NCBI GenBank assembly: GCA_018110785.1
Contig: JAGBHD010000060.1
Location: forward strand, 11,238-75,237
Length of the DNA stretch: 64,000 nt
Direction of reading: 5' to 3'
From: Oscillospiraceae bacterium
GTDB taxonomy: Bacteria > Bacillota > Clostridia > Oscillospirales > JAGBHD01
A model generated the notes under the pieces. That model had not been told where the DNA came from and did no database searches. It worked only from the letters and a program-made list of their open reading frames with translations. A program made the position numbers and the translations under genes. Shown here one piece after another: positions 1 through 64,000 of the stretch (the first letter of the stretch is position 1; each line of letters begins with the position of its first letter).

Positions 1-192
1 AAGGCGCGAACAGCTTTATATGCTATATTCTTTTGGGAAGGAATTTCGCCGCATATACAGTTTAGCTTATCCGCCTTTTTAACGGTTACCGTATCGTAAA
101 GACTTACCGTTTGCATAATGCTCGAAAGAATATGGTATCCGTCTTCCCTGATTCCCGTTATACTGAGAAAAAGATTTATTTTCGCATATGCT

Positions 193-1374
193 TTATTTTT
201 TATCTTCTTTAAGCTCATTTAAAAATTCCTCTATTCTCGATATAGCCTCTTTCAAATGATTAAGGGAATAGGAATATGAAATTCTAACAAAGCCCTCGCC
301 GCTGTCGCCAAATGCCGTTCCCGGAACAACCGCAACATTCTTGCTATATAAAAGGCGGGTACAAAATTCTTCGCTTGTAAGCCCTGTTGATTTAATCGAG
401 GGGAAAAGATAGAAAGCGCCTTTTGCGGGGAAGCATTCAAGCCCTATTTTAGAAAGAGCCGAAAGCAGATATCTTCTTCTCATATCATATTCCTTGCGCA
501 TCTTTGAAACGCTCTCTGAGCCGTTTTTCAAGGCTTCAATCGCGGCATGCTGACTGGTTGTCGGAGCGCACATTATTGCGTACTGATGAATTTTATTTAT
601 ATGCTTAATAATAGCTTCGGGGCCGAGAACATAGCCAAGGCGCCAACCTGTCATAGCGAAGGCTTTTGAAAAGCCTCCTATCAAAAGAGTTCTTTCATAT
701 AAAGAGCCGATGCTCGGAGCGCTTATATGCTCTCTTTCATATGTAAGCTCGCCGTAAATCTCGTCGGATAAAACTAAAACATTCGTTCCCTCTAATGCCT
801 CGCTTATGCCGATAAGCTCTTTTTCCGTTAAAACGGCGCCTGTCGGGTTATTAGGATAAGGCAGAATAAGGAGCTTTGTTTTATCGGTTAAATGCTCTAA
901 AACCTCTTCCTTTGTTAATCTAAACTGATTTTCGGGCTTTGTATTTATAATAACGGGAACGCCTTTCTGCAGCTCTACTAAAGGCTCATAGGCTACATAG
1001 CAGGGCTGAGGAATTAAAACCTCATCTCCCTCAGATACAAGCGCTCTGATTATAAGGTCTATACCCTCTGATCCTCCGACCGTTATTAAGCATTCATCCT
1101 CAGGGTGATAACTAACCCCGAATCTTCTTTTCTGATAGTTGCAAACCTCTTGTCTTAATTTTATCATTCCCTGATTGGAGCTATACCAGGTTGCGCCCTC
1201 ATTAAGATTTTTAACCCCTGCTTCTCTTATATTCCAAGGGGTTTTAAAATCGGGCTCACCTATGCTTAAGGAAATAACATTTTTCATCTCAGCTGCAATA
1301 TCGAAAAACTTTCTGATTCCGGAGGGCTTTAGTTCTCTTACCTCTTTCGTCAGCATTTTTTCATAATCTATCAC
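193..1374 (-). CDS. Class I/II PLP-dependent aminotransferase (AspC-like)
   Basis: 393-aa ORF. Has the PLP-lysine motif SKAFAMTGWRLGY and the PNNPTG motif. Overlaps the upstream Lrp/AsnC gene by 4 nt. Confidence 0.85.
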   Translation of the reverse strand: MIDYEKMLTKEVRELKPSGIRKFFDIAAEMKNVISLSIGEPDFKTPWNIREAGVKNLNEGATWYSSNQGMIKLRQEVCNYQKRRFGVSYHPEDECLITVGGSEGIDLIIRALVSEGDEVLIPQPCYVAYEPLVELQKGVPVIINTKPENQFRLTKEEVLEHLTDKTKLLILPYPNNPTGAVLTEKELIGISEALEGTNVLVLSDEIYGELTYEREHISAPSIGSLYERTLLIGGFSKAFAMTGWRLGYVLGPEAIIKHINKIHQYAIMCAPTTSQHAAIEALKNGSESVSKMRKEYDMRRRYLLSALSKIGLECFPAKGAFYLFPSIKSTGLTSEEFCTRLLYSKNVAVVPGTAFGDSGEGFVRISYSYSLNHLKEAISRIEEFLNELKEDKK

Positions 1375-1853
1375 AGTCCAAGCTCCCTTCTCTCATCAGA
1401 GCTTTCGCCTTCGAAGATAACATTATTGTTTTTATATTTTTTGAGAACAAAATGGGTTGCCGTTGATACGACCGATTCCAAAATAGAAATCTTTCCCGCA
1501 ACGAAATAAGCTATCTCCTGAAAGCTCTTCCCCGTTACGGTTATAGCAAGGTCGAAGCCGCCGCTCATGAGATAAACATCGGTTACCTCGGGGAAATCCA
1601 TTATTTTCTTCGCAATCTCGTCAAATCCGAAATCGGGCTTTGGAACAACTCTTAGTTCAATAAGCGCCTCAACAAGCTGTCTTTCGGTTTTCTCCCAGTT
1701 TACAACTGCTTTATATCCGCAAATTATATTTTCTTTCTCCATTTCGGCTATTTCCGCGGCAACATCCGCTTCTTCCAAGCCTAACATAACGGCGATCTCT
1801 TTCGCGCTAAGGTGCGCATCGCTTTCGAGCAAATTCAAAATATCTTTATTCAC
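1371..1853 (-). CDS. Lrp/AsnC family transcriptional regulator
   Basis: 160 aa with an N-terminal HTH (LSAKEIAVMLGLEEADV) and a C-terminal AsnC-type ligand domain. Translationally coupled to the aminotransferase. Confidence 0.8.
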   Translation of the reverse strand: MNKDILNLLESDAHLSAKEIAVMLGLEEADVAAEIAEMEKENIICGYKAVVNWEKTERQLVEALIELRVVPKPDFGFDEIAKKIMDFPEVTDVYLMSGGFDLAITVTGKSFQEIAYFVAGKISILESVVSTATHFVLKKYKNNNVIFEGESSDERRELGL

Positions 1854-1986
1854 TGTTAAGACACCTCTTTCGTCTTATATAATGGTTTAATTCTACAACA
1901 ATTTTACTTCAAAAGCAAGTAAAGACTAAAAAAACCTTTTTTATCCCTAAAAAATATGCTACAATAAGGTTAATAGGAGGTAAACT

Positions 1987-2817
1987 ATGTTTAAAAAATG
2001 CCTTTTACTAATACTTGCTTTGTCCCCCCTCGGCGGTTGCTTTGCACCCTCGAAGCATAATATCCCAAAGGAAGCCTACCCTTGCAACGCAGGAAATCTC
2101 TTAATAGAAGAAGCTCCCGAAAAAATAGCTGTTTTATCGCCTGAGCTTGAAAACATTTTAACTGCTTTCGGGCTTGAAAATACTATCGCGGCGGTATCCG
2201 ATGAATCTTCGAGAGAATGCGAATTTAAAATCGGCACCGAGCTTTATCCCAATACGGAAAAAATTATAGAAAGCGGAGCCGAATATCTTTTCTCCTTAGT
2301 AGGCTTTGAAGAAAGCGTTATAAAATCCCTTTCAGACGGCGGTGTCAGAGTTTTTGTTATTTCCGAGCCTCGTTCCTCCAACGATTTAAAAGAAATATAT
2401 GATTCTATAGCAAAAATGTTTTACGGCGCGATAGAGGCACCCAAAAAAAGCGAATCCGCTTTCGCTCCATATAAAAAAGCCTTGGAAGAATTAAAATCTA
2501 AAACAGGAGATTCTTCTTTTCTTTATCTTTCCGACCGAGATTTATCTCAGCCGATAGATACCTTTTCTTTCGGTATCCTCTCGGAAATATTTAAATCGGG
2601 AAGCGAAAATGCCGCGATTTCAGAAGATGAGCTTGCGGCTATAAACCCCACATATATTTTTATAAGCGGCAGCTTAGATGAAGCATATCTCTTATCTCTA
2701 CCCGCCGCGGAAAACCTTTCAGCGGTCGAAAACGGAAAAATCATTTCTACGGAATACGACTTCTTTAGCGGCTTTATGCCCGAACAAATAACAGCCCTTT
2801 CGCTGTTGATAGAATAA
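1987..2817 (+). CDS. Lipoprotein with periplasmic-binding-protein fold (BtuF/FhuD-like ABC substrate-binding type), orphan
   Basis: Signal peptide ending in lipobox LGGC. The N-lobe pattern KIAVLSPELENILTAFGLENTIAAVS resembles Peripla_BP_2. SD AGGAGG lies upstream. No permease or ATPase is adjacent. Confidence 0.55.
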   Translation: MFKKCLLLILALSPLGGCFAPSKHNIPKEAYPCNAGNLLIEEAPEKIAVLSPELENILTAFGLENTIAAVSDESSRECEFKIGTELYPNTEKIIESGAEYLFSLVGFEESVIKSLSDGGVRVFVISEPRSSNDLKEIYDSIAKMFYGAIEAPKKSESAFAPYKKALEELKSKTGDSSFLYLSDRDLSQPIDTFSFGILSEIFKSGSENAAISEDELAAINPTYIFISGSLDEAYLLSLPAAENLSAVENGKIISTEYDFFSGFMPEQITALSLLIE

Positions 2818-2821
2818 CAAT

Positions 2822-2856
2822 AAAAAATCGGTTGGAGTGTATCCAACCGATTTTTT
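2822..2856. terminator. Bidirectional intrinsic terminator between convergent genes
   Basis: Perfect 10-bp stem ATCGGTTGGA / TCCAACCGAT with a 5-nt loop, flanked by an A-run and a T-run. Confidence 0.8.
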
Positions 2857-2877
2857 ATTGAAAAGATTATCCTTTTG

Positions 2878-3456
2878 CTAAAGCAGATACAATCGAGAGC
2901 ATAACTCATACAACTCTTCTGCCCTCGCATAGTAAAGATCATATTCGTACCATGCATATATAATTGAAGCTCCTGTTCCTGTGGTATAAATAGCATCTAA
3001 TATTGTTTTTTCCGAAGAAAGAGCTACTTCAGCATATTCTTCCCACGCCTTACAGTGTGCTTCAAAAGTGGGCGGTATTGTTTGTCTTATATACTTAAAT
3101 GTACTTCCCTCAGGACCGAGTTCAGGAACATAGCTTCTCATTAACCCATTATACTTCTCTATCAACGCTTCCATTTTATCGCTATACTCAGCAATAGTAT
3201 TTACTGTATCAGCGTTGCTATAAATTTCCAAAAGGTGCTCTCTAAGTTCCTTATCTAATAACTGCACTTCTGTTAGCTTTTCTTCTGTGCTTTCAGTTGC
3301 TTTTTCATCTGAAACTACGGAACTGCTTTCTTCTGTTTGCTCTAGCTGTGAACTAACAGAAGAATTGTCGTCGATATCATGCTGTTGACAAGCAGATAAA
3401 CTAATTATTAGAAAAACAACCAATATGGATTTAGCCGCCCAATTAAAGCGTTTCAT
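2878..3456 (-). CDS. Lipoprotein of unknown function
   Basis: 192 aa. Signal peptide with lipobox LSAC, a Ser/Glu-rich linker, then a helical C-terminal part. Confidence 0.6.
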   Translation of the reverse strand: MKRFNWAAKSILVVFLIISLSACQQHDIDDNSSVSSQLEQTEESSSVVSDEKATESTEEKLTEVQLLDKELREHLLEIYSNADTVNTIAEYSDKMEALIEKYNGLMRSYVPELGPEGSTFKYIRQTIPPTFEAHCKAWEEYAEVALSSEKTILDAIYTTGTGASIIYAWYEYDLYYARAEELYELCSRLYLL

Positions 3457-3528
3457 TTTAATTCCCCCGTCGCAACAAATTTACGCTATATCCTATCATT
3501 CTAAGCATAAAAACTATTTTTCTACACA

Positions 3529-3972
3529 TTACATGTAGTTCTTTTTTATAGTCTCTAACACTTTCTCATCTGACAAGTCTTTATGCCACCAATGATTGCA
3601 TATTCCTTTTTCATCTTCTTTTCTTCTATTGTCCGAAATTGCCAATGTACATAATAACACTTTAAATCCATTTGCAAGTTCATTTTCCGGCAAACGGCAA
3701 ATTTTATATCCAAACTTTTGAAACGGCTCTTTTTGATTTAACAACATAATTGTAGGTGTTGCGCGACCTTTTTTTATATTATTTGCCGCAACAGAAATAT
3801 CATTTGTTGTTGCTCCCGATTGTATAACCATATTTAACAAAGCAAATAAAATACTGCGCCTATCTTCAACATTATAGTTTAAGAACCATGCTTCCATTTC
3901 CTCTAATGTAAATATATTTTGCACAAACTGATTCAATTTTATTTCTTCATTTATATTTAATATCCTATTCAC
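3529..3972 (-). CDS. Hypothetical soluble protein, probably DUF5958-like
   Basis: 147 aa with a GTG start and AAGGGG SD. The LNQFVQ ... LPENE ... DNRRKE ... CNHWWHKDL pattern matches my recollection of the DUF5958 family. This is memory-based and not searched. Confidence 0.5.
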   Translation of the reverse strand: MNRILNINEEIKLNQFVQNIFTLEEMEAWFLNYNVEDRRSILFALLNMVIQSGATTNDISVAANNIKKGRATPTIMLLNQKEPFQKFGYKICRLPENELANGFKVLLCTLAISDNRRKEDEKGICNHWWHKDLSDEKVLETIKKNYM

Positions 3973-4063
3973 TAAGCTAACCCCTTATCTTCGTTACAAA
4001 AACTCATCAATGGCAATATCATTACCCGACATTTCAGCTTTCCAATATGGATTTGATATTCTT

Positions 4064-4477
4064 CTAATATTTATGAGTTCTTTTATAATGTGCTTCTTTA
4101 ATAGAATACATTATAATTTTTACTATCAAAAACATATGCCCAACAAATATAGCAATAAGGTACCATATTATTCTATAAAACTTAAGTTTTTCATAGTCAT
4201 AAAAAACTTGAGTCAAAAAAACAGTAAACACGATAATCGACAATGTCGTAAAAAAACCATGATATATTAGGCCTAAAATATTTGCATATTGACGCTGGAA
4301 TTTTGTTGTTTTTAATTTAGTATTTACAATAGATGAAACTTTTTTTGGCACCTTTACAACCATTGTAAAATATTTTTTCTCTTGAGGGGCTTCCGACACC
4401 AATTTCCCTATAAATAGTATGTGTATAAACATTAGAAAACAAATTAAAAATTCTTTAGCAAATAACATTAATTCCAT
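4064..4477 (-). CDS. Hypothetical membrane protein (about 3 TM helices)
   Basis: I prefer the ATG at 4477, which is preceded by GCGGAG. The ORF-track GTG start at 4528 lies inside the conserved 37-nt repeat and has no SD. Hydrophobic segments flank a Lys-rich loop. Confidence 0.5.
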   Translation of the reverse strand: MELMLFAKEFLICFLMFIHILFIGKLVSEAPQEKKYFTMVVKVPKKVSSIVNTKLKTTKFQRQYANILGLIYHGFFTTLSIIVFTVFLTQVFYDYEKLKFYRIIWYLIAIFVGHMFLIVKIIMYSIKEAHYKRTHKY

Positions 4478-4507
4478 TTTTTCTCCGCTTTTGCCTCTAC
4501 TTCTGCT

Positions 4508-4544
4508 TTTATATTTCAAGTTTTTCACAAATTGATAGTATTAA
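4508..4544 (-). repeat. 37-nt direct repeat, copy A (TTAATACTATCAATTTGTGAAAAACTTGAAATATAAA on the minus strand)
   Basis: 34/37 identical to 7381..7417 in the same orientation. Lies in the intergenic region 5' of the 4064..4477 gene. Confidence 0.85.
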
Positions 4545-4552
4545 TCTATTTG

Positions 4553-4975
4553 CTACTGGTTTAGTGAATTATCTATTAGTTTATAGTATTGCTTAACCGC
4601 TTTTCTTGCCGAACAACCTAACTGAAAGTATTGGTTGGATACTGCGAACTGTTGTGGTTTGCCAAATTCATTATATACTATCACCTCTATTGAGGGCATC
4701 AGGAAGCGAGAACTTCTTTTCAACTCGGCAATACTATCCCACTCATATGTCCAAAGCTGTATTCCAGACTTCTGACAGGCGATTCCAATTTCATTGATTG
4801 TAATAAACTCATTATGTAGTTTTGGATTAACCAACATGAGTATGACAACGGGGAAAATACATAAAAGAGATAGCCCGAATCCTATTGTCGGAATTAAAGA
4901 CAAACATAATATTGCCATAACAATACAGAAAATTTCGCTCTGATAAAACAACAAAGAATCTTTTCGAAATGTCAT
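4553..4975 (-). CDS. Hypothetical membrane protein (2 TM plus a small C-terminal domain)
   Basis: 140 aa. Two N-terminal hydrophobic helices are followed by a beta-rich domain of about 80 aa. No family recognised. Confidence 0.5.
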   Translation of the reverse strand: MTFRKDSLLFYQSEIFCIVMAILCLSLIPTIGFGLSLLCIFPVVILMLVNPKLHNEFITINEIGIACQKSGIQLWTYEWDSIAELKRSSRFLMPSIEVIVYNEFGKPQQFAVSNQYFQLGCSARKAVKQYYKLIDNSLNQ

Positions 4976-5150
4976 AGAATCACCATCTCAAAATGAATTG
5001 TTCTCCAAGGCCATATACTTGATACTGCTCCTGAGAAGTCGCACACCGATTCCGAAACAAGCGACCATGCTACATTAAGCGAATTGGCTAAAGCGGTATT
5101 CAGTGTATATCCATAGATTTTCTTGAAAAAATGTTTTCACTTTAGCCATA

Positions 5151-5179
5151 AGTATAAAGGATAGTTTGGGTATTGTCAA
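5151..5179 (-). promoter_or_regulatory. Sigma-A-type promoter (TTGACA-17-TATACT) for the 4553..4975 gene
   Basis: The -35 TTGACA is at 5179..5174 and the -10 TATACT at 5156..5151, with a 17-nt spacer. This predicts a 5' UTR of about 169 nt. Confidence 0.6.
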
Positions 5180-5325
5180 GATTGGCAGGGCTCCGCGCTT
5201 TTCCCTTATCGCCCCCTCAAATTCGCACCTATTTTCAAGTTCTACCGACAGTAGAGTTTGCTTTGGGGCGCGCAGTGGGGAGTTGCCTTTCGTGGGCAAT
5301 AAATGCTGTCGCACTATATGGGGTG

Positions 5326-5369
5326 CGATAAAAGGATAAGAGGATACGCTTTTTGCATACCCTCTTATC
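5326..5369 (-). terminator. Intrinsic terminator of the 5368..5892 gene
   Basis: Hairpin GATAAGAGG...CCTCTTATC (9 bp plus imperfect extension) overlaps the stop codon. It is followed by CTTTTATCG on the minus strand. Confidence 0.55.
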
Positions 5370-5892
5370 ATTCAATAGAAATTACAGATAGAACTTTTCT
5401 ATTATTGCAGAAATCTATCAATGCCGATTTGAAATCTTCCATAGTTTTATATTCCGTATCATCTATATAATATAGTTTATCAAAAAACTTATCATAAAAA
5501 CGGCTGTAATCCGAACTTGCTCCAATCTTTACAATAGATTCATTTATCTTAATCTTAATATCAATAATATCGTTATCTAACAATAATTTTATAATATCAT
5601 CAAACTTATAATCTATATAGGATTCATTATTCTCTTTTTTTCTTTCTTCTCTCTTTAAAAATGGAAGAAAAATTAAATCTATAATAGATATAACCGAAGA
5701 CATCAAAGTTGGAATAACGATAATAAGACTTATTAGTGTAACACCATGATTCAAAATGCTATTATTGTTAAGAATCGGGAAAATACTGGTGCGATATATC
5801 ATTAAAAATATAACACTTACGCCTAAAATAATTTTTAAGCTCAATTTTAGATATGGATTAAGATTCTCAAAAAATTTAATTGCTTTATTCAC
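5368..5892 (-). CDS. Hypothetical membrane protein (2 TM plus an acidic C-terminal domain)
   Basis: 174 aa with a GTG start and TAGGTGG SD. Very AT-rich coding sequence. No family recognised. Confidence 0.5.
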   Translation of the reverse strand: MNKAIKFFENLNPYLKLSLKIILGVSVIFLMIYRTSIFPILNNNSILNHGVTLISLIIVIPTLMSSVISIIDLIFLPFLKREERKKENNESYIDYKFDDIIKLLLDNDIIDIKIKINESIVKIGASSDYSRFYDKFFDKLYYIDDTEYKTMEDFKSALIDFCNNRKVLSVISIE

Positions 5893-5957
5893 TATGCCAC
5901 CTATTTATTAAATCTGTAATCTCGTAACGGCTTCTCGTTTTTTAATTACTTGCGATA

Positions 5958-6608
5958 TTAAGACAATGATTTCTTCCATGTTTTATAAGGAATCATCTGT
6001 GTTTTGCTATCAAATTTATTATAACAAGATACTATTATACGGCTATCATACATAGCAAAAATTTCATCGAAATATTCTTTATAAAGGTTTATCATTTCTT
6101 CGGTTATATATGCCGATACCTCTGTTTTATTAAATAATATTTTTAAATTATCTGAAGTTAAAAAAGTATAACATAAAAGTTCTTTTTCTCCCGAAGGTAT
6201 AACACTAATACCATTAGGCAACATATCTGGTCTAAATGTGCTCTCCGATTTATAAAGCGATATTATTGCTTTTTGCTTACCATTAGCATCACAAATTGGG
6301 AAAAACTTCTGATCAACTGCACCTCTGATTGTTATTGCTTTAATCTTAGAATATGGTAGTTTTTTATAAGTCCAAAACCACCAACATAATTTTATTTCTG
6401 ATTCGGAAAAAACACAATAAAATAGTTTCATATAATAGTAAGCTATTAAAACAATTAAAGAGGCAATAAAGAAAGCCAGACATAAATATATAATCTCAAA
6501 TAATAACTGCCTTTCTATCTGCAAAATGCTCAGAACAGCCACAATAAGGATTGATGTTAAGAGCACGAAAAGACTAAGAAGATATATCGGTTTCAATTTT
6601 TCTTTCAT
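5958..6608 (-). CDS. Hypothetical membrane protein (2 TM plus a soluble C-terminal domain)
   Basis: 216 aa with TAAGGAGC SD. The topology is similar to the 4553..4975 product, but any sequence similarity is only vague. Confidence 0.5.
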   Translation of the reverse strand: MKEKLKPIYLLSLFVLLTSILIVAVLSILQIERQLLFEIIYLCLAFFIASLIVLIAYYYMKLFYCVFSESEIKLCWWFWTYKKLPYSKIKAITIRGAVDQKFFPICDANGKQKAIISLYKSESTFRPDMLPNGISVIPSGEKELLCYTFLTSDNLKILFNKTEVSAYITEEMINLYKEYFDEIFAMYDSRIIVSCYNKFDSKTQMIPYKTWKKSLS

Positions 6609-6708
6609 ATAAAGCTTGCTCCTTAGTTTCTTTTTACAAAACCTCTTTTATTACTTATTTTCTGCAAAGACATAAGCGCTTTTTAGTATATATTCCCTTT
6701 GCATATTG

Positions 6709-6984
6709 CTAAACTAAAATTTTTATTAAATTCGCAATTATCCCAAGCAAAAAGCATATCGGGAAAAACCAAAAGAGAATTTTTATTATAGTTCGAATTT
6801 TCGGATTTATCTTTTCTTCTCTGCTTAAAAAGAAAAATATTACTTCGATAGGTGCCAAAAACAAAAAGAGTCCTATTGCATTTCCTAAAATAGTCTGCGG
6901 GCGAAGACCTTCAATTTGCATACCTTCTACTATGTACAAGTTTATTATAAAAAATATTATCGGGATTATATACTTCTTTTTCAT
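6709..6984 (-). CDS. Small hypothetical membrane protein (about 3 TM)
   Basis: 91 aa, almost entirely hydrophobic, with AGAGGGA SD. Confidence 0.45.
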   Translation of the reverse strand: MKKKYIIPIIFFIINLYIVEGMQIEGLRPQTILGNAIGLFLFLAPIEVIFFFLSREEKINPKIRTIIKILFWFFPICFLLGIIANLIKILV

Positions 6985-6999
6985 TTATATTCCCTCTTT

Positions 7000-7362
7000 T
7001 TAGGAATCTCTGTCGAAAAATGATTCCTCGATTACTTTTTCTATTTCTAAAGAAACCGGAATCCAGTCTTCCCCGCTTTTTGAAAGATTTACGTAGACTA
7101 TAAGTCTATAATCTCCCACATAAACGGAATAAGGAACTTTCATTGAGGTTTCGGTTTTTTCTATTTTTTTAAAAACCATTCTTCCAACACTAATAACCTC
7201 GCCATATTCAGCGAAAACTTCTTCACTTTCCCATATGTACGGCATAGCTATCTGGTCTGTGGAGTTATTTCTAACTGCATTAAATAGAAAAAGGACAACT
7301 GAAGCAAATATAGCATACCCTAATAATACAAACAACACTATCTTAAAAACTTTTTTCTTCAT
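7000..7362 (-). CDS. Hypothetical single-pass membrane/secreted protein
   Basis: I prefer the ATG at 7362 (MKKKVFKIVLF...), which has TAAGGGA upstream. The ORF-track GTG at 7401 sits inside the 37-nt repeat with no SD. Confidence 0.5.
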   Translation of the reverse strand: MKKKVFKIVLFVLLGYAIFASVVLFLFNAVRNNSTDQIAMPYIWESEEVFAEYGEVISVGRMVFKKIEKTETSMKVPYSVYVGDYRLIVYVNLSKSGEDWIPVSLEIEKVIEESFFDRDS

Positions 7363-7380
7363 TTTATCTTTTCCCTTACA

Positions 7381-7417
7381 TTTATGTTTCAAATTTTTCA
7401 CAAATTGATAGTTTTAA
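7381..7417 (-). repeat. 37-nt direct repeat, copy B (TTAAAACTATCAATTTGTGAAAAATTTGAAACATAAA on the minus strand)
   Basis: 34/37 identical to 4508..4544. Its first 4 nt include the alr stop codon (7414..7416). Confidence 0.85.
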
Positions 7418-8514
7418 TTTTCGGGAATATATTTGCGAGGGACTCTTTTGCCGATGGTGCAGACGATTTCATAATTGATGGTGCCGCAAGCGCGGGCAAT
7501 TTCGTCGGCGGAAATCTCTTCGCCGATTAAGATGACCTCGTCGCCCATTTTAACATTTTCGACAGCTGTTATATCTACCATTATCTGATCCATACAAACT
7601 CTCCCGATAACGGGACATCTTTTGCCGCCTATTAGAACATCTCTTCCCTCTAAGGATCTTCTATAGCCATCGGCATAGCCGACAGGGACTGTTGCAACAT
7701 AGGTTTCTTTTTCAGTTTTATATTTTCTGCCATAGCTTATAAAGCTATCTTTCGGCAATTTCTTAACCATAGACACAACCGAACGGAAAGAAAGAACGGG
7801 TTTTAAATCTATATCGTAGCTTTCATCAGAGGGCATAAGTCCATAAAGAATAATTCCGATTCTGCAAAGATTTGTAAAGCCATTGGGCTTTTTCAATGCG
7901 CCTGCGCTATTACAGGAATGAATATATGTAAAATTAAAGCCTAAATTTTTAAGTCCTTCTACCTTATCTTTAAAAAGCTTTTCCTGCATTTCGGTATATT
8001 TTACCGACTCTTCATCGAACATATCAGCGCTCGAATAATGGGTAAATACTCCCTCAACTAAAAGTCCTTCAAGGTCGACCGATTTTTTTATCTCTTCGGG
8101 GGAAGAGGTAAAGCCGATACGGCCCATACCTGTATCAATTACGATATGTACTCTTACTGAAACGCCCTGCTTTTCGGCATTTTCAGAGAGCATTTTCGCA
8201 AACTCTTCGGAATAAACCGCCTGAGAAATATTATTTTCGCTTAAAATTTTAGCGTCTTCCCCGTCGGTATAGCCTAAAATAAGAATTTCGCCCTTTACTC
8301 CCGCTTTTCTTAAAGAAAGCGCCTCTTTTACGCAGGACACACAGAAAAAGCGAACACCGAGCTTTTCTAAAAACGGGGCTACTACCTTATCGCCATGTCC
8401 GTAGGCATCCGCTTTAACTACACAGGCTATTTCCTTTTCACCGACAGCTTCTTTTATTCTCTCATAGTTATATTTTAAATTATTAAGGTTTATAAGCGCG
8501 TATGTCTTATCCAT
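7414..8514 (-). CDS. alr: Alanine racemase
   Basis: 366 aa with the PLP-lysine motif VVKADAYGHG and a typical alanine racemase C-terminal beta domain. Confidence 0.92.
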   Translation of the reverse strand: MDKTYALINLNNLKYNYERIKEAVGEKEIACVVKADAYGHGDKVVAPFLEKLGVRFFCVSCVKEALSLRKAGVKGEILILGYTDGEDAKILSENNISQAVYSEEFAKMLSENAEKQGVSVRVHIVIDTGMGRIGFTSSPEEIKKSVDLEGLLVEGVFTHYSSADMFDEESVKYTEMQEKLFKDKVEGLKNLGFNFTYIHSCNSAGALKKPNGFTNLCRIGIILYGLMPSDESYDIDLKPVLSFRSVVSMVKKLPKDSFISYGRKYKTEKETYVATVPVGYADGYRRSLEGRDVLIGGKRCPVIGRVCMDQIMVDITAVENVKMGDEVILIGEEISADEIARACGTINYEIVCTIGKRVPRKYIPEN

Positions 8515-8569
8515 TTCGCACCCTCTTCAAGATGATTTGAAAATATTTTACCACACACCGCCATAGTTT

Positions 8570-8947
8570 TCAAGTCTTACTCAGTTTCCCCAATATAAGA
8601 TTTATCGGAATACAAAGAAGTACCCACAAAACAGAATACAAAAGGCATATTTGCCCTAAAAAATTAAATTTCTGGTCGCTATAGTTCCAGACATGGAGAT
8701 TCATTTTCATATTAACGATAACGCCCGAAATAAATTCGACTACCGTTATGGCGGCACCGCCGAGGATACTTTTAAAAATAAGCGGAAGTTTTTTCCCGAC
8801 CTTATTTATTATATAGATAATAAGAAAGCTTATGCCGCCTGCAATAGTCATACTTATATGGCTATAGCCTCTCCATAAAAGCTCGATTACATTATAGCCG
8901 ACTCCTCCGACCGAAAACAAAAACGGATATTTTAATAGTTTTTTCAT
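8570..8947 (-). CDS. Small membrane protein, CmpB-like (putative ABC-transporter type IV family)
   Basis: 125 aa with 4 TM. The motif GGVGYNVIELLWRG is as I recall for PF06541-type proteins. Confidence 0.5.
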   Translation of the reverse strand: MKKLLKYPFLFSVGGVGYNVIELLWRGYSHISMTIAGGISFLIIYIINKVGKKLPLIFKSILGGAAITVVEFISGVIVNMKMNLHVWNYSDQKFNFLGQICLLYSVLWVLLCIPINLILGKLSKT

Positions 8948-9007
8948 TTTTACTTAGCCTCCCTTTTTGTTAGTTTTTCAAAAAGGGATTTTTATATTCC
9001 GTTTTGA

Positions 9008-9036
9008 TTGACAAAAGCCATATTTAATCTTAAAAT
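9008..9036 (+). promoter_or_regulatory. Sigma-A-type promoter (TTGACA-17-TAAAAT)
   Basis: Consensus -35 at 9008..9013 and -10 at 9031..9036. This argues that the downstream CDS starts at the ATG at 9062. Confidence 0.55.
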
Positions 9037-9061
9037 AGGTTTAAAGAAAGGCGGTTTTAAT

Positions 9062-10003
9062 ATGGCATACAGAATAAAAAACGATGTTTTTATGGGCGAA
9101 GAGGTCATTCGCATTGAAAACGATAGCAGTTATATTATAATAGACCCGAAATGGGGGGCTAACATACTTGCTTTCATTTGCGACGGGGTTTCTATTATAA
9201 ATTCCGACGAAGAAACTGTTAAAAATAAGGGATTTACAGGTTGCCCCGTTTTATACCCTACTCCTAATAGAGTAAAGGACTGCAAAACTTCTTATAACGG
9301 AAAAGAATATACCCAAACAAAAGACGGTAAACCACACATGCTCCACGGATATGCTTATTATAAGGAATTCGAGGTTGTAGATACTGAAATAACCGATAAT
9401 TTTGCATCTGTCAGCCTTTCGGTTAAAATTTCAGATGATAAAGAGGTTTTGTCGTCCTATCCTTTCGAAAACCGATTAGAGGTTAAATACATTTTAACCG
9501 AAAATTCTCTCAGAGTTGAGCACAAAGCAGAAAATCTATCCGAGAGCCCCATGCCTTACGGCTTTGGTTTACACCCTTATTTTTACTACAAGGGAGATGC
9601 CTTTTTCTCTATTCCCTCAGACAAATATGTTGAAACGACCGACAAGGTTATCCCGACACGAAACTTTCCTAATACACCCGATAAATTCGGAGATATAAAC
9701 AAAGGGATTTTAGCCTCAAGCGTTCAGCTTGATAACAACCTTATAAGAAGCGGAAACGAAAAGGCTGTTTTAACATTTACCGAAGAAAAGGTTAAAATTA
9801 CCTTTGATGCAAGCGAGAATTTCCGCCATTTCGTTGTTTATCACCCGAAAAATGCAAACTTTATCTGCATTGAAAACCAGACCTGCTCCATTGATGCTAA
9901 CAATCTTCTCTTAGAGGGCTTCGGCGAATATGCAAATCAGATAATAATTGAGCCGAAAAAAAGCGACAGTGGATATATCGAATACATAGTTGAAAAGGCA
10001 TAA
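9062..10003 (+). CDS. Aldose 1-epimerase (galactose mutarotase-like) family protein
   Basis: 313 aa from the ATG at 9062 (SD GAAAGG). Has mutarotase-like motifs YPTPNR, HGYAYY and GFGLHPYF. Confidence 0.7.
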   Translation: MAYRIKNDVFMGEEVIRIENDSSYIIIDPKWGANILAFICDGVSIINSDEETVKNKGFTGCPVLYPTPNRVKDCKTSYNGKEYTQTKDGKPHMLHGYAYYKEFEVVDTEITDNFASVSLSVKISDDKEVLSSYPFENRLEVKYILTENSLRVEHKAENLSESPMPYGFGLHPYFYYKGDAFFSIPSDKYVETTDKVIPTRNFPNTPDKFGDINKGILASSVQLDNNLIRSGNEKAVLTFTEEKVKITFDASENFRHFVVYHPKNANFICIENQTCSIDANNLLLEGFGEYANQIIIEPKKSDSGYIEYIVEKA

Positions 10004-10033
10004 AAAAAGCGGTGCTTCAAAGCACCGCTTTTT
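10002..10033. terminator. Bidirectional intrinsic terminator
   Basis: Stem GCGGTGCT / AGCACCGC with a 4-nt loop, flanked by A7 and T5, between convergent genes. Confidence 0.8.
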
Positions 10034-10040
10034 ATTTTAT

Positions 10041-11063
10041 TTATCTGGAAACTCTGCCTGAGCCGTCGCCGCCTGCTAACTTTTCAACCTCTGAAAGGGT
10101 TACCATATTAGCATCGCCCTCAATGGTGTGCTTAAGAGCAGAAGCTGCAACTGCAAACTCAACTGCATCTTTAGCGTTCTTTCCTGTTAACAAGGAATAG
10201 ATAAGTCCGCCGCCGAAGCTATCTCCGCCGCCAACTCTATCAACGATAGTAATGAGATAACGCTTAGAGAAGTTATACTCGCCGTTCATATAGAGCATTG
10301 CAGACCAACCGTTCTGAGAAGCCGAAATGGATTCTCTTAAAGTTATTGCAACTGCCTTTAAATTAAAGGTATCAGCTAACTTTTTAGCAACTTCCTTATA
10401 TCCCTCTCTGGAGATTTCGCCCGATGTAATATCGGTATTAGAAGCAGTTATTCCGAAAACGTCGGCTGCATCTTCTTCGTTTGCGATAACTACGTCGACA
10501 TACTCCATAAGGCCTGTCATAACAGATTTTGCTTTCTCTTTAGACCAGAGCTTTTTGCGGTAGTTTAAGTCGCAAGAGATTGTTATACCTCTCTCTTTAG
10601 CCGCAACGCATGCTTCTTTTGTTATCTCTGCCATTTCATCGGATAAAGCGGGGGTAATTCCTGTAAAATGGAACCACTCTGCGCCATCGAAAATTTCGTC
10701 CCAATTAAAATCGGAGGAAGCCGCTTTTGCGATAGCGGAGCCTGCGCGGTCATAAATAACGTTGGAAGCACGCTGAGAAGCTCCCTTTTCGCAGAAATAA
10801 AGACCGAGGCGCTCGCCGCCGCGAACTATTTTAGATGTATTAACTCCGAAACGGCGAAGGCTGTTTACACAAGCATCGCCAACTAAGTTATCGGGGATTT
10901 TACTTACAAATGCGGCATCTAAACCATAGTTTGCTAAAGAAACTGCAACGTTTGCTTCGCCGCCGCCATAGATTGCTTCAAAGCTATCAGCCTGAACTAT
11001 TCTTTTATAGCCTACGGGCTGAAGACGCATCATAATTTCGCCGAATGTTATTACTCTACTCAT
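10041..11063 (-). CDS. kdgK: 2-dehydro-3-deoxygluconokinase (PfkB family)
   Basis: 340 aa. The N-terminus VITFGEIMMRL and the GGGEANVAVSLA and DRVGGGDSF motifs are typical of KdgK. Overlaps eda by 4 nt. Confidence 0.88.
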   Translation of the reverse strand: MSRVITFGEIMMRLQPVGYKRIVQADSFEAIYGGGEANVAVSLANYGLDAAFVSKIPDNLVGDACVNSLRRFGVNTSKIVRGGERLGLYFCEKGASQRASNVIYDRAGSAIAKAASSDFNWDEIFDGAEWFHFTGITPALSDEMAEITKEACVAAKERGITISCDLNYRKKLWSKEKAKSVMTGLMEYVDVVIANEEDAADVFGITASNTDITSGEISREGYKEVAKKLADTFNLKAVAITLRESISASQNGWSAMLYMNGEYNFSKRYLITIVDRVGGGDSFGGGLIYSLLTGKNAKDAVEFAVAASALKHTIEGDANMVTLSEVEKLAGGDGSGRVSR

Positions 11064-11713
11064 TTCTTCAATTCCTCTCTTGCTTTATTTATGTTAGCCA
11101 AGAACTCCTTAGCAGTTGAAACTATTTTATCATACTCGCCTGTTTTAGCGCCCGCTGTTAAAGAGCCGCCTGCGCCAACTGCAACGGCGCCTGCCTTTAT
11201 CCACTCACCTACATTATTTTTATCAACTCCGCCTGTCGGCATAAATAACCCTTGGGGCAAAGGACCTTTTAAAGCTTTTATAATGTTAGGTCCGAAAAGG
11301 TCGCCGGGGAATACCTTTAATATATCAGCGCCTGCTTCGAGCGCTTCAACTGCCTCTTTAGGTGTTACAACACCGGGCATAACAGCTGTTCTGTAACGAT
11401 TGCAGAGCTTTACAACTTCTTTGGAGAACATAGGGCTTACAACGAATTCGGAACCGCTTAAAATTGCAATTCTTGCAGTTTCGCTATCTAAAACTGTTCC
11501 TGCGCCTACGATTATTTCTCCGCCCGAATATCTTTTAGCAAGAGATTCGATAACATTATGCGCAAAAGGAACTGTAAAAGTAAGCTCGATTGCGGCAACA
11601 CCGCCCTCTATACAAGCTTCGGTTATTCTTATTGCCTTTTCCTCGTTTTCTGCACGAACAACGGCAACTAATCCGACCTCTCTTATTCTCTCTATTACTT
11701 TTTCTTTATCCAT
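11060..11713 (-). CDS. eda: 2-dehydro-3-deoxyphosphogluconate / 4-hydroxy-2-oxoglutarate aldolase
   Basis: 217 aa class I KDPG aldolase pattern (AIELTF, GAGTV, KVFP). Confidence 0.88.
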   Translation of the reverse strand: MDKEKVIERIREVGLVAVVRAENEEKAIRITEACIEGGVAAIELTFTVPFAHNVIESLAKRYSGGEIIVGAGTVLDSETARIAILSGSEFVVSPMFSKEVVKLCNRYRTAVMPGVVTPKEAVEALEAGADILKVFPGDLFGPNIIKALKGPLPQGLFMPTGGVDKNNVGEWIKAGAVAVGAGGSLTAGAKTGEYDKIVSTAKEFLANINKAREELKK

Positions 11714-11771
11714 TTTAAAAAACTCCTTTCTCTCTACTTACATTTTACAATAAAGGATAAAAAAGTCAACC

Positions 11772-12980
11772 TTAATCTTTGCACATTAAGATTATTATTA
11801 CCTCTGTCATTTTCTCCATAGACTTTACAGGGATAAACTCATGAATGCTATGGAAATTAATTCCGCCCGTTGATAAATTAGGGCAAGGAAGTCCCATAAA
11901 GGAAAGTCTTGCGCCGTCTGTTCCGCCGCGGATTGCAACTACTTTCGGAGTTACACCATTTTTCTCCATAGCTTCTTTTGCAGAGTCTATAATATGCATA
12001 TGGGGAAGAATTTTCTCTTTCATATTATAATAGCTATCTGCCATATCGAGAACAAATGTTCCCTCGCCATAAACTCCGTTAAGATAGGAAACTAAATTTT
12101 CAATAAATTTCTTGCGGTTTTCGAATTTTTCTCTATCGTGGTCGCGGATTATGATATTTACCACCGCTTTGCTCTCATTCCCTGATATATCGCAAACATG
12201 ATAAAATCCTTCATAGCCCTCGGTATGCGCGGGGGTTTCGCTTTCGGGCAGCATAGAAATAAATTCACTCAACAAAAGGGCGGCATTTTTCATTTTATTT
12301 TTAGCGCTTCCCGGATGGATATTTATTCCGTTTACCGTTAATCGGACAGAAGCACCGTTGAAATTTTCATATTCGATTTCACCAAGCTCGCCGCCGTCGA
12401 TAGTATAGCCCCAAGCGGCAGAAAATTTTTCTATATCGAATTTATCTGCCCCTCTTCCGATTTCTTCATCGGGGGTTATAGCTATCGCTATAGGTCCGTG
12501 CTTAACATCGGGGTTATTTATAATATATTCTACCGCTGAAAAAATCTCAGCTATACCCGCCTTATCATCGGCTCCTAAAAGGGTATTACCATCGGTTACG
12601 ATAAGCTCTTCACCCAAATAGTCCGCTAAAATGGGATAGTCGGAAAGCTTAATTGAAACCGTTTCGGAAAGGGGGATATCTCCGCCCTCGTATTTTACAA
12701 TTTTAGGGCGAACATTCTCTCCGCTTACTGCGGGAGAGGTATCCATATGGGCAATAAATCCGATTCTCGGCTCATTTTCCAAGCCTTTTGATGCAGGAAT
12801 AAAGCCATATACATAGCCATCGGAATCCATATGGGCATTTTCTACGCCCATTTCGCAAAGCTCTTTTGCAAGGTATTCCCCTAAAATCTTTTGCTTTGCG
12901 GTTGAGGGGGTAGTTTCGCTTTCCTCGTCGGAACTCGTATCAAAGGAAACATATTTTAAAAATCTTTCGGTTACCGTCAT
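11772..12980 (-). CDS. pepT: Peptidase T (tripeptide aminopeptidase, M20B)
   Basis: 402 aa. The N-terminus ERFLKYVSFDTSSDEES and the HMDT and GADDKAG motifs are present. Confidence 0.9.
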   Translation of the reverse strand: MTVTERFLKYVSFDTSSDEESETTPSTAKQKILGEYLAKELCEMGVENAHMDSDGYVYGFIPASKGLENEPRIGFIAHMDTSPAVSGENVRPKIVKYEGGDIPLSETVSIKLSDYPILADYLGEELIVTDGNTLLGADDKAGIAEIFSAVEYIINNPDVKHGPIAIAITPDEEIGRGADKFDIEKFSAAWGYTIDGGELGEIEYENFNGASVRLTVNGINIHPGSAKNKMKNAALLLSEFISMLPESETPAHTEGYEGFYHVCDISGNESKAVVNIIIRDHDREKFENRKKFIENLVSYLNGVYGEGTFVLDMADSYYNMKEKILPHMHIIDSAKEAMEKNGVTPKVVAIRGGTDGARLSFMGLPCPNLSTGGINFHSIHEFIPVKSMEKMTEVIIILMCKD

Positions 12981-12989
12981 TTTTTCACC

Positions 12990-14057
12990 TTAAATGATAA
13001 TTAAATTTTTCGGGCTTTCGGTCAGGTTAATGCAGCCGTTTTCGGTTACATAAACCATATCCTCTATTCGGACTCCGAATTTATTTTCGAGATATATTCC
13101 GGGTTCTACTGTCATAACAGTTCCGGGGAGAAGTATTTCGTGGCAACGCATATTGAAATTGGGGTTTTCGTGAATTTCAATTCCAACACTGTGGCCGAGT
13201 CCGTGGCCAAAGTTATCGCCAAAGCCCGCTTCTGAGATTATATCTCTTGCTATTTTGTCTATCTGGGAGCATATTTTACCTGCGCTGATATTTTTTATAG
13301 CCTCTTCTTGCGCCTTTAAAACGGTTTCATAAACCAATCTTTGCTCATCGGACACGCATCCTACTGCTACAGTTCTTGTCATATCAGAGCGGTATCCGCC
13401 TGCGACGGCTCCGAAGTCCATTGTTATAAAATCGCCCTTTTCGATCATCTTATCGGTAGGAACGCCATGCGGCAGAGAGGAATTTTTGCCTGAAACTACG
13501 ATAAAATCGAAGGAAACTCCCTCGCTTCCGAGCTTTCTCATATAAAATTCCATATCAAGCATAACCTCTTTTTCGGTTCTGCCCGTCTCTATTCTCTCCA
13601 AAATATAAGAAAAGGTTTTATCGGTATAGCTCTGAGCTATTTTGATAAGCTCTAATTCCTCGCTTGTTTTAATGCTTCTCATTTTCTCCAAAAGCTTATC
13701 CATTTTATCATCGGAAGAAATCTCAATTCCAAAGGCTTCGCTATAGCTTTTTTCGGCAGAAACAGAGGTGGTATAGGTTTCGATATAGAGCTTATTTATA
13801 TTATTTGCCTTTAAAAGCTCGTCTATTTCATCATTAGTTCTGTTTGAAAGCTTTACCTCTAAGGCAGAAACTGTATTTTTAGCCTTTTCAAAATAGCGGA
13901 AATCTATTAAAAAATAAGCCTTTTCTTTCAAAACAAGAACAGTTCCCGCGCTGGAGCGAAAGCCCGTAAGATAAAATCGGTTATTCCCGTCGGTTACTAA
14001 GAGAGCTTCTTTGGCTCCCAGTTCCGACTGAACTTCTTTAATTCTTTTTTCTATCAT
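12990..14057 (-). CDS. Xaa-Pro aminopeptidase/dipeptidase (M24B)
   Basis: 355 aa with a creatinase-like N-domain and the M24 metal ligands (HGLGHSVGIEIHE, VEPG, EDMV). Confidence 0.85.
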   Translation of the reverse strand: MIEKRIKEVQSELGAKEALLVTDGNNRFYLTGFRSSAGTVLVLKEKAYFLIDFRYFEKAKNTVSALEVKLSNRTNDEIDELLKANNINKLYIETYTTSVSAEKSYSEAFGIEISSDDKMDKLLEKMRSIKTSEELELIKIAQSYTDKTFSYILERIETGRTEKEVMLDMEFYMRKLGSEGVSFDFIVVSGKNSSLPHGVPTDKMIEKGDFITMDFGAVAGGYRSDMTRTVAVGCVSDEQRLVYETVLKAQEEAIKNISAGKICSQIDKIARDIISEAGFGDNFGHGLGHSVGIEIHENPNFNMRCHEILLPGTVMTVEPGIYLENKFGVRIEDMVYVTENGCINLTESPKNLIII

Positions 14058-14069
14058 AGCTTAAACTCC

Positions 14070-15563
14070 TTATTCTATATTAGAAATAAATTTCATAAAG
14101 GCTTTCTTCCCCTCTGCCGTCCTTTTATAAACGCCCGCGTGGGAAAGCACCTCAGAAAACACCAAGCCTATTTCGTCTTCTATGATTTTATCTATATTCT
14201 CTTTATTTATATCTTCGTATTTTTCTTTAATTTCCTTTACCCAATCAGCATGAGCAGAAATTTTCTCATTTGAAGAAATATCCTCTTTTTCTAAAATACA
14301 GCGCTTTATTTCGGCTATTTCCCCTTTTAATCTTGCGGGTAAAACGGCAAGACCCATAACCTCGATTAAGCCTATATTTTCTTTTTTGATATGGTGAAGT
14401 TCCTTATGAGGGTGGTAAACTCCTAAGGGGTGCTCTTCTGTTGTTATATTGTTTCTTAATACCAAATCTAATTCGAAGCTTTCGCCGCGGCGACGGGCAA
14501 TCGGAGTTATTGTATTATGCTTTTCGCCATCGGTTTCAGAAAAGATAAAGGCTTCCTTATCGGTGTAATCGCGCCAAGACAAGAGAATTTTTTCTGCAAG
14601 GCTTATAACCTCTTCCTTGTTTTTTCCGTTTAAGCGGATAACCGACATAGGCCAGCGAACTATTCCCGCCTTTATATTTTCAAAGCCCTTAAAGGTAATT
14701 TCGGTTTCGATTTCGGCGCGAGCCATAGGAAACTCATAGTTTCCGCCCTGAAAATGATCGTGGCTTAAAATTGAGCCGCCTACTATCGGCAGATCAGCAT
14801 TCGAGCCTACGAAATAATGAGGGAAAAGCTCGGTAAAATCGAGAAGCTTCTTAAAGGCGCTTCTGTCTATCTTCATAGGGGTATGCTCCGCATTGAAAAC
14901 TATACAATGCTCGTTATAATAGCTATAGGGGGAATACTGCAAAAACCAATCGCTGTCGTTTATTGTTATAGGGATAATGCGATGATTCTGTCTTGCAGGG
15001 TGGTTTACTCTTCCGCTGTATCCCTCGTTTTCTCTGCAAAGCTGACATTTAGGATAGCCCGACTGCGGCAATAACTTCGCTGCTGCGATTGCCTTCGGGT
15101 CCTTTTCGGGTTTGGATAGATTTATTGTTATATCTATATCGCCATACTCGGTTGCGGTTTTCCATTTTAAATCCCTTTTTACGCGGTATGCTCTGATATA
15201 ATCGCAGTCCTGACAGAACTTATAAAATTCATCGGTTGCTTTTTTAGGGGATACCGAATAATCGTTATTAAATTTTCTTATAACCTCGCTCGGTCTTGGA
15301 GTTAAAACACCCATTAGCTTAGTGGAAAAAAGGTCTTTATAAACTATGCTGTTTTCAATGACACCCTTTTCTATAGCATAGCTTATTAAATCCTCTAAAA
15401 TATCTTCAAGCGGACGGAGCGATATGTTATCGGGAGAATCGGTATAATCCTCCTTTTTTAAAACCTCTAAAACTCGATTAACTAAATAAGCTCTGTCCTC
15501 TTTTTCGGTTAAATTTTTGCTTTCAGCGTAAATTATCAGTTCTTTAATTACTTTATCTATCAT
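14070..15563 (-). CDS. galT: UDP-glucose--hexose-1-phosphate uridylyltransferase (type 2 GalT)
   Basis: 497 aa Firmicute-type GalT with active-site SHDHFQGG. Confidence 0.88.
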   Translation of the reverse strand: MIDKVIKELIIYAESKNLTEKEDRAYLVNRVLEVLKKEDYTDSPDNISLRPLEDILEDLISYAIEKGVIENSIVYKDLFSTKLMGVLTPRPSEVIRKFNNDYSVSPKKATDEFYKFCQDCDYIRAYRVKRDLKWKTATEYGDIDITINLSKPEKDPKAIAAAKLLPQSGYPKCQLCRENEGYSGRVNHPARQNHRIIPITINDSDWFLQYSPYSYYNEHCIVFNAEHTPMKIDRSAFKKLLDFTELFPHYFVGSNADLPIVGGSILSHDHFQGGNYEFPMARAEIETEITFKGFENIKAGIVRWPMSVIRLNGKNKEEVISLAEKILLSWRDYTDKEAFIFSETDGEKHNTITPIARRRGESFELDLVLRNNITTEEHPLGVYHPHKELHHIKKENIGLIEVMGLAVLPARLKGEIAEIKRCILEKEDISSNEKISAHADWVKEIKEKYEDINKENIDKIIEDEIGLVFSEVLSHAGVYKRTAEGKKAFMKFISNIE

Positions 15564-15588
15564 TTCTATCCCTTTTTATGCAAAATTA

Positions 15589-15615
15589 TAGCCGCGCTAA
15601 ACTTTAGCGCGGCTA
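15589..15615 (-). terminator. Intrinsic terminator after the Cys/Asp-rich protein gene
   Basis: 12-bp stem AGCCGCGCTAAA / TTTAGCGCGGCT, followed by ATAATTTT on the minus strand. Confidence 0.65.
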
Positions 15616-15621
15616 ATTTTA

Positions 15622-16065
15622 TCATTCGCTCTTTTCGGTTGCTTCTTCGTCCTCAAGGTCGAATTCTAAATGCTCACCGCAGTTAGGGCAATCAATCTCG
15701 CCCTCATCAAGCATTGCCTCTGTAAGGCAAACGCTATCGCCGCAGGTTGGGCAAACAACCTCATAATACTCATCGCAATCACACTCTTCGCAATCATCGC
15801 AGTCGCAATCTCCGCACTCTCCATCGCAATCGCAATCATCATAGTCGTCGCAATAAAAGTCTTCTTCTAAAGAACCTAAGTCCTCGTCTAAGGTATCGGC
15901 GAGTTCTTCAAGCTCACAAACAGAATCATCTAAAAGCGCGATGGATTCTGCCATTTCATCAAGAATATCAGTAATTGCGGAAAAAACCTTTGCTTCCTTA
16001 GAGTCTTTAATCTCTAAACCGTCCATAAGGCCTTTTAAGTATCCTATTTTTTCCATCAATTCCAT
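15622..16065 (-). CDS. Acidic zinc-ribbon protein (CD1247 N-terminal-domain-like) with a Cys/Asp repeat insert
   Basis: 147 aa. A helical N-terminus is followed by CDDYDDCDCDGECGDCDCDDCEECDCD. The C-terminal zinc ribbon reads CPTCG...CPNCG. It keeps a conserved position next to efp. Confidence 0.6.
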   Translation of the reverse strand: MELMEKIGYLKGLMDGLEIKDSKEAKVFSAITDILDEMAESIALLDDSVCELEELADTLDEDLGSLEEDFYCDDYDDCDCDGECGDCDCDDCEECDCDEYYEVVCPTCGDSVCLTEAMLDEGEIDCPNCGEHLEFDLEDEEATEKSE

Positions 16066-16088
16066 TTGTTCTTTCTCCTTTATTTAAA

Positions 16089-16646
16089 TTATGCGCGTTC
16101 CATATACTCGCCTGTACGAGTATCGATGCGGATCATGTCGCCCTGATTGATAAAGAGCGGAACCTTGATCTGCGCGCCTGTTTCCAAAATAGCAGGCTTT
16201 GTAGCGTTTGTTGCGGTATCGCCTTTGAAGCCGGGATCGGTTTCTGTTACCTGCAATTCAACGAATGTAGGCGGCTCAATACCGAAAACATTTCCCTGAT
16301 AGGAAAGAATTTTGCATTCCATATTCTCTTTAACGAATTTAAAGTTATCAGAAAGCTGGCTCTGGTTAATCGGGAGCTGCTCATAGCTTTCAAGATCCAT
16401 AAAGTAATAAAGATCTCCATCGTTATAGAGATACTGCATATCTTTTCTCTCGATATATGCAGCAGGGAATTTATCTGTCGGGCTGAATGTTCTTTCTACT
16501 ACTGCCCCTGTGATAACGTTTTTAATTTTTGTTCTTACAAATGCTGCGCCTTTACCGGGCTTAACATGCTGAAATTCGACGATTTGATAAACACTTCCGT
16601 CTATATCAAATGTCATACCATTTCTGAAATCTCCTGCGGTTACCAT
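16089..16646 (-). CDS. efp: Translation elongation factor P
   Basis: 185 aa with [18 protein letters not shown] around the modified-Lys loop. Confidence 0.95.
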
Positions 16647-16678
16647 AAATACCTCCGAAAATATATAAGTCTATCTGC

Positions 16679-16707
16679 ATTTTACCCTATTTTAACACCT
16701 TTTTCAA
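16679..16707 (-). promoter_or_regulatory. Putative promoter (TTGAAA-17-TAAAAT) of efp
   Basis: Hexamers at 16707..16702 and 16684..16679 with a 17-nt spacer. Confidence 0.45.
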
Positions 16708-16740
16708 GAGTTAATTGCAAATTTATTCCTATTTCTAAGA

Positions 16741-17589
16741 TTATTTGTTCGCTTCAAAGCATTTTTTCATATAAGCGGCATCCTCTGTTTGAGTTCCTGC
16801 AGACTCGCAGATAAAGGTCGGCTCTAAATTTTTCTTGAAAATAAGCTCCATTAAAACCTCGGGTGAGGGGCCGAATTTATCGTCTGCGAAGGTTAGATGC
16901 CTTACCTCTCCGCCCGCTGAATATTCTATTTTTGAAAAATGAGAATGGAAAACCTTTAATCTATCATATCCAAGCTCATTTTCTATCATATTTAAAATAT
17001 CTTCGTAATCGTTTATCGCTTTAATGCTTCCGAGCGTTCTCGCGTTAAGGTGTCCGAAATCTATGCAAGGGATAAAGCTATCGTTTACCTTGCAAAGCTC
17101 TATTACTTCATTTAGCGTTCCGAGCTGATTTATTTTGCCCATTGTTTCGGGGCATATATGAACATCGGAAAGGTTATTTTCTTTCAGCGCCATATAAGCG
17201 CTCGAAAGGGTTTCTTTTGCTAACGCCAAGGCTTCTTCTCTGGAAATTTTAGAGCAAGAGCCCGAATGAACAACTATTCGTTTTCCGCCGAGCATTTTAA
17301 CGGCACGCGCCGATTGCAAGATATAATCTATGCTTTTATCTCTTTTCTCTTTTTCTACTGACGATAGAGAAATATAATAAGGAGAATGAAGCGAAACGGT
17401 TATTCCTTTTTCTGAAAAGCCCTTATTTAAAATAGCAGCCTTGTCTTTATTAACATTAACCCCTCTGCCGCATTGATATTCAAAGGCATTGAGAGAAAAG
17501 GAAGATAAGTATTCAGGCAAAGAGGTACTATCCTTATAGCCTAAAGCTTTAAAGCTATCGGCTGTTCCTGCGGGGCCGAATTTAATCAT
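16741..17589 (-). CDS. TIM-barrel AP-endonuclease-2 family protein (endonuclease IV-like)
   Basis: 282 aa. The motifs HSPYYISL, VVHSG, CPETMG, CIDFGH and HSHFS parallel the Nfo metal-binding motifs. Confidence 0.7.
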   Translation of the reverse strand: MIKFGPAGTADSFKALGYKDSTSLPEYLSSFSLNAFEYQCGRGVNVNKDKAAILNKGFSEKGITVSLHSPYYISLSSVEKEKRDKSIDYILQSARAVKMLGGKRIVVHSGSCSKISREEALALAKETLSSAYMALKENNLSDVHICPETMGKINQLGTLNEVIELCKVNDSFIPCIDFGHLNARTLGSIKAINDYEDILNMIENELGYDRLKVFHSHFSKIEYSAGGEVRHLTFADDKFGPSPEVLMELIFKKNLEPTFICESAGTQTEDAAYMKKCFEANK

Positions 17590-18076
17590 ATTCTCTTTCT
17601 CCTTTCAGAATTATTCTCTCCAAAACTCTTTTAAAGCGCAAGAATTTTCCGCTTTCTCTATGAAAAGGCTCAACCATAACCGACATAATTCGAAGTCGGT
17701 TAGCTCCCCAGATATCGGTAAAAAGCTGGTCGCCTATCGAGGCGGTTTTTTCCTTTTCCCAATTAAATCTTCTAAGCACCTCTTTATAGCCTTTTAAAAG
17801 GGGCTTTCCTGCACCCGGAACAAAGGGAATCTCTAATTTTTCAGCAAACGGCAAAACACGATGAGGCTTATTATTAGAAAGAAGCGCCATATCTATCCCG
17901 TTTTCTTTCATTTTAGAAAGCCAAGCTAAAACCTCCTCGGAAATTTCCTGACTGTCGTGATAGGAAAGGGTATTATCTATATCTAAAATTAAATGACAAA
18001 TACCGTTATTCCGAAAAAAATCTACGGGTATTTCAAAAATTCTCCGAAATTTATACTGCGGCTTTAATATTCCCAT
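17582..18076 (-). CDS. yqeG: YqeG-family HAD-IIIA phosphatase
   Basis: 164 aa with the LILDIDNTL nucleophile motif and GDQLFTDI. Confidence 0.8.
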   Translation of the reverse strand: MGILKPQYKFRRIFEIPVDFFRNNGICHLILDIDNTLSYHDSQEISEEVLAWLSKMKENGIDMALLSNNKPHRVLPFAEKLEIPFVPGAGKPLLKGYKEVLRRFNWEKEKTASIGDQLFTDIWGANRLRIMSVMVEPFHRESGKFLRFKRVLERIILKGEREYD

Positions 18077-18089
18077 TATTATCCCTTCT

Positions 18090-18128
18090 TTTCAAAACGA
18101 AAAGCGGGCAAATATAATTTGCCCGCTT
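18090..18128 (-). terminator. Intrinsic terminator after rpsU
   Basis: 12-bp stem AAGCGGGCAAAT / ATTTGCCCGCTT, followed by TTCGTTTTG. Confidence 0.75.
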
Positions 18129-18137
18129 CGGTTTTAA

Positions 18138-18314
18138 TTATTTGAACTTGCGCTTACGAGCAGCTTCAGACTTTTTCTTTCTTCTGACGGAAGGCTTCTC
18201 ATAATGCTCGCGTTTACGAACTTCTGCAAGAACGCCTGCTCTTGCACACTGCCTTTTGAAACGCTTTAAGGCATTGTCAAGAGATTCGTTCTCCTTCAAT
18301 CTTACTTCACTCAT
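18138..18314 (-). CDS. rpsU: 30S ribosomal protein S21
   Basis: 58 aa from the ATG at 18314 (SD GGGAGGG 7 nt upstream). Sequence: [21 protein letters not shown]... Confidence 0.9.
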
Positions 18315-18373
18315 TTTATTTCCCTCCCTTGAAGCCAAACTGGCTGGGAAAATCCCAAACTTATCATTTATTT

Positions 18374-18403
18374 AGTATAATATATAAACCGCCCGTCTGT
18401 CAA
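18374..18403 (-). promoter_or_regulatory. Putative rpsU promoter (TTGACA-18-TATACT)
   Basis: Hexamers at 18403..18398 and 18379..18374. Confidence 0.45.
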
Positions 18404-18420
18404 GAGTTTTCTTAAAATTA

Positions 18421-20826
18421 TTACTTAACAACGATATTGAGAAGTCTTCCCTTAACATAAATTTTCTTCAAAACAGTCTTTCCTGCGATAAATTCGGCAA
18501 CCTTTTCATCGCTTAAAGCCATATTTATAATATCTTCTTCAGATTTATCTGCCGAAACGGACAATTTACTTCTGAGCTTGCCGTTTATCTGAACGGGTAT
18601 AACCAATGTGCTTTCCTTGCATTTTTCTTCAGAATACTCAGGCCATTTGCATTCCTCAGCTAAAACGCCAAATCCCGCTAACTGTAAAAGCTCTTCTGTT
18701 ATATGAGGAGCAAAGGGGTTTAAAAGAAGCATAAAGGTTTTAAATTCAGCTTTGTTTATGCTGCCTTTATCGCTTACTGCATTGAGAAGCGACATTAAGG
18801 AAGCTATAGCTGTATTGAACTTTAAGTTCTCTATATCATAGCTTACCTTTTTAATTGTTTTATGCATAAGCGATTCTAAATCGGAGGTATATTCTTCTCC
18901 CTCTGTTAAGATATCTAAAAGCGACCATATTCTTTCCAAGAAGCGCTTACAACCCTTAACCGAGGATACGCTCCAAGGAGCAGCCTTTTCGAAATCGCCT
19001 ATAAACATTTCATAGATACGGAGAGTATCTGCGCCGAATTCCTCGATAATATCATCGGGATTTACAACGTTACCTCTCGATTTACTCATTTTCTCGCCGT
19101 TTTCGCCTAATATCATACCATGGCTCGTTCTTTTTGCATAAGGCTCCTTTGTAGGAACAACGCCGATATCATATAAGAACTTATGCCAGAAACGGGAATA
19201 GAGAAGATGCAAGGTTGTATGCTCCATGCCGCCGTTATACCAATCAACAGGGCCCCAATAATTAAGAGCCTCTTTGGAAGCCAAAGCGCTATCATTATTA
19301 GGATCGCAATATCTTAAATAATACCAAGAAGAGCCTGCCCACTGAGGCATTGTATCGGTTTCTCTTGTTGCCGCTTTTCCGCATTTAGGGCAGGTAGTAT
19401 TAACGAAGGACTCGATAGTTGAAAGCGGAGATTCTCCGTTATCTGTAGGTTGATAGGACTCTACATCAGGTAATGTTAAAGGAAGGTCCTTTTCATCAAC
19501 AGGCACCCAGCCGCAATCGGGACAATTAACCATAGGTATCGGCTCGCCCCAATATCTTTGACGAGAGAATACCCAGTCGCGAAGCTTATAGTTTACCTTT
19601 TCTTTTCCTATACCCTCCTCGGTAAGATATGCTATAATTTTTTCTTTAGCTTCTGCTACAGAAAGGCCGTTTAAAAACTCGGAATTTACCATTTCGCCCT
19701 CGGCGCAATCGGTATAAGCCGCTTCTTCTGCATTTCCGCCTGCTACAACGGTTATAATCGGGAGCGAGAATTTCTTTGCGAAATCCCAGTCTCTGTCGTC
19801 GTGCGCGGGAACTGCCATAATCGCGCCCGTTCCATAGGTCATAAGAACATAATCCGAGATAAATATCGGAATTTCCTTGCCGTTAACAGGGTTTATTCCC
19901 ATAACGCCGTCTAAGCGAACCCCCGTTTTCTCTTTAACAAGCTCTGTTCTTTCGAAATCGGATTTTCTGAGCGCTTCTTCTCTGTATTTTTCTACCTCGG
20001 AGAAGTTTCCGATTAAATCTTTCCATTTATCTACCATCGGGTGCTCAGGAGAGATTACCATATATGTAGCTCCGAAAAGGGTATCGGGGCGGGTTGTATA
20101 TATTAAAAGGTCGTCTCCCGCGGTCGTTTTAAAGGTTACCTCTGCACCGCTACTCCTGCCTATCCAGTTTTTCTGCGAAACCTTAACTCTCTCAACATAA
20201 TCAACCTCATCAAGGTCGTTTATAAGTCTTTCGGCATACTCGGTTATTTTTAACATCCATTGGCTTTTAACCTTGCGAACAACCTCGCTTCCGCAACGCT
20301 CGCAGGCATTATTTACAACCTCTTCGTTAGCTAAAACTACCTTACAAGAGGTACACCAGTTAACGCTCATTTCCTTTTTATAAGCAAGGCCTTTTTTGAA
20401 AAGCTGAATAAATATCCACTGAGTCCATTTATAATAATCAGGATCGGTTGTATTTATCTCTCTTGACCAATCGAAGGAAAGGCCTAAGGATTTGAGCTGT
20501 TTTTTGAAGTTTGCAACATTATTTTTAGTTACGATCTCGGGGTGGATATGATTTTTTATAGCATAGTTTTCGGTAGGAAGACCGAAAGCATCCCAGCCCA
20601 TTGCATAAAGAACATTATAGCCCATAAGCCTTTTCTTTCTTGCAACTATGTCTAAGGCTGTATATGATCTGGGGTGTCCTACATGAAGACCTTGTCCCGA
20701 AGGATACGGAAACTCTACCAAAGGATAGAATTTGGGTAGGCTATAATCATTTTTTGCAGCATAGAGATCCTTTTCGTCCCATATTTTCTGCCATTTTTGT
20801 TCAATGCTTTTAAAATCGTATTTCAT
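18421..20826 (-). CDS. leuS: Leucyl-tRNA synthetase
   Basis: 801 aa with the HVGH (HIGH) and KMSKS motifs and the CP1 editing domain. Confidence 0.97.
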
Positions 20827-21191
20827 TAGATTTCCTCTCCCTCTAAAAACTCAGATTTATCTATTTCTTCGCCGTCCTGCCATAATCTTTCAAGAGAATA
20901 AAACTCTCTCTCTTTCTCATGGAAAACATTAACAACAATGCTGCCATAATCTAATAAAATCCAGCCTGCAGATGTATAGCCTTCTATTCCGAAGGGCTTT
21001 TCGCCCGCTTCTTTCATTTTAAATTCAGCTTCGTCGCTCAGCGCTTTGACCTGCGTTGTACTCGTTCCTGAGGCGATAACGAAATAATCGGTTACGGTTG
21101 TTAAATCGGCTACCTTTATAACGCGGATTTCTTTCGCATTTTTATCATCGAGCGCTTTAACTATTATTTTAATCTTCTCTTTTTCGGTCAT
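20826..21191 (-). CDS. rsfS: Ribosome silencing factor RsfS
   Basis: Start taken at the ATG at 21191 ([17 protein letters not shown]...), giving an ATGA overlap with yqeK. Has the DYFVIASG motif. Confidence 0.85.
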
Positions 21192-21757
21192 AAATCTTTC
21201 TTTCCTTTTTTCATAAACTCCAAGGCTTCGGTTGTTTTTTCGCAAACATATGAGCCCTTTTCTTTAAGAAAATCTATGCTCATTTCCAAAGCCGCCGTTA
21301 CAGCTTCGTCAAGATTTTTATAAGATAATTCTTTCAAATACGGAAGTTCTTTATAATCTCTGTCCTCGCTTATCATATCGGCAAGGTAGATAATTTTTGT
21401 TAAAGTAGGCATATCGGGCTTTCCCGTTGTATGATAGAAGACGGCATCGAAAATCTCTTCATCTTCTATCTTCAAGTAATCTCTGAGGTAAACCGCCGAA
21501 GAGTACGCATGCCATAGTTTTGGAGACATCATCTGGTCTCGGCTAACTATTATACCACCCTCAGAAATCAATTTCAACTGTTTTTCCGGAGAGGTTTCTT
21601 TCATTATATCGTGTAAAAGTCCGCTGAGATAGGCTTTTTCTAAGTCGGCTCCGTATAATTCTGCCAACTCTTTTGCCTTTTTTGCAACATTTAAAGAATG
21701 GATATATCTTTTTTCTGATAACCTATCGGAAAGTTGTTTTATTATCTCTTCATACAT
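21188..21757 (-). CDS. yqeK: HD-domain bis(5'-nucleosyl)-tetraphosphatase YqeK
   Basis: 189 aa with the HS...HD motif (HSLNV, LLHDI). Confidence 0.85.
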   Translation of the reverse strand: MYEEIIKQLSDRLSEKRYIHSLNVAKKAKELAELYGADLEKAYLSGLLHDIMKETSPEKQLKLISEGGIIVSRDQMMSPKLWHAYSSAVYLRDYLKIEDEEIFDAVFYHTTGKPDMPTLTKIIYLADMISEDRDYKELPYLKELSYKNLDEAVTAALEMSIDFLKEKGSYVCEKTTEALEFMKKGKKDL

Positions 21758-22349
21758 AAAGCTTTCTTTCCCTTATATATTCTGCCACAGCTTCGGGCAA
21801 AAGTTCATTTATATTTTCGCTTTTTTTGATTTTTTCACGAATCTCTGTTGAAGAAATTTCCAAAGGCTCGGTTTTTAAAATTTCGGTTTTAAATCCGAGA
21901 GAGCTGAAATATTCTTTTTTTGCTTGAAGCAAGGCTATATCCTCTTTATTTCTCGCTACTGCGCAAAAGGTTGCCATATTCATAATTTCAGGATAATTAA
22001 ACCAGCTTTCAAGGCTTAAAAACATATCCGAGCCTACCAAAAAATAAATTTCGCTTTCGGGGTTTTGCTTCTTCATTTCAAGAAGGGTAAAATAGGTATA
22101 GCTTTTTCCGCCCTTTTTAATCTCCCAATCGCAAACAGATAAAAAAGGGATATCCTTTGCCGCTAAAGAAAGCATATTAAGCCTATCTTCGTCCGCCGCC
22201 TCCTTGGAAAAATCCTTGTGGGGCGGCAATGCATCGGGAATAAGCAAAATTTTATCAAGGCTTAACTTTTCCATAAAGCTTTTTGCAAGATAAATATGCC
22301 CATTATGAACGGGATTGAATGTTCCGCCCAATATACCTAATTTCTCCAT
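21750..22349 (-). CDS. nadD: Nicotinate-nucleotide adenylyltransferase
   Basis: 199 aa with the GGTFNPVHNGH motif. Confidence 0.9.
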   Translation of the reverse strand: MEKLGILGGTFNPVHNGHIYLAKSFMEKLSLDKILLIPDALPPHKDFSKEAADEDRLNMLSLAAKDIPFLSVCDWEIKKGGKSYTYFTLLEMKKQNPESEIYFLVGSDMFLSLESWFNYPEIMNMATFCAVARNKEDIALLQAKKEYFSSLGFKTEILKTEPLEISSTEIREKIKKSENINELLPEAVAEYIRERKLYV

Positions 22350-22367
22350 TTTAAATTCCCTTTAACC

Positions 22368-22652
22368 TTAAATAACGATTTTCTTTTCCTTAGAGGGTTT
22401 ATAAAGAATAAAGCGCGAGCCTATCGCCGCTACTACCTCGGCATCAATCTTTTCCGCAATCTCTCTTGCGGCTTCTATAGCCGTATATCCCGAATTTTCC
22501 AAAACGCGAAGCTTTATAAGCTCTCTTACGGCTATGCAATCTGAAACGCTTTTAATAAGCTTTTCGCCTATTCCGTCTTTACCGATTTGAAAAATTGTAT
22601 CTATTCCGTTTGCAAGCGAACGAAGAGTTGCTCGCTGACGACTGTTAAGCAT
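22368..22652 (-). CDS. yhbY: YhbY-like CRM-domain RNA-binding protein
   Basis: 94 aa. Sequence LNSRQRATLRSLANGIDTIFQIGKDGI is typical of YhbY. Confidence 0.8.
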   Translation of the reverse strand: MLNSRQRATLRSLANGIDTIFQIGKDGIGEKLIKSVSDCIAVRELIKLRVLENSGYTAIEAAREIAEKIDAEVVAAIGSRFILYKPSKEKKIVI

Positions 22653-22672
22653 TGTTTTATCTCCTTTTTTAT

Positions 22673-23584
22673 TTATTCGCCTATGAGGCCCTCTGCAAAC
22701 AAATGGGCTGAAAAGGGTTCTAAATCATCTTCTTTTTCGCCAAGTCCTACGAACTTAACGGGGAGAGAATAATCTCTGCAGATAGGAATTACTATTCCTC
22801 CCTTTGCTGTTCCGTCGAGCTTTGTTAAAATAATTCCGCTAAGCGGCAAAAATGATGAAAACTCTTTAACCTGAACAACGGCATTCTGCCCTGTTGTTGC
22901 ATCTATTGCTAAAAGAGTTTCTACAGAAGATGAGGGAGCCGATTTTTCTATAACCCTGTAAATCTTTGAAAGCTCCTCCATTAAGGGCTTTTTATTATGA
23001 AGCCTTCCCGCGGTATCGCAGATAACTATATCCATATTTTTAGCCTTGGCTTTGGCTATAGCATCAAAAAGAACTGCCGCAGGGTCTGCCCCCTCGCCAT
23101 GCTTTACTATCGGAACATCTGCTCTCTCAGCCCAAATAGTAAGCTGTTCTGCTGCTGCCGCTCTGAAGGTATCGGCTGCTGCCAAAAGGACCTTTTTGCC
23201 CTCTTTTTTATAGCGGGCGGCAAGCTTTCCTATCGTTGTTGTTTTGCCAACGCCGTTTACACCGAGAACGATTATAACCGCCGGAGTTTTTTCGATATTC
23301 ATCTGGCAATCGACCGATGAAAGAATCGTTTCGACCTCTTCTTTAAGAAGTCCTTTTATTTTCTCGGGGTCGGTAATATTTTCTTTCTTAACGCGTTTTT
23401 TAACTGCCTCGCATATACTTTCTGCGGAATCCATTCCCGTATCGGAAAGGATTAAAAGCTCTGTAAGTTCTTCAAAAAAATCTTCATCAACTGTTCTGAA
23501 TGCTCCGACTAAGGTCGAAAACTTATCGCTGAAGGATTCGCGCGTTTTTGCAAGAGCATCTTTAAACTTCGATAAAAACGCCAT
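22673..23584 (-). CDS. ftsY: Signal recognition particle receptor FtsY
   Basis: 303 aa with an NG domain (GVNGVGKTTTIGKLA, DTAGR, TKLDG). Confidence 0.93.
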   Translation of the reverse strand: MAFLSKFKDALAKTRESFSDKFSTLVGAFRTVDEDFFEELTELLILSDTGMDSAESICEAVKKRVKKENITDPEKIKGLLKEEVETILSSVDCQMNIEKTPAVIIVLGVNGVGKTTTIGKLAARYKKEGKKVLLAAADTFRAAAAEQLTIWAERADVPIVKHGEGADPAAVLFDAIAKAKAKNMDIVICDTAGRLHNKKPLMEELSKIYRVIEKSAPSSSVETLLAIDATTGQNAVVQVKEFSSFLPLSGIILTKLDGTAKGGIVIPICRDYSLPVKFVGLGEKEDDLEPFSAHLFAEGLIGE

Positions 23585-23603
23585 ACTAATTCTTCCTTTC
23601 GGG

Positions 23604-26600
23604 TTAGTTTTCTTTTATTCCCATTTTTTGCTCAATTTCAGACACATTAAGTCTTAAAAGCTTGGAAACGCCTTCCTCTTCCATTGTAACACCATATAAA
23701 ACATCTGCTTCTTCCATAGTTCCTCGACGGTGAGTAATGGCAATAAACTGAGTTTTTTGGCACATTCTTCCGAGGTATTGGGCATATCTTGTAACATTTA
23801 CATCGTCCAATGCCGCCTCAATCTCATCGAGAATGCAGAAGGGAGAGGGCTTTACCATAAGGATAGAGAAATAAATCGCAATAGCAACAAGCGCCTGCTC
23901 TCCGCCCGATAAAGCGGAAAGGTTTTTGATTATCTTTCCGGGAGGCTGAGCTATAATATCAATTCCGCAAGAAAGAACATCGTTTCTGTCGGAAAGCTCT
24001 AAGGTTGCTGTTCCTCCGCCGAAAAGCTCAGAGAAAATCCTGCCGAAATGGCTGTTTATCTTCTCGAAGTTTTCTAAGAATATGCGGCTCATATCCCTTG
24101 TAAGCTCGCTTATAAGCTTTAAAAGCTCTTCTTTTGAGCGTTCTACATCATCAACCTGCTTTTTAAGGAACTCATAGCGCTCGCTAACTTCCTTGTATTC
24201 TTCCATAGCCCCTAAATTAACATTGCCTAATCCTCGGATTTTATTTTTAATATCGGCTAAGGATTTTCCTGCAGCGGCTACATCTTCCAATTCTCCAGCC
24301 TCTGTTATAGCATCATTTCTTGTTAATTCATACTCATTCCAGAGCTTGGATATAATCGAATCGTAATCCGCCTGCTTGGTTATGCGGCGCTCTTCCATAC
24401 GGGCGATTTCTGCGGACAAGGCTTCCTTGCGGTCGCTCTTTTCTCTTTCGCCTGAACGGATTTCGGAAATTCGCTTTTCGGCGCCGTTTCTCTCCTCGGT
24501 CAATATCATAACCTTTTCTTTAAGGCTTGTAATTTCCAATCGGCTGTCTTCTGTTTCTTTCTCCATAAGAGAAATTTCTTCCCTTTTGAGAGAAATTAAG
24601 TTTTCTGCCTGAGTTTTTCTCGAAATAAGGTCTTCGTTTTTGCCCATATGCTGCTGCTTTTGCTCATTTAACGAATCAACTGCAGCATTTATATTTTCGA
24701 TATCCTTTCTTACCTCTAAAAGCATCATCTTACCGTTTACTATTTTCTCGGTAATAGCCTCTCTTTCGGCGCTTAAGGAATCCTTATTATCCGATACCCC
24801 TTCGAGTTCTTTTTCTGCCGTTTCGCGCTCTTCTTTCAAGCGGTCAATTTCTTTTTTATTCTCGTTTAAAGAAAGATTATGAAGCTCTTTTGCGGTTTTT
24901 ATCTTCTGGAGCTCGCTTTCAGCCTCGTCTTTAGCTATAGAGATTTCCTCTAAAATTCCAGATAAGCGCTTATGCTCTGCTTCATATCGGATAGTATCCT
25001 CTATAAAGGTCTGCTGTTCGCTGTCTATAGCAAGTTTTTTAGCTTCAAGCCCCGACATCTCTTCTTTTAAGCTTTCGATATCCTCATTAAAGCCGTCGGC
25101 TTTCTTTTTAAGCTCTTCAGCTTCATTTTTGAGCCTTTCGATCTCTCCCGCGCGAGATAAAATTCCGCTTGAACGGGAGAGCGATCCGCCCGTAAACGAG
25201 CCGCCCGCATTTATAACCTGACCGTCTAAGGTTACGGTTTTAAAGCGGTAAGAATATTTTTTAGCTATGTAAGCGGCTGAGTCTAAATCCTCGGCAACTG
25301 CAACTCTGCCCAGAAGATATTTTATAACGGTATCATATTTTTTATCATATTCTACAAGCTCTGCCGCCGTATTTATATATCCCGCCGCATCGTCTAATCC
25401 GTTTTCGGATAAAACAGAGGGCTTTAAGGATGTTATCGGCAAAAATGTCGCTCTGCCCTGATTGGTTTGCTTTAAGAAAGAAATTGCCGCCTTTGCCGCC
25501 TCTTCATTCTCAACTACGATATTCTGCATTGCCGCGCCCAAGGCTGTTTCTATAGCGGCGGCATATTTTGAGGGAACGCTTATAAGCTTACTAACAGGCC
25601 CATGAATTCCTCTAAGTCCCCCGTCTTTAGCTCTTTTCATCGTTGCCTTAACGCTAAAGCCGAAGCCCTCCATATTTTTCTCAAGGTCGGATAAAATTGC
25701 GGCGCGGGAAAGCTTTTCTTCTGCTTCTTTTATAAATGCGCCCTGCTCGGATAAATATTTATCGAGCTTTGCTTTTCTCATATCATAAAGCGAAAGAACA
25801 CCCTTTTTAGCGTTTTCAAATTCGCCTGTTTTCTCTGAGAGAGCATCTAAAAGCTCCTTGCAGTTTTTCTCTTCTTCTAAAACTCCCTCTTCGGCTTCTT
25901 TTTTAGCCTTAAGGTTTTCTTTTATTGCCGATTCTCTTTCCGAAAGGTTATTGATTGCCGCCTCGGCGGTTGCAATAGCTATAGTTTTATCGGATATTCC
26001 GATAGAAGCCTCGCTTATTATTTTAGAAAGATTGTCCTCCTTTTCGGAAACCGATCCGCCGCGGCTATCGAGCTCTGCCAAAGCGGCATTGTTTTTTTCC
26101 TCTTCCCCTAAAAGCTCTGCTTCTTTCGCCAAAAGCGATGATAACTGCTCTTTTTTTCGGGAAATTTCTTCTTCGGTTTTTCCCGATAAATCGCCCTCTG
26201 CCAAAAGCGACTGATTTATTCTTTCAATCTCCTCTTCTAAATGGAGAATATCATTTTCGGTTACGGCGCGGCGGGATTTAGAAGCCGATATATTCTCTTC
26301 CTTTTCGGAAATCTCCCTACGAAGCGATTCTATCTCTCCGCCTAATCTCTGAGCATTCTCGAATACATCCTCAACTGCTTTATCTATGTTTTTAAGTTCT
26401 TCTGCCAAAAGCTCATATTCGGTTTTAACTGCCGTTATTTTATTTTCATGGGCTCTGAGCTCATTTTTTATTTTTCCAAGACGGTTTACCCAAAGGGAAA
26501 TCTCAAGCTTTCTTTTCTCTGCCGAAAGGGCAATAAATTTCTGAGCCTTTTCGCTCTGCTCCTTTAAAGGGGCAACACGACCTTCTAATTCGACTAATAT

Positions 26601-27179
26601 ATCGCGAAGACGCAAAAGGTTATCCTCAGCCTGAGCTAATTTTCTTTCGGACTCCTCTTTGCGATAACGATATTTTGAAATTCCCGAAGCCTCCTCAAAA
26701 ATCTCGCGGCGCTCATTTGATTTAGCTCCGATAATTTCGGCAATTCTGCCCTGACCGATAAGCGAATAACCATCGCGGCCAAGACCTGTATCCATAAATA
26801 ATTCATGGATATCGCGAAGGCGAACCGCATTTCCGTTAATACGGTATTCACTCTCGCCTGAGCGGAAATATTTTCTTGTTACTAAAATTTCATCGCTGTC
26901 AATAGCGGCTGAACGAGAACTGTTATCAATAGAAAGGGTTACTTCAGCGAAGCTCTGCGCCTTTCTTGCTTTAGTTCCGTTGAAGATAACATCTTCCATC
27001 TTTCCGCCGCGGAGCGTTTTTGCAGACTGCTCGCCAAGCACCCAGCGAACAGCGTCGCTGATATTACTTTTTCCGCTTCCGTTAGGTCCTACAACGGCGG
27101 TTATGCCATCATCGAAATTCAGTTTTATTTTGTCGGGGAAGGATTTAAACCCCTGCATTTCAAGTGATTTTAATCTCAC
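23604..27179 (-). CDS. smc: Chromosome segregation protein SMC
   Basis: 1191 aa with Walker A GPNGSGKSN, long coiled coils, a hinge, and the C-terminal LSGGE signature. Confidence 0.95.
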   Translation of the reverse strand: MRLKSLEMQGFKSFPDKIKLNFDDGITAVVGPNGSGKSNISDAVRWVLGEQSAKTLRGGKMEDVIFNGTKARKAQSFAEVTLSIDNSSRSAAIDSDEILVTRKYFRSGESEYRINGNAVRLRDIHELFMDTGLGRDGYSLIGQGRIAEIIGAKSNERREIFEEASGISKYRYRKEESERKLAQAEDNLLRLRDILVELEGRVAPLKEQSEKAQKFIALSAEKRKLEISLWVNRLGKIKNELRAHENKITAVKTEYELLAEELKNIDKAVEDVFENAQRLGGEIESLRREISEKEENISASKSRRAVTENDILHLEEEIERINQSLLAEGDLSGKTEEEISRKKEQLSSLLAKEAELLGEEEKNNAALAELDSRGGSVSEKEDNLSKIISEASIGISDKTIAIATAEAAINNLSERESAIKENLKAKKEAEEGVLEEEKNCKELLDALSEKTGEFENAKKGVLSLYDMRKAKLDKYLSEQGAFIKEAEEKLSRAAILSDLEKNMEGFGFSVKATMKRAKDGGLRGIHGPVSKLISVPSKYAAAIETALGAAMQNIVVENEEAAKAAISFLKQTNQGRATFLPITSLKPSVLSENGLDDAAGYINTAAELVEYDKKYDTVIKYLLGRVAVAEDLDSAAYIAKKYSYRFKTVTLDGQVINAGGSFTGGSLSRSSGILSRAGEIERLKNEAEELKKKADGFNEDIESLKEEMSGLEAKKLAIDSEQQTFIEDTIRYEAEHKRLSGILEEISIAKDEAESELQKIKTAKELHNLSLNENKKEIDRLKEERETAEKELEGVSDNKDSLSAEREAITEKIVNGKMMLLEVRKDIENINAAVDSLNEQKQQHMGKNEDLISRKTQAENLISLKREEISLMEKETEDSRLEITSLKEKVMILTEERNGAEKRISEIRSGEREKSDRKEALSAEIARMEERRITKQADYDSIISKLWNEYELTRNDAITEAGELEDVAAAGKSLADIKNKIRGLGNVNLGAMEEYKEVSERYEFLKKQVDDVERSKEELLKLISELTRDMSRIFLENFEKINSHFGRIFSELFGGGTATLELSDRNDVLSCGIDIIAQPPGKIIKNLSALSGGEQALVAIAIYFSILMVKPSPFCILDEIEAALDDVNVTRYAQYLGRMCQKTQFIAITHRRGTMEEADVLYGVTMEEEGVSKLLRLNVSEIEQKMGIKEN

Positions 27180-27183
27180 AGCT

Positions 27184-28185
27184 TTATTCCTTTCCGATTT
27201 TTATTTCGTATTTCCCTAATTTCTCATCGGTTAAAATTTTCACTTCCAAGCCTTTCGCTGAAAGCCTTTTTATGTTCTCTTTTTTGTTCCCCAAAGCTTT
27301 GCTTATGCTAAAGGGAGAAACCGAAACAAATGCTTTTTTTATCTCTCTTTCATTCATTTCTTTCTCTATTTTATCACAAAACAGCCTACTTTCGCAAAGT
27401 TCTTTAAAAGAGGGGTGGTAAGGACCTGCAACAAGGCTTTCTTCTAAGCTTTTTTCGCTATGAAGCCCCATCTTTATAATTTCTATTCCCGCTTCACCGA
27501 AAAGCTTTAATGCTTTAGCGCAGACAGAAACTGCCTTTTCGAGAGTAAGCGGAGAATATTCTCCGCCGAGATACAATTTTTCAAGGCGGGTTCCTTTAAC
27601 TACCAAGGTAGGATAAACCCGAACAGTATCGGGCTTTATCTTTAAAACATCTGAAATTGTTTTTTCTATAGTTTCGTCGGTATCGCCGTAAAGTCCGGGC
27701 ATAATCTGAAGACCAAGCCCGAAGCCATATTTTCTTATTCTTTCTGCCGCCGAAAAAATATCTTCGGCAGTGTGTCCTCTTTCGTTTAATAAAAGAACCT
27801 TATCGTTCGTACTCTGCGCTCCGATTTCTATATCCCGAACGCCGTACTGCTTTAAAAGCGATAAAATATCATCACCTACAGCATCAGGTCTTGTAGAAAT
27901 TCTGATTCCCTTTAAAGAATACTCGTCTATCAATTTCTTTCCGACCGATAAAAATTCCAACATTTTGCTCTTTTCGATAGCCGTAAAGCTGCCGCCGAAA
28001 AAGGCAATCTCGGTTTCTTTTCTATCGCTTTCCGAAAGCCTCAATGCTTCTTTCGAAGCCGTAATATAAACCTCTTCGGGAGTAATAAGACTTTCTTCTC
28101 CCGATATGCTTCTCTGCTCGCAGAAGCTGCATCTGTGTTTACATCCCATATGAGGGATAAAAAACGCGATATTTCTGTGTTTCAT
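27184..28185 (-). CDS. Radical SAM protein (ELP3/coproporphyrinogen-oxidase-like)
   Basis: 333 aa with the CKHRCSFC (CxxxCxxC) cluster near the N-terminus. Sits between rnc and smc. Confidence 0.7.
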   Translation of the reverse strand: MKHRNIAFFIPHMGCKHRCSFCEQRSISGEESLITPEEVYITASKEALRLSESDRKETEIAFFGGSFTAIEKSKMLEFLSVGKKLIDEYSLKGIRISTRPDAVGDDILSLLKQYGVRDIEIGAQSTNDKVLLLNERGHTAEDIFSAAERIRKYGFGLGLQIMPGLYGDTDETIEKTISDVLKIKPDTVRVYPTLVVKGTRLEKLYLGGEYSPLTLEKAVSVCAKALKLFGEAGIEIIKMGLHSEKSLEESLVAGPYHPSFKELCESRLFCDKIEKEMNEREIKKAFVSVSPFSISKALGNKKENIKRLSAKGLEVKILTDEKLGKYEIKIGKE

Positions 28186-28865
28186 TCGCCCATTAACTCC
28201 AAAGCCTCTTTTGCCGCAAGCTGCTCTGCCTGCTTTTTGCTTTTGCCCTCGGCAGATGCTATAACATTGGAATTAAGCATCAGCTCAACCTTAAAGCGTT
28301 TATCATGGTCGGGACCTGTTTCCCCTACTAAAACATATCTTATCTTTTCTTCGGGGTTTTTCTGTATAACCTCTTGGAAAATCGTTTTATAATCTTCCTC
28401 TGTATAATTTTGGCTCAGCTTCTCTTCTATAAAGCGAAGAATAAATTTTTTCGCGGTATCAAAGCCGCCGTCGAGATATATAGCCGCAATTACAGCCTCA
28501 AAAGCATCAGAAGTAATGCTAGGTCGGTGTCTTCCGCCGCCAATTTCCTCGCCATGTCCAAGATACAAAAAATCTCCTAACGAAATTTTTGCGGCATATT
28601 CCGAGAGAGCCGCTTCGCAAACAAGATTAGCTCGCATTTTGGTCATTTCCCCCTCAGGGTAACGATCATTCTGACTAAAAAGATACTCGGCAACCGTTAA
28701 GGATAAAACACTGTCGCCCAAAAATTCCAAGCGCTCGTTGCTTTTTTCTCCTCTTCTTCTTTCATTTACAAAAGAGGTGTGCTTTAAAGCATTCTCCAAA
28801 AGTTCTCTGTTTCGAAAACTATATCCGATTTTTTCTTCTAAAACCGCTAAGTTATCGTTTCTCAT
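28182..28865 (-). CDS. rnc: Ribonuclease III
   Basis: 227 aa with the NERLEFLGDSVL catalytic signature and a C-terminal dsRBD. Confidence 0.93.
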   Translation of the reverse strand: MRNDNLAVLEEKIGYSFRNRELLENALKHTSFVNERRRGEKSNERLEFLGDSVLSLTVAEYLFSQNDRYPEGEMTKMRANLVCEAALSEYAAKISLGDFLYLGHGEEIGGGRHRPSITSDAFEAVIAAIYLDGGFDTAKKFILRFIEEKLSQNYTEEDYKTIFQEVIQKNPEEKIRYVLVGETGPDHDKRFKVELMLNSNVIASAEGKSKKQAEQLAAKEALELMGE

Positions 28866-29875
28866 TCTTTTTCCTCTTTCATTTCGGGAAGGGAACTGAG
28901 TCCCTCGCGGAATTTATCTATCATATTGCTTTCAACGCATTTTGCCGCCTGACGGATAGCATTCTTTATCGCCTTGCTGTTAGAGCTTCCGTGAGCCTTG
29001 ATAACGGGCTTTAGGGTACCTAAAAGGGGGGCGCCGCCATGCTCTGAATAGTCCATGCTCTTTTTAAAGTCTTTTATTCCGCCCATTAAAGGTAAGGTTG
29101 CAAGCTTGGTTATAATATTTTTCTTAAAAACGGCCTTTAATTTTCTTGAGAATGTTTTAGCGAGGCCCTCTGTTAATTTTAAAATAACATTTCCCGTAAA
29201 TCCATCGCAAACTATAACATCGCAATCAGAAGAGGGAATATCTCTCGGCTCAATATTTCCCGAGAAATTAAGGTTTGCTTTCTCTAAAAGCTCATAGGCT
29301 TCAAGCTGCAATTCTGTTCCCTTAGTTTTCTCGGCGCCGATATTAACAAGACCAACATTCGGATTAGGGATTCCGTAAATTTTATTCATATAAGCGCTGC
29401 CCATTGCCGCAAACTGCAAAAGCATCTGCGGACGGCAAACTGCATTAGCTCCGACATCTAAAACCAAGCTGTTCTTCTTTTCGCAGGGAATAACGGTAGC
29501 TAAAGCGGATCTTTTAATTCCTTTAAGCCTTTTAACAATAAGGGTAGCCCCTACAACCAGCGCCGCGGTGCTTCCCGCTGAAACAAATGCATCGCCCTCT
29601 CCGTCGGCTAACATTTTAAGTCCTCTAGACATCGAGCTGTCTTTTTTCTTTTTTAAAACATCTGTAGGATCATCGCACATTTCGATAACCTCAGAGCAAT
29701 CTATTATATCGATATTTTGGAGGGATATTTTATTTTCAGCCGCTACCTTTTCTATTATTTCTTTTTTGCCGGTAAGTATAATATTAACACCAAGTTCTTT
29801 AACTGCTAAAGCCGCGCCTTCTATTACGGCCTTGGGGGCATTATCCCCTCCGAAAGCATCAACTATAATTTTCAT
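28862..29875 (-). CDS. plsX: Phosphate acyltransferase PlsX
   Basis: 337 aa. Sequence MKIIVDAFGGDNAP is typical of PlsX. Confidence 0.93.
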   Translation of the reverse strand: MKIIVDAFGGDNAPKAVIEGAALAVKELGVNIILTGKKEIIEKVAAENKISLQNIDIIDCSEVIEMCDDPTDVLKKKKDSSMSRGLKMLADGEGDAFVSAGSTAALVVGATLIVKRLKGIKRSALATVIPCEKKNSLVLDVGANAVCRPQMLLQFAAMGSAYMNKIYGIPNPNVGLVNIGAEKTKGTELQLEAYELLEKANLNFSGNIEPRDIPSSDCDVIVCDGFTGNVILKLTEGLAKTFSRKLKAVFKKNIITKLATLPLMGGIKDFKKSMDYSEHGGAPLLGTLKPVIKAHGSSNSKAIKNAIRQAAKCVESNMIDKFREGLSSLPEMKEEKE

Positions 29876-31176
29876 ATTTCCTTCTCCTTTAAAAAGTTTG
29901 TCATAGCCGCTATAGCTCTGTCGGCTAAATATGTATAGCGCTCTTTTTTGCCTTTAATTCTCTCTTCGCTTGGCGGCAAAATTCCCATATTCGCGCCCAT
30001 AGGCTCAAAATCAGCGGTATAATCATTTGAAATATGATTATTTAAAGCGCCTATCATTGTTTCTTTAGGAAACTTTAAGGGGTCTTTACCATTTAACGTT
30101 CTATAAAGATTTATTCCTGCAACGATTCCGCTCATTGCCGATTCCATATATCCTTCAACGCCTGTTATTTGACCTGCGAAATAAAGATTTTCTTTAAGAC
30201 GAGCATATTCATCTAAAACCTTAGGGCTGTTTAAAAATGTATTGCGATGCATAACTCCGTATCTTGTAAAAACAGCCTTTTCAAGCCCCGGTATCATTCT
30301 GAAAACCTTTTCCTGATAAGGGAAACGAAGATTTGTCTGAAAGCCTACCAAATTAAAGTTTGTCCTATCTCTGTCCTCGCTGCGAAGCTGAACTACCGCG
30401 TAAGGTCTTTTTCCCGTTTTCGGGTTAGTGAGTCCTACGGGCTTTAAGGGGCCGAAACGAAGAGTATCAGGGCCTCTTTTTGCCATAACCTCTATCGGCA
30501 TACAACCCTCATAAACCTTAAAATCTTGCTTTTCGAATTCCTTAAGCTCTGCCGTTTCTGCTGAAATCAAGGCTTCATAAAAGGCTTCGTATTCTTCCTT
30601 TTCAAAGGGGCAGTTTATATAATCATCGTCCCCTCTGCCATATCTCGCCGCGGCGAAAACCTTATCATAATCTATGCTATCGGCTCTGACAATCGGCGCC
30701 GCCGCGTCATAAAAGGAAAGGGCATTATCACCTATTTCTTTTTTTATAGCTTCGGAGAGCTTGTCGCTCGTTAGAGGTCCGCTCGCTATTATAGCAGGGG
30801 TATCGGGGATTTCTGTTATCTCTTCCCTTATAAGAGTTATATTAGGGTTATTTTCTATCGCCTTTGTTATAAACTCGGAAAATATCCTACGGTCAACCGC
30901 CAAAGCGCCGCCTGCGGGAACCGAAGCGGCGTCAGCCGCTTTAAGGGTTAAAGAGCCTAACAGGCGCATTTCCTCTTTTAAAAGCCCTGAGGCGCTATCG
31001 TGGCGCATGGCCTTTAAGGAATTCGAGCAAACAAGCTCTGCAAGATTTTCGGTTTTATGCGCCGGTGTTGTTTTTTGCGGCCGCATTTCATAAAGGGTAA
31101 CCTTTATACCTCTTGATGCTAAGGCATATGCCGCCTCAACACCCGCAAGGCCCCCTCCGACAACCGTTACATTCAT
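29872..31176 (-). CDS. trmFO: Methylenetetrahydrofolate--tRNA-(uracil-5)-methyltransferase
   Basis: 434 aa with the FAD motif VVGGGLAGVEAA. Typical TrmFO length and position next to topA. Confidence 0.93.
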   Translation of the reverse strand: MNVTVVGGGLAGVEAAYALASRGIKVTLYEMRPQKTTPAHKTENLAELVCSNSLKAMRHDSASGLLKEEMRLLGSLTLKAADAASVPAGGALAVDRRIFSEFITKAIENNPNITLIREEITEIPDTPAIIASGPLTSDKLSEAIKKEIGDNALSFYDAAAPIVRADSIDYDKVFAAARYGRGDDDYINCPFEKEEYEAFYEALISAETAELKEFEKQDFKVYEGCMPIEVMAKRGPDTLRFGPLKPVGLTNPKTGKRPYAVVQLRSEDRDRTNFNLVGFQTNLRFPYQEKVFRMIPGLEKAVFTRYGVMHRNTFLNSPKVLDEYARLKENLYFAGQITGVEGYMESAMSGIVAGINLYRTLNGKDPLKFPKETMIGALNNHISNDYTADFEPMGANMGILPPSEERIKGKKERYTYLADRAIAAMTNFLKEKEI

Positions 31177-33254
31177 TTGCTTTTCTCCTTTTTATATCCG
31201 CAGCCCTCTTTAAGACAATAGATTCCTGCCTCCTTACCTTTTCTCTTAAATAGGCTGGAGCCGCAAGACGGGCAGGTAGATTTAAGCGGAACATCCCATG
31301 TCATAAAGCCGCATTCTCTGCCCTTTTCGCAAGCATAATAAACCTTTCCCTTTTTGGATTTTCTCTCAAGCATTTTACCTGAGCATTTAGGGCAAAGCCC
31401 CTCTGTTGGAACGGTTATTGCTTTGGTATTTTTGCATTCGGGATATCCTGGGCATGCAAGGAATTTTCCAAATCTGCCCTCTTTTATTACCATTTTTCTG
31501 CCGCAGTTTTCGCAGATTTCATCGGTTTCGATATCGGGCACCTTTAAATGAGTTCCCTCCATATTGCTTTCTGCTTCTTTAAGCATTTTTTCAAAAGGAC
31601 TATAAAACTCCTCTAAAGCCTTTTTATATTGGACTTCTCCCTCGGAAATACCATCGAGGGTTGACTCCATTTCGGCAGTAAATTTAACATCTACTATCGA
31701 GGAAAACTGCTCCTCCATAAGTTTGGTCGTAATTTTGCCAAGCCCTGTAGGCTTTAGGGATTTTGCTTCTCTTTCAACATAGTTTCTCGCCATTATTGTA
31801 GTAATCGTAGGAGCATAGGTAGAAGGGCGGCCGATGCCGTTTTCCTCTAATGCCTTTATCAAAGAAGCCTCTGTATATCTTGCGGGAGGCTCTGTAAAAT
31901 GCTGAGAGCCAAGAAGCTCTGCTAAGGAAAGCTCTTCTCCCTCTTCCAATGCAGGAAGGGCTGTTTCCTTTTCCGACTGCTCGTCCTTGCCCTCTTCGTA
32001 AATTCTTGCAAAGCCGTCAAAAGCGGTAGTATATCCCGTTGCTTTAAACTCGGCATCAGCCGCAGTTATTAAAGCTGAAACGGTATTTTGAACCTGAGGC
32101 TTCATCTGCGAAGCCATAAATCTGTTCCAGATAAGATTATATAATTTGAATTGGTCAGAGCTTAAGCTATCCTTTACCATTAGGGGGGAAAGAGCAGGGT
32201 TTGCAGGGCGAATAGCTTCGTGCGCGTCCTGAGCGCTGTTTTTAGATTTATAGAAATTCGGCTTTTCGGGATAATATTCCTTTCCGAAATTTTCTATAAT
32301 ATAGTTTTTAGCCGCCGCTCTCGCTTCATCGGAAATTCTTAAAGAGTCGGTTCGCATATAGGTTATAAGACCTGTTGTTCCGTGTCCCTTTAAATCAATT
32401 TCCTCATAAAGCTCTTGAGCCGCCTTCATAGTTCGCCTTGCCTGGAAGCCTAATTTCCTTGCGCCCTCTTGTTGCATTGTTGAGGTTGTAAACGGAGGGG
32501 CGGGACGGCGGTTTTTCTTACCCTTTTTAATTTCGGTTACAATATATTTTGCGCCCGAAAGGGAAGAAAGTATTTTATCGGAATCCTCTTTGGTCTTTAA
32601 AACGGGCTTCTTTCCCTCAAAGGAAGAAAGCTTAGCCGAAAACTTTGTTTTCTTTCCCATTTTAGTTAAAAGAGCTTCTATCGTCCAATATTCCTCTGCC
32701 TTAAATGCTTCGATTTCTCTTTCTCTATCAACAATAAGCTTAACCGCAACCGACTGAACTCTTCCTGCAGAAAGTCCCTTTTTTATCTTTCTCCATAAAA
32801 AAGGGCTGATTTTATAACCTACTATTCTATCAAGAACTCGTCTTGCCTGCTGAGCGTCAACTAAGTTTATATCTATCTTTCTCGGAGAATCCATTCCGCT
32901 TTTTATTCCGCTTCCTGTTATCTCATCAAAGGTAACTCTGTTTTCTTCCTCTAAAGAAAGCCCGAGAATACTTGCAAGATGCCAGCTTATTGCCTCTCCC
33001 TCTCTATCAGGGTCGGTTGCGAGATAAACCATATCGCTTTTTTGAGCCTCTGCTTTAAGCTTTTTGATTATATCCTTTTTATCCGCCATACTCTGATACT
33101 GCGGCAAAAATCCATTCTCGAAATCTATTCCGAGCTTAGATTTCGGCAAATCTCTGATATGCCCCATAGAAGCCATAACTTCATAGCCGCTTCCGAGGTA
33201 TTTCTTTATTGTTTTTGCCTTTGCCGGCGATTCAACTATAACAAGATTTTGCAT
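31173..33254 (-). CDS. topA: DNA topoisomerase I
   Basis: 693 aa with a Toprim N-terminus (LVIVESPAKAKTI) and three C-terminal Cys4 zinc ribbons. Confidence 0.95.
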   Translation of the reverse strand: MQNLVIVESPAKAKTIKKYLGSGYEVMASMGHIRDLPKSKLGIDFENGFLPQYQSMADKKDIIKKLKAEAQKSDMVYLATDPDREGEAISWHLASILGLSLEEENRVTFDEITGSGIKSGMDSPRKIDINLVDAQQARRVLDRIVGYKISPFLWRKIKKGLSAGRVQSVAVKLIVDREREIEAFKAEEYWTIEALLTKMGKKTKFSAKLSSFEGKKPVLKTKEDSDKILSSLSGAKYIVTEIKKGKKNRRPAPPFTTSTMQQEGARKLGFQARRTMKAAQELYEEIDLKGHGTTGLITYMRTDSLRISDEARAAAKNYIIENFGKEYYPEKPNFYKSKNSAQDAHEAIRPANPALSPLMVKDSLSSDQFKLYNLIWNRFMASQMKPQVQNTVSALITAADAEFKATGYTTAFDGFARIYEEGKDEQSEKETALPALEEGEELSLAELLGSQHFTEPPARYTEASLIKALEENGIGRPSTYAPTITTIMARNYVEREAKSLKPTGLGKITTKLMEEQFSSIVDVKFTAEMESTLDGISEGEVQYKKALEEFYSPFEKMLKEAESNMEGTHLKVPDIETDEICENCGRKMVIKEGRFGKFLACPGYPECKNTKAITVPTEGLCPKCSGKMLERKSKKGKVYYACEKGRECGFMTWDVPLKSTCPSCGSSLFKRKGKEAGIYCLKEGCGYKKEKSK

Positions 33255-33263
33255 AAATCTCTC

Positions 33264-34406
33264 CTATATTTTTAAGGTATATTTTCCGCTTATATCTCTT
33301 TCAGTATATCCCTTCATTTCAAGCTTTATGAGCTGAGATGATAAACTACTCGCACTCATTTTTGTTTTTATAACAAGCTCATCAAAAGAAAGGTCATTTT
33401 CCAAAAGAAGCGATAATATCGGATCGTCCTCTATCTGCTTTTTTGATACATTCTCTTTTTTCTTTACCTTAGAGAATCGGAAAATATTTACGGAATTTTT
33501 ATCATATTTAGAAACATCTATTTTTTCGGGATATTTAACCGATAGCGGCAGAAAAATCTCCTGAGAAGAAAAAACAGGATATGCTCCGTCGGAAATAAGC
33601 TTATTTGAGCCTTCTGCGAGCCTTTCATAAGGGCTCCAAGGTATAACATAAAGCTCTCTTCCCTGCTCTGCCGCGTGAGAAGCGGTTATCAGCGTTCCGC
33701 TTTTTTGAGGCGCCTTAACAGCTAAAACGGCATCGGAAATTCCCGACATCAATCGGTTTCTCGGGTAGAAATTCGAAGCAAAGGCTCTCTCGGTCGGCGG
33801 GTATTCGCTTATTAAAAGACCGTCTGCTTTAAGAATTTCTCTTTTGGTATTCCCCGTTGCCGCAGGGTAGTTAACATCTAAAGAGCATGCCATAATTCCG
33901 ATTGTTTTTCCCTCTGCTCTCAAAGCTCCCTTTATTGCCGCCGCATCTATTCCTTCCGCAACGCCGCTGCAGATAACCGCGCCGACTGACGCTAAATCAT
34001 AAGAAAAATGCATCGCTGCCATATCGGCTTCTCTGTCGCTCTTTCTCGTTCCTACAACACTTACTATAGGATACCCATTTAGCAGATCCAAATTGCCGAA
34101 AGCATATATCAAAAAAGGCGGATTGGGAATTTCTTTAAACCGCTCGGGATAGAATTTGCTCTCGGGGGTTATAATCTCAATATTTTTAAGACGGCATCTT
34201 TTCTCCGCCGCCTCTGCCGATTTTAATGAAACCGATTTTATCTTCTTTTTATCGCTGTCATCTAAAAAAGAAAATTCCGAAACCAATTCTTCGCGGTGTT
34301 TATAAAAGGTTTCAGGGCTTTTTACAAGCGATAATATATGATGCGCCTTTTCGGGCTCACCCATAAAAATTTTCTGAAGCCATATATAATAGCAGATATT
34401 GCTCAT
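33264..34406 (-). CDS. dprA: DNA-processing protein DprA
   Basis: 380 aa with a Rossmann-like DprA core (VSVVGTRK, GIDAAA, SGTLITA). Confidence 0.88.
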   Translation of the reverse strand: MSNICYYIWLQKIFMGEPEKAHHILSLVKSPETFYKHREELVSEFSFLDDSDKKKIKSVSLKSAEAAEKRCRLKNIEIITPESKFYPERFKEIPNPPFLIYAFGNLDLLNGYPIVSVVGTRKSDREADMAAMHFSYDLASVGAVICSGVAEGIDAAAIKGALRAEGKTIGIMACSLDVNYPAATGNTKREILKADGLLISEYPPTERAFASNFYPRNRLMSGISDAVLAVKAPQKSGTLITASHAAEQGRELYVIPWSPYERLAEGSNKLISDGAYPVFSSQEIFLPLSVKYPEKIDVSKYDKNSVNIFRFSKVKKKENVSKKQIEDDPILSLLLENDLSFDELVIKTKMSASSLSSQLIKLEMKGYTERDISGKYTLKI

Positions 34407-35185
34407 TCGCCCTTACCCATATGAAACATTATTATCCCCGCCGCAACAGCCGCATTAAGGCTTTCGGCTTTGCCCGACATTGGGATAGTAAGCTTGTTTT
34501 GACAGCTTAAAATAACCTCTTCGGATACCCCTGAGCCCTCGTTTCCGATAACAACCGCCGAAAAATCGGGGAAAACTATATTCTCTATTCTGTCGCTTTT
34601 TTCTTCCGATAAAACCGAGGCGAAAACTAAAGCGCCCTTTTCTTTTAGCTTTTTTACAGCCTCTATGGCATTACATTCATAGATGTTCACTCTCAAAACG
34701 CTCCCCATAGATGAGCGAAGCCCTTTGGGAGAAAACACATCGCAGCTATCGGGCGATACAATAACCCCGTTTATAGAAAAGGCATCTGCCGAGCGAATAA
34801 TCGTTCCTGCATTTCCGATATCCTGAATCCTATCGAGAATGATATATTTTCCCGAGCCAAACTCTGCGCTTTTTAAAACCTTTGTTTTGAAAACAGCAAA
34901 AATGCCCTCGGGGGTTTTCTGGTCGCTTACCTTTTCGGCTATTTCTTCGGTTATTTCTATAATTTCTCCTACCGAAGATAAATAGTCTTCGGGGAGAGTT
35001 TTTAAGTATTTAGGAGTTAAATAAAGCTCTTTTACCTCTGCTTTTTCTCTGAAAAGCTCCAAGGACAGCTTTATTCCCTCGGCTACCGAAAGCCCCGTTT
35101 CGCGGCGAAATGCGGCTTTTCCGATAAGCTTTTTAAGCTCTGATATTCTTTTATTGCCGCCGGAAGTTATCCTTGTTAGCTTCAT
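34403..35185 (-). CDS. TrmH/SpoU-family RNA 2'-O-methyltransferase
   Basis: 260 aa with SpoU motifs (GNAGTIIRSA, VIGNEGSG, SLNAAVAAGI). Confidence 0.8.
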   Translation of the reverse strand: MKLTRITSGGNKRISELKKLIGKAAFRRETGLSVAEGIKLSLELFREKAEVKELYLTPKYLKTLPEDYLSSVGEIIEITEEIAEKVSDQKTPEGIFAVFKTKVLKSAEFGSGKYIILDRIQDIGNAGTIIRSADAFSINGVIVSPDSCDVFSPKGLRSSMGSVLRVNIYECNAIEAVKKLKEKGALVFASVLSEEKSDRIENIVFPDFSAVVIGNEGSGVSEEVILSCQNKLTIPMSGKAESLNAAVAAGIIMFHMGKGE

Positions 35186-35209
35186 TTTCTGCTCCTTTCA
35201 AACTTAAAG

Positions 35210-35245
35210 ACGCCCGATAAGAAAGAACTTATCGGGCGTTTTTTC
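35210..35245. terminator. Hairpin terminator downstream of rplT
   Basis: 12-bp stem ACGCCCGATAAG / CTTATCGGGCGT. The T7 run is on the plus side. On the minus side only CTTTAAGTTT follows. Confidence 0.6.
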
Positions 35246-35246
35246 A

Positions 35247-35606
35247 TTATTTTGCAAGCGCTTTTTTAGCTTTTTCGCACAAAGAAGCAAACGCTTTGGG
35301 ATCGCTGATAGCAATCTCGGAAAGCATTTTGCGGTTAAGCGCAATTTTAGCTTTTTTAAGTCCGTTCATGAATGTAGAATAGTTCATTCCGTTCATTTTG
35401 CAACCTGCGGAAATTCTTGTTATCCACAAGCTTCTGAAATCTCTCTTCTTCTGTTTGCGGCCGATATATGCATACTGACCGGATTTTAAAACAGCCTCTT
35501 TGGCAGTTTTAAAGAGACGACTTTTACCGCCCCAATAACCTTTTGCGAGTTTTAAAACTTTCTTTCTTCTCTTGCGAGTCATCATCGCGCCCTTAACACG
35601 AGCCAT
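35247..35606 (-). CDS. rplT: 50S ribosomal protein L20
   Basis: 119 aa. Sequence: [26 protein letters not shown]... Confidence 0.95.
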
Positions 35607-35652
35607 TATTTCTTACCTCCGAATTATTTTCTCTTCTGAATGTTTCCCGCTC

Positions 35653-35850
35653 TTATTTATAGGGAATCAATTTCTTGACTGTAGCTGCCTTTGTCTGGTC
35701 AGCATAAGCGGTCTGGCGAAGGCCTCTCTTGCGCTTTGTGGTCTTCTTGTTCAGAATGTGGGATTTGTTAGCGTGAGCGTGTTTAACTTTACCGCTTTTG
35801 GTAAGACTGAAACGTTTTTTAGCTCCGCTGTGTGTTTTTACCTTAGGCAT
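35653..35850 (-). CDS. rpmI: 50S ribosomal protein L35
   Basis: 65 aa. Sequence: [14 protein letters not shown]... Confidence 0.93.
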
Positions 35851-35870
35851 TATTTATTTCCTCCCTGTTT

Positions 35871-36389
35871 TTACTTACTGGGTTTTGCCGAAACAAACAT
35901 CAGCATATTTCTTCCCTCGAGCTTCGGAGCCTTATCAATAACTCCGAATTCCGAAAGAGCATCAGCCGCTTTTTGCATAACGTCTTTGCCCAGCTCTGTA
36001 TGTGCCATTTCACGTCCTCTGAATTTAATGGAAACCTTAACTCTGTTTCCGCTTTTCAGGAACTTTTTAGCATGATTGATTTTAGTATTAAAATCATTCG
36101 TGTCTATATTAAGAGATAATCTAATCTCCTTAATATCAACTGTTCTTTGGTTCTTGCGAGATTCTTTCTCTTTTTTCATTTGCTCGAAGCGATACTTCCC
36201 GTAATCCATAATCTTGCATACGGGGGGGGTTGCTTGAGGAGCAATTTTTACCAAGTCGAGATTCTGTGCATTCGCCATTTTCTGAGCCTCAGCCGCCGAT
36301 ATAATACCGATCTGCGCTCCGTCGGGTCCGATTACGCGAACTTCCTTATCGCGAATGTCTTCATTGATCTGAACTTCTTTTTCGCTAAT
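35871..36389 (-). CDS. infC: Translation initiation factor IF-3 (ATT start)
   Basis: GGAGGTG lies 7 nt upstream of the ATT at 36389. The product begins ISEKEVQINEDIRDKEVRVIGPDG, matching the IF-3 N-terminus. The ORF-track ATG at 36407 overlaps the SD. Confidence 0.9.
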   Translation of the reverse strand: MSEKEVQINEDIRDKEVRVIGPDGAQIGIISAAEAQKMANAQNLDLVKIAPQATPPVCKIMDYGKYRFEQMKKEKESRKNQRTVDIKEIRLSLNIDTNDFNTKINHAKKFLKSGNRVKVSIKFRGREMAHTELGKDVMQKAADALSEFGVIDKAPKLEGRNMLMFVSAKPSK

Positions 36390-36394
36390 GGTGA

Positions 36395-36536
36395 GCCACC
36401 TCCACAATAAAAAAACCGCATAAACATTCCGTTCATGCAGCTATAAAAGCCATAAAGGCTTTATTAAAACTCCATATTAACCAGCTTCGCTTTATGCTCG
36501 GCGGTGAGAACGGAAATACAGTTCTTCTTTATTTTC
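36395..36536 (-). promoter_or_regulatory. infC-rpmI-rplT leader with attenuator terminator (L20-leader type)
   Basis: A 5' UTR of about 140 nt ends in the hairpin GCATGAAC / GTTTATGC plus GGTTTTTTT (36409..36438), just before the infC SD. The position matches the Firmicute L20 autoregulatory leader. Confidence 0.45.
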
Positions 36537-36542
36537 TATGTG

Positions 36543-36571
36543 ATTATAGCATTCTTTTTATATATTGTCAA
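36543..36571 (-). promoter_or_regulatory. Consensus sigma-A promoter (TTGACA-17-TATAAT) of the infC operon
   Basis: The -35 is at 36571..36566 and the -10 at 36548..36543. Confidence 0.65.
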
Positions 36572-36575
36572 GAAC

Positions 36576-37721
36576 TTATTTTATCTTTTTAAAATTTCTT
36601 CCGAGATGCTCTAAAAGAGCCTCTTTTTCTAAAGAAACCTCTCCTTTATTTAAGGATACTAAAAGAAAATCGTAAGCCGCTTTTATCTCTTTACCCAAAA
36701 AACCGAGGGCTTTCATATCTTCTCCCTTTAAAGGAATATCTTCTTTCGATTTAAAGGCATTTTCTTTTTTTAGTTTTTCCCACAAGTCTTTCATTTCGGG
36801 CGCTTTGAACTCTATTATTTTCTTTCCGAAGTCTCCCTCTTTTGTATAAAGCATTTTTAAATAAAACTCGTCGGCTACCGCAGGAACATTTGCCGATAAA
36901 AGCTTTTCTATCTCCACTCTTGTTACTTTATCAAGTTTTAAATTTTCCAAAGCGCTAAAAGGCGAATTCTCTAAGGCGGCGGCAAGCTTTAGTGCCGCAT
37001 CGTTTTTAATGCGGGATATTTTTTCTGCCGATTCAAGGCTGAAGTTTGGAAAAAGCTCATTAAAAACAGGCAAGAATTTCTCAGCGGCGGACAAAAAATG
37101 GGGCGCTGATAAAATTTTTAAAATTTCTTCTCTTTTTCTTTCGCCCGATATATTATGAAGCAGAGCTTTATTTGCTATCATCGCTTCATAGGTTCTCTCC
37201 TCGGCTGAAAAGCCCAAAACCGAAATAAATCTTATTCCGCGAAGAATTCTCAGAGCATCTTCGGAGAAGCGCTTCTCTGGATTTCCTACAGCTCGTAAGG
37301 TTTTGTTTTCTATATCTCTTTTTCCGTAAAAAAGGTCGATCAAATTACCGCTTTTGTCCATAGCCATAGCGTTTATCGTAAAATCGCGGCGAGAAAGGTC
37401 TTCCTCTAAGGATACTCCGAAAGATACCCTTTCGGGGTGACGGGAGTCAATATATTCTCCGTCTGAGCGAAATGAAGTAATTTCTACAGCTTCGTTATTT
37501 ATAATAACAGTAACAGTACCGTGGCGAATGCCTGTTTCTATAACCTTGAAATCGGAGAATATGGATTTTATTTCGAAAGGAGAGGCAGATGAGGCTATGT
37601 CATAGTCCGACGGGGTTTTCCCCATAATTATATCGCGGACCGCTCCGCCTACAACATAGGCGCTAAATCCCCTTTTTTCTAATCTTTTTAATATAAATTG
37701 AACAGATTCTGAAAAAAACAT
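36576..37721 (-). CDS. cca: CCA-adding enzyme / polyA-polymerase-family tRNA nucleotidyltransferase
   Basis: 381 aa with the GGAVRD nucleotidyltransferase motif and RRDFTINA. Confidence 0.8.
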   Translation of the reverse strand: MFFSESVQFILKRLEKRGFSAYVVGGAVRDIIMGKTPSDYDIASSASPFEIKSIFSDFKVIETGIRHGTVTVIINNEAVEITSFRSDGEYIDSRHPERVSFGVSLEEDLSRRDFTINAMAMDKSGNLIDLFYGKRDIENKTLRAVGNPEKRFSEDALRILRGIRFISVLGFSAEERTYEAMIANKALLHNISGERKREEILKILSAPHFLSAAEKFLPVFNELFPNFSLESAEKISRIKNDAALKLAAALENSPFSALENLKLDKVTRVEIEKLLSANVPAVADEFYLKMLYTKEGDFGKKIIEFKAPEMKDLWEKLKKENAFKSKEDIPLKGEDMKALGFLGKEIKAAYDFLLVSLNKGEVSLEKEALLEHLGRNFKKIK

Positions 37722-37794
37722 GAAATTTCTCCTTTCCTTTTGATTATTAGATTTATTTATGCTATAATTTTATTAGAAACGGAGGGCTTCTATT

Positions 37795-38586
37795 TTGAAA
37801 TCAAAAACAAGAAAAATACCCCGCATTTTATCGCCTATAACAGTTCGCATAACCCTTTCGATTATTGTTATCGGTATTATAATTCGTTCTGTTTTTATCG
37901 GAAACTATGAAAATATGTTCGTTTGCCTTTTAGTTCTTTTGCTTTTTGCAGTTCCGTCTTTTTTAGAAAAAAGGCTACATATTGATTTCCCCGATGCTTT
38001 GGAAATTATAATTCTCTGTTTTATCTTTGCCGCCGAAATATTAGGCGAGCTCGGCTCCTATTATATAAGCGTTCCCCATTGGGATACTATCCTTCATACA
38101 ACATGGGGCTTCCTCTGCGCCGCTATCGGTTTTTCGCTTATTGATATTCTTAATCGAAAACCTACGATTAAATTTTCTCTTTCTCCCGTCTTTGTGGCTC
38201 TGGTTGCTTTCTGCTTTTCAATGACAGTCGGCGTATTCTGGGAGTTTTTCGAATTCGCGGTAGATAATATTTTGGTAGCCGATATGCAAAAGGACACCGT
38301 TATAAACAGCTTTTATTCTACCCTTTTAGACCCTACCAAAAGCAATATCCCATATCCTGTAAAGGATATAGCTCAAACAGTTGTAAACGGCACGCCGCTT
38401 CAAATCAAAGGATATCTTGATATCGGGCTTTTCGATACAATGGAAGACCTTTTTGTAAACTTTATAGGCGCATCTGTTTTCAGCGTTATAGGTTATTTCT
38501 ATATAAAAAGAAGAGGTAAAGGGAAAATAGCGCGTCGGCTTATCCCTACTATTACTGAAACAACGGAGGAAAATATAAATGAATAA
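37795..38586 (+). CDS. Integral membrane protein of unknown function (about 6 TM)
   Basis: 263 aa with a TTG start and GGAGGG SD. Its stop overlaps the start of the alarmone synthetase gene by 8 nt. Confidence 0.6.
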   Translation: MKSKTRKIPRILSPITVRITLSIIVIGIIIRSVFIGNYENMFVCLLVLLLFAVPSFLEKRLHIDFPDALEIIILCFIFAAEILGELGSYYISVPHWDTILHTTWGFLCAAIGFSLIDILNRKPTIKFSLSPVFVALVAFCFSMTVGVFWEFFEFAVDNILVADMQKDTVINSFYSTLLDPTKSNIPYPVKDIAQTVVNGTPLQIKGYLDIGLFDTMEDLFVNFIGASVFSVIGYFYIKRRGKGKIARRLIPTITETTEENINE

Positions 38587-39244
38587 AAAAAGCTATTCAC
38601 CTGAGGATTTTTCTACCCTTGCTAAAAACAAGGAAAAGCTGGAAACCTTCAGAGATTATATCGAGCTTCAGCATAAATATTCAGCCGCAATAAGAGAGGT
38701 CCAAACGAAGCTTGATATTCTAAATGAGGAATTCCGAGTAAGGTATGACCATAATCCTATTCATCACATAGAGTCCCGCCTTAAATCTCCGCAAAGTATG
38801 TTTACAAAGCTTGAGAAAAACGGCATTGATATTTCAATTCAGGCAGCTATAGAAAATCTTAACGATATTGCGGGAATAAGGGTTGTTTGCTGTTATATCG
38901 ACGATGTTTATAAGGTGGCAAACATTCTCTTAAATCAGGACGATATAATTTTAGTTCGCCGCAAGGACTACATAAAAAATCCCAAACCAAACGGATACAG
39001 AAGCCTTCACCTTGTTTTAAAGGTGCCGATATTTTTATCCGACCGTACAGAGAAGGTTACCGTTGAGGTGCAGTTCAGAACTATAGCTATGGATATGTGG
39101 GCAAGCTTGGAGCATAAGCTTCGCTACAAGCAAAAAAAGGAGCTTCCCGAAAATCTCAAAAACGATTTACAAAAATGCGCAGAAGAGATTTCCGAGATTG
39201 ACAAGCGCCTTCAGGACATTCATATTGATATTCAGAAGCTTTAG
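38579..39244 (+). CDS. Small alarmone synthetase (RelQ/RelP-type GTP pyrophosphokinase)
   Basis: 221 aa with RelA_SpoT synthetase motifs (DIAGIRVVC, GYRSLHLV, EVQFRT). Confidence 0.85.
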   Translation: MNKKSYSPEDFSTLAKNKEKLETFRDYIELQHKYSAAIREVQTKLDILNEEFRVRYDHNPIHHIESRLKSPQSMFTKLEKNGIDISIQAAIENLNDIAGIRVVCCYIDDVYKVANILLNQDDIILVRRKDYIKNPKPNGYRSLHLVLKVPIFLSDRTEKVTVEVQFRTIAMDMWASLEHKLRYKQKKELPENLKNDLQKCAEEISEIDKRLQDIHIDIQKL

Positions 39245-39373
39245 CTCTGTCTTTTATTTTAGCATAGAAATATAAGCCACTTCAAGACTTAGATTTTTGG
39301 TTATTTTGCCTATTAGATTTATTTTTCAAAAAATGTTATCATTATATTGCAACGATTTACTAAGAGGTGCTTT

Positions 39374-39868
39374 ATGTTTAAGTGCGGAGATGCAGTAATG
39401 TACTCAACATCGGGGGCTTGCAAGATAACCTCCGAAACGGAAAAAGAATATTTGGGAAAAGCAGAAGTCTGCTTTGTTCTTGAGCCGATTTTCAATGGTA
39501 ATATGAAAATTTATGTGCCAAAATCTAATGATAAGCTTATTTCGAAAATGCGGCATATGATGACAAAAGAGGCGCTTTTATCCCTTATTAAAAATTTCCC
39601 CGAAAAAGGTGAAGAATATATCCCTAACGACGCTTTAAGACGGCAGAAATATAATGAGCTTATGGCGCTTGGCGACCAGATAAGGATTGCGGGAATTATT
39701 AAAACGCTTTACGAGAAGAAAATAGAACAAACCGAAAACAAGAAAAAGCTTCATCAATGCGATGAATATCTCTTAAAGGAAGCTCAGAAGCTTCTTTATG
39801 ATGAGATTGCCTTTGTTTTCGACATTTCTCCCGATAGTGTCCACGAATTTATATTAGAAAATAAATAG
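39374..39868 (+). CDS. CarD/CdnL-family RNA-polymerase-binding regulator
   Basis: 164 aa from the ATG at 39374 (SD AAGAGGTG). The N-terminal Tudor-like pattern reads FKCGDAVMYSTSGACKI...YVPKSN. Confidence 0.75.
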   Translation: MFKCGDAVMYSTSGACKITSETEKEYLGKAEVCFVLEPIFNGNMKIYVPKSNDKLISKMRHMMTKEALLSLIKNFPEKGEEYIPNDALRRQKYNELMALGDQIRIAGIIKTLYEKKIEQTENKKKLHQCDEYLLKEAQKLLYDEIAFVFDISPDSVHEFILENK

Positions 39869-39869
39869 C

Positions 39870-39897
39870 AAAAAGCCCCGAAAATCGGGGCTTTTTA
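39870..39897. terminator. Bidirectional intrinsic terminator
   Basis: Stem AGCCCCG / CGGGGCT with an AAAAT loop, flanked by A and T runs, shared by convergent genes. Confidence 0.8.
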
Positions 39898-40806
39898 TTT
39901 TGCTTTGTCGCCTTGGGAAAGAGAAATTCTTTCAAACTCGCGGTTTATATAGTTTAAAACTTTTTTCTTATCGGCTGTCCACAAAGGGGCGATAAGGTCT
40001 TTTTTCGCGCCGTCGCCCGTTATGCGGTGAATAACAACGCTTTTAGGTATTCGGCGGATACACTCCCCTAAAACGCGGGTATATTCCTCCAAGGAGAAAA
40101 GAGGAACATTTCCGCTTAAATAGTCCTTTTCGAGGTCGGTCCCTTTTACTACATAGAGCATATGAAATTTAACCCCGTTTATTCCAAGGGAGCCTACGTA
40201 TTCCGCCGTTTTAAATATCTCTTCTTCGCTCTCATTTGGCAGCCCTATAATTAAATGAACTACCGTTTCTATTCCCGCTTCTTTAAGGTCTTTTACAGCC
40301 TTTTCGAATACGGGTAAAGAATAACCTCTTCTTATATAATCAGCGGTTTTTTCGTGCATCGTTTGAAGCCCTAATTCAACCGAAACGGGCTTTATTAAGG
40401 AAAGCTCTTTTAATAAGGCTATAACCTCTGAAGATAAAAGGTCGGGCCGAGTCGCTATGGAGAGCATTACGATTTCGGGATTATTTATAGCTTCGGTAAA
40501 AATCTTTCTAAGGTAATTTACGGGCGCATAGGTGTTCGAAAACGATTGAAAATATGCAATAAATTTTCCACTTTTTGCTTTATTTTTTACTAATTTTTTA
40601 GCAGTTTTTATCTGCTCGGAAATGCTCATTTCCGAGTCGGCGCAAAATTCACCCGAGCCGCTCTCTGAGCAAAATATACAGCCTCTATCTCCAATAGTTC
40701 CATCGCGATTGGGGCAGGTCATACCGCCCGAAAGCGAAAGCTTATAAACCTTTTCTCCAAAGCGCTCCTTTAAATGCTCGGAGAGCGAATAATAATGCTT
40801 TTCCAT
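39895..40806 (-). CDS. TIGR01212-family radical SAM protein (YhcC-like)
   Basis: 303 aa with CPNRDGTIGDRGCIFC near the N-terminus. Its start is coupled to the DAHP synthase stop (TAATG). Confidence 0.8.
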   Translation of the reverse strand: MEKHYYSLSEHLKERFGEKVYKLSLSGGMTCPNRDGTIGDRGCIFCSESGSGEFCADSEMSISEQIKTAKKLVKNKAKSGKFIAYFQSFSNTYAPVNYLRKIFTEAINNPEIVMLSIATRPDLLSSEVIALLKELSLIKPVSVELGLQTMHEKTADYIRRGYSLPVFEKAVKDLKEAGIETVVHLIIGLPNESEEEIFKTAEYVGSLGINGVKFHMLYVVKGTDLEKDYLSGNVPLFSLEEYTRVLGECIRRIPKSVVIHRITGDGAKKDLIAPLWTADKKKVLNYINREFERISLSQGDKAK

Positions 40807-41837
40807 TATTTTACGCTGTCAGCAATTTTGAAAATAAGGTTTTCGGTTTTCTCCCAGCCAAGGCAGGGGTCGGTTATCGACTGACCGTAAAGATGGTTTT
40901 CTGCTTTACCCGCGCCGTCTTCAATATAGCTTTCTATCATAAGGCCTTTAACAAAGGGGCGAAGAGAGCTATTCTGATTGCGGCTGTTCATTATATCCTC
41001 AGCAATTCTTATCTGCTCTAAATAGCGTTTGCCCGAGTTTGCATGGTTAGTATCAACGATTACGGCAGGATTTACAAGTCCGCTTTTATTATAGCGCTCT
41101 AAAAGGTCAACCAAGTTTTCATAATGATAGTTTGAAACATTATGGCCTGCGCTATCGGTAAAGCCGCGCAAAATTGCATGGGCTAAGGGGTTACCCTCGC
41201 TTTCAACCTCCCAGCCGCGGTAAATAAACATATGCTTATGCTGAGCGGCGGTAACGGAATTCATTAAAACACTGATATCTCCGCCCGTAGGGTTTTTAAG
41301 CCCTACCGGTATTTTAAGTCCGCTTGCGGTTAATCTATGCTGTTGATTTTCTGCCGAACGCGCTCCTACTGCAACATAGGATAAAAGGTCGGACAGATAA
41401 CGGTGGTTTTCGGTATAGAGCATTTCATCAGCAGAAGAAAGTCCGAAATCTCTGAGGGCTGTCATATGGAGCTCTCTTATTGCAACAATACCCTTTAACA
41501 TATCGGGGTTTTCATTGGGATCGGGCTGATGAAGCATTCCCTTATAGCCATCGCCTGTTGTTCTCGGCTTATTGGTATAGATTCTGGGAATAATTATAAT
41601 CTTATCCGAAACCTTTTCCTCTACCCTTTTAAGTCTGCCTATGTAATCGAGAACAGATTCTTTGTTATCGGCAGAGCAAGGACCTATAACGAGGATAAAT
41701 TTATCGGATTTTCCCTCAAAAACATCTCTTATTTCCTTATCTCTTAATGATTTTACCCTTTCCATTTCGGCTGTTAAGGGATATGCTTCCTTTATATCCT
41801 TAGGAATAGGAAGCTTTCTAATAAAATTCATATTCAT
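40806..41837 (-). CDS. aroF: 3-deoxy-7-phosphoheptulonate (DAHP) synthase, class I
   Basis: 343 aa with LVIGPCSADN and a KPRT-like motif of type I-alpha DAHP synthases. Confidence 0.85.
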   Translation of the reverse strand: MNMNFIRKLPIPKDIKEAYPLTAEMERVKSLRDKEIRDVFEGKSDKFILVIGPCSADNKESVLDYIGRLKRVEEKVSDKIIIIPRIYTNKPRTTGDGYKGMLHQPDPNENPDMLKGIVAIRELHMTALRDFGLSSADEMLYTENHRYLSDLLSYVAVGARSAENQQHRLTASGLKIPVGLKNPTGGDISVLMNSVTAAQHKHMFIYRGWEVESEGNPLAHAILRGFTDSAGHNVSNYHYENLVDLLERYNKSGLVNPAVIVDTNHANSGKRYLEQIRIAEDIMNSRNQNSSLRPFVKGLMIESYIEDGAGKAENHLYGQSITDPCLGWEKTENLIFKIADSVK

Positions 41838-41852
41838 AATATATTATCTCCT

Positions 41853-42713
41853 TTATATCTTATTATCGAACAGTTCCCGACGCTTTGTCGAAAGCCGCAT
41901 CATTTCTTTAATTGTTTCAGCATCTTCTTCTTTGATGGCTTTATATATTTTATCAAAGCTTTCCTTAAAAGACTCCATTTCTTCTATTAAAGCCTCTCGG
42001 TTTAATAGGAACAATTCGCTCCACATATTCTCATTTATTCTTGCTATTCGGGTTAAATCTCTGAAAGAGTCTCCCGTATATTTTACTAAATCTTCATTTT
42101 CATTTGCGCACATTAAAGATACCGCGATACAATGAGTTAGCTGAGAAAGAAAGGCTATCATCTTATCGTGTTCCTCAACTGATAGAGTGGATATTCTTTT
42201 AAAGCCGAGGGTTTCGCCTAAATTGCGGCAGATTGTTATAGCATATTTGGTATTTTTCTCGGTAGGAACTATTATATAGTTTGCATTTTCGAAAATACTG
42301 CTATCGCTGTTTTCAACCCCGCTTTTCTCTTTACCTGCCATAGGGTGAGCCGCGATAAACTCAGCTCTTTCGCCGATTATATCCTGCACCCTTTTAACTA
42401 TAGAGCTTTTAACGCCCGTTACATCGGTTAAGACAGCCCCTTCCTTTATTTTATCCTTATGCTTTTCTATCCAATCTATAAAGATATGAGGATAAAGCGC
42501 GAAAACAATTATATCTGCCTTTCCTACAATATCTTCGTTTACCTCGGTTGTTCCCTCGTCGATAATTTCGCTTCTTAAAGCAAAATCAATATCTTCCTTT
42601 TCCTTTGTTATAGCAGAAACCCTATAACCCTTATTTTTAAGCGCCATAGCATAGCTTCCGCCGATAAGTCCGAGTCCGACTATCAATATTCTTTTATTTT
42701 TATTAAGCTCCAT
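41853..42713 (-). CDS. tyrA: Prephenate dehydrogenase
   Basis: 286 aa with the NAD motif IVGLGLIGGSYA and the AAHPMAG motif. Confidence 0.85.
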   Translation of the reverse strand: MELNKNKRILIVGLGLIGGSYAMALKNKGYRVSAITKEKEDIDFALRSEIIDEGTTEVNEDIVGKADIIVFALYPHIFIDWIEKHKDKIKEGAVLTDVTGVKSSIVKRVQDIIGERAEFIAAHPMAGKEKSGVENSDSSIFENANYIIVPTEKNTKYAITICRNLGETLGFKRISTLSVEEHDKMIAFLSQLTHCIAVSLMCANENEDLVKYTGDSFRDLTRIARINENMWSELFLLNREALIEEMESFKESFDKIYKAIKEEDAETIKEMMRLSTKRRELFDNKI

Positions 42714-42716
42714 CTT

Positions 42717-43922
42717 TTACAGTCCCTTTTCTTCGATGCTGACTGAAAGCATCTTCAATTTTTCAAAGAAATCGGGATAGCTTTTCGCTATCGCTTCAGC
42801 GCCGCGGATTTCTCCCCCCGTTATGGTAGAAAGGGCGGTCATCGCCATAACTATTCTATGGTCGTTATGTCCGTAAAGCGGCTGAGTTGGCGCTTTAAGA
42901 GTTCCTTTTTCTACTATTACGCTGTTTTCTTCTTCTATTAAATTTATACCGAATTTTTTAAGCTCTTCCCGCATAGTTGCTATGCGGTCGCTCTCTTTTA
43001 TTTTAAGCCTTTTTGTTCCGACGAATTTCCCGCCGCCGAAAACTGCCGCCGCCGCGAATAAAACGGGGGCTAAATCGGGGCAATCGGAAAGGTCTAAAGG
43101 CTCATTTTTGTTTTCCTTAAGTTTTCTTAAATATTCCTTGCAAACGCTATCTCCCTGAGAGCTGTTTTCCTTTAAGCCCTTAACATCTACCTCTCCGCCT
43201 ATTTCATTTAAAAGGAAATATACTGCCGCATTGGAATAGTCGCCCTCAACTACAAACTCGCGGTTTTGGAATTTTCCGCTTTTTACAGAAAAAACACCAT
43301 CGCTATAATCGGTTTCAATTCCGAACTCTCTTAATATCTCTCTTGTTAAATCTATATAGGGGCTGCTTTCAAGGGCAGTTGTTAGCTCTATTTCGCTGTT
43401 TCCTTTCGTATTCGGAAGGGAAAACAAAAGTCCGCTTATAAACTGGCTCGAAACATCGCCGCGAAGACGATAATTCCCGCTTTTTATAGGTCCTTTTAAA
43501 ACTATATTGTTTTCGTTTTGTTTAAAGGTTACGGGCATTTTTTCAAAAAGCTCTTTAAATACATCTTGCGGACGCTTTAAAAGCCTTCCCTCGCCCGTAA
43601 GGGTTATTTTTTTATCAAAAAGCATAGCTATTGGGATTATAAAACGAAGGGTACTTCCGCTTTCAGAGCAGTTAATTTCGGCGCTCCTTATATCATTTTT
43701 TAAAAGTCCGCCTATAATAACCTCTTCGCCCTTTTCTTCTATTTCAGCGCCCAAGGCTCTAAGCGCCCTTAGGGTTGCCTTAATATCCTCTGAATAGGCT
43801 ATGTTTTTTATAACGCTTTTTTCTGATAACGCGCCGCAGATTAAGGCTCTATGCGCCGCAGATTTTGAGGGCGGAGCCGAAATAATGCCTTTCGCCTTTG
43901 AGGGTTTTATAACAACTGTCAT
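42717..43922 (-). CDS. aroA: 3-phosphoshikimate 1-carboxyvinyltransferase (EPSP synthase)
   Basis: 401 aa with PPSKSAAHRALI and the LKIKESDR motif. Confidence 0.92.
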   Translation of the reverse strand: MTVVIKPSKAKGIISAPPSKSAAHRALICGALSEKSVIKNIAYSEDIKATLRALRALGAEIEEKGEEVIIGGLLKNDIRSAEINCSESGSTLRFIIPIAMLFDKKITLTGEGRLLKRPQDVFKELFEKMPVTFKQNENNIVLKGPIKSGNYRLRGDVSSQFISGLLFSLPNTKGNSEIELTTALESSPYIDLTREILREFGIETDYSDGVFSVKSGKFQNREFVVEGDYSNAAVYFLLNEIGGEVDVKGLKENSSQGDSVCKEYLRKLKENKNEPLDLSDCPDLAPVLFAAAAVFGGGKFVGTKRLKIKESDRIATMREELKKFGINLIEEENSVIVEKGTLKAPTQPLYGHNDHRIVMAMTALSTITGGEIRGAEAIAKSYPDFFEKLKMLSVSIEEKGL

Positions 43923-44353
43923 ACATTCTCCTCACCGCACAAAAAGTCGATAGCTTCGGTATATCCCTTTGTTCCGTGGCCCGTTATGGTTTTAGCGCAG
44001 TAATCTCTTATATAGCTTACCTGTCTGAAATCTTCCCTCTCGGAAACCTCGGAGATATGCACCTCTACGGTTTTTATATTTACAGCCTTTAAGGCATCTA
44101 AGATAGCAACGCTTGTATGGGTATAGGCTCCCGGATTTATAACTATACCGTCTGCCTTTTTTAGAAGGCTTTGGATATAATCGACCAAGGCTCCCTCATG
44201 GTTTGACTGAAAGGTAAGTATTTTTATGCCTTTAGCTTTTCCGTATTTTTTAATTTCACGGCATAAATCCTTATAGCCTTTATTTCCGTATATTTCGGGC
44301 TCTCTTACCCCTAAAAGATTGAGATTAGGTCCGTTTATAACTGCTATTGTCAT
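43919..44353 (-). CDS. aroQ: Type II 3-dehydroquinate dehydratase
   Basis: 144 aa with INGPNLNLLGVREPEIYG and QSNHEG. Confidence 0.92.
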   Translation of the reverse strand: MTIAVINGPNLNLLGVREPEIYGNKGYKDLCREIKKYGKAKGIKILTFQSNHEGALVDYIQSLLKKADGIVINPGAYTHTSVAILDALKAVNIKTVEVHISEVSEREDFRQVSYIRDYCAKTITGHGTKGYTEAIDFLCGEENV

Positions 44354-45117
44354 AGCGATTTTTCCTCTTTACTTTTTAAAATTATATTATATATCCGCTC
44401 GGTTTCATCTTGGGATATTTTTTTATCTAAAAACTTTTCTGCCGCCGCAACTGCCTGAACTACAAGCATATAAAGCCCACCCTCGGCGGGGAGACCTCTT
44501 TTTAAAGCCTTTTTAACAGATACTGTTTTCAAAGGATTATAAACCGCATCTACCATTCCTTTAAGGTCTTTTAAAAGGTTTATATCCATGCTTTCGGATA
44601 AAACATTGGGATACATCCCGCAGGGGGTTGTATTTATAAAAAAGTCTGCCCCCATATTTTCTGCCTGCTTATATGTAATACAGCCCTCTTTTTCGCTTCT
44701 CGAAAGGCGGTAAACCGAAGCCGCGCCAAGACTTTTCGCTACGGCGGCGGCGGTTTTAGAGGTGCCTCCGCTTCCTGCAATTAAAACCCTTTTGCCATTT
44801 AATGAAACACCCGTTCTTTTTATAAGGGCTTTCATTCCGACAAAGTCGGTATTATAGCCGCAAAGCTTGCCATCGCGGTTACAGATAGTATTAACAGCAC
44901 CGATTTCCAAGGCTTTATCGTCTATCTCATCGAGATATTTCATAACAACCTGCTTATAAGGAATTGTTACATTTATTCCCTTGAAATCTCTTTTCTTTAA
45001 AAAAGGCTCTACTTCTTCGGGCTTTAGCTCTTTCAATTCATAATTATAGCCCAAAAGGGGGTGGATTTCGGCAGAATAGCTATGTCCTAGCTTTTCGCCT
45101 ATTAAGCCATATTCCAT
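44350..45117 (-). CDS. aroE: Shikimate dehydrogenase
   Basis: 255 aa with GHSYS, NVTIPYK, NTDFVG and GSGGTSK. Confidence 0.85.
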   Translation of the reverse strand: MEYGLIGEKLGHSYSAEIHPLLGYNYELKELKPEEVEPFLKKRDFKGINVTIPYKQVVMKYLDEIDDKALEIGAVNTICNRDGKLCGYNTDFVGMKALIKRTGVSLNGKRVLIAGSGGTSKTAAAVAKSLGAASVYRLSRSEKEGCITYKQAENMGADFFINTTPCGMYPNVLSESMDINLLKDLKGMVDAVYNPLKTVSVKKALKRGLPAEGGLYMLVVQAVAAAEKFLDKKISQDETERIYNIILKSKEEKSL

Positions 45118-46199
45118 TAGATTTCTCCCGCTTTCCGCCTTAAAATAAGGTCGTAAACTGCGATTGCAGATGCCGCATCTATAACCGCTCTTGCTCTATG
45201 AACTATGCAAGGATCGTGTCTGCCGACAAAAGCGTGGGTTATGTCTTTCCCGCTTTTAATGTCAACTGTTTTTTGCTCTTTTCCGATAGTAGGCGTAGGC
45301 TTTAGAGCACAGCGGAAGATTACGGGCATACCGTTTGTTATTCCGCCTAAAATGCCGCCCATATGGTTAGTTTCGGTTGAAACTGTACCATCTTTATAGG
45401 TAAAAGCATCGTTTACCTCGCTGCCCTTTTTATTTGCTAATTCGAAGCCATCTCCGAATTCAACACCTTTAACGGCGGGAACGGAAAACAGGATATGAGA
45501 AAGACAGCTTTCTACTGTATCAAACCAAGGCTCTCCGAGTCCTACGGGAAGACCTGTTATCGCGGTTTCCAAAACTCCGCCGACACTATCGCTTTCCTCT
45601 CTTGCTTTGAGTATAGCCTTTGTCATTTCCTCGCCCATTTTCTCATCTAAAACGGGGAAAAGCATACTATTTAACAAATCTATATCCTTATTATATTCGG
45701 AGAATTCGCGGTCGCATATTCCATAGATGCTTTTAATATGGGTACCTATTTTAATGCCCTTTTCTTCGAGCGCTCCCGATATAACGGCGCCTGCCGCAAC
45801 TAAAGCCGCGGTTATTCTTCCGCTGAAATGTCCGCCGCCGCGATAGTCTTCATTTCCGCCGTATTTAATAAATGCGGTATAATCGGCATGAGATGGGCGG
45901 GGGATATATCTTGCCGCGCTGTAATCCTTTGAACGGGTATCCTTATTGGGAATTAAAATCGTTATCGGGGAGCCTGTCGCTTTGCCTTCGAAAACACCGC
46001 TTACTATTCTGAATTCGTCGGCTTCGCTTCGCGGAGTTGAAATATTTCCGCTCGGACGGCGAAGAGAAAGCTTCTCCTTTATTCTTTCCTCGCTTATTTT
46101 TGTTCCCGCTACAAGGCCATCTATAACGATGCCGATTTCAGGACCGTGGCTTTCACCGAAAAGGGTTACCTTTAAGGCATTTCCGTAAGAATTGCTCAT
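45117..46199 (-). CDS. aroC: Chorismate synthase
   Basis: 360 aa with FGESHG and RPSHADY signatures. Confidence 0.95.
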   Translation of the reverse strand: MSNSYGNALKVTLFGESHGPEIGIVIDGLVAGTKISEERIKEKLSLRRPSGNISTPRSEADEFRIVSGVFEGKATGSPITILIPNKDTRSKDYSAARYIPRPSHADYTAFIKYGGNEDYRGGGHFSGRITAALVAAGAVISGALEEKGIKIGTHIKSIYGICDREFSEYNKDIDLLNSMLFPVLDEKMGEEMTKAILKAREESDSVGGVLETAITGLPVGLGEPWFDTVESCLSHILFSVPAVKGVEFGDGFELANKKGSEVNDAFTYKDGTVSTETNHMGGILGGITNGMPVIFRCALKPTPTIGKEQKTVDIKSGKDITHAFVGRHDPCIVHRARAVIDAASAIAVYDLILRRKAGEI

Positions 46200-47206
46200 T
46201 TTGCCGCCTCCTTGATTTTAGAAATAATTTCCTTTGCTGTCATTTCTTTCATAGCCCATTTGCCGATTTTAGGCACGGTTACTATGCTTATTTTCTTGCC
46301 CGATTTTTTCTTATCATGCTCTATTGCTTGCCTTAAAGCTTCGGGAGATTCGCTAATTTCTGTCGGCAAGGATAGCTTTTTCAAAGCAGAGATAAGCCTA
46401 TCTTTTAAATCATCGCTTATGAAGACCGTCATTCCTAAAGCTACGCATTCTCCATGGAAAAGCTCGGGGTTTGCCATTTCAACAGCATGACCTACGGTAT
46501 GTCCGAAATTTAAGATCTTGCGAAGGCCTTTTTCCTTTTCATCCTTTTCTACTACCCTTTTTTTAACCGAAAGGGAGCGGAAAATAACCTCTTCTATCTG
46601 CTGAAAAGGGTTTTTATTTTCAAAAATATCGAAAAGCTTTTTATCGCTTGTAAGCCCCATTTTTAAAGCCTCTGCCATTCCGTTTGATATCTGACGGGGG
46701 TCTAAGGTTTTTAATGTATCAGGGTCGATTACAACCGCATTCGGAGCCTTAAAGGCGCCAATGATATTTTTATATCCTCCGAAGTCAACGGCGGTTTTTC
46801 CGCCGATAGAGGAATCTACCTGAGATAAAAGGGTTGTCGGGATATTATAGAAATCTATTCCGCGCATATACGAGGCGGCGGCAAAGCCCGCGATATCTCC
46901 TACTACCCCTCCGCCTACGGCTACTACCGCATCAGCGCGGGAAAAGCTGTTTTCGGTTAATGCCGATAAAATTTGCTCGAAGGTTTTCATCGTTTTGGAT
47001 TTTTCCCCTTGGGGAAACTCTACTATATATCCCTCTGAAGCCGCCTTTAAAACCGCTTCGGAATACTCTTTCGGAACGCCGCTGTCGGTAACGACCATTA
47101 CTCTGCGGTTTAAATTAAGAAGCCGTCCGACATCTGAAAGAGCGCCTCTATAGAGATATATGTTATATGCGCCGTCATGAGTTTTAACGGGTATTATTCT
47201 TTTCAT
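46196..47206 (-). CDS. aroB: 3-dehydroquinate synthase
   Basis: 336 aa with GGGVVGDIAGFAA and NFGHTVGHA. Confidence 0.9.
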   Translation of the reverse strand: MKRIIPVKTHDGAYNIYLYRGALSDVGRLLNLNRRVMVVTDSGVPKEYSEAVLKAASEGYIVEFPQGEKSKTMKTFEQILSALTENSFSRADAVVAVGGGVVGDIAGFAAASYMRGIDFYNIPTTLLSQVDSSIGGKTAVDFGGYKNIIGAFKAPNAVVIDPDTLKTLDPRQISNGMAEALKMGLTSDKKLFDIFENKNPFQQIEEVIFRSLSVKKRVVEKDEKEKGLRKILNFGHTVGHAVEMANPELFHGECVALGMTVFISDDLKDRLISALKKLSLPTEISESPEALRQAIEHDKKKSGKKISIVTVPKIGKWAMKEMTAKEIISKIKEAAK

Positions 47207-48291
47207 AAAGAAACTTCCTTTTCAAAACTTCCTAAAACCTTAAGCTCGTTGCAGAATTTTTTAAGGTCCTTTAACATTTCCTCGCCCTCGGGAGAATGGA
47301 TAGCGCCTTCTCCTTCGGCATAGAAATAATAGCTCCAGACAAGCTCCTTTGTAGGTCGGCTTTTTAAGGCTCTGAGGTTAAATCCGTGCTCACCTATAAC
47401 CGATACTGCTTTACCTAAAGCTCCCGCTTCGTTTTTAACGGTAAAGGTCATAACAAACTGCTTATCTGCTTTAGATTTTGATTTTTCAGTTCTCGCGAAA
47501 ACTGCAAAACGGGTAGTATTTGTATTGCTTCCGTTTATATGAGCCTCTAATTTTTTAAGCCCATACTTTTCGGCAGCTTCATCGCTTCCTATAGCGGCAG
47601 TATCGTGCCGTCCTAAAGCGGCAACCTCTTTAGCTGCAACAGCGGTATTAACTGCTTCGACCGTTTCAAACCCGTGCTTTCTAATATATTCGGCGCATTG
47701 GCCGAGCGCCTGAGGATGGCTTATTACCCTTTTAACCTCGTCCATCGTTGTTCCTTTAACTGCAAGGAGATTCTGAACAACTCCGACATCATAAATTCCG
47801 TTGATATGTAAAGAGCCGAAAAAGGCTAAATCCATAACCAAACCGACATCGCCGTTTGAACTGTTTTCAACAGGCAATACGGCGCAATCGCATTCGCCTT
47901 TTTCTACCGCTTCATAGGCTGCGCGGAAATCGGAATAGCCCTTGAAAGAGGCTGTTGGGAAAATCTTTTTAGAAACGATATGGGCAAAGGCGCCCTCAAC
48001 ACCGCTGTAGGCTACCGTCATTCCGTTTAAAATGCGGTTTTGCATAGCCTTGGAAAGCTCCATATTGCTTTTTAGAAAGTTTACATAATAGGGGCGGTAA
48101 TCATCGTTTTTAACCCTTTTCGAATTCTTTTCGATTATGAGGTTTTCTCTGCCTGCGTCGAAAACGGGAAGACCGCACTCCTTTTTATATGCCGCAACCT
48201 CTTTGACCGCGTCCATCCTTTTCTCGAAAAGCTCCGCCATTTCGGAATCTATTTCGTCTATCGCTTTTCTTGCCTTTTCTAAACTGTTCAT
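47203..48291 (-). CDS. pheA: Bifunctional chorismate mutase / prephenate dehydratase
   Basis: 362 aa with an N-terminal CM_2 helix bundle, a PDT domain (TRF motif) and a C-terminal ACT domain. Confidence 0.88.
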   Translation of the reverse strand: MNSLEKARKAIDEIDSEMAELFEKRMDAVKEVAAYKKECGLPVFDAGRENLIIEKNSKRVKNDDYRPYYVNFLKSNMELSKAMQNRILNGMTVAYSGVEGAFAHIVSKKIFPTASFKGYSDFRAAYEAVEKGECDCAVLPVENSSNGDVGLVMDLAFFGSLHINGIYDVGVVQNLLAVKGTTMDEVKRVISHPQALGQCAEYIRKHGFETVEAVNTAVAAKEVAALGRHDTAAIGSDEAAEKYGLKKLEAHINGSNTNTTRFAVFARTEKSKSKADKQFVMTFTVKNEAGALGKAVSVIGEHGFNLRALKSRPTKELVWSYYFYAEGEGAIHSPEGEEMLKDLKKFCNELKVLGSFEKEVSL

Positions 48292-48293
48292 TA

Positions 48294-49457
48294 TTATTCT
48301 CCCTTAAAGGCCTTTTCAAAATGAGGAATTGACCTTTTAATCATATCTTTATCAACGCAATATGAAATGCGTATATACCCTGAAACTCCGAAATCATCGC
48401 TCGGAACTAATAAAAGCTCTTCCTTTTTAGCCTTTTCGCAAAAGGCTTTTGCATCGCCGCCTAGCGCTTCTACGAAGAGATAAAAGGCGCCGTCGGGGCT
48501 TATGCATTTATATCCGATTTTTTGAAGCGCATTATATAAAATATCTCTGTTTTCTCTGTAGGCATTTATATCCGAGGTAAGACCTAAATTTTTAGCTACC
48601 GCCTTTTGCAAAATGCTCGGCGCGCAAACATAGCCTAATGCTCTGCCCGCACCGCAAACTGCGGCAAAAAGGTCGGGCGCGCCATCACAATCAGGAGATA
48701 CCGCAATATATCCTATTCTCTCGCCCGGTATGGAGAGAGATTTGCTGAATGAATAGCAAACAACTGTATTTTTATAATATTTCGGAATATAAGGAACCGA
48801 ATCATTTCCGTAATAAAGCTCTCTATATGGCTCGTCGGCAATAATAAAGGTTTTTGTTCCTTTTAAGATATCTGAAAGCTTTTTTATGTCCTTTTCGGGG
48901 TAAACCGCCCCTGTAGGGTTATTTGGCGAATTTATGATTACCGCTTTTGTTTTTTCGTTTAAAGCCGCCTTTAACCCATCAAAATCTATCTGCATTGTAT
49001 CTTTATGGCATTTAACCTCTCTTACCTTAAAGCCCGCTTTTTCTGAGAAAACCTTATATTCGGGAAAATAGGGAGCTAAGAGGATTATTTCATCGCCCTC
49101 AGTGTATAAGGCGTTTAAGGTTATTGTTAAAGCCGCCGCCGCGCCACAAGTCATATAGATTAAATTTTTAGGGATAGCGAAGCTATGAGTTTTTTCGATA
49201 TATTCAGAAACCATCTCTCTTACCCCGTCATCTCCCGCGGCAGAGGTATATCCGTGAAGCGAAACCGAGCTTTCATTTTTCAAAAGCTCTATCATTGTTT
49301 CATCGAATTTTTTCGGAGCGGGAATGCTTGGATTTCCCAAGCTGAAATCGAAAACATTCTGAGCTCCTATTTCAGCTTTTCTTTTTCTGCCGTATTCAAA
49401 AATTTCTCTGATAACCGAGCTTTTCTTGCCAAGTTCCATCATTCTTTCAGAAAACAT
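48294..49457 (-). CDS. Class I aminotransferase (probable aromatic/aspartate aminotransferase), first gene of the aro operon
   Basis: 387 aa with NNPTG and SFSKSLSIPGERIGY (PLP Lys). Confidence 0.85.
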   Translation of the reverse strand: MFSERMMELGKKSSVIREIFEYGRKRKAEIGAQNVFDFSLGNPSIPAPKKFDETMIELLKNESSVSLHGYTSAAGDDGVREMVSEYIEKTHSFAIPKNLIYMTCGAAAALTITLNALYTEGDEIILLAPYFPEYKVFSEKAGFKVREVKCHKDTMQIDFDGLKAALNEKTKAVIINSPNNPTGAVYPEKDIKKLSDILKGTKTFIIADEPYRELYYGNDSVPYIPKYYKNTVVCYSFSKSLSIPGERIGYIAVSPDCDGAPDLFAAVCGAGRALGYVCAPSILQKAVAKNLGLTSDINAYRENRDILYNALQKIGYKCISPDGAFYLFVEALGGDAKAFCEKAKKEELLLVPSDDFGVSGYIRISYCVDKDMIKRSIPHFEKAFKGE

Positions 49458-49474
49458 ATTCTTTCCTTTCTATT

Positions 49475-49510
49475 AAAAAAACCCGCTATCAGTTTTAAAC
49501 CGAAAGCGAG
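49475..49510 (-). terminator. Leader (attenuator) terminator upstream of the aro operon
   Basis: Stem CUCGCUUUCGG / CUGAUAGCGGG (11 bp, with 1 mismatch and 2 G-U pairs) plus U7. It ends 17 nt before the aminotransferase ATG. Confidence 0.65.
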
Positions 49511-49540
49511 CTTCTGAATACTTTTTTCAAAACACGCGAA

Positions 49541-49624
49541 TTAGACCGCGGCTGTTTTACAGGTAAACAGACAGTTCGCTTTTTCGGTATAGTAATAAAA
49601 TCGATACGCGGTATTTAAAAGCAT
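49541..49624 (-). CDS. Candidate 27-aa leader peptide MLLNTAYRFYYYTEKANCLFTCKTAAV (Tyr/Phe-rich)
   Basis: ATG at 49624 with AGAAAGGTGAG 5 nt upstream. Codons 7-12 read Tyr-Arg-Phe-Tyr-Tyr-Tyr. It lies between the promoter and the leader terminator. Confidence 0.45.
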   Translation of the reverse strand: MLLNTAYRFYYYTEKANCLFTCKTAAV

Positions 49625-49658
49625 TCTGCTCACCTTTCTTTTAAAATAATACAAAATA

Positions 49659-49687
49659 ATTTTATATTATAATTATCTCTTTGTCAA
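49659..49687 (-). promoter_or_regulatory. Putative aro-operon promoter (TTGACA-17-TAAAAT)
   Basis: The -35 is at 49687..49682 and the -10 at 49664..49659. Confidence 0.5.
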
Positions 49688-49702
49688 GGGAAAATCGCTT
49701 TA

Positions 49703-50530
49703 TTACGGTAAAAAACCACCAATTTTATAGCTCTGCCTGTATTTTAGGGGGGTAATTCCCATAATTTTTTTGAAAACGGCAGAAAAATAGTTGCTATCAT
49801 TAAATCCGCAGAGAGAGCTTATCTCGGTTACAGATTTATCGGTTTCGGTTAAAAGATGGCTCGCCTTTGCTATTCTCATTTGGTTTAAATATTCATTAAA
49901 GCCAAAGCCTGTAGATATTTTAAATATGGTTGAGAAATATTCTTTGGAAAAGGCAAAATGCTTCGCCATAAAGGAAAGGGTTAAATCCTCTTCCAAGTGC
50001 TTCTTTATATAGTCGATAGCATCCTGCATTAAAAGGTCGTTTTTGGAAAGGGGCGTTTTTTTGAAATCGCTTAAGGGCATTCGCGAAAGCTCGCATAAAA
50101 TTTTAATAAGATTTGCCTGATTGGAAAGGGGGCTTAATTTATCCTCTCTTACGCGCTCTCTATATAAATCATCGAATAAAGCCCTTATTCTCGCTCCCGC
50201 TTCGCCCTCGGGTCGGTAGAAATATTTTTCGAAGCAGGAAATAAGCTCATTTGGAATATCCTCGCCTTTTAGCGAAATAAGATATCGCTCGGTTGGAATT
50301 TCGGTATTGCTTCCGGGCGTTCTTATCGATTTATGGGTTGTCATTTTAGGAATAAGAACCATATCTCCCGCCTTTAAATCCCATATTTCATCTTCAATAA
50401 TATAGCGCACTGCGCCGTTTATGAGATAATATATTTCATAATTATAATGATAATGAGCCTCGCTTATATTCCGCTTATAGGTTCGTCTATAGGAAAAGAA
50501 GCTATCCTCTGTATGTACGCTGTTTTTCAT
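49703..50530 (-). CDS. AraC-family transcriptional regulator (cupin plus HTH)
   Basis: 275 aa from the ATG at 50530 (MKNSVHTED...). The C-terminal AraC HTH reads SNYFSAVFKKIMGITPLKYR. Divergent from the hexuronate operon. The ORF-track N-terminal extension overlaps the divergent GH4 gene start (50650) and its promoter region. Confidence 0.85.
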   Translation of the reverse strand: MKNSVHTEDSFFSYRRTYKRNISEAHYHYNYEIYYLINGAVRYIIEDEIWDLKAGDMVLIPKMTTHKSIRTPGSNTEIPTERYLISLKGEDIPNELISCFEKYFYRPEGEAGARIRALFDDLYRERVREDKLSPLSNQANLIKILCELSRMPLSDFKKTPLSKNDLLMQDAIDYIKKHLEEDLTLSFMAKHFAFSKEYFSTIFKISTGFGFNEYLNQMRIAKASHLLTETDKSVTEISSLCGFNDSNYFSAVFKKIMGITPLKYRQSYKIGGFLP

Positions 50531-50649
50531 ATACAACCTCAAAATCTTAATATTTTCGTGTTTTTTATTATAATACCCCAAAATTATAGTGGTTGTCAAT
50601 GAAAAATTGTGATAATATAGGCTTGAAAATACCATTTTAGGAGGATAAT

Positions 50650-52035
50650 ATGAAAAACGATAGCGCAAAATTAAAACTCGCCTATATAGGCGGCGGCTCC
50701 AGAGGCTGGGCTTGGAACTTAATGAAGGACTTAGCATTAACCGACAATCTCTCGGGAACTGTTGACCTTTATGATATTGATTACTCGGCGGCTGTTGATA
50801 ACGAGCTTATAGGAAACAGCATAAATAAAAACTATCCCAATGCGGGCAAATGGACCTACAGAGCTGTTAAAGAAATCGGAGAGGCTTTAACGGGCGCTGA
50901 TTTCGTTATAATATCAATTCTCCCCGCAACCTTTGAGGAGATGCGAGTTGATGTTCACGCTCCCGAGAAATACGGCATCTATCAGGCTGTAGGCGATACT
51001 ACAGGCCCCGGAGGAGTTATCCGTTCGCTCAGAACTATTCCTATGTATGAATACATAGCGAATGCTATAAAGAAATATTCTCCCAATGCTTGGGTTATAA
51101 ACTATACTAACCCTATGGCAGTTTGCACCAATACTCTTTATAAGGTATTCCCCGAAATAAAGGCTTTCGGCTGCTGCCACGAGGTTTTCGGAACTCAGAA
51201 GATTTTAGCCGCAGCGCTTGAAGAATTTGCAGGAATTAAAGATGTAGAGAGAGATGAAATTAAGGTTAATGTTATCGGTATTAACCATTTCACTTGGCTA
51301 ACTTCCGCTCATTACAAAAACATCGATTTGATGCCTTTATACAAAAAATACGCTGAAAAGTATATTTATGTTGAAACCGAAGCCGTTAAAGATGACAACT
51401 GGATGAATAATGTTTTCAGAAATTGTAACTGGGTTAAGTATCATCTTTTCTTAAAATATGGTATAATAGCAGCAGCAGGAGATCGCCATCTCTCTGAATT
51501 CTGCCCTTCGGCTTGGTACAGCAAGACTCCCGAGCTTGTAAATTCTTGGAAATTCGGCCTTACCGATGTTGATTGGAGAATTAAGGATTTAGGCGATCGC
51601 CTCGAGAAAAGCAAACTCTTAAAAGACGGTACAGAGAAATTAGACCTTGTTCATTCGGGCGAAGAGGGTGTTCGCCAGATGCAGGCGATTTCAGGTCTTG
51701 GCGATTTAGTTACCAACGTTAACCTCCCCAACCGCGGACAGATTTCAAATCTTCCTTTGGGAACTGTTGTTGAAACTAACGCTATATTCACCTCTGATAC
51801 CGTTCAGCCCGTTGTTTCAGGCGCTATTCCCGATTCCATTTTAGGACTCGTTTCTTCCGCTGCTGCAGTTCAGGATATGACTGTTGAAGCAGGTCTCCAG
51901 AGAGATTTGGATTTAGCATTTAAGGCATTCTCTGCCGACAGCAGAATTCAAGAGCTTTCCTTTAAGGATGCGAAAAGCTTATTCGATGAGATGATATGCG
52001 GCACTAAAGAGTATTTAAAAGAATATTTCAAATAA
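50650..52035 (+). CDS. Glycoside hydrolase family 4 (LplD-like, probable alpha-galacturonidase)
   Basis: 461 aa with the NAD motif KLAYIGGGSRGWAWNL and the GH4 CHEV motif. The context is uronate genes. Confidence 0.8.
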   Translation: MKNDSAKLKLAYIGGGSRGWAWNLMKDLALTDNLSGTVDLYDIDYSAAVDNELIGNSINKNYPNAGKWTYRAVKEIGEALTGADFVIISILPATFEEMRVDVHAPEKYGIYQAVGDTTGPGGVIRSLRTIPMYEYIANAIKKYSPNAWVINYTNPMAVCTNTLYKVFPEIKAFGCCHEVFGTQKILAAALEEFAGIKDVERDEIKVNVIGINHFTWLTSAHYKNIDLMPLYKKYAEKYIYVETEAVKDDNWMNNVFRNCNWVKYHLFLKYGIIAAAGDRHLSEFCPSAWYSKTPELVNSWKFGLTDVDWRIKDLGDRLEKSKLLKDGTEKLDLVHSGEEGVRQMQAISGLGDLVTNVNLPNRGQISNLPLGTVVETNAIFTSDTVQPVVSGAIPDSILGLVSSAAAVQDMTVEAGLQRDLDLAFKAFSADSRIQELSFKDAKSLFDEMICGTKEYLKEYFK

Positions 52036-52049
52036 GAGGTGTTTTTAAA

Positions 52050-53450
52050 TTGAAGTTTATTAAAAAAGACTTTATGCTTCAAAATTCTACGGCGAAAAAA
52101 CTTTATCACGATTATGCGGCTGATATGCCAATTATCGACTATCATTGCCATATTAATCCAAAAGAAATTTTTGAAGACAGAAAATTCGAAAATATAACTC
52201 AGGTTTGGCTCGGCGGCGACCATTATAAATGGCGCGTTATCAGAAGCTGCGGTGTTCCGGAAGAAGAGATAACAGGCTCTGCTTCCGACCGCGTTAAGTT
52301 TCAGCATTTTGCGGAGGCTATGCCGCGTCTTATCGGAAACCCGATGTATCATTGGACTCATTTAGAGCTTAAAAATTATTTCGGATATGACGGTGTTTTA
52401 AACGGCGAGACAGCTGAAGAGGTATGGAACCTTTGCAACGAGAAGCTTAAAGAGGATAGCTTCTCTGTTAGAAACCTTATTATGCGCTCGAATGTTGAAA
52501 TGATTGGAACTACCGATGATCCTATTGATTCCTTAGAGTGGCACGAAAAATTAAAATGGGATTCGACCTTTACCGTTAAGGTTCTCCCCTCTTTCAGACC
52601 CGACAAGGCTGTTAACATTGATAAAGAGGGCTTTACAGATTATATTTCGGCGCTCGGAAAAGCAGCAGGAATTGAAATCAGCTCTGTAGAAGATGTTAAA
52701 AAGGCTCTTTCTTTACGACTTGACCATTTCTGCTCTCTCGGTTGCCGCGCTTCTGACCACGGGCTTGACAAGGTAGTTTTTGCAGAAGCTAGTGAAAAGG
52801 AAATAGAGGCTATATTCAAAAAGGCTTTAAATGGAAAAGAGATTTCCGAAAAAGAGGCTGACTCTTACAAAACAGCTGTTTTATTACATTTAGGAAAAGA
52901 ATATGCTAAGAGAGATATCGTAATGCAGCTGCATTACGGCGCAAGGAGAAACACAAATACTCCTATGTTCAAGAAATTAGGTCCCGATACGGGATTCGAC
53001 TGCATTTCGGGTGTTTCCTGCGGCGAAGAGATTATTCTCTTTATGAACGCTTTGATAAGCGAAAACGCGCTTCCTAAAACTATTCTTTATTCCTTAAACC
53101 CTGCTGATAACGAAATGCTCGATACCATTTTAGGCTGCTTCCAGGGAACTGAGATTGCGGGCAAAATTCAGCACGGCTCTGCTTGGTGGTTTAATGATAA
53201 CAAAATCGGAATGGAAGATCAGATAAAATCCCTTGCTAACCTTTCGGTGCTTGGAAACTTTATCGGTATGCTTACAGATTCTCGCAGCTTCCTTTCCTAT
53301 ACAAGACATGAATATTTCCGCCGAATTTTATGCAACGTTATAGGCGGTTGGATAGAAGACGGCGAGTATCCCGATGATATTGAAACTGCTGGCGCTTTAG
53401 TTCGCGACATTTCCTATAACAATGCAGTTAAATATTTTTCGATAGATTAA
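52050..53450 (+). CDS. uxaC: Glucuronate isomerase
   Basis: 466 aa with a TTG start and AAGAGGTG SD. Has PIIDYHCHI and WWFND motifs. Confidence 0.93.
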   Translation: MKFIKKDFMLQNSTAKKLYHDYAADMPIIDYHCHINPKEIFEDRKFENITQVWLGGDHYKWRVIRSCGVPEEEITGSASDRVKFQHFAEAMPRLIGNPMYHWTHLELKNYFGYDGVLNGETAEEVWNLCNEKLKEDSFSVRNLIMRSNVEMIGTTDDPIDSLEWHEKLKWDSTFTVKVLPSFRPDKAVNIDKEGFTDYISALGKAAGIEISSVEDVKKALSLRLDHFCSLGCRASDHGLDKVVFAEASEKEIEAIFKKALNGKEISEKEADSYKTAVLLHLGKEYAKRDIVMQLHYGARRNTNTPMFKKLGPDTGFDCISGVSCGEEIILFMNALISENALPKTILYSLNPADNEMLDTILGCFQGTEIAGKIQHGSAWWFNDNKIGMEDQIKSLANLSVLGNFIGMLTDSRSFLSYTRHEYFRRILCNVIGGWIEDGEYPDDIETAGALVRDISYNNAVKYFSID

Positions 53451-53459
53451 GAGGGAAAA

Positions 53460-54917
53460 ATGAAGAATATAAACGAAGTTTATGAAAAAATAAATCGTCC
53501 TATTAAGGTTATTCAGTTCGGAGAAGGAAACTTTCTCCGCGCCTTTGCTGATTGGATGATAGATATTTTAAATGAAAAAACCGATTTTAACGGAAATATT
53601 GCTCTTGTAAAGCCTATTACCATGGGCTCTTTAGAGAGATTTTACAAACAGGATTGCCTTTATACTGTTTTGCTCCGCGGAAAGAACGGCGGTAAAACGG
53701 TTAATGAAAGTCGCGTTATAACCTCTATTCAGTCGGCGGTTTCCTGCGAAGAGGAAGATAAAATGAACGAGCTTTCCAAGCTCGATTCTCTCCGTTTTGT
53801 TATCTCCAATACTACCGAAGCAGGTATCGTTTTCAAGGAAGACGACCATATAGAGGGGCTTCCCGATTCATTCCCCGGCAAGGTTACAAAATTTCTCTAT
53901 CAAAGGTTCGTATATTTCGGCGGAGATAAATCGAAGGGACTTATCTTTTTGCCCGTTGAGCTTATCGAAAATAACGGAAAGAAGCTTTTGGAATGTATTT
54001 TAAAGCTTTGCGATTTATGGAATCTTCCCGAAAGCTTTAAAGCTTGGATAAAGGAAAGCAATATCTTCTGCAATACTTTAGTTGACCGAATCGTTACGGG
54101 CTATGCTAAAGACGAAGCGGAGGGTATTTTCGAGTCCTTAGGATATCGCGACGAGCTTTTAGATATCGGAGAGCCTTTCGGCTTATGGGTTATCGAGGGA
54201 GATGAAAGGGTTAAAAAAGACCTTCCCTTTGAGAAAGCCTCTCTCCCCGTTGTTTTTACAAACGATTTAAAGCCCTACAGAGAAAGAATGGTCCGCATTT
54301 TAAACGGCGCTCATACCTCGGGAAGCCTTATAGGCTATCTTTCGGGGCTTGATATCGTTCGCGACTGTATGGAAGATAAGTCGGTCGGCTCATTTATGAG
54401 GAGCGTTATCGAAAAGGAAATAGCTCCGCTTATTTCTTTACCTAAAGAAGAGGTTAACGCTTTTACTCTGAGCGTTTTAGAGAGATTTGAAAATCCCTTT
54501 TTAGACCATTCTCTTCTTTCTATCTCTTTAAACTCGGTTTCCAAATGGAAAACAAGAGTTCTTCCTACATTTAAGGACTTCTATAATAAAAACGGCATTA
54601 TCCCGAAAGGTCTTACCTTCTCTTTTGCCGCTCTTTTAGCATTTTATTCTTCTGAAACCCTAAAAGAAGACGGACTTTATGCTACACGACAAAACGGCGA
54701 CGTTTATACCGTTCATGATGACATGGAGGTTTTAAAATTCTTCTCTAAAAATTCCAAAAAGGCTGATTTTGTCGAGAAAACAGCTCAAAATACAGCGTTC
54801 TGGGGCGAGGACCTTTCCAAATATGAGGGCTTTACAGAGGCTGTTTCTAATTACCTTGATGCCATTTTAAAAAATGCGGCAGATGCCGTTAAGGCTATTT
54901 CGGAGGAGCTGAAATGA
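53460..54917 (+). CDS. uxaB: Tagaturonate reductase (altronate oxidoreductase)
   Basis: 485 aa mannitol-dehydrogenase family member (IQFGEGNFLRAF, VDRIV). Confidence 0.85.
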   Translation: MKNINEVYEKINRPIKVIQFGEGNFLRAFADWMIDILNEKTDFNGNIALVKPITMGSLERFYKQDCLYTVLLRGKNGGKTVNESRVITSIQSAVSCEEEDKMNELSKLDSLRFVISNTTEAGIVFKEDDHIEGLPDSFPGKVTKFLYQRFVYFGGDKSKGLIFLPVELIENNGKKLLECILKLCDLWNLPESFKAWIKESNIFCNTLVDRIVTGYAKDEAEGIFESLGYRDELLDIGEPFGLWVIEGDERVKKDLPFEKASLPVVFTNDLKPYRERMVRILNGAHTSGSLIGYLSGLDIVRDCMEDKSVGSFMRSVIEKEIAPLISLPKEEVNAFTLSVLERFENPFLDHSLLSISLNSVSKWKTRVLPTFKDFYNKNGIIPKGLTFSFAALLAFYSSETLKEDGLYATRQNGDVYTVHDDMEVLKFFSKNSKKADFVEKTAQNTAFWGEDLSKYEGFTEAVSNYLDAILKNAADAVKAISEELK

Positions 54918-56395
54918 GGGCTTTAAGAATCCACGAAAAGGACAATGTTGCAGTTGCAACTGAAAGCTTGTCAAAAGGCGAAGTCATTTTAATTTCGGGG
55001 GAAGAAATTACCATTTCAGAGCCTATTCCCGCGGGGCATAAATTCGCTATAGAAGATATAAATTCGGGAGAGGCTGTTATAAAATATGCCTATCCTATAG
55101 GCTCTGCAAAGACCGACATAAAAAAGGGAGAGCATATACATACCTCCAATTTAAGCTCTAATCTCGGAGATATTTTAAGCTATTCTTATGAGCCGAGCTT
55201 TTCTCCTCTTTCAAAAAAAGAGCCCGATACCTTTTTGGGCTACCGCCGAAAAGACGGCAAGGTTGGCATTCGCAACGAGGTTTGGATTATCCCGACCGTT
55301 GGTTGCGTTAATTCAATTGTCAGAGAGATAGAGGCGGTATCGCAGAAATTTAAAACCGAGAATATAGATGGAATTTATTCCTATTTCCACCCCTACGGTT
55401 GCTCTCAGCTTGGGGAAGACCAAAATAACACCTTAAAGGCGCTCAGCGGCTTTATCCGCCACCCCAACGCGGCGGCAGTTTTGGTCGTAGGTTTAGGTTG
55501 CGAAAACGGCAACATAGCTGAGCTTAAAAAGGTGCTCGGAGAATATGATCCCGAACGCGTTCGCTTTATGGTATGCCAGGATGAGGAAGATGAAGTTTCG
55601 CGCGGAGCAGAAATCGTAAGCGAGCTTTGCAGCTACGCCGATAGCTTTCGCCGCGAAGAAATCCCATCAAGCGAGCTTATTGTAGGGCTTAAATGCGGCG
55701 GGTCCGACGGATTTTCGGGGATTACCGCTAACTCTTTGGTGGGGGCATTTTCAGATGAGCTTGTTTCCCGCGGCGGCAGTACTATTTTAACCGAAGTTCC
55801 CGAAATGTTCGGTGCGGAAACGATTTTAATGAACCGTTGCAGAAATAAGGAAATTTTTGAAAAAACTGTTTCTCTTATAAATAATTTCAAAAAATATTTT
55901 ATGAGATACGGCGAGAAGATAAATGAAAATCCTTCCCCCGGAAATAAGGCGGGCGGAATCAGCACATTAGAGGATAAATCCTTAGGCTGTGTTCAGAAAA
56001 GCGGAACGGCGCCTGTAGAAGATGTTCTTTTCTATGGAGAAGAGGTTAAAGAAAAGGGTGTTTCCCTTTTGGAAGCCCCCGGAAACGACCTTGTTGCTTC
56101 TTGTGCTTTGGCGGCTTCGGGCGCTCATTTGATTTTATTTACAACAGGGCGCGGAACTCCTTTTGGCTGCCCCGTTCCTACCGTTAAGATATCCAGCAAC
56201 TCAGCCCTTTTTGAAAAGAAGAAAAACTGGATAGATTTTGATGCGGGAGAAATTTTAAGCGGAACTGAAAAAGGAGAGCTTGCAAAGAAGCTTTATAGAT
56301 ATGTTCTATCTCTGTCAAGCGGAGAAATTCACGCGAAATCCGAAGCTTTAGACAAGCACGAACTTGCTATTTTTAAAGACGGTGTTACATTATAA
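54914..56395 (+). CDS. uxaA: Altronate dehydratase
   Basis: 493 aa with an N-terminal SAF domain and a UxaA-family C-terminal domain. Overlaps uxaB by 4 nt. Confidence 0.9.
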   Translation: MRALRIHEKDNVAVATESLSKGEVILISGEEITISEPIPAGHKFAIEDINSGEAVIKYAYPIGSAKTDIKKGEHIHTSNLSSNLGDILSYSYEPSFSPLSKKEPDTFLGYRRKDGKVGIRNEVWIIPTVGCVNSIVREIEAVSQKFKTENIDGIYSYFHPYGCSQLGEDQNNTLKALSGFIRHPNAAAVLVVGLGCENGNIAELKKVLGEYDPERVRFMVCQDEEDEVSRGAEIVSELCSYADSFRREEIPSSELIVGLKCGGSDGFSGITANSLVGAFSDELVSRGGSTILTEVPEMFGAETILMNRCRNKEIFEKTVSLINNFKKYFMRYGEKINENPSPGNKAGGISTLEDKSLGCVQKSGTAPVEDVLFYGEEVKEKGVSLLEAPGNDLVASCALAASGAHLILFTTGRGTPFGCPVPTVKISSNSALFEKKKNWIDFDAGEILSGTEKGELAKKLYRYVLSLSSGEIHAKSEALDKHELAIFKDGVTL

Positions 56396-56400
56396 ACAAC

Positions 56401-56431
56401 AAAACCGACGGTTAATCCGTCGGTTTTCTTT
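56401..56431. terminator. Bidirectional intrinsic terminator
   Basis: Stem AAAACCGACGG / CCGTCGGTTTT. It overlaps the last codons of the convergent 56412..57098 gene. Confidence 0.75.
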
Positions 56432-57098
56432 TTAATGTATTTAAATATTCTTTTTGGCTTTGGGATATGCGGCGGCTTTCTCTCGCTTTTTGGATCACCT
56501 TATTATGTGTCCAAACCTTAAGCTTACTTTCTTTTATAAAATCAACGGCGCTGTTATACTGCTTAGCTAAAGCTGTTGCAAAATACCAAGCGACCGCCAT
56601 ATTGATATAGTATTCTTCATTTTGCGCTGAAGCAACTAAATCCATATGCTCTATCTTAAAATCCTCGTCTAAAAAATGCGACATAAGCCTTACGATACCA
56701 TAGCGAACGGCATAGGTTTCCCCCGATGCTATCCACCTTTTTATAGCTTTATATAGCGCTTCTTTATTCTTCTTAAAAACCTTTGGGGACATCATATCGC
56801 AGGTAGCCCAGTTATCTACAAAGGGGAGAAATCTGTCTATCTCGGAAACACATTCGTCGATATCAGTTATTTTTTCAATTAAAAAAGCGTGGAAATTGTT
56901 TTCCTCATAGTATTTATGGGGCAACTGCGATATAAATTCTCTTGCCTCTTCTTGTTGCATGGATTTCGCAAGTTTTCTAAGCTCAGGAACTCTTACCCCT
57001 ATTATTAAGCTATCGGAAACAGAGGGTGTTAAAGCGGCGCAAAAATCTTTATAGCCGTTATCTTTTAGAGAAAACAGCATTTCTTCTATTTTGTTCAC
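56412..57098 (-). CDS. DNA alkylation repair protein (AlkD-like HEAT-repeat family)
   Basis: 228 aa with the pattern VRVPELRKLAK ... DNWATCD ... WIASGETYAVRYGI ... INMAVAWYFA, typical of PF08713. Confidence 0.8.
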   Translation of the reverse strand: MNKIEEMLFSLKDNGYKDFCAALTPSVSDSLIIGVRVPELRKLAKSMQQEEAREFISQLPHKYYEENNFHAFLIEKITDIDECVSEIDRFLPFVDNWATCDMMSPKVFKKNKEALYKAIKRWIASGETYAVRYGIVRLMSHFLDEDFKIEHMDLVASAQNEEYYINMAVAWYFATALAKQYNSAVDFIKESKLKVWTHNKVIQKARESRRISQSQKEYLNTLKRKPTD

Positions 57099-57124
57099 TT
57101 ATTTTAACCTCTTTTGGGTGAAAA

Positions 57125-57355
57125 TTATAGATATTTCTTTTCGCCGTGAAGAATGGTCATTTTATCAGCATTAGTATCTATTTCGGGAATTTTAACCTCT
57201 TTCTCCCAATTTTCGGGAGCTATTTCCTCAAAGGAAAGGCTTATAGCTTCCTTGGGACAGCCCCATTACTCCAAGAAAATCTCATTTATTCTATCGGCTA
57301 CTCTGTTTTTAATCGCCTCGTCCTTTGGATAGGCTTTTATTTTAATATACGGCAT
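57125..57355 (-). pseudogene. PptA-like 4-oxalocrotonate-tautomerase-family gene interrupted by an in-frame TAA
   Basis: SD AAGGAGA plus ATG at 57355. The reading frame gives MPYIKIKAYPKDEAIKNRVADRINEIFLE-TAA(57268..57266)-WGCPKEAISLSFEEIAPENWEKEVKIPEIDTNADKMTILHGEKKYL. The Pro-1 and beta-alpha-beta pattern resembles PptA and YwhB. Confidence 0.7.
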
Positions 57356-57414
57356 TTTTATTCTCCTTACTTGTTCTTATTTGATATTCCTGATTGCAAA
57401 ACAAAAGGGGGAAA

Positions 57415-57849
57415 TTATTTGTAAAACTCAAAAAGTTCTTCATAAAGTTTTCTCGTTAGCTTTTCATCACTCCAAGACAGTGGGTCGTCGGCATAACTTA
57501 AAGTATGAAATGGCTCTATTGTGTTAAGTTCGCTGGGTAATTGTTGCCATAAGACGTAACACATTTTTGCGTAATTTTCGATTGGAAAGATATTTGAGAA
57601 ATACATTGTTTTCAAATCTTCAAGTAAGCACTTTCCAAAGGTATCAACAGAAAAATCGTTACATTCATATTTCCAATATTGTTGCAAAATGTCAAAAGTG
57701 GTTTCGCAGTTGGAAGAACAACTTTCTAACTCCAAAAGCATATCATTGTTAGAATTTGCAAGGAATATTTCGTCAAGTGTTTTATTATAATCTTCTCTGT
57801 TAGGGAAACCAATTTTCCACAACAAAGATTTACATATTAACCTTTCCAT
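57415..57849 (-). CDS. Hypothetical cytoplasmic protein (no family recognised)
   Basis: 144 aa with a strong SD (AAAGGAGGTG). Acidic and Trp/Tyr-rich, with no TM segment. Confidence 0.55.
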   Translation of the reverse strand: MERLICKSLLWKIGFPNREDYNKTLDEIFLANSNNDMLLELESCSSNCETTFDILQQYWKYECNDFSVDTFGKCLLEDLKTMYFSNIFPIENYAKMCYVLWQQLPSELNTIEPFHTLSYADDPLSWSDEKLTRKLYEELFEFYK

Positions 57850-57869
57850 ACTGCACCTCCTTTTTTATA

Positions 57870-57898
57870 ATTATAACATAGTTGCAGATTCTCTGCAA
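57870..57898 (-). promoter_or_regulatory. Promoter (TTGCAG-17-TATAAT) of the 57415..57849 gene, with an overlapping palindrome
   Basis: The -35 is at 57898..57893 and the -10 at 57875..57870. The 7-bp inverted repeat GTTGCAG-N5-CTGCAAC (57881..57899) covers the -35. Confidence 0.5.
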
Positions 57899-57903
57899 CA
57901 GGC

Positions 57904-58197
57904 ACAAAAATCCGCCCGAATTTCTTCGGGCGGATTTAATGTCAAAGTCCCTCGTGCAAAATGCACTTCTCTCCTATAAATCTAATTACTTAGATTATTT
58001 GATAGCAGCCTATCGTGTAGTATGCAAAAAATGAAAATGAAAGGATGCTTTGACAGTGAGCGCTCAATCTCTGTAAAGAGACGTCGCTTTGACAAACCAC
58101 CCCGAAAACAATATGTTTTCAATACCCGCATGTCAACGGCGGCATTCATACACAACAAGTGTGCAGACTCAACCGAAACGGCACTTGGTATATCTCC
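57904..58197 (-). ncRNA. Candidate stand-alone structured RNA or small-ORF transcript (unclassified, about 290 nt)
   Basis: Bounded by a perfect consensus promoter and a 13-bp perfect-stem terminator (AAATCCGCCCGAA / TTCGGGCGGATTT plus T-run). There is no ORF of 60 aa or more on this strand, and several local hairpins are present. Confidence 0.4.
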
Positions 58198-58203
58198 TTA
58201 CAC

Positions 58204-58232
58204 ATTATAATATTTCTTTTTAATGTTGTCAA
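58204..58232 (-). promoter_or_regulatory. Perfect consensus sigma-A promoter (TTGACA-17-TATAAT)
   Basis: The -35 is at 58232..58227 and the -10 at 58209..58204. It lies immediately downstream of the adhesin terminator. Confidence 0.65.
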
Positions 58233-58297
58233 GAAAATCCCCTCGGATTGCGAAGAGGATAAATTGTTTATGAAATTCGATTTCAATATAGTTATTA

Positions 58298-58335
58298 TAA
58301 AAAAGCGACAGGTTTCTTTTCAGAAACCTGTCGCT
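58298..58335 (-). terminator. Intrinsic terminator of the surface-protein gene
   Basis: 13-bp perfect stem AGCGACAGGTTTC / GAAACCTGTCGCT plus T6, starting 15 nt after the stop codon. Confidence 0.85.
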
Positions 58336-58350
58336 TTTTATCAGCTTATA

Positions 58351-61300
58351 TTAAGCTTTTCTTCTTTTTTTGCTTAAAGCTGCCGCGCCGATTAAGCCGC
58401 CGCTTATGAGCATAAGAATCATCCATAACAGAATGTTTGCATTAACGCCTGTTCCGGGGTTTTCGGGAAGTTCGGGGATTTCGGGAGTTTTCGGCTCATC
58501 ATATTTATTTTCAAATATGAATTCCGATTTCTCTTCGCTCTCGCCTTTTTTGGTAATTGTTTTTTCTGCAACCAAAGCGCCCTCGCCGTTATCCTTAACC
58601 TCAACAGTTACGCACCAAACGGTATCATCATAAATGTAACCCTCTTGAGCGTCGTTCTTCTCAAGAATAACATATCTGTATGTTCCTGCTTTAGTAAATT
58701 TAAGCTCTTCGAATACTATAGAGCCATCTTTAGCATTCTTTGCTGTTTTAACAGCGTTACCAACGATTTCAAACTTCTCATTTGCTTCGAAAAGCTCGAA
58801 GGTAAACTGCTTATCAGCTAATGTAGCTCCGCTTAACTTCTTCTCGCCCTTAACAGCTATGCCTGCATCGGTTACTTCATAGGCATTTTTGAATATAAGC
58901 GCGTCTGCCTTTTCACCCTCAGAGGTTTTGATTGTTACTTCAGCTTCAAGCTTTCCGAGCAGATTATCCTTAACTTCTACTACTACATAGTAAACCGTTT
59001 CATCATAGATAACTCCACCCTTATCGCCTTTAACCTCTTTTACAGCGTATAAATAGGTTCCTGTTTGGGTATAGGTGATTTTATTGAAGACAAACTTTCC
59101 GTTTTTATCATTCTTAGCCGACTGAATCTTATCGCCGATAACTATGCCGTTTTCAGCAGTTTCTTCAGCCTCATAAAGCTCGAATGTAAACTCTTCATCA
59201 TTCAGAACGCGGCCATCGAGTTCTTTCTTTGCTGTTTTGGAAAGGTCGATTTCTACATTTTCAGCGCTATAGGTATTTGTAAACTCAAGCTCATTTTTAG
59301 CCTTATCTACAGATGCGGTAAGAGTTCCGTCTCTGTTGTCCTTAACCTCTACCTTGATGGTTATAACGGTATCATCATAGGCAACACCGTCTTTGAAATT
59401 ACCGTCGGGACGAACTTCCTCTAAAGTATAGATATGCTCGCCTACATCATTTAAGGTATATTCAATAGCCTCAAATTCAATATCTGCGGCAACAGCATCC
59501 TTTGCAGCCTTGTTGGTACCCTTAGCAACAATCTTGTCGCCGTCTTTAATAACGAACTCGAATTCCCCTACTTCCATATCGCGGCCAACTAAGGTTTTGG
59601 TTGCTTCAATGACAATTTGGGTATTATCGGTTGTATATTCGTTATTGAAAACAATCTGCGAGAGGTTGCCTTCATCATCGGTAATAACTGTTTCTACAGA
59701 GAGATTTCCTTTATGGTCGTCGGTTACCTTAAATGTTACATAAAACTCTGTTTCATCATAGGTAACTCCGCCTTTACCGCCGTCTATCTCTTTTACGATA
59801 TAGCGATATGTTCCCTTCTCGGTAAATGTAATCTCAGGGAATACGATATCGCCGTTTGCGGCATTTTTAACATTCTCGCCTACCTGAGCACCTTTGGTCC
59901 AAACCTCTTTATTATCTACTATATTAACGGTTGCATTGAATATAGCAAATTCAAACTCATTTCCGTCGAGTGTTCTGCCTTCAAGCTCTTTGCTTGCCGC
60001 AAAGCCTTTGCTTGTAGATCTTGGAGTATATTTATTGGTGAATACTATATCGTCAGAATCCATATCAGCTTTTGCTGTAAGTGTACCATCGAGATTATCT
60101 GCAACTGTTACGGTTACATTATAAACCTTATCATCATAGGTAATTCCGAGGTCATTATTCTGTTTTTCTTCGGAAATCTGATAATAATATACGCCTGCCG
60201 CTGTATATTCAATCGGAGAGAATTTAAATATAGACTCTGCAACTCCGCCCGCATTAGGGACGGCTCCGATATTAGCTCCGGTTGCTACTGCAGTTTCCGA
60301 CTTCTTTGTTTCGAATGTAGAATCGGTCATTTCGAAAATATTGAAATGGAACTCGCTGAACAGCATATGACGGTCGCCCGTAAGGCGCTTTGTTGCTTCA
60401 AGAGAAATGCTCGTAGGAGTTTTTATAGAATAGCTGTTTTCGAAGTTTATAACTGTCGAGGTGCTGTCTTCATAATAGTAGTTAGCTACTAAAGAGCCAT
60501 TACCATCATCTGTTACCTCTACAACTAAATCGAAGATGCGGTCTGTAAATTCTACACCTTTTGTAGTATCGCCCTTTACCTCGCTTATCTTATAGCGATG
60601 TATGCCTTCCTTGTTATAGGTAAGCTTAAAGGGAACATTTGTTGCATTTCCGCTTTCATCGGCTACATAGAAAGCTATTTCAGCGCTCTGAGAATCTTCA
60701 GCCGCCGCATTAAAGCCTACTGCGATAACCTTTCCGTTCTCGTCTTGTACGGTAAATGTAAATTCGTTTGCTTCCATATCGCGACCTGTTAAGGTTTTGG
60801 TAGCTTCAACTTCAACTTCCGCTTCTTTTGCTGTATATTTATTTGTAAACTCATATGTTGCTGAATGGTTTACTGCATTTTCATCTATCTGAACAGTTAT
60901 GTTTGAGTTATCAGAGTCTACTTTTACAGTTATTCTCTTTTCGGTTGTATCATAATCCCAACCATAAGCGCCTTTTACATAGCCTGCAGGGACCTTTTCT
61001 TTAAGAACATAATAATATGTTTTTCCTATGTCGCCGCTATCTACAAGCCACGAAAAACGAGCTTTACCGTTTGCATCGGTTATGCGGCTTTCTTTAAGGT
61101 CTGCCGCGCTGTAATTCCAGCTGCTATTTGCCTCATAAAGCTCGAACTCATAACCTGCAAAAGAAACTTCTGCCTTTGTATTGTCCTCTACAATCTTCTG
61201 AACATCAATAATTACAGGTGCTGTATGATAAGCATTTTTAAAGTTAGCATTTATAATATAGTCGCTACCAGACTGACTTACTGTGCTTCCTGTTACTTTA

Positions 61301-64000
61301 GCAGTAAGCTGTCCGTCTGTATCGGTTACCGTTATAACAAAGGTATAGATAGCGGGGTCAAAGGTTATTTCGGCATTGCCATTGGGTTCTTCATAAATAC
61401 GGTAGGTATGGACACCGGGGCTTGTAAAATTAAGATTTAAACTGAAATTATTAAAGTTTATATCTTTTGCTGCCGAGCCTGTATAATTTGTACCTGCTTC
61501 GATTTCTACAGAAGCGTTAAAGCCGCTGACAGGTGTCCAATTGCGAGTCGCATCGTCGTACTTTTCAAGGATAAACTTAAATTCCTCACTGCTCTGAAGA
61601 TGGGTTGCATCCATCTCCTTTTTGCCTTCAAAACCAATCTGAAGGTTGGTTTCAGTAGGTTTATAGGTATTCTTTACAATAACCGTTGCATTAGCATCCT
61701 TTAAAATAGTTACAGTTGAGTCGTTATCCATTGTCTCGCCTGTTTTATTATGGCTTGAATAGGAATCTGTATAGTTATTGCTCTGCGCCTCTGTTACAAC
61801 AGCTGTTGTGTTTTCGGGAAGATTTCTAATAACAATAGTTTCGCCGTGTTTAATTTTAAGCCCTGTTATCTTTCCGTCGTTACCTACTGTAACGGTAGTC
61901 AACGAAGTGTCGCCCGAATGAGCCGCGGCGAGGTTTTTCTCGCCCTTATAATCAGCGCCAAGGTCAACTGTAATATCAAACTCTGTGATTAAAGCGTGGG
62001 CAGGAAGAGAATGACCTTCAAGACCGCTCACAACCTCTTTTGTTATATAGAGGTTACCAAAACCTTTAAGGGTATTCTGAAAGGAAACCTCCGAAGTTTT
62101 TTGAGAAACAACAGTTACCAGAGTGCTATTTGTTTCTGTAGCCTGTCCGTTAATTGTTAGCACACGGTAAGTCGCGTGGTCGGATTCGGTTACGGTATAT
62201 GTTCCTGCATCAAGTCCTGTTACATAAACAGTTTCGCCAGCCAAAAGATTTACTGTTATAACACCGTTACTATCTGCCTTTACAGTTGCAGTTTCGCCAA
62301 AGCTGCCATCAGCATTTAAGGGGGTTAACTTATACTGCTCGTTAGCATTAGCACCCGAAATTTTAAATTCAAATGTCTGATTAGAGCTATCGTTACCATC
62401 AAGGGTCTTGGTCAGTTTTATTCCTGTTGCAGGAGTTACTGTAAGTTTACCGTTGTTACCAAAGGTTACAACAGAATAGTGAGCAGAATGTTCGCCTGTC
62501 GGGTTTTCTGCATTAGTTTTGATTTTAGGATAGGAAATAAACTTATTTGTTGCGGTATTGTTATTATCTTTAAGGGTAGTTTTATCTCCTATAATTTCAT
62601 GCTTTCCTGTTCCGCCGACTATAAACCATTCATTTCCCTGTTTTTCGGCATGTTCTATTGCGTCAGGAGAGGATTTAGAGTAAACGATTTTTGTGCTAAC
62701 AGTTCCATTATTCTTTTCAAAAATTCTTTCTGAATGATAATAACCACTACCCGACGGTTTTGCAGTCCCGGTGTAGGGTGTTCCGTTATCATCAATATAA
62801 ACTTTGGAATCTGTTAGATAGTAATAACGCTCATTTTCATTTGAAGGCTCAAAATGAGTAAATGCATTTATAGAGGTATCTGCAATAGCACCGCTATCTA
62901 CATCTACAAATGCCCAGTCGTTGGTATAGAATGTATATGTGCCATCCTGATTTTTATGGTTAGCGTTTACCTTTTCTGCTATATTTATTTCGTTGATATC
63001 CTCGCGAAGCGCTACTTCATATAAAATACGGGCAGGAAAATCAGCAGAAGTATCTGTTATTTTAAGGTCTTTAATACCTGACTCATAGGTTTTTCCTTCT
63101 AATGTTACCTCATAGGTAATTGTAGGAATTAAGGATGCGGGAATGGTTCCTTCAACAACAATTTCACCAACAGCGGTGCCTGCAACATCAGAGGCTATTG
63201 TTTCTCTGACACGGATAACGGTATACATCATATCAGATGCTTTAATGCCGAGATCCTCATTTACTTCGCCGAGATAACAATAGGATTTATAGATAAACTT
63301 TGCGCCATTTGCTATAGCTACCGCTTTTTCTGTATCGGTATGGCCGTCGTGCCAGAAATCTACAAAGTTTCCGTTTTCATCGCCGTACCAGCCTATGTAG
63401 TTGCTGAAATTATTTTCATTTTCATACATAAGCTGCTTATAATAATATGCGTTTCGGATAAGGTTTTGCGCTGTAAGGGTATCGCTGATGTCTAAACGAG
63501 TTTTAACGGCGCGAACGAACTCATCTCCCAAAGGTTTTGGATTGCTGGTTTGACCAAGCTCTCCGCCGCCCTCAACAAAGTTTTTAGCAAGTGCTGAGCC
63601 TGTATGGAGGATTTGATGTCCGTTTTCATCCTCAAAAAGGAAGCCCTTAACATTTATAACATCCATATATTCGCCAAGCTCATCGCGGAATGTTACATAT
63701 CCACCAAGATCAGCGCTGCCGCCCGATATTTCGGTAGGATAATAGACCGATTGAAGCACAATAGCATCAACAATCTGCTCGAAAGCATTAAGAAGCGACT
63801 GCTCTAAGCTTACATTATTAGTTTGTATAGCTTCGAAATACTGGGTTACATAATTTTTATAGCTTTCAGTTACATAACCGCTCTTAACAACAGGTTCATA
63901 ATACTTTGTCTGCCCACGATTTTGCTCGCTTCTAAGATACATAGTAGCATTGTTTGCGAGATTTAAATATGTGTCCCAATAGGTATTCATATTTCCGTTA
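58351..64000 (-). CDS. Giant cell-wall-anchored adhesin with tandem pilin isopeptide-linkage (Spy0128/FctA-type) and Cna-B-like domains. The N-terminus lies beyond the window.
   Basis: The reading frame is open to the window edge (more than 1880 aa visible). There are at least 8 repeats of the pattern FTFxL...G.F.F..I.F...G.Y.Y.I.E....G..YD...Y.V.V.V.D...G.L. The C-terminal NPGTG (58447..58461), a hydrophobic helix and a KKRRKA tail form a sortase-type sorting signal. Confidence 0.85.
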   Translation of the reverse strand, partial: NGNMNTYWDTYLNLANNATMYLRSEQNRGQTKYYEPVVKSGYVTESYKNYVTQYFEAIQTNNVSLEQSLLNAFEQIVDAIVLQSVYYPTEISGGSADLGGYVTFRDELGEYMDVINVKGFLFEDENGHQILHTGSALAKNFVEGGGELGQTSNPKPLGDEFVRAVKTRLDISDTLTAQNLIRNAYYYKQLMYENENNFSNYIGWYGDENGNFVDFWHDGHTDTEKAVAIANGAKFIYKSYCYLGEVNEDLGIKASDMMYTVIRVRETIASDVAGTAVGEIVVEGTIPASLIPTITYEVTLEGKTYESGIKDLKITDTSADFPARILYEVALREDINEINIAEKVNANHKNQDGTYTFYTNDWAFVDVDSGAIADTSINAFTHFEPSNENERYYYLTDSKVYIDDNGTPYTGTAKPSGSGYYHSERIFEKNNGTVSTKIVYSKSSPDAIEHAEKQGNEWFIVGGTGKHEIIGDKTTLKDNNNTATNKFISYPKIKTNAENPTGEHSAHYSVVTFGNNGKLTVTPATGIKLTKTLDGNDSSNQTFEFKISGANANEQYKLTPLNADGSFGETATVKADSNGVITVNLLAGETVYVTGLDAGTYTVTESDHATYRVLTINGQATETNSTLVTVVSQKTSEVSFQNTLKGFGNLYITKEVVSGLEGHSLPAHALITEFDITVDLGADYKGEKNLAAAHSGDTSLTTVTVGNDGKITGLKIKHGETIVIRNLPENTTAVVTEAQSNNYTDSYSSHNKTGETMDNDSTVTILKDANATVIVKNTYKPTETNLQIGFEGKKEMDATHLQSSEEFKFILEKYDDATRNWTPVSGFNASVEIEAGTNYTGSAAKDINFNNFSLNLNFTSPGVHTYRIYEEPNGNAEITFDPAIYTFVITVTDTDGQLTAKVTGSTVSQSGSDYIINANFKNAYHTAPVIIDVQKIVEDNTKAEVSFAGYEFELYEANSSWNYSAADLKESRITDANGKARFSWLVDSGDIGKTYYYVLKEKVPAGYVKGAYGWDYDTTEKRITVKVDSDNSNITVQIDENAVNHSATYEFTNKYTAKEAEVEVEATKTLTGRDMEANEFTFTVQDENGKVIAVGFNAAAEDSQSAEIAFYVADESGNATNVPFKLTYNKEGIHRYKISEVKGDTTKGVEFTDRIFDLVVEVTDDGNGSLVANYYYEDSTSTVINFENSYSIKTPTSISLEATKRLTGDRHMLFSEFHFNIFEMTDSTFETKKSETAVATGANIGAVPNAGGVAESIFKFSPIEYTAAGVYYYQISEEKQNNDLGITYDDKVYNVTVTVADNLDGTLTAKADMDSDDIVFTNKYTPRSTSKGFAASKELEGRTLDGNEFEFAIFNATVNIVDNKEVWTKGAQVGENVKNAANGDIVFPEITFTEKGTYRYIVKEIDGGKGGVTYDETEFYVTFKVTDDHKGNLSVETVITDDEGNLSQIVFNNEYTTDNTQIVIEATKTLVGRDMEVGEFEFVIKDGDKIVAKGTNKAAKDAVAADIEFEAIEYTLNDVGEHIYTLEEVRPDGNFKDGVAYDDTVITIKVEVKDNRDGTLTASVDKAKNELEFTNTYSAENVEIDLSKTAKKELDGRVLNDEEFTFELYEAEETAENGIVIGDKIQSAKNDKNGKFVFNKITYTQTGTYLYAVKEVKGDKGGVIYDETVYYVVVEVKDNLLGKLEAEVTIKTSEGEKADALIFKNAYEVTDAGIAVKGEKKLSGATLADKQFTFELFEANEKFEIVGNAVKTAKNAKDGSIVFEELKFTKAGTYRYVILEKNDAQEGYIYDDTVWCVTVEVKDNGEGALVAEKTITKKGESEEKSEFIFENKYDEPKTPEIPELPENPGTGVNANILLWMILMLISGGLIGAAALSKKRRKA

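Follow-up and report, generated by a model that had tools for sequence, protein, structure and literature searches.

The window, as the whole stretch of 64,000 nucleotides analysed here is called, comes from an Oscillospiraceae bacterium of the gut and contains an operon for the shikimate pathway and for phenylalanine and tyrosine synthesis, whose leader very probably acts as a ribosome-mediated (leader-peptide) transcription attenuator and would thereby make expression of the operon depend on how much charged tRNA-Phe and tRNA-Tyr is available. An earlier note, made from the letters of the DNA alone, had proposed a Tyr/Phe-sensing attenuator at this place, and its reading proved essentially right, since homologous leaders keep the short open reading frame (ORF), its run of aromatic codons and all three helices, with compensatory changes. 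The computational checks which that note had named also came out in its favour: the ORF and the run were conserved in all 37 leaders compared, including 13 that were collected without a sequence pattern, constrained folds gave the antiterminator on stalling and the terminator at the stop codon, and compensatory pairings were present in all three helices.

The leader and its operon

According to Pfam scans, the aro operon (39895..49457, minus strand) contains ten genes, encoding a class I/II aminotransferase, PheA (chorismate mutase/prephenate dehydratase), AroB, AroC, AroE, AroQ, AroA, TyrA (prephenate dehydrogenase), a DAHP synthase and a radical SAM protein. The scans agree with the earlier description in that pheA and tyrA are present and that no trp genes were found in the operon. 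The first gene, for the aminotransferase, starts with an ATG at 49457 on the minus strand. An AraC-family gene is located upstream, and between it and the leader lies a sigma-70-type promoter (49659..49687, minus strand; TTGACA as the -35 box, a 17-nt spacer and TAAAAT as the -10 box), which matches the consensus in 11 of 12 positions and substantiates the promoter previously noted upstream of the ORF. Transcription probably starts near 49652, about 28 nt 5' of the leader AUG.

The leader ORF (49541..49624, minus strand) consists of 27 codons and a stop, extends from the ATG at 49624 to the TAA at 49543-49541 and encodes MLLNTAYRFYYYTEKANCLFTCKTAAV, a peptide with four Tyr and two Phe. Its codons 7-12 (UAU CGA UUU UAU UAC UAU; 49589..49606, minus strand) read Tyr-Arg-Phe-Tyr-Tyr-Tyr, just as had been reported, and are the presumed stall site of the ribosome. 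The Shine-Dalgarno sequence AAGGUG (49631..49636, minus strand) is indeed a good one, although the spacer of 5 nt given for it becomes 6 nt when AAGGUG is counted, a figure that depends on how the Shine-Dalgarno sequence is delimited. Runs with at least five aromatic codons in six are common by chance in the window (GC content 40%), where they occur 19 times in the six frames versus 8.7 times in shuffles; therefore, the run alone was not counted as evidence and the case rests on comparison. The composite signature of a Shine-Dalgarno sequence, a start codon, a short ORF with the run and a terminator was found only at the leaders compared here in 0.73 Mb of DNA, both strands included, which is far beyond chance.

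The alternative structures of the leader RNA are built from segments of the minus strand. R1 (AAGGUGAGCAGAAUGCUUUUA; 49616..49636), the 5' strand of the anti-antiterminator, comprises the Shine-Dalgarno sequence, the spacer, the AUG and codons 2-3. The switch segment R2 (AAAAAGCGAACUGUCUGUUUACCUG; 49560..49584) has R1 or R3 as alternative partners, and R3 (AGUAUUCAGAAGCUCGCUUUC; 49502..49522), its partner in the antiterminator, shares 9 nt with the 5' arm of an intrinsic terminator (49475..49515). The core stem of this terminator (49510-49482) begins 30 nt past the leader stop and has 11 pairs including one U.U mismatch, and between the U7 tract that follows (49481-49475) and the aminotransferase ATG there are 17 nt; apart from the mismatch, this is the terminator as first described. 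In the window, the R1:R2 duplex has -20.4 kcal/mol (z = -4.8 against shuffled R2) and the R2:R3 duplex -17.3 kcal/mol (z = -4.3). The apical portion of the R1:R2 hairpin holds the codon run, and the Shine-Dalgarno sequence is paired within R1 in the ribosome-free fold.

The minimum-energy fold of the whole leader (-47.6 kcal/mol) is moderately more stable than those of shuffled sequences (z = -2.2). The main terminator is visible in this fold and was absent from the output of a simple terminator scan, which listed only a small hairpin in the middle of the leader as terminator-like. This hairpin, P2 (GUAAAACAGCCGCGG..CGCGUGUUUUG; 49528..49559, minus strand), lies inside the antiterminator, carries the leader stop codon in its loop and is followed by UGUUUUG; a hairpin is found at the same position in the homologues too, its sequence not being kept. 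P2 may be a pause site of RNA polymerase. The CGCG segments, in which further alternative pairings had been seen, simply form P2.

The two other pairings found earlier by hand required revision. A 1:2 pairing does exist, but that of UCGAUUUU with AAAAGCGA, by which it had been represented, is at most a minor inner extension; the main anti-antiterminator joins the Shine-Dalgarno/AUG region to CUGUCUGUUUACC, that is, R1 (49636-49616) to R2 (..AAAAAGCGAACUGUCUGUUUACC; 49584-49560). The antiterminator is a long imperfect helix of 49584-49560 with 49522-49502 around the middle hairpin. In the form first proposed it had a GCGA:UCGC core, which is conserved, and an ACCGAAA:UUUCGGU part, which is predicted in the window but is not kept in two leaders from the closest relatives (L042 and L045), where the terminator arm is altered and compensated solely in its own 3' arm. 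The latter part was rejected as a general element of the antiterminator and is treated as an extension peculiar to the window.

Folds of the window leader were also predicted with the region under a ribosome masked, the size of the footprint being assumed. A ribosome stalled on the first aromatic codon of FYYY, before synthesis of the terminator's 3' arm, leaves the antiterminator free to form (-27.7 kcal/mol with P2 counted in), and one placed at the stop codon allows the terminator alone. The terminator alone has -19.1 kcal/mol when no other structure remains. Masked folds of one homologous leader (L052) gave the same picture, a stall early in the run leading to the antiterminator and a ribosome at the stop codon to the terminator only.

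Homologous leaders and what they argue against

The comparison set comprised 37 distinct homologous leaders, 13 found via the downstream aminotransferase alone and 24 via a DNA pattern. The pattern, with which metagenomes were scanned, demanded UCGAUUUU, part of the run and the R2 core, so that the conservation of these three elements is circular in 24 of the 37 leaders; the scan returned 46 loci, of which about 15 were chance or unrelated matches and were discarded. The aminotransferases next to the 13 pattern-free leaders show 60-78% amino-acid identity. The organisms that carry the leaders are known solely from metagenome-assembled genomes.

All homologous leaders with enough downstream sequence are located about 150 nt 5' of the same operon, with the same gene order, and two leaders sit immediately 5' of pheA. 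A promoter of the form TTGACA-16/17-TAnAAT is present 22-52 nt 5' of the leader AUG in all 36 evaluable leaders. The upstream neighbour gene varies among the loci, being unrelated or divergent elsewhere, while the leader and the terminator remain with the aro operon; thus, the terminator is part of the operon leader and not of the upstream gene.

An in-frame AUG or GUG start, a Phe/Tyr run and a stop are found in each of the 37 leaders, and a Shine-Dalgarno sequence lies 5-8 nt from the start codon in 36, the remaining one having none nearby. All 13 pattern-free leaders keep the ORF, the Shine-Dalgarno sequence and start, and the in-frame Phe/Tyr run. The leaders encode 31 distinct peptides of 20-27 amino acids, each with 5-10 Phe or Tyr residues and no Trp. 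An ORF length of 20-27 codons is about what is expected by chance. Insertions and deletions 5' of the run are multiples of three (the ORFs of the four closest relatives have 27, 26, 25 and 24 codons), and the run itself, [YF]RF[YF][YS][FY] in the homologues, uses only UAU, UAC, UUU and UUC as aromatic codons and changes mainly from Tyr to Phe. The motif [YF]-R-F-[YF] with its CGA codon is present in 29 of the 31 distinct peptides; in L094 (YFYYYFF) and L095 (YYFYYYF) the Arg codon is swapped for aromatic codons, giving seven in succession. Outside the run the peptide is unconserved and its C-terminal part shifts reading frame across lineages. The R2 core GRAYUGYCUR is kept as nucleotides in two reading frames relative to the leader ORF (for GGAYUGUCU, most leaders have frame 2, and L001, L035, L086 and L095 have frame 0), and the stop codon of the ORF comes just past it, 5-24 nt after the core in the 37 leaders. 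On this sequence evidence, the leader ORF is evolving as a coding sequence, and R2 as RNA and not as a coding sequence.

The helices are predicted throughout the set. R1:R2 can form in every leader (mean -20.1 kcal/mol, z = -3.7, 37 leaders), as can R2:R3 (mean -18.8 kcal/mol, z = -3.9; 4-9 nt shared with the 5' arm of the terminator) and the terminator (37 of 37, mean -23.1 kcal/mol). Compensatory changes affect 11 of 18 pairs of the terminator and 6 of 18 pairs of R1:R2. RNAalifold on the MAFFT alignment A2 gave only six pairs, at the base of the terminator, the variable P2 region and the terminator loops being structurally unaligned, and was replaced by per-sequence duplex predictions mapped to alignment columns and by explicit counts of pairs. 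For the antiterminator, 80.6% of the cells of A2 are paired, versus 22-39% with the partner slid, and 33 cells are changed on both sides, which was matched by none of 500 shuffles, although such shuffle-based measures are inflated because the sequences are related; the number of antiterminator pairs with two-sided change, four, was matched by 104 of the 500 shuffles and is unexceptional. R1:R2 and the terminator taken together are paired in 77.8% of cells, versus 36-47% when slid, with 113 cells of two-sided change in 17 pairs.

Individual positions tell more of these constraints. The GG of the Shine-Dalgarno sequence forms standard pairs with the CC 3' of the R2 core in 33 of 33 leaders (columns 28:98) and in 31 of 33 (columns 27:99). 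The U.G and G.U wobbles of the start codon are retained in 32 and 31 of 33 leaders, respectively, with no drift to Watson-Crick pairs, as would be expected if the AUG were additionally constrained by serving as a start codon. L094 has a divergent R2 core (GGACCUUCUG), which is matched by its R1 (ACGGAA) as well as by its R3 (AAGGAGGGUCC). When R1, R2 and R3 were swapped for non-cognate ones, the cognate combinations had a modest advantage (-19.9 versus -16.0 and -18.6 versus -15.4 kcal/mol), which is small because R2 is nearly invariant.

It might be supposed that the helices are real and the ORF incidental, and that a trans-acting factor, bound to the U/A-rich apical region around UAUCGAUUUUAUUACU, operates the switch; a tRNA, a small-molecule ligand or an RNA-binding protein similar to TRAP or PyrR could play this part. 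We consider an untranslated switch of this sort improbable. The invariance of UCGAUUUU in 11 of the 13 pattern-free leaders speaks for it, as it exceeds the needs of codon identity and indicates an extra constraint, at the nucleotide level or on codon choice, beyond the simple model; so does the hiding of the Shine-Dalgarno sequence and AUG in the minimum-energy fold. There is also a weak likeness to the PyrR binding site (RF00515; 22.3 bits, E = 0.67), but this candidate was rejected, the score being far under the gathering score of 54 bits and the aligned parts being merely a generic hairpin followed by a terminator. The Rfam search of the leader (49380-49760) at E <= 10 found no Phe_leader (RF01859), Trp, His, Leu, Thr or Leu/Phe leader and no T-box (RF00230), and nothing relevant, T-box included, was matched at gathering thresholds in the whole window and 11 homologous loci, in agreement with the earlier note, which saw no T-box motif. 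The apical region itself varies codon by codon, as U[AU][UC] only, and is framed by the conserved AUG or GUG with indels of 3n; CGA gives way to aromatic codons in L094 and L095, the Shine-Dalgarno sequence is kept at its distance in all leaders but one, and the in-frame stop always comes after R2, whatever frame R2 has. These features speak against an untranslated switch.

Still less credible is an arrest or sensor peptide, that is, a nascent chain whose conserved Y-R-F-Y-Y-F, together with the rare CGA codon, would stall the ribosome via the exit tunnel; free amino acid might then modulate stalling, as in TnaC, and starvation for charged tRNA would not be its simple cause. The retention of the Arg-containing motif and of CGA in nearly all distinct peptides fits such a peptide, as does the lack of an evident part for Arg in the sensing of Phe or Tyr. 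However, L094 and L095 do without the Arg and have a longer aromatic run instead, the sequence outside the run is unconserved to the point of changing frame in its C-terminal part, and a stall triggered by free Phe or Tyr would, by the logic of the pathway, have the wrong sign, switching the operon on when its products abound. A chance ORF in AT-rich intergenic DNA beside the ordinary terminator of the AraC-family gene, with no conditional regulation, would suit the frequency of aromatic runs in the window and the merely moderate stability of the whole-leader fold, but it retains next to no probability, being already contradicted by the comparative data: the promoter that separates the AraC-family gene from the leader is kept in every evaluable homologue, the leader and terminator accompany the aro operon where the upstream gene is another one, and the ORF, the run and the three helices are kept although the adjacent aminotransferase is only about 60% identical.

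Proposed mechanism and its significance

In the leader-peptide attenuator favoured here, R1 comprises the Shine-Dalgarno sequence, the spacer, the AUG and the first codons, and R2 is the conserved segment ending in ..GRAYUGYCUGU..CC; R3 is the stretch just 5' of the 5' arm of the terminator plus the base of that arm, and R4 the 3' arm with the U tract. The Tyr/Phe run occupies the apical region separating R1 from R2. RNA free of ribosomes would form R1:R2, hiding the Shine-Dalgarno sequence and AUG, and R3:R4 would cause termination at about 49475. With plentiful charged tRNA, the ribosome would reach the stop codon, on or just past R2, and block R2:R3, so that R3:R4 would again lead to termination. 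If tRNA-Phe or tRNA-Tyr became scarce, the ribosome would stall in the run and keep R1 off R2; the free R2 would capture R3 as it emerges, taking the base of the terminator, and transcription would read through into the operon. We infer from the sequences that the leader ORF is translated, that the ribosome stalls on it and that it responds to the amino acids. As the Shine-Dalgarno sequence and AUG are sequestered in the minimum-energy fold, translation must begin before R2 is transcribed.

The mechanism requires the first ribosome to be no more than about 100 nt from RNA polymerase. Bacillota have been classed at the phylum level as having 'runaway' transcription (PMC13323073), which makes the needed tight coupling of ribosome and polymerase less obviously available, and the conservation of the leader in such a phylum therefore bears on the generality of uncoupling. 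Tentatively, and with more doubt than conviction, the leader might be regarded as a design variant of leader-peptide attenuation, fitted to a phylum whose RNA polymerase usually outruns its ribosomes. Since the anti-antiterminator is made of the Shine-Dalgarno sequence and AUG of the leader, a share in the decision would be open only to ribosomes that load early, before R2 has been transcribed and thus within about 50 nt. An uncoupled transcript would, in such a design, lock into a terminated and untranslatable form; P2 and its U-rich tail may act as a polymerase pause, and the rare and nearly invariant CGA may slow the ribosome. If the leader is a variant of this kind, it would provide a natural reporter of the coupling between lead ribosome and polymerase in Clostridia, as well as a single two-amino-acid sensor for an entire aro supraoperon.

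In Proteobacteria, leader-peptide attenuation is a textbook mechanism. In Firmicutes (Bacillota), the usual regulators of amino-acid operons are T-boxes, riboswitches or RNA-binding proteins; few cases of leader peptides have been reported there, for his, for ilv-leu and, as a candidate, for an aroF uORF in Acholeplasma. The leader analysed here is conserved across many uncultured Oscillospirales of gut and rumen. It stands in front of the complete shikimate, Phe and Tyr pathway, all of it served by a single promoter, and with its mixed run would respond to two amino acids at the same time. The family has no Rfam model and is a candidate addition to RNA annotation, and the small ORF would be better annotated as a leader peptide than as a hypothetical protein or as empty intergenic DNA. 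For abundant gut commensals, the leader offers a prediction of how the synthesis of aromatic amino acids is regulated.

Relation to known leaders

The element most likely belongs to a known kind, the leader-peptide attenuators, whose sequence and structural features are found in its sequence and predicted folds: an ORF led by a Shine-Dalgarno sequence 3' of a promoter, cognate codons, a terminator, an antiterminator, an anti-antiterminator and the geometry that links them. It has in common with the enterobacterial pheA leader and with the trp, his, leu, thr and ilv leaders of Proteobacteria a short ORF of this type with codons for the end product, the 1:2, 2:3 and 3:4 pairings as anti-antiterminator, antiterminator and terminator, a stop codon that lets an unstalled ribosome block 2:3, and termination as the untranslated default. 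It shares no sequence or covariance-model similarity with these leaders, Phe_leader (RF01859) included, at E <= 10, has mixed Tyr and Phe codons and would control the common pathway plus both branches; in Escherichia coli the pheA leader is a Phe-only one, and tyrA is not known to have a leader peptide. Further differences are that R1 is the Shine-Dalgarno sequence and AUG itself, so that the anti-antiterminator also hides the ribosome-binding site of the leader, that the regulatory codons are chiefly apical, between R1 and R2, and not inside R1, that an extra small hairpin, P2, lies inside the antiterminator, and that the host belongs to Bacillota.

A literature search for a Phe/Tyr leader peptide in Clostridia or Oscillospirales found none; subscription journals were mostly outside its scope, and an earlier description is possible. 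Aromatic amino-acid regulation in low-GC Gram-positive bacteria was reportedly the subject of a comparative study in 2003. Leader-peptide attenuators predicted or shown in Firmicutes include the his leaders of Peptostreptococcaceae, Erysipelotrichales and the Bacillus cereus group (PMC2965389, PMC9413887) as well as a leucine-rich attenuator peptide of the ilv-leu operon in Staphylococcus aureus (PMC5794164); none of these three papers describes an aromatic amino-acid leader from Clostridia. The leader in the window resembles these his and ilv-leu leaders in its short ORF, its cognate codon run and its antiterminator and terminator hairpins, in a place where a T-box is more usual, and is set apart, by their descriptions, in the amino acids and operons concerned.

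Another parallel is uORFC-13-1 upstream of aroF, which, by its description, is reported from Acholeplasma and environmental sequences only and has a U run coding for at least one Phe (PMC8632094). Both are predicted ORFs with Phe codons directly 5' of an intrinsic terminator and a shikimate gene in a Gram-positive-related lineage. By that description, uORFC-13-1 precedes aroF alone, whereas the present leaders have mixed Tyr/Phe runs of 4-7 codons and an operon that opens with an aminotransferase gene and pheA. With T-box leaders, finally, the element shares its position as the 5' leader of an amino-acid operon, the switch between terminator and antiterminator and the predicted response to tRNA charging; it differs from them in having neither a T-box sequence nor the Stem I architecture, and its sensor would be the translating ribosome.

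Layout of the leader and of the aro operon

The leader region of the ten-gene aro operon, transcribed from the minus strand of the window as are all features described here unless said otherwise, begins after an AraC-family gene that ends at 49703. A near-consensus promoter (TTGACA-17-TAAAAT, 49687-49659) is followed by a Shine-Dalgarno sequence (SD, AAGGUG, 49636-49631) located 6 nt before the ATG of a 27-codon leader ORF (ATG at 49624 to TAA at 49543-49541), which encodes MLLNTAYRFYYYTEKANCLFTCKTAAV. Codons 7-12 of this ORF (49606-49589) form the aromatic run Tyr-Arg-Phe-Tyr-Tyr-Tyr. A small hairpin, P2, followed by UGUUUUGAAAAAA (49528-49559), appeared terminator-like in the consensus scan. 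The terminator proper starts 30 nt past the leader stop codon; its core stem has 11 pairs and one U.U mismatch (49510-49482) and is directly followed by a U7 tract (49481-49475). The first gene of the operon opens 17 nt farther on, with an ATG at 49457. Every element listed in the earlier note, which had proposed a Tyr/Phe-sensing leader-peptide attenuator, was thus found in place.

The operon encodes, in order, a class I/II aminotransferase, PheA (chorismate mutase/prephenate dehydratase), AroB, AroC, AroE, AroQ, AroA, TyrA (prephenate dehydrogenase), DAHP synthase and a radical SAM protein (39895-40806, Radical_SAM and Radical_SAM_C domains), that is, the common aromatic pathway together with the Phe and Tyr branches. 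The operon contains no trp genes, and those of its proteins that were scanned showed no shikimate kinase domain. The radical SAM gene, at the operon's end, overlaps the DAHP synthase gene by that gene's last base and is therefore probably co-transcribed. Upstream of the leader (49703-53450) there are genes of the AraC-family regulator, a divergent family 4 glycoside hydrolase and glucuronate isomerase (UxaC). This synteny is also present in the closest relatives (L044 and L045, 73-77% aminotransferase identity) and absent from more distant leader carriers.

The codon run by itself is no more than chance: runs of at least five aromatic codons in six occur 19 times in the six frames of the window (40% GC), against 8.7 in shuffled sequences. 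The fold of the whole leader (-47.6 kcal/mol, z = -2.2) is only moderately more stable than those of shuffles. A composite signature, made up of an SD, a start codon, an ORF of 12-35 codons with at least five aromatic codons in six, and a terminator within 150 nt, was scanned for on both strands of 0.73 Mb, comprising the window and all fetched loci. All 25 sites found were leaders upstream of this aro operon, so that the composite signature is specific to these leaders.

Homologous leaders and their peptides

Leaders were collected with the aminotransferase as query, the leader sequence not being used. The window aminotransferase matches, at 100% identity, a protein annotated in a metagenome-assembled genome of Oscillospiraceae. 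The leader peptides of the homologous loci, with aminotransferase identity in brackets, are MLFANNRFYYYTEKANCLFTDKTAAV in L042 (78%), MFISYRFYYYTVKANCLFTETAAV in L044 (77%), MLFNNRFYYYTEKANCLFTDKTAAV in L045 (73%), MFAKYGQYFYYYFFTKTDLLCADKAGL in L094 (65%), VFVNYFRFYYFNIADCLCTELA in L097 (64%), MSKYYTFRFYFSNKDCLCIV in L093 (63%), VFKYVMYYFYYYFTNGLSANLVKIYA in L095 (62%), MIRNFSYRFFYFINADCLCAE in L002 (61%), MIRNFIYRFFYFINADCLCAE in L003 (61%), MIRKNYFRFYSFINCGLSMC in both L001 and L035 (60-61%) and MSVYAMYRFYYFNTDCLYTKA in L032 (60%); loci L001-L035 are from Acutalibacteraceae and Clostridia metagenome-assembled genomes. A second collection, one metagenome scan with a leader-derived DNA pattern, gave about 24 more distinct leaders; of the 46 hits, approximately 15 proved to be unrelated and were left out. 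Among the chance matches to the pattern were six loci, several of them from human gut (L047, L050, L065, L078, L084, L090), that have in common a highly conserved stretch, one frame of which reads ..NRCFIRFFYFLKSLGLSVKKMMQS; it has no start codon and was rejected as unrelated to the leader.

The full set comprises 37 distinct leaders, whose 31 distinct peptides are 20-27 residues long; every peptide has 5-10 Phe/Tyr residues and none has Trp. Only UUU, UUC, UAU and UAC codons are used for the aromatic residues of the runs, most changes within the run are from Tyr to Phe, and indels upstream of it are multiples of three. These comparisons speak for translation of the ORF. An Arg codon, always CGA (49601-49603 in the window), lies within the run in 29 of the 31 peptides, and 11 of the 13 leaders collected without the DNA pattern keep the octamer UCGAUUUU unchanged; in L094 and L095 aromatic codons take the place of the internal Arg codon, giving seven in a row.

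A promoter (TTGACA-16/17-TAnAAT) was found in all 36 evaluable leaders, its end lying 22-52 nt upstream of the start codon of the leader ORF. The same gene order follows every leader with enough downstream sequence, and the loci L052 and L083 reach aroA, tyrA and the DAHP synthase gene, matching the window. Since the upstream gene varies among loci, the leader and the terminator belong to the aro operon. Two leaders, in L083 (817-1014) and L056 (10872-11069), stand directly before pheA, the aminotransferase gene being absent there. An AUG close to the SD (MDNSMYKNRFYYY..) is present in L056, where L083 has ACG; initiation in L083 would have to use the following in-frame AUG, at a distance of 15 nt from the SD (MYINRFYYY..), and the start site of this leader is uncertain. 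The Tyr/Phe leader is absent in distant aminotransferase homologues (L012-L016, about 50% identity, Clostridiales and Anaerovibrio), the 5' regions of which carry other short elements of a hairpin and a U-run, such as CCUCCGGAGACUGCUUUUCUGGAGGUUUUUAUUUU in L012 (about 3870-3950), suggesting a different control.

Alternative RNA helices and the proposed mechanism

A conserved segment past the run, R2, has the core GRAYUGYCUR, which is kept as nucleotides, yet its reading frame is 2 in most leaders and 0 in L001, L035, L086 and L095, so that R2 is conserved as RNA rather than as peptide. The ribosome-free minimum free energy folds of the leaders tested have one common architecture: a long hairpin between R1 (SD, spacer, AUG and first codons) and R2, whose apex holds the aromatic codons, then P2, then the terminator formed by R3 and R4. 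Alternatively, R2 can pair with R3, which takes in the base of the terminator 5' arm and the sequence immediately before it, in a helix enclosing P2. Duplex predictions for the 37 leaders gave means of -20.1 kcal/mol for R1:R2 (z = -3.7 against shuffled R2), -18.8 kcal/mol for R2:R3 (z = -3.9, with a 4-9 nt overlap with the terminator arm) and -23.1 kcal/mol for the terminator.

In the alignment of 33 leaders, whose pair counts are to be read with the leaders being mutually related and part of R2 being fixed by the search pattern, 77.8% of the cells of R1:R2 and the terminator are paired (36-47% with the partner slid), and 113 cells in 17 pairs are changed on both sides, a number reached by none of 500 shuffles. 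For the R2:R3 antiterminator, 80.6% of the cells are paired (22-39% with the partner slid) and 33 are changed on both sides, again reached by 0/500 shuffles; counted by pairs, those altered on both sides number four, which 104/500 shuffles reached and which is unexceptional. The CC downstream of the R2 core pairs with the GG of the SD in 33/33 and 31/33 leaders, and AUG:UGU pairing occurs through U.G and G.U wobbles in 32/33 and 31/33, as is expected if the AUG is doubly constrained as start codon and helix. The R2 core of L094 differs (GGACCUUCUG), and both R1 and R3 are altered to match. The swap of cognate for non-cognate segments had only a modest effect.

These comparisons correct the earlier note in detail. 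Its 1:2 helix, UCGAUUUU with AAAAGCGA, amounts to no more than an inner extension of the main one, between the SD/AUG region and ..CUGUCUGUUUACC. In its antiterminator the GCGA:UCGC core is conserved, while the ACCGAAA:UUUCGGU part is lost in L042 and L045, where the terminator arm is UAUCAGU and compensation is within the terminator only. The CGCG segments, taken there for further alternative pairings, form P2.

Constrained folds of the window leader suggest how a ribosome may choose between the helices. With the footprint masked for a ribosome stalled where the aromatic codons of the FYYY run begin, and the terminator 3' arm not yet made, R2:R3 forms around P2 (-27.7 kcal/mol) and includes the ACCG..GCGA with UCGC..CGGU contacts of the earlier note. 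When the ribosome stalls on the final run codon, a shorter antiterminator remains (-18.8 kcal/mol), so the early codons should be the most effective; when it is at the stop codon only the terminator forms (-19.1 kcal/mol), with no competitor. As a general rule across the subfamilies, a ribosome stopped in the interval from R1 to R2 would block R1:R2 and free R2 for R3, and a ribosome on or past R2 would block R2:R3, which fits the position of the stop codon 5-24 nt past the R2 core. With no ribosome, R1:R2 and the terminator would form, and, R1 being the leader's own ribosome-binding site, untranslated transcripts would be locked off and their later translation prevented. P2 could, speculatively, be an RNA polymerase pause hairpin released by the ribosome; in the window subfamily its loop contains the leader stop codon and UGUUUUG follows, a U-rich tail that is not conserved in other subfamilies. 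A simple starvation-sensing model does not explain the near-invariant CGA, possible reasons for which are slow decoding, pairing with the CG at the R2 5' edge, or a nascent-peptide effect.

The leader has every defining feature of leader-peptide attenuators that can be tested by computation, and its ORF, run and helices are kept across the 37 leaders, which supports the interpretation of the earlier note. Judged from sequence and folding models, it is very probably an attenuator of the aro operon sensing Tyr and Phe, the functional steps being predicted.

Relation to known attenuators

No Rfam 15 family, including Phe_leader, other curated leader families and T-box, matched the element, which by sequence belongs to none of the curated families. 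In the literature searched, the coverage of which was incomplete, no earlier description of a Tyr/Phe leader peptide of the Oscillospirales aro operon was found. Leader-peptide attenuators have been reported for his genes of Firmicutes (PMC2965389, PMC9413887) and for ilv-leu of S. aureus (PMC5794164), and a Phe-codon uORF candidate is located upstream of aroF in Acholeplasma (PMC8632094). Bacillota are assigned to the bacteria with runaway transcription (PMC13323073), which makes a conserved ribosome-dependent transcription attenuator there mildly unexpected. The predicted switching logic of the window leader is the same as in the attenuators of trp, phe and his, but R1 here is the leader's own ribosome-binding site, and the regulatory codons are largely apical instead of lying inside R1. 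Its variant features are the predicted dual sensing of Tyr and Phe, an SD-sequestering anti-antiterminator and the near-invariant CGA in the run.
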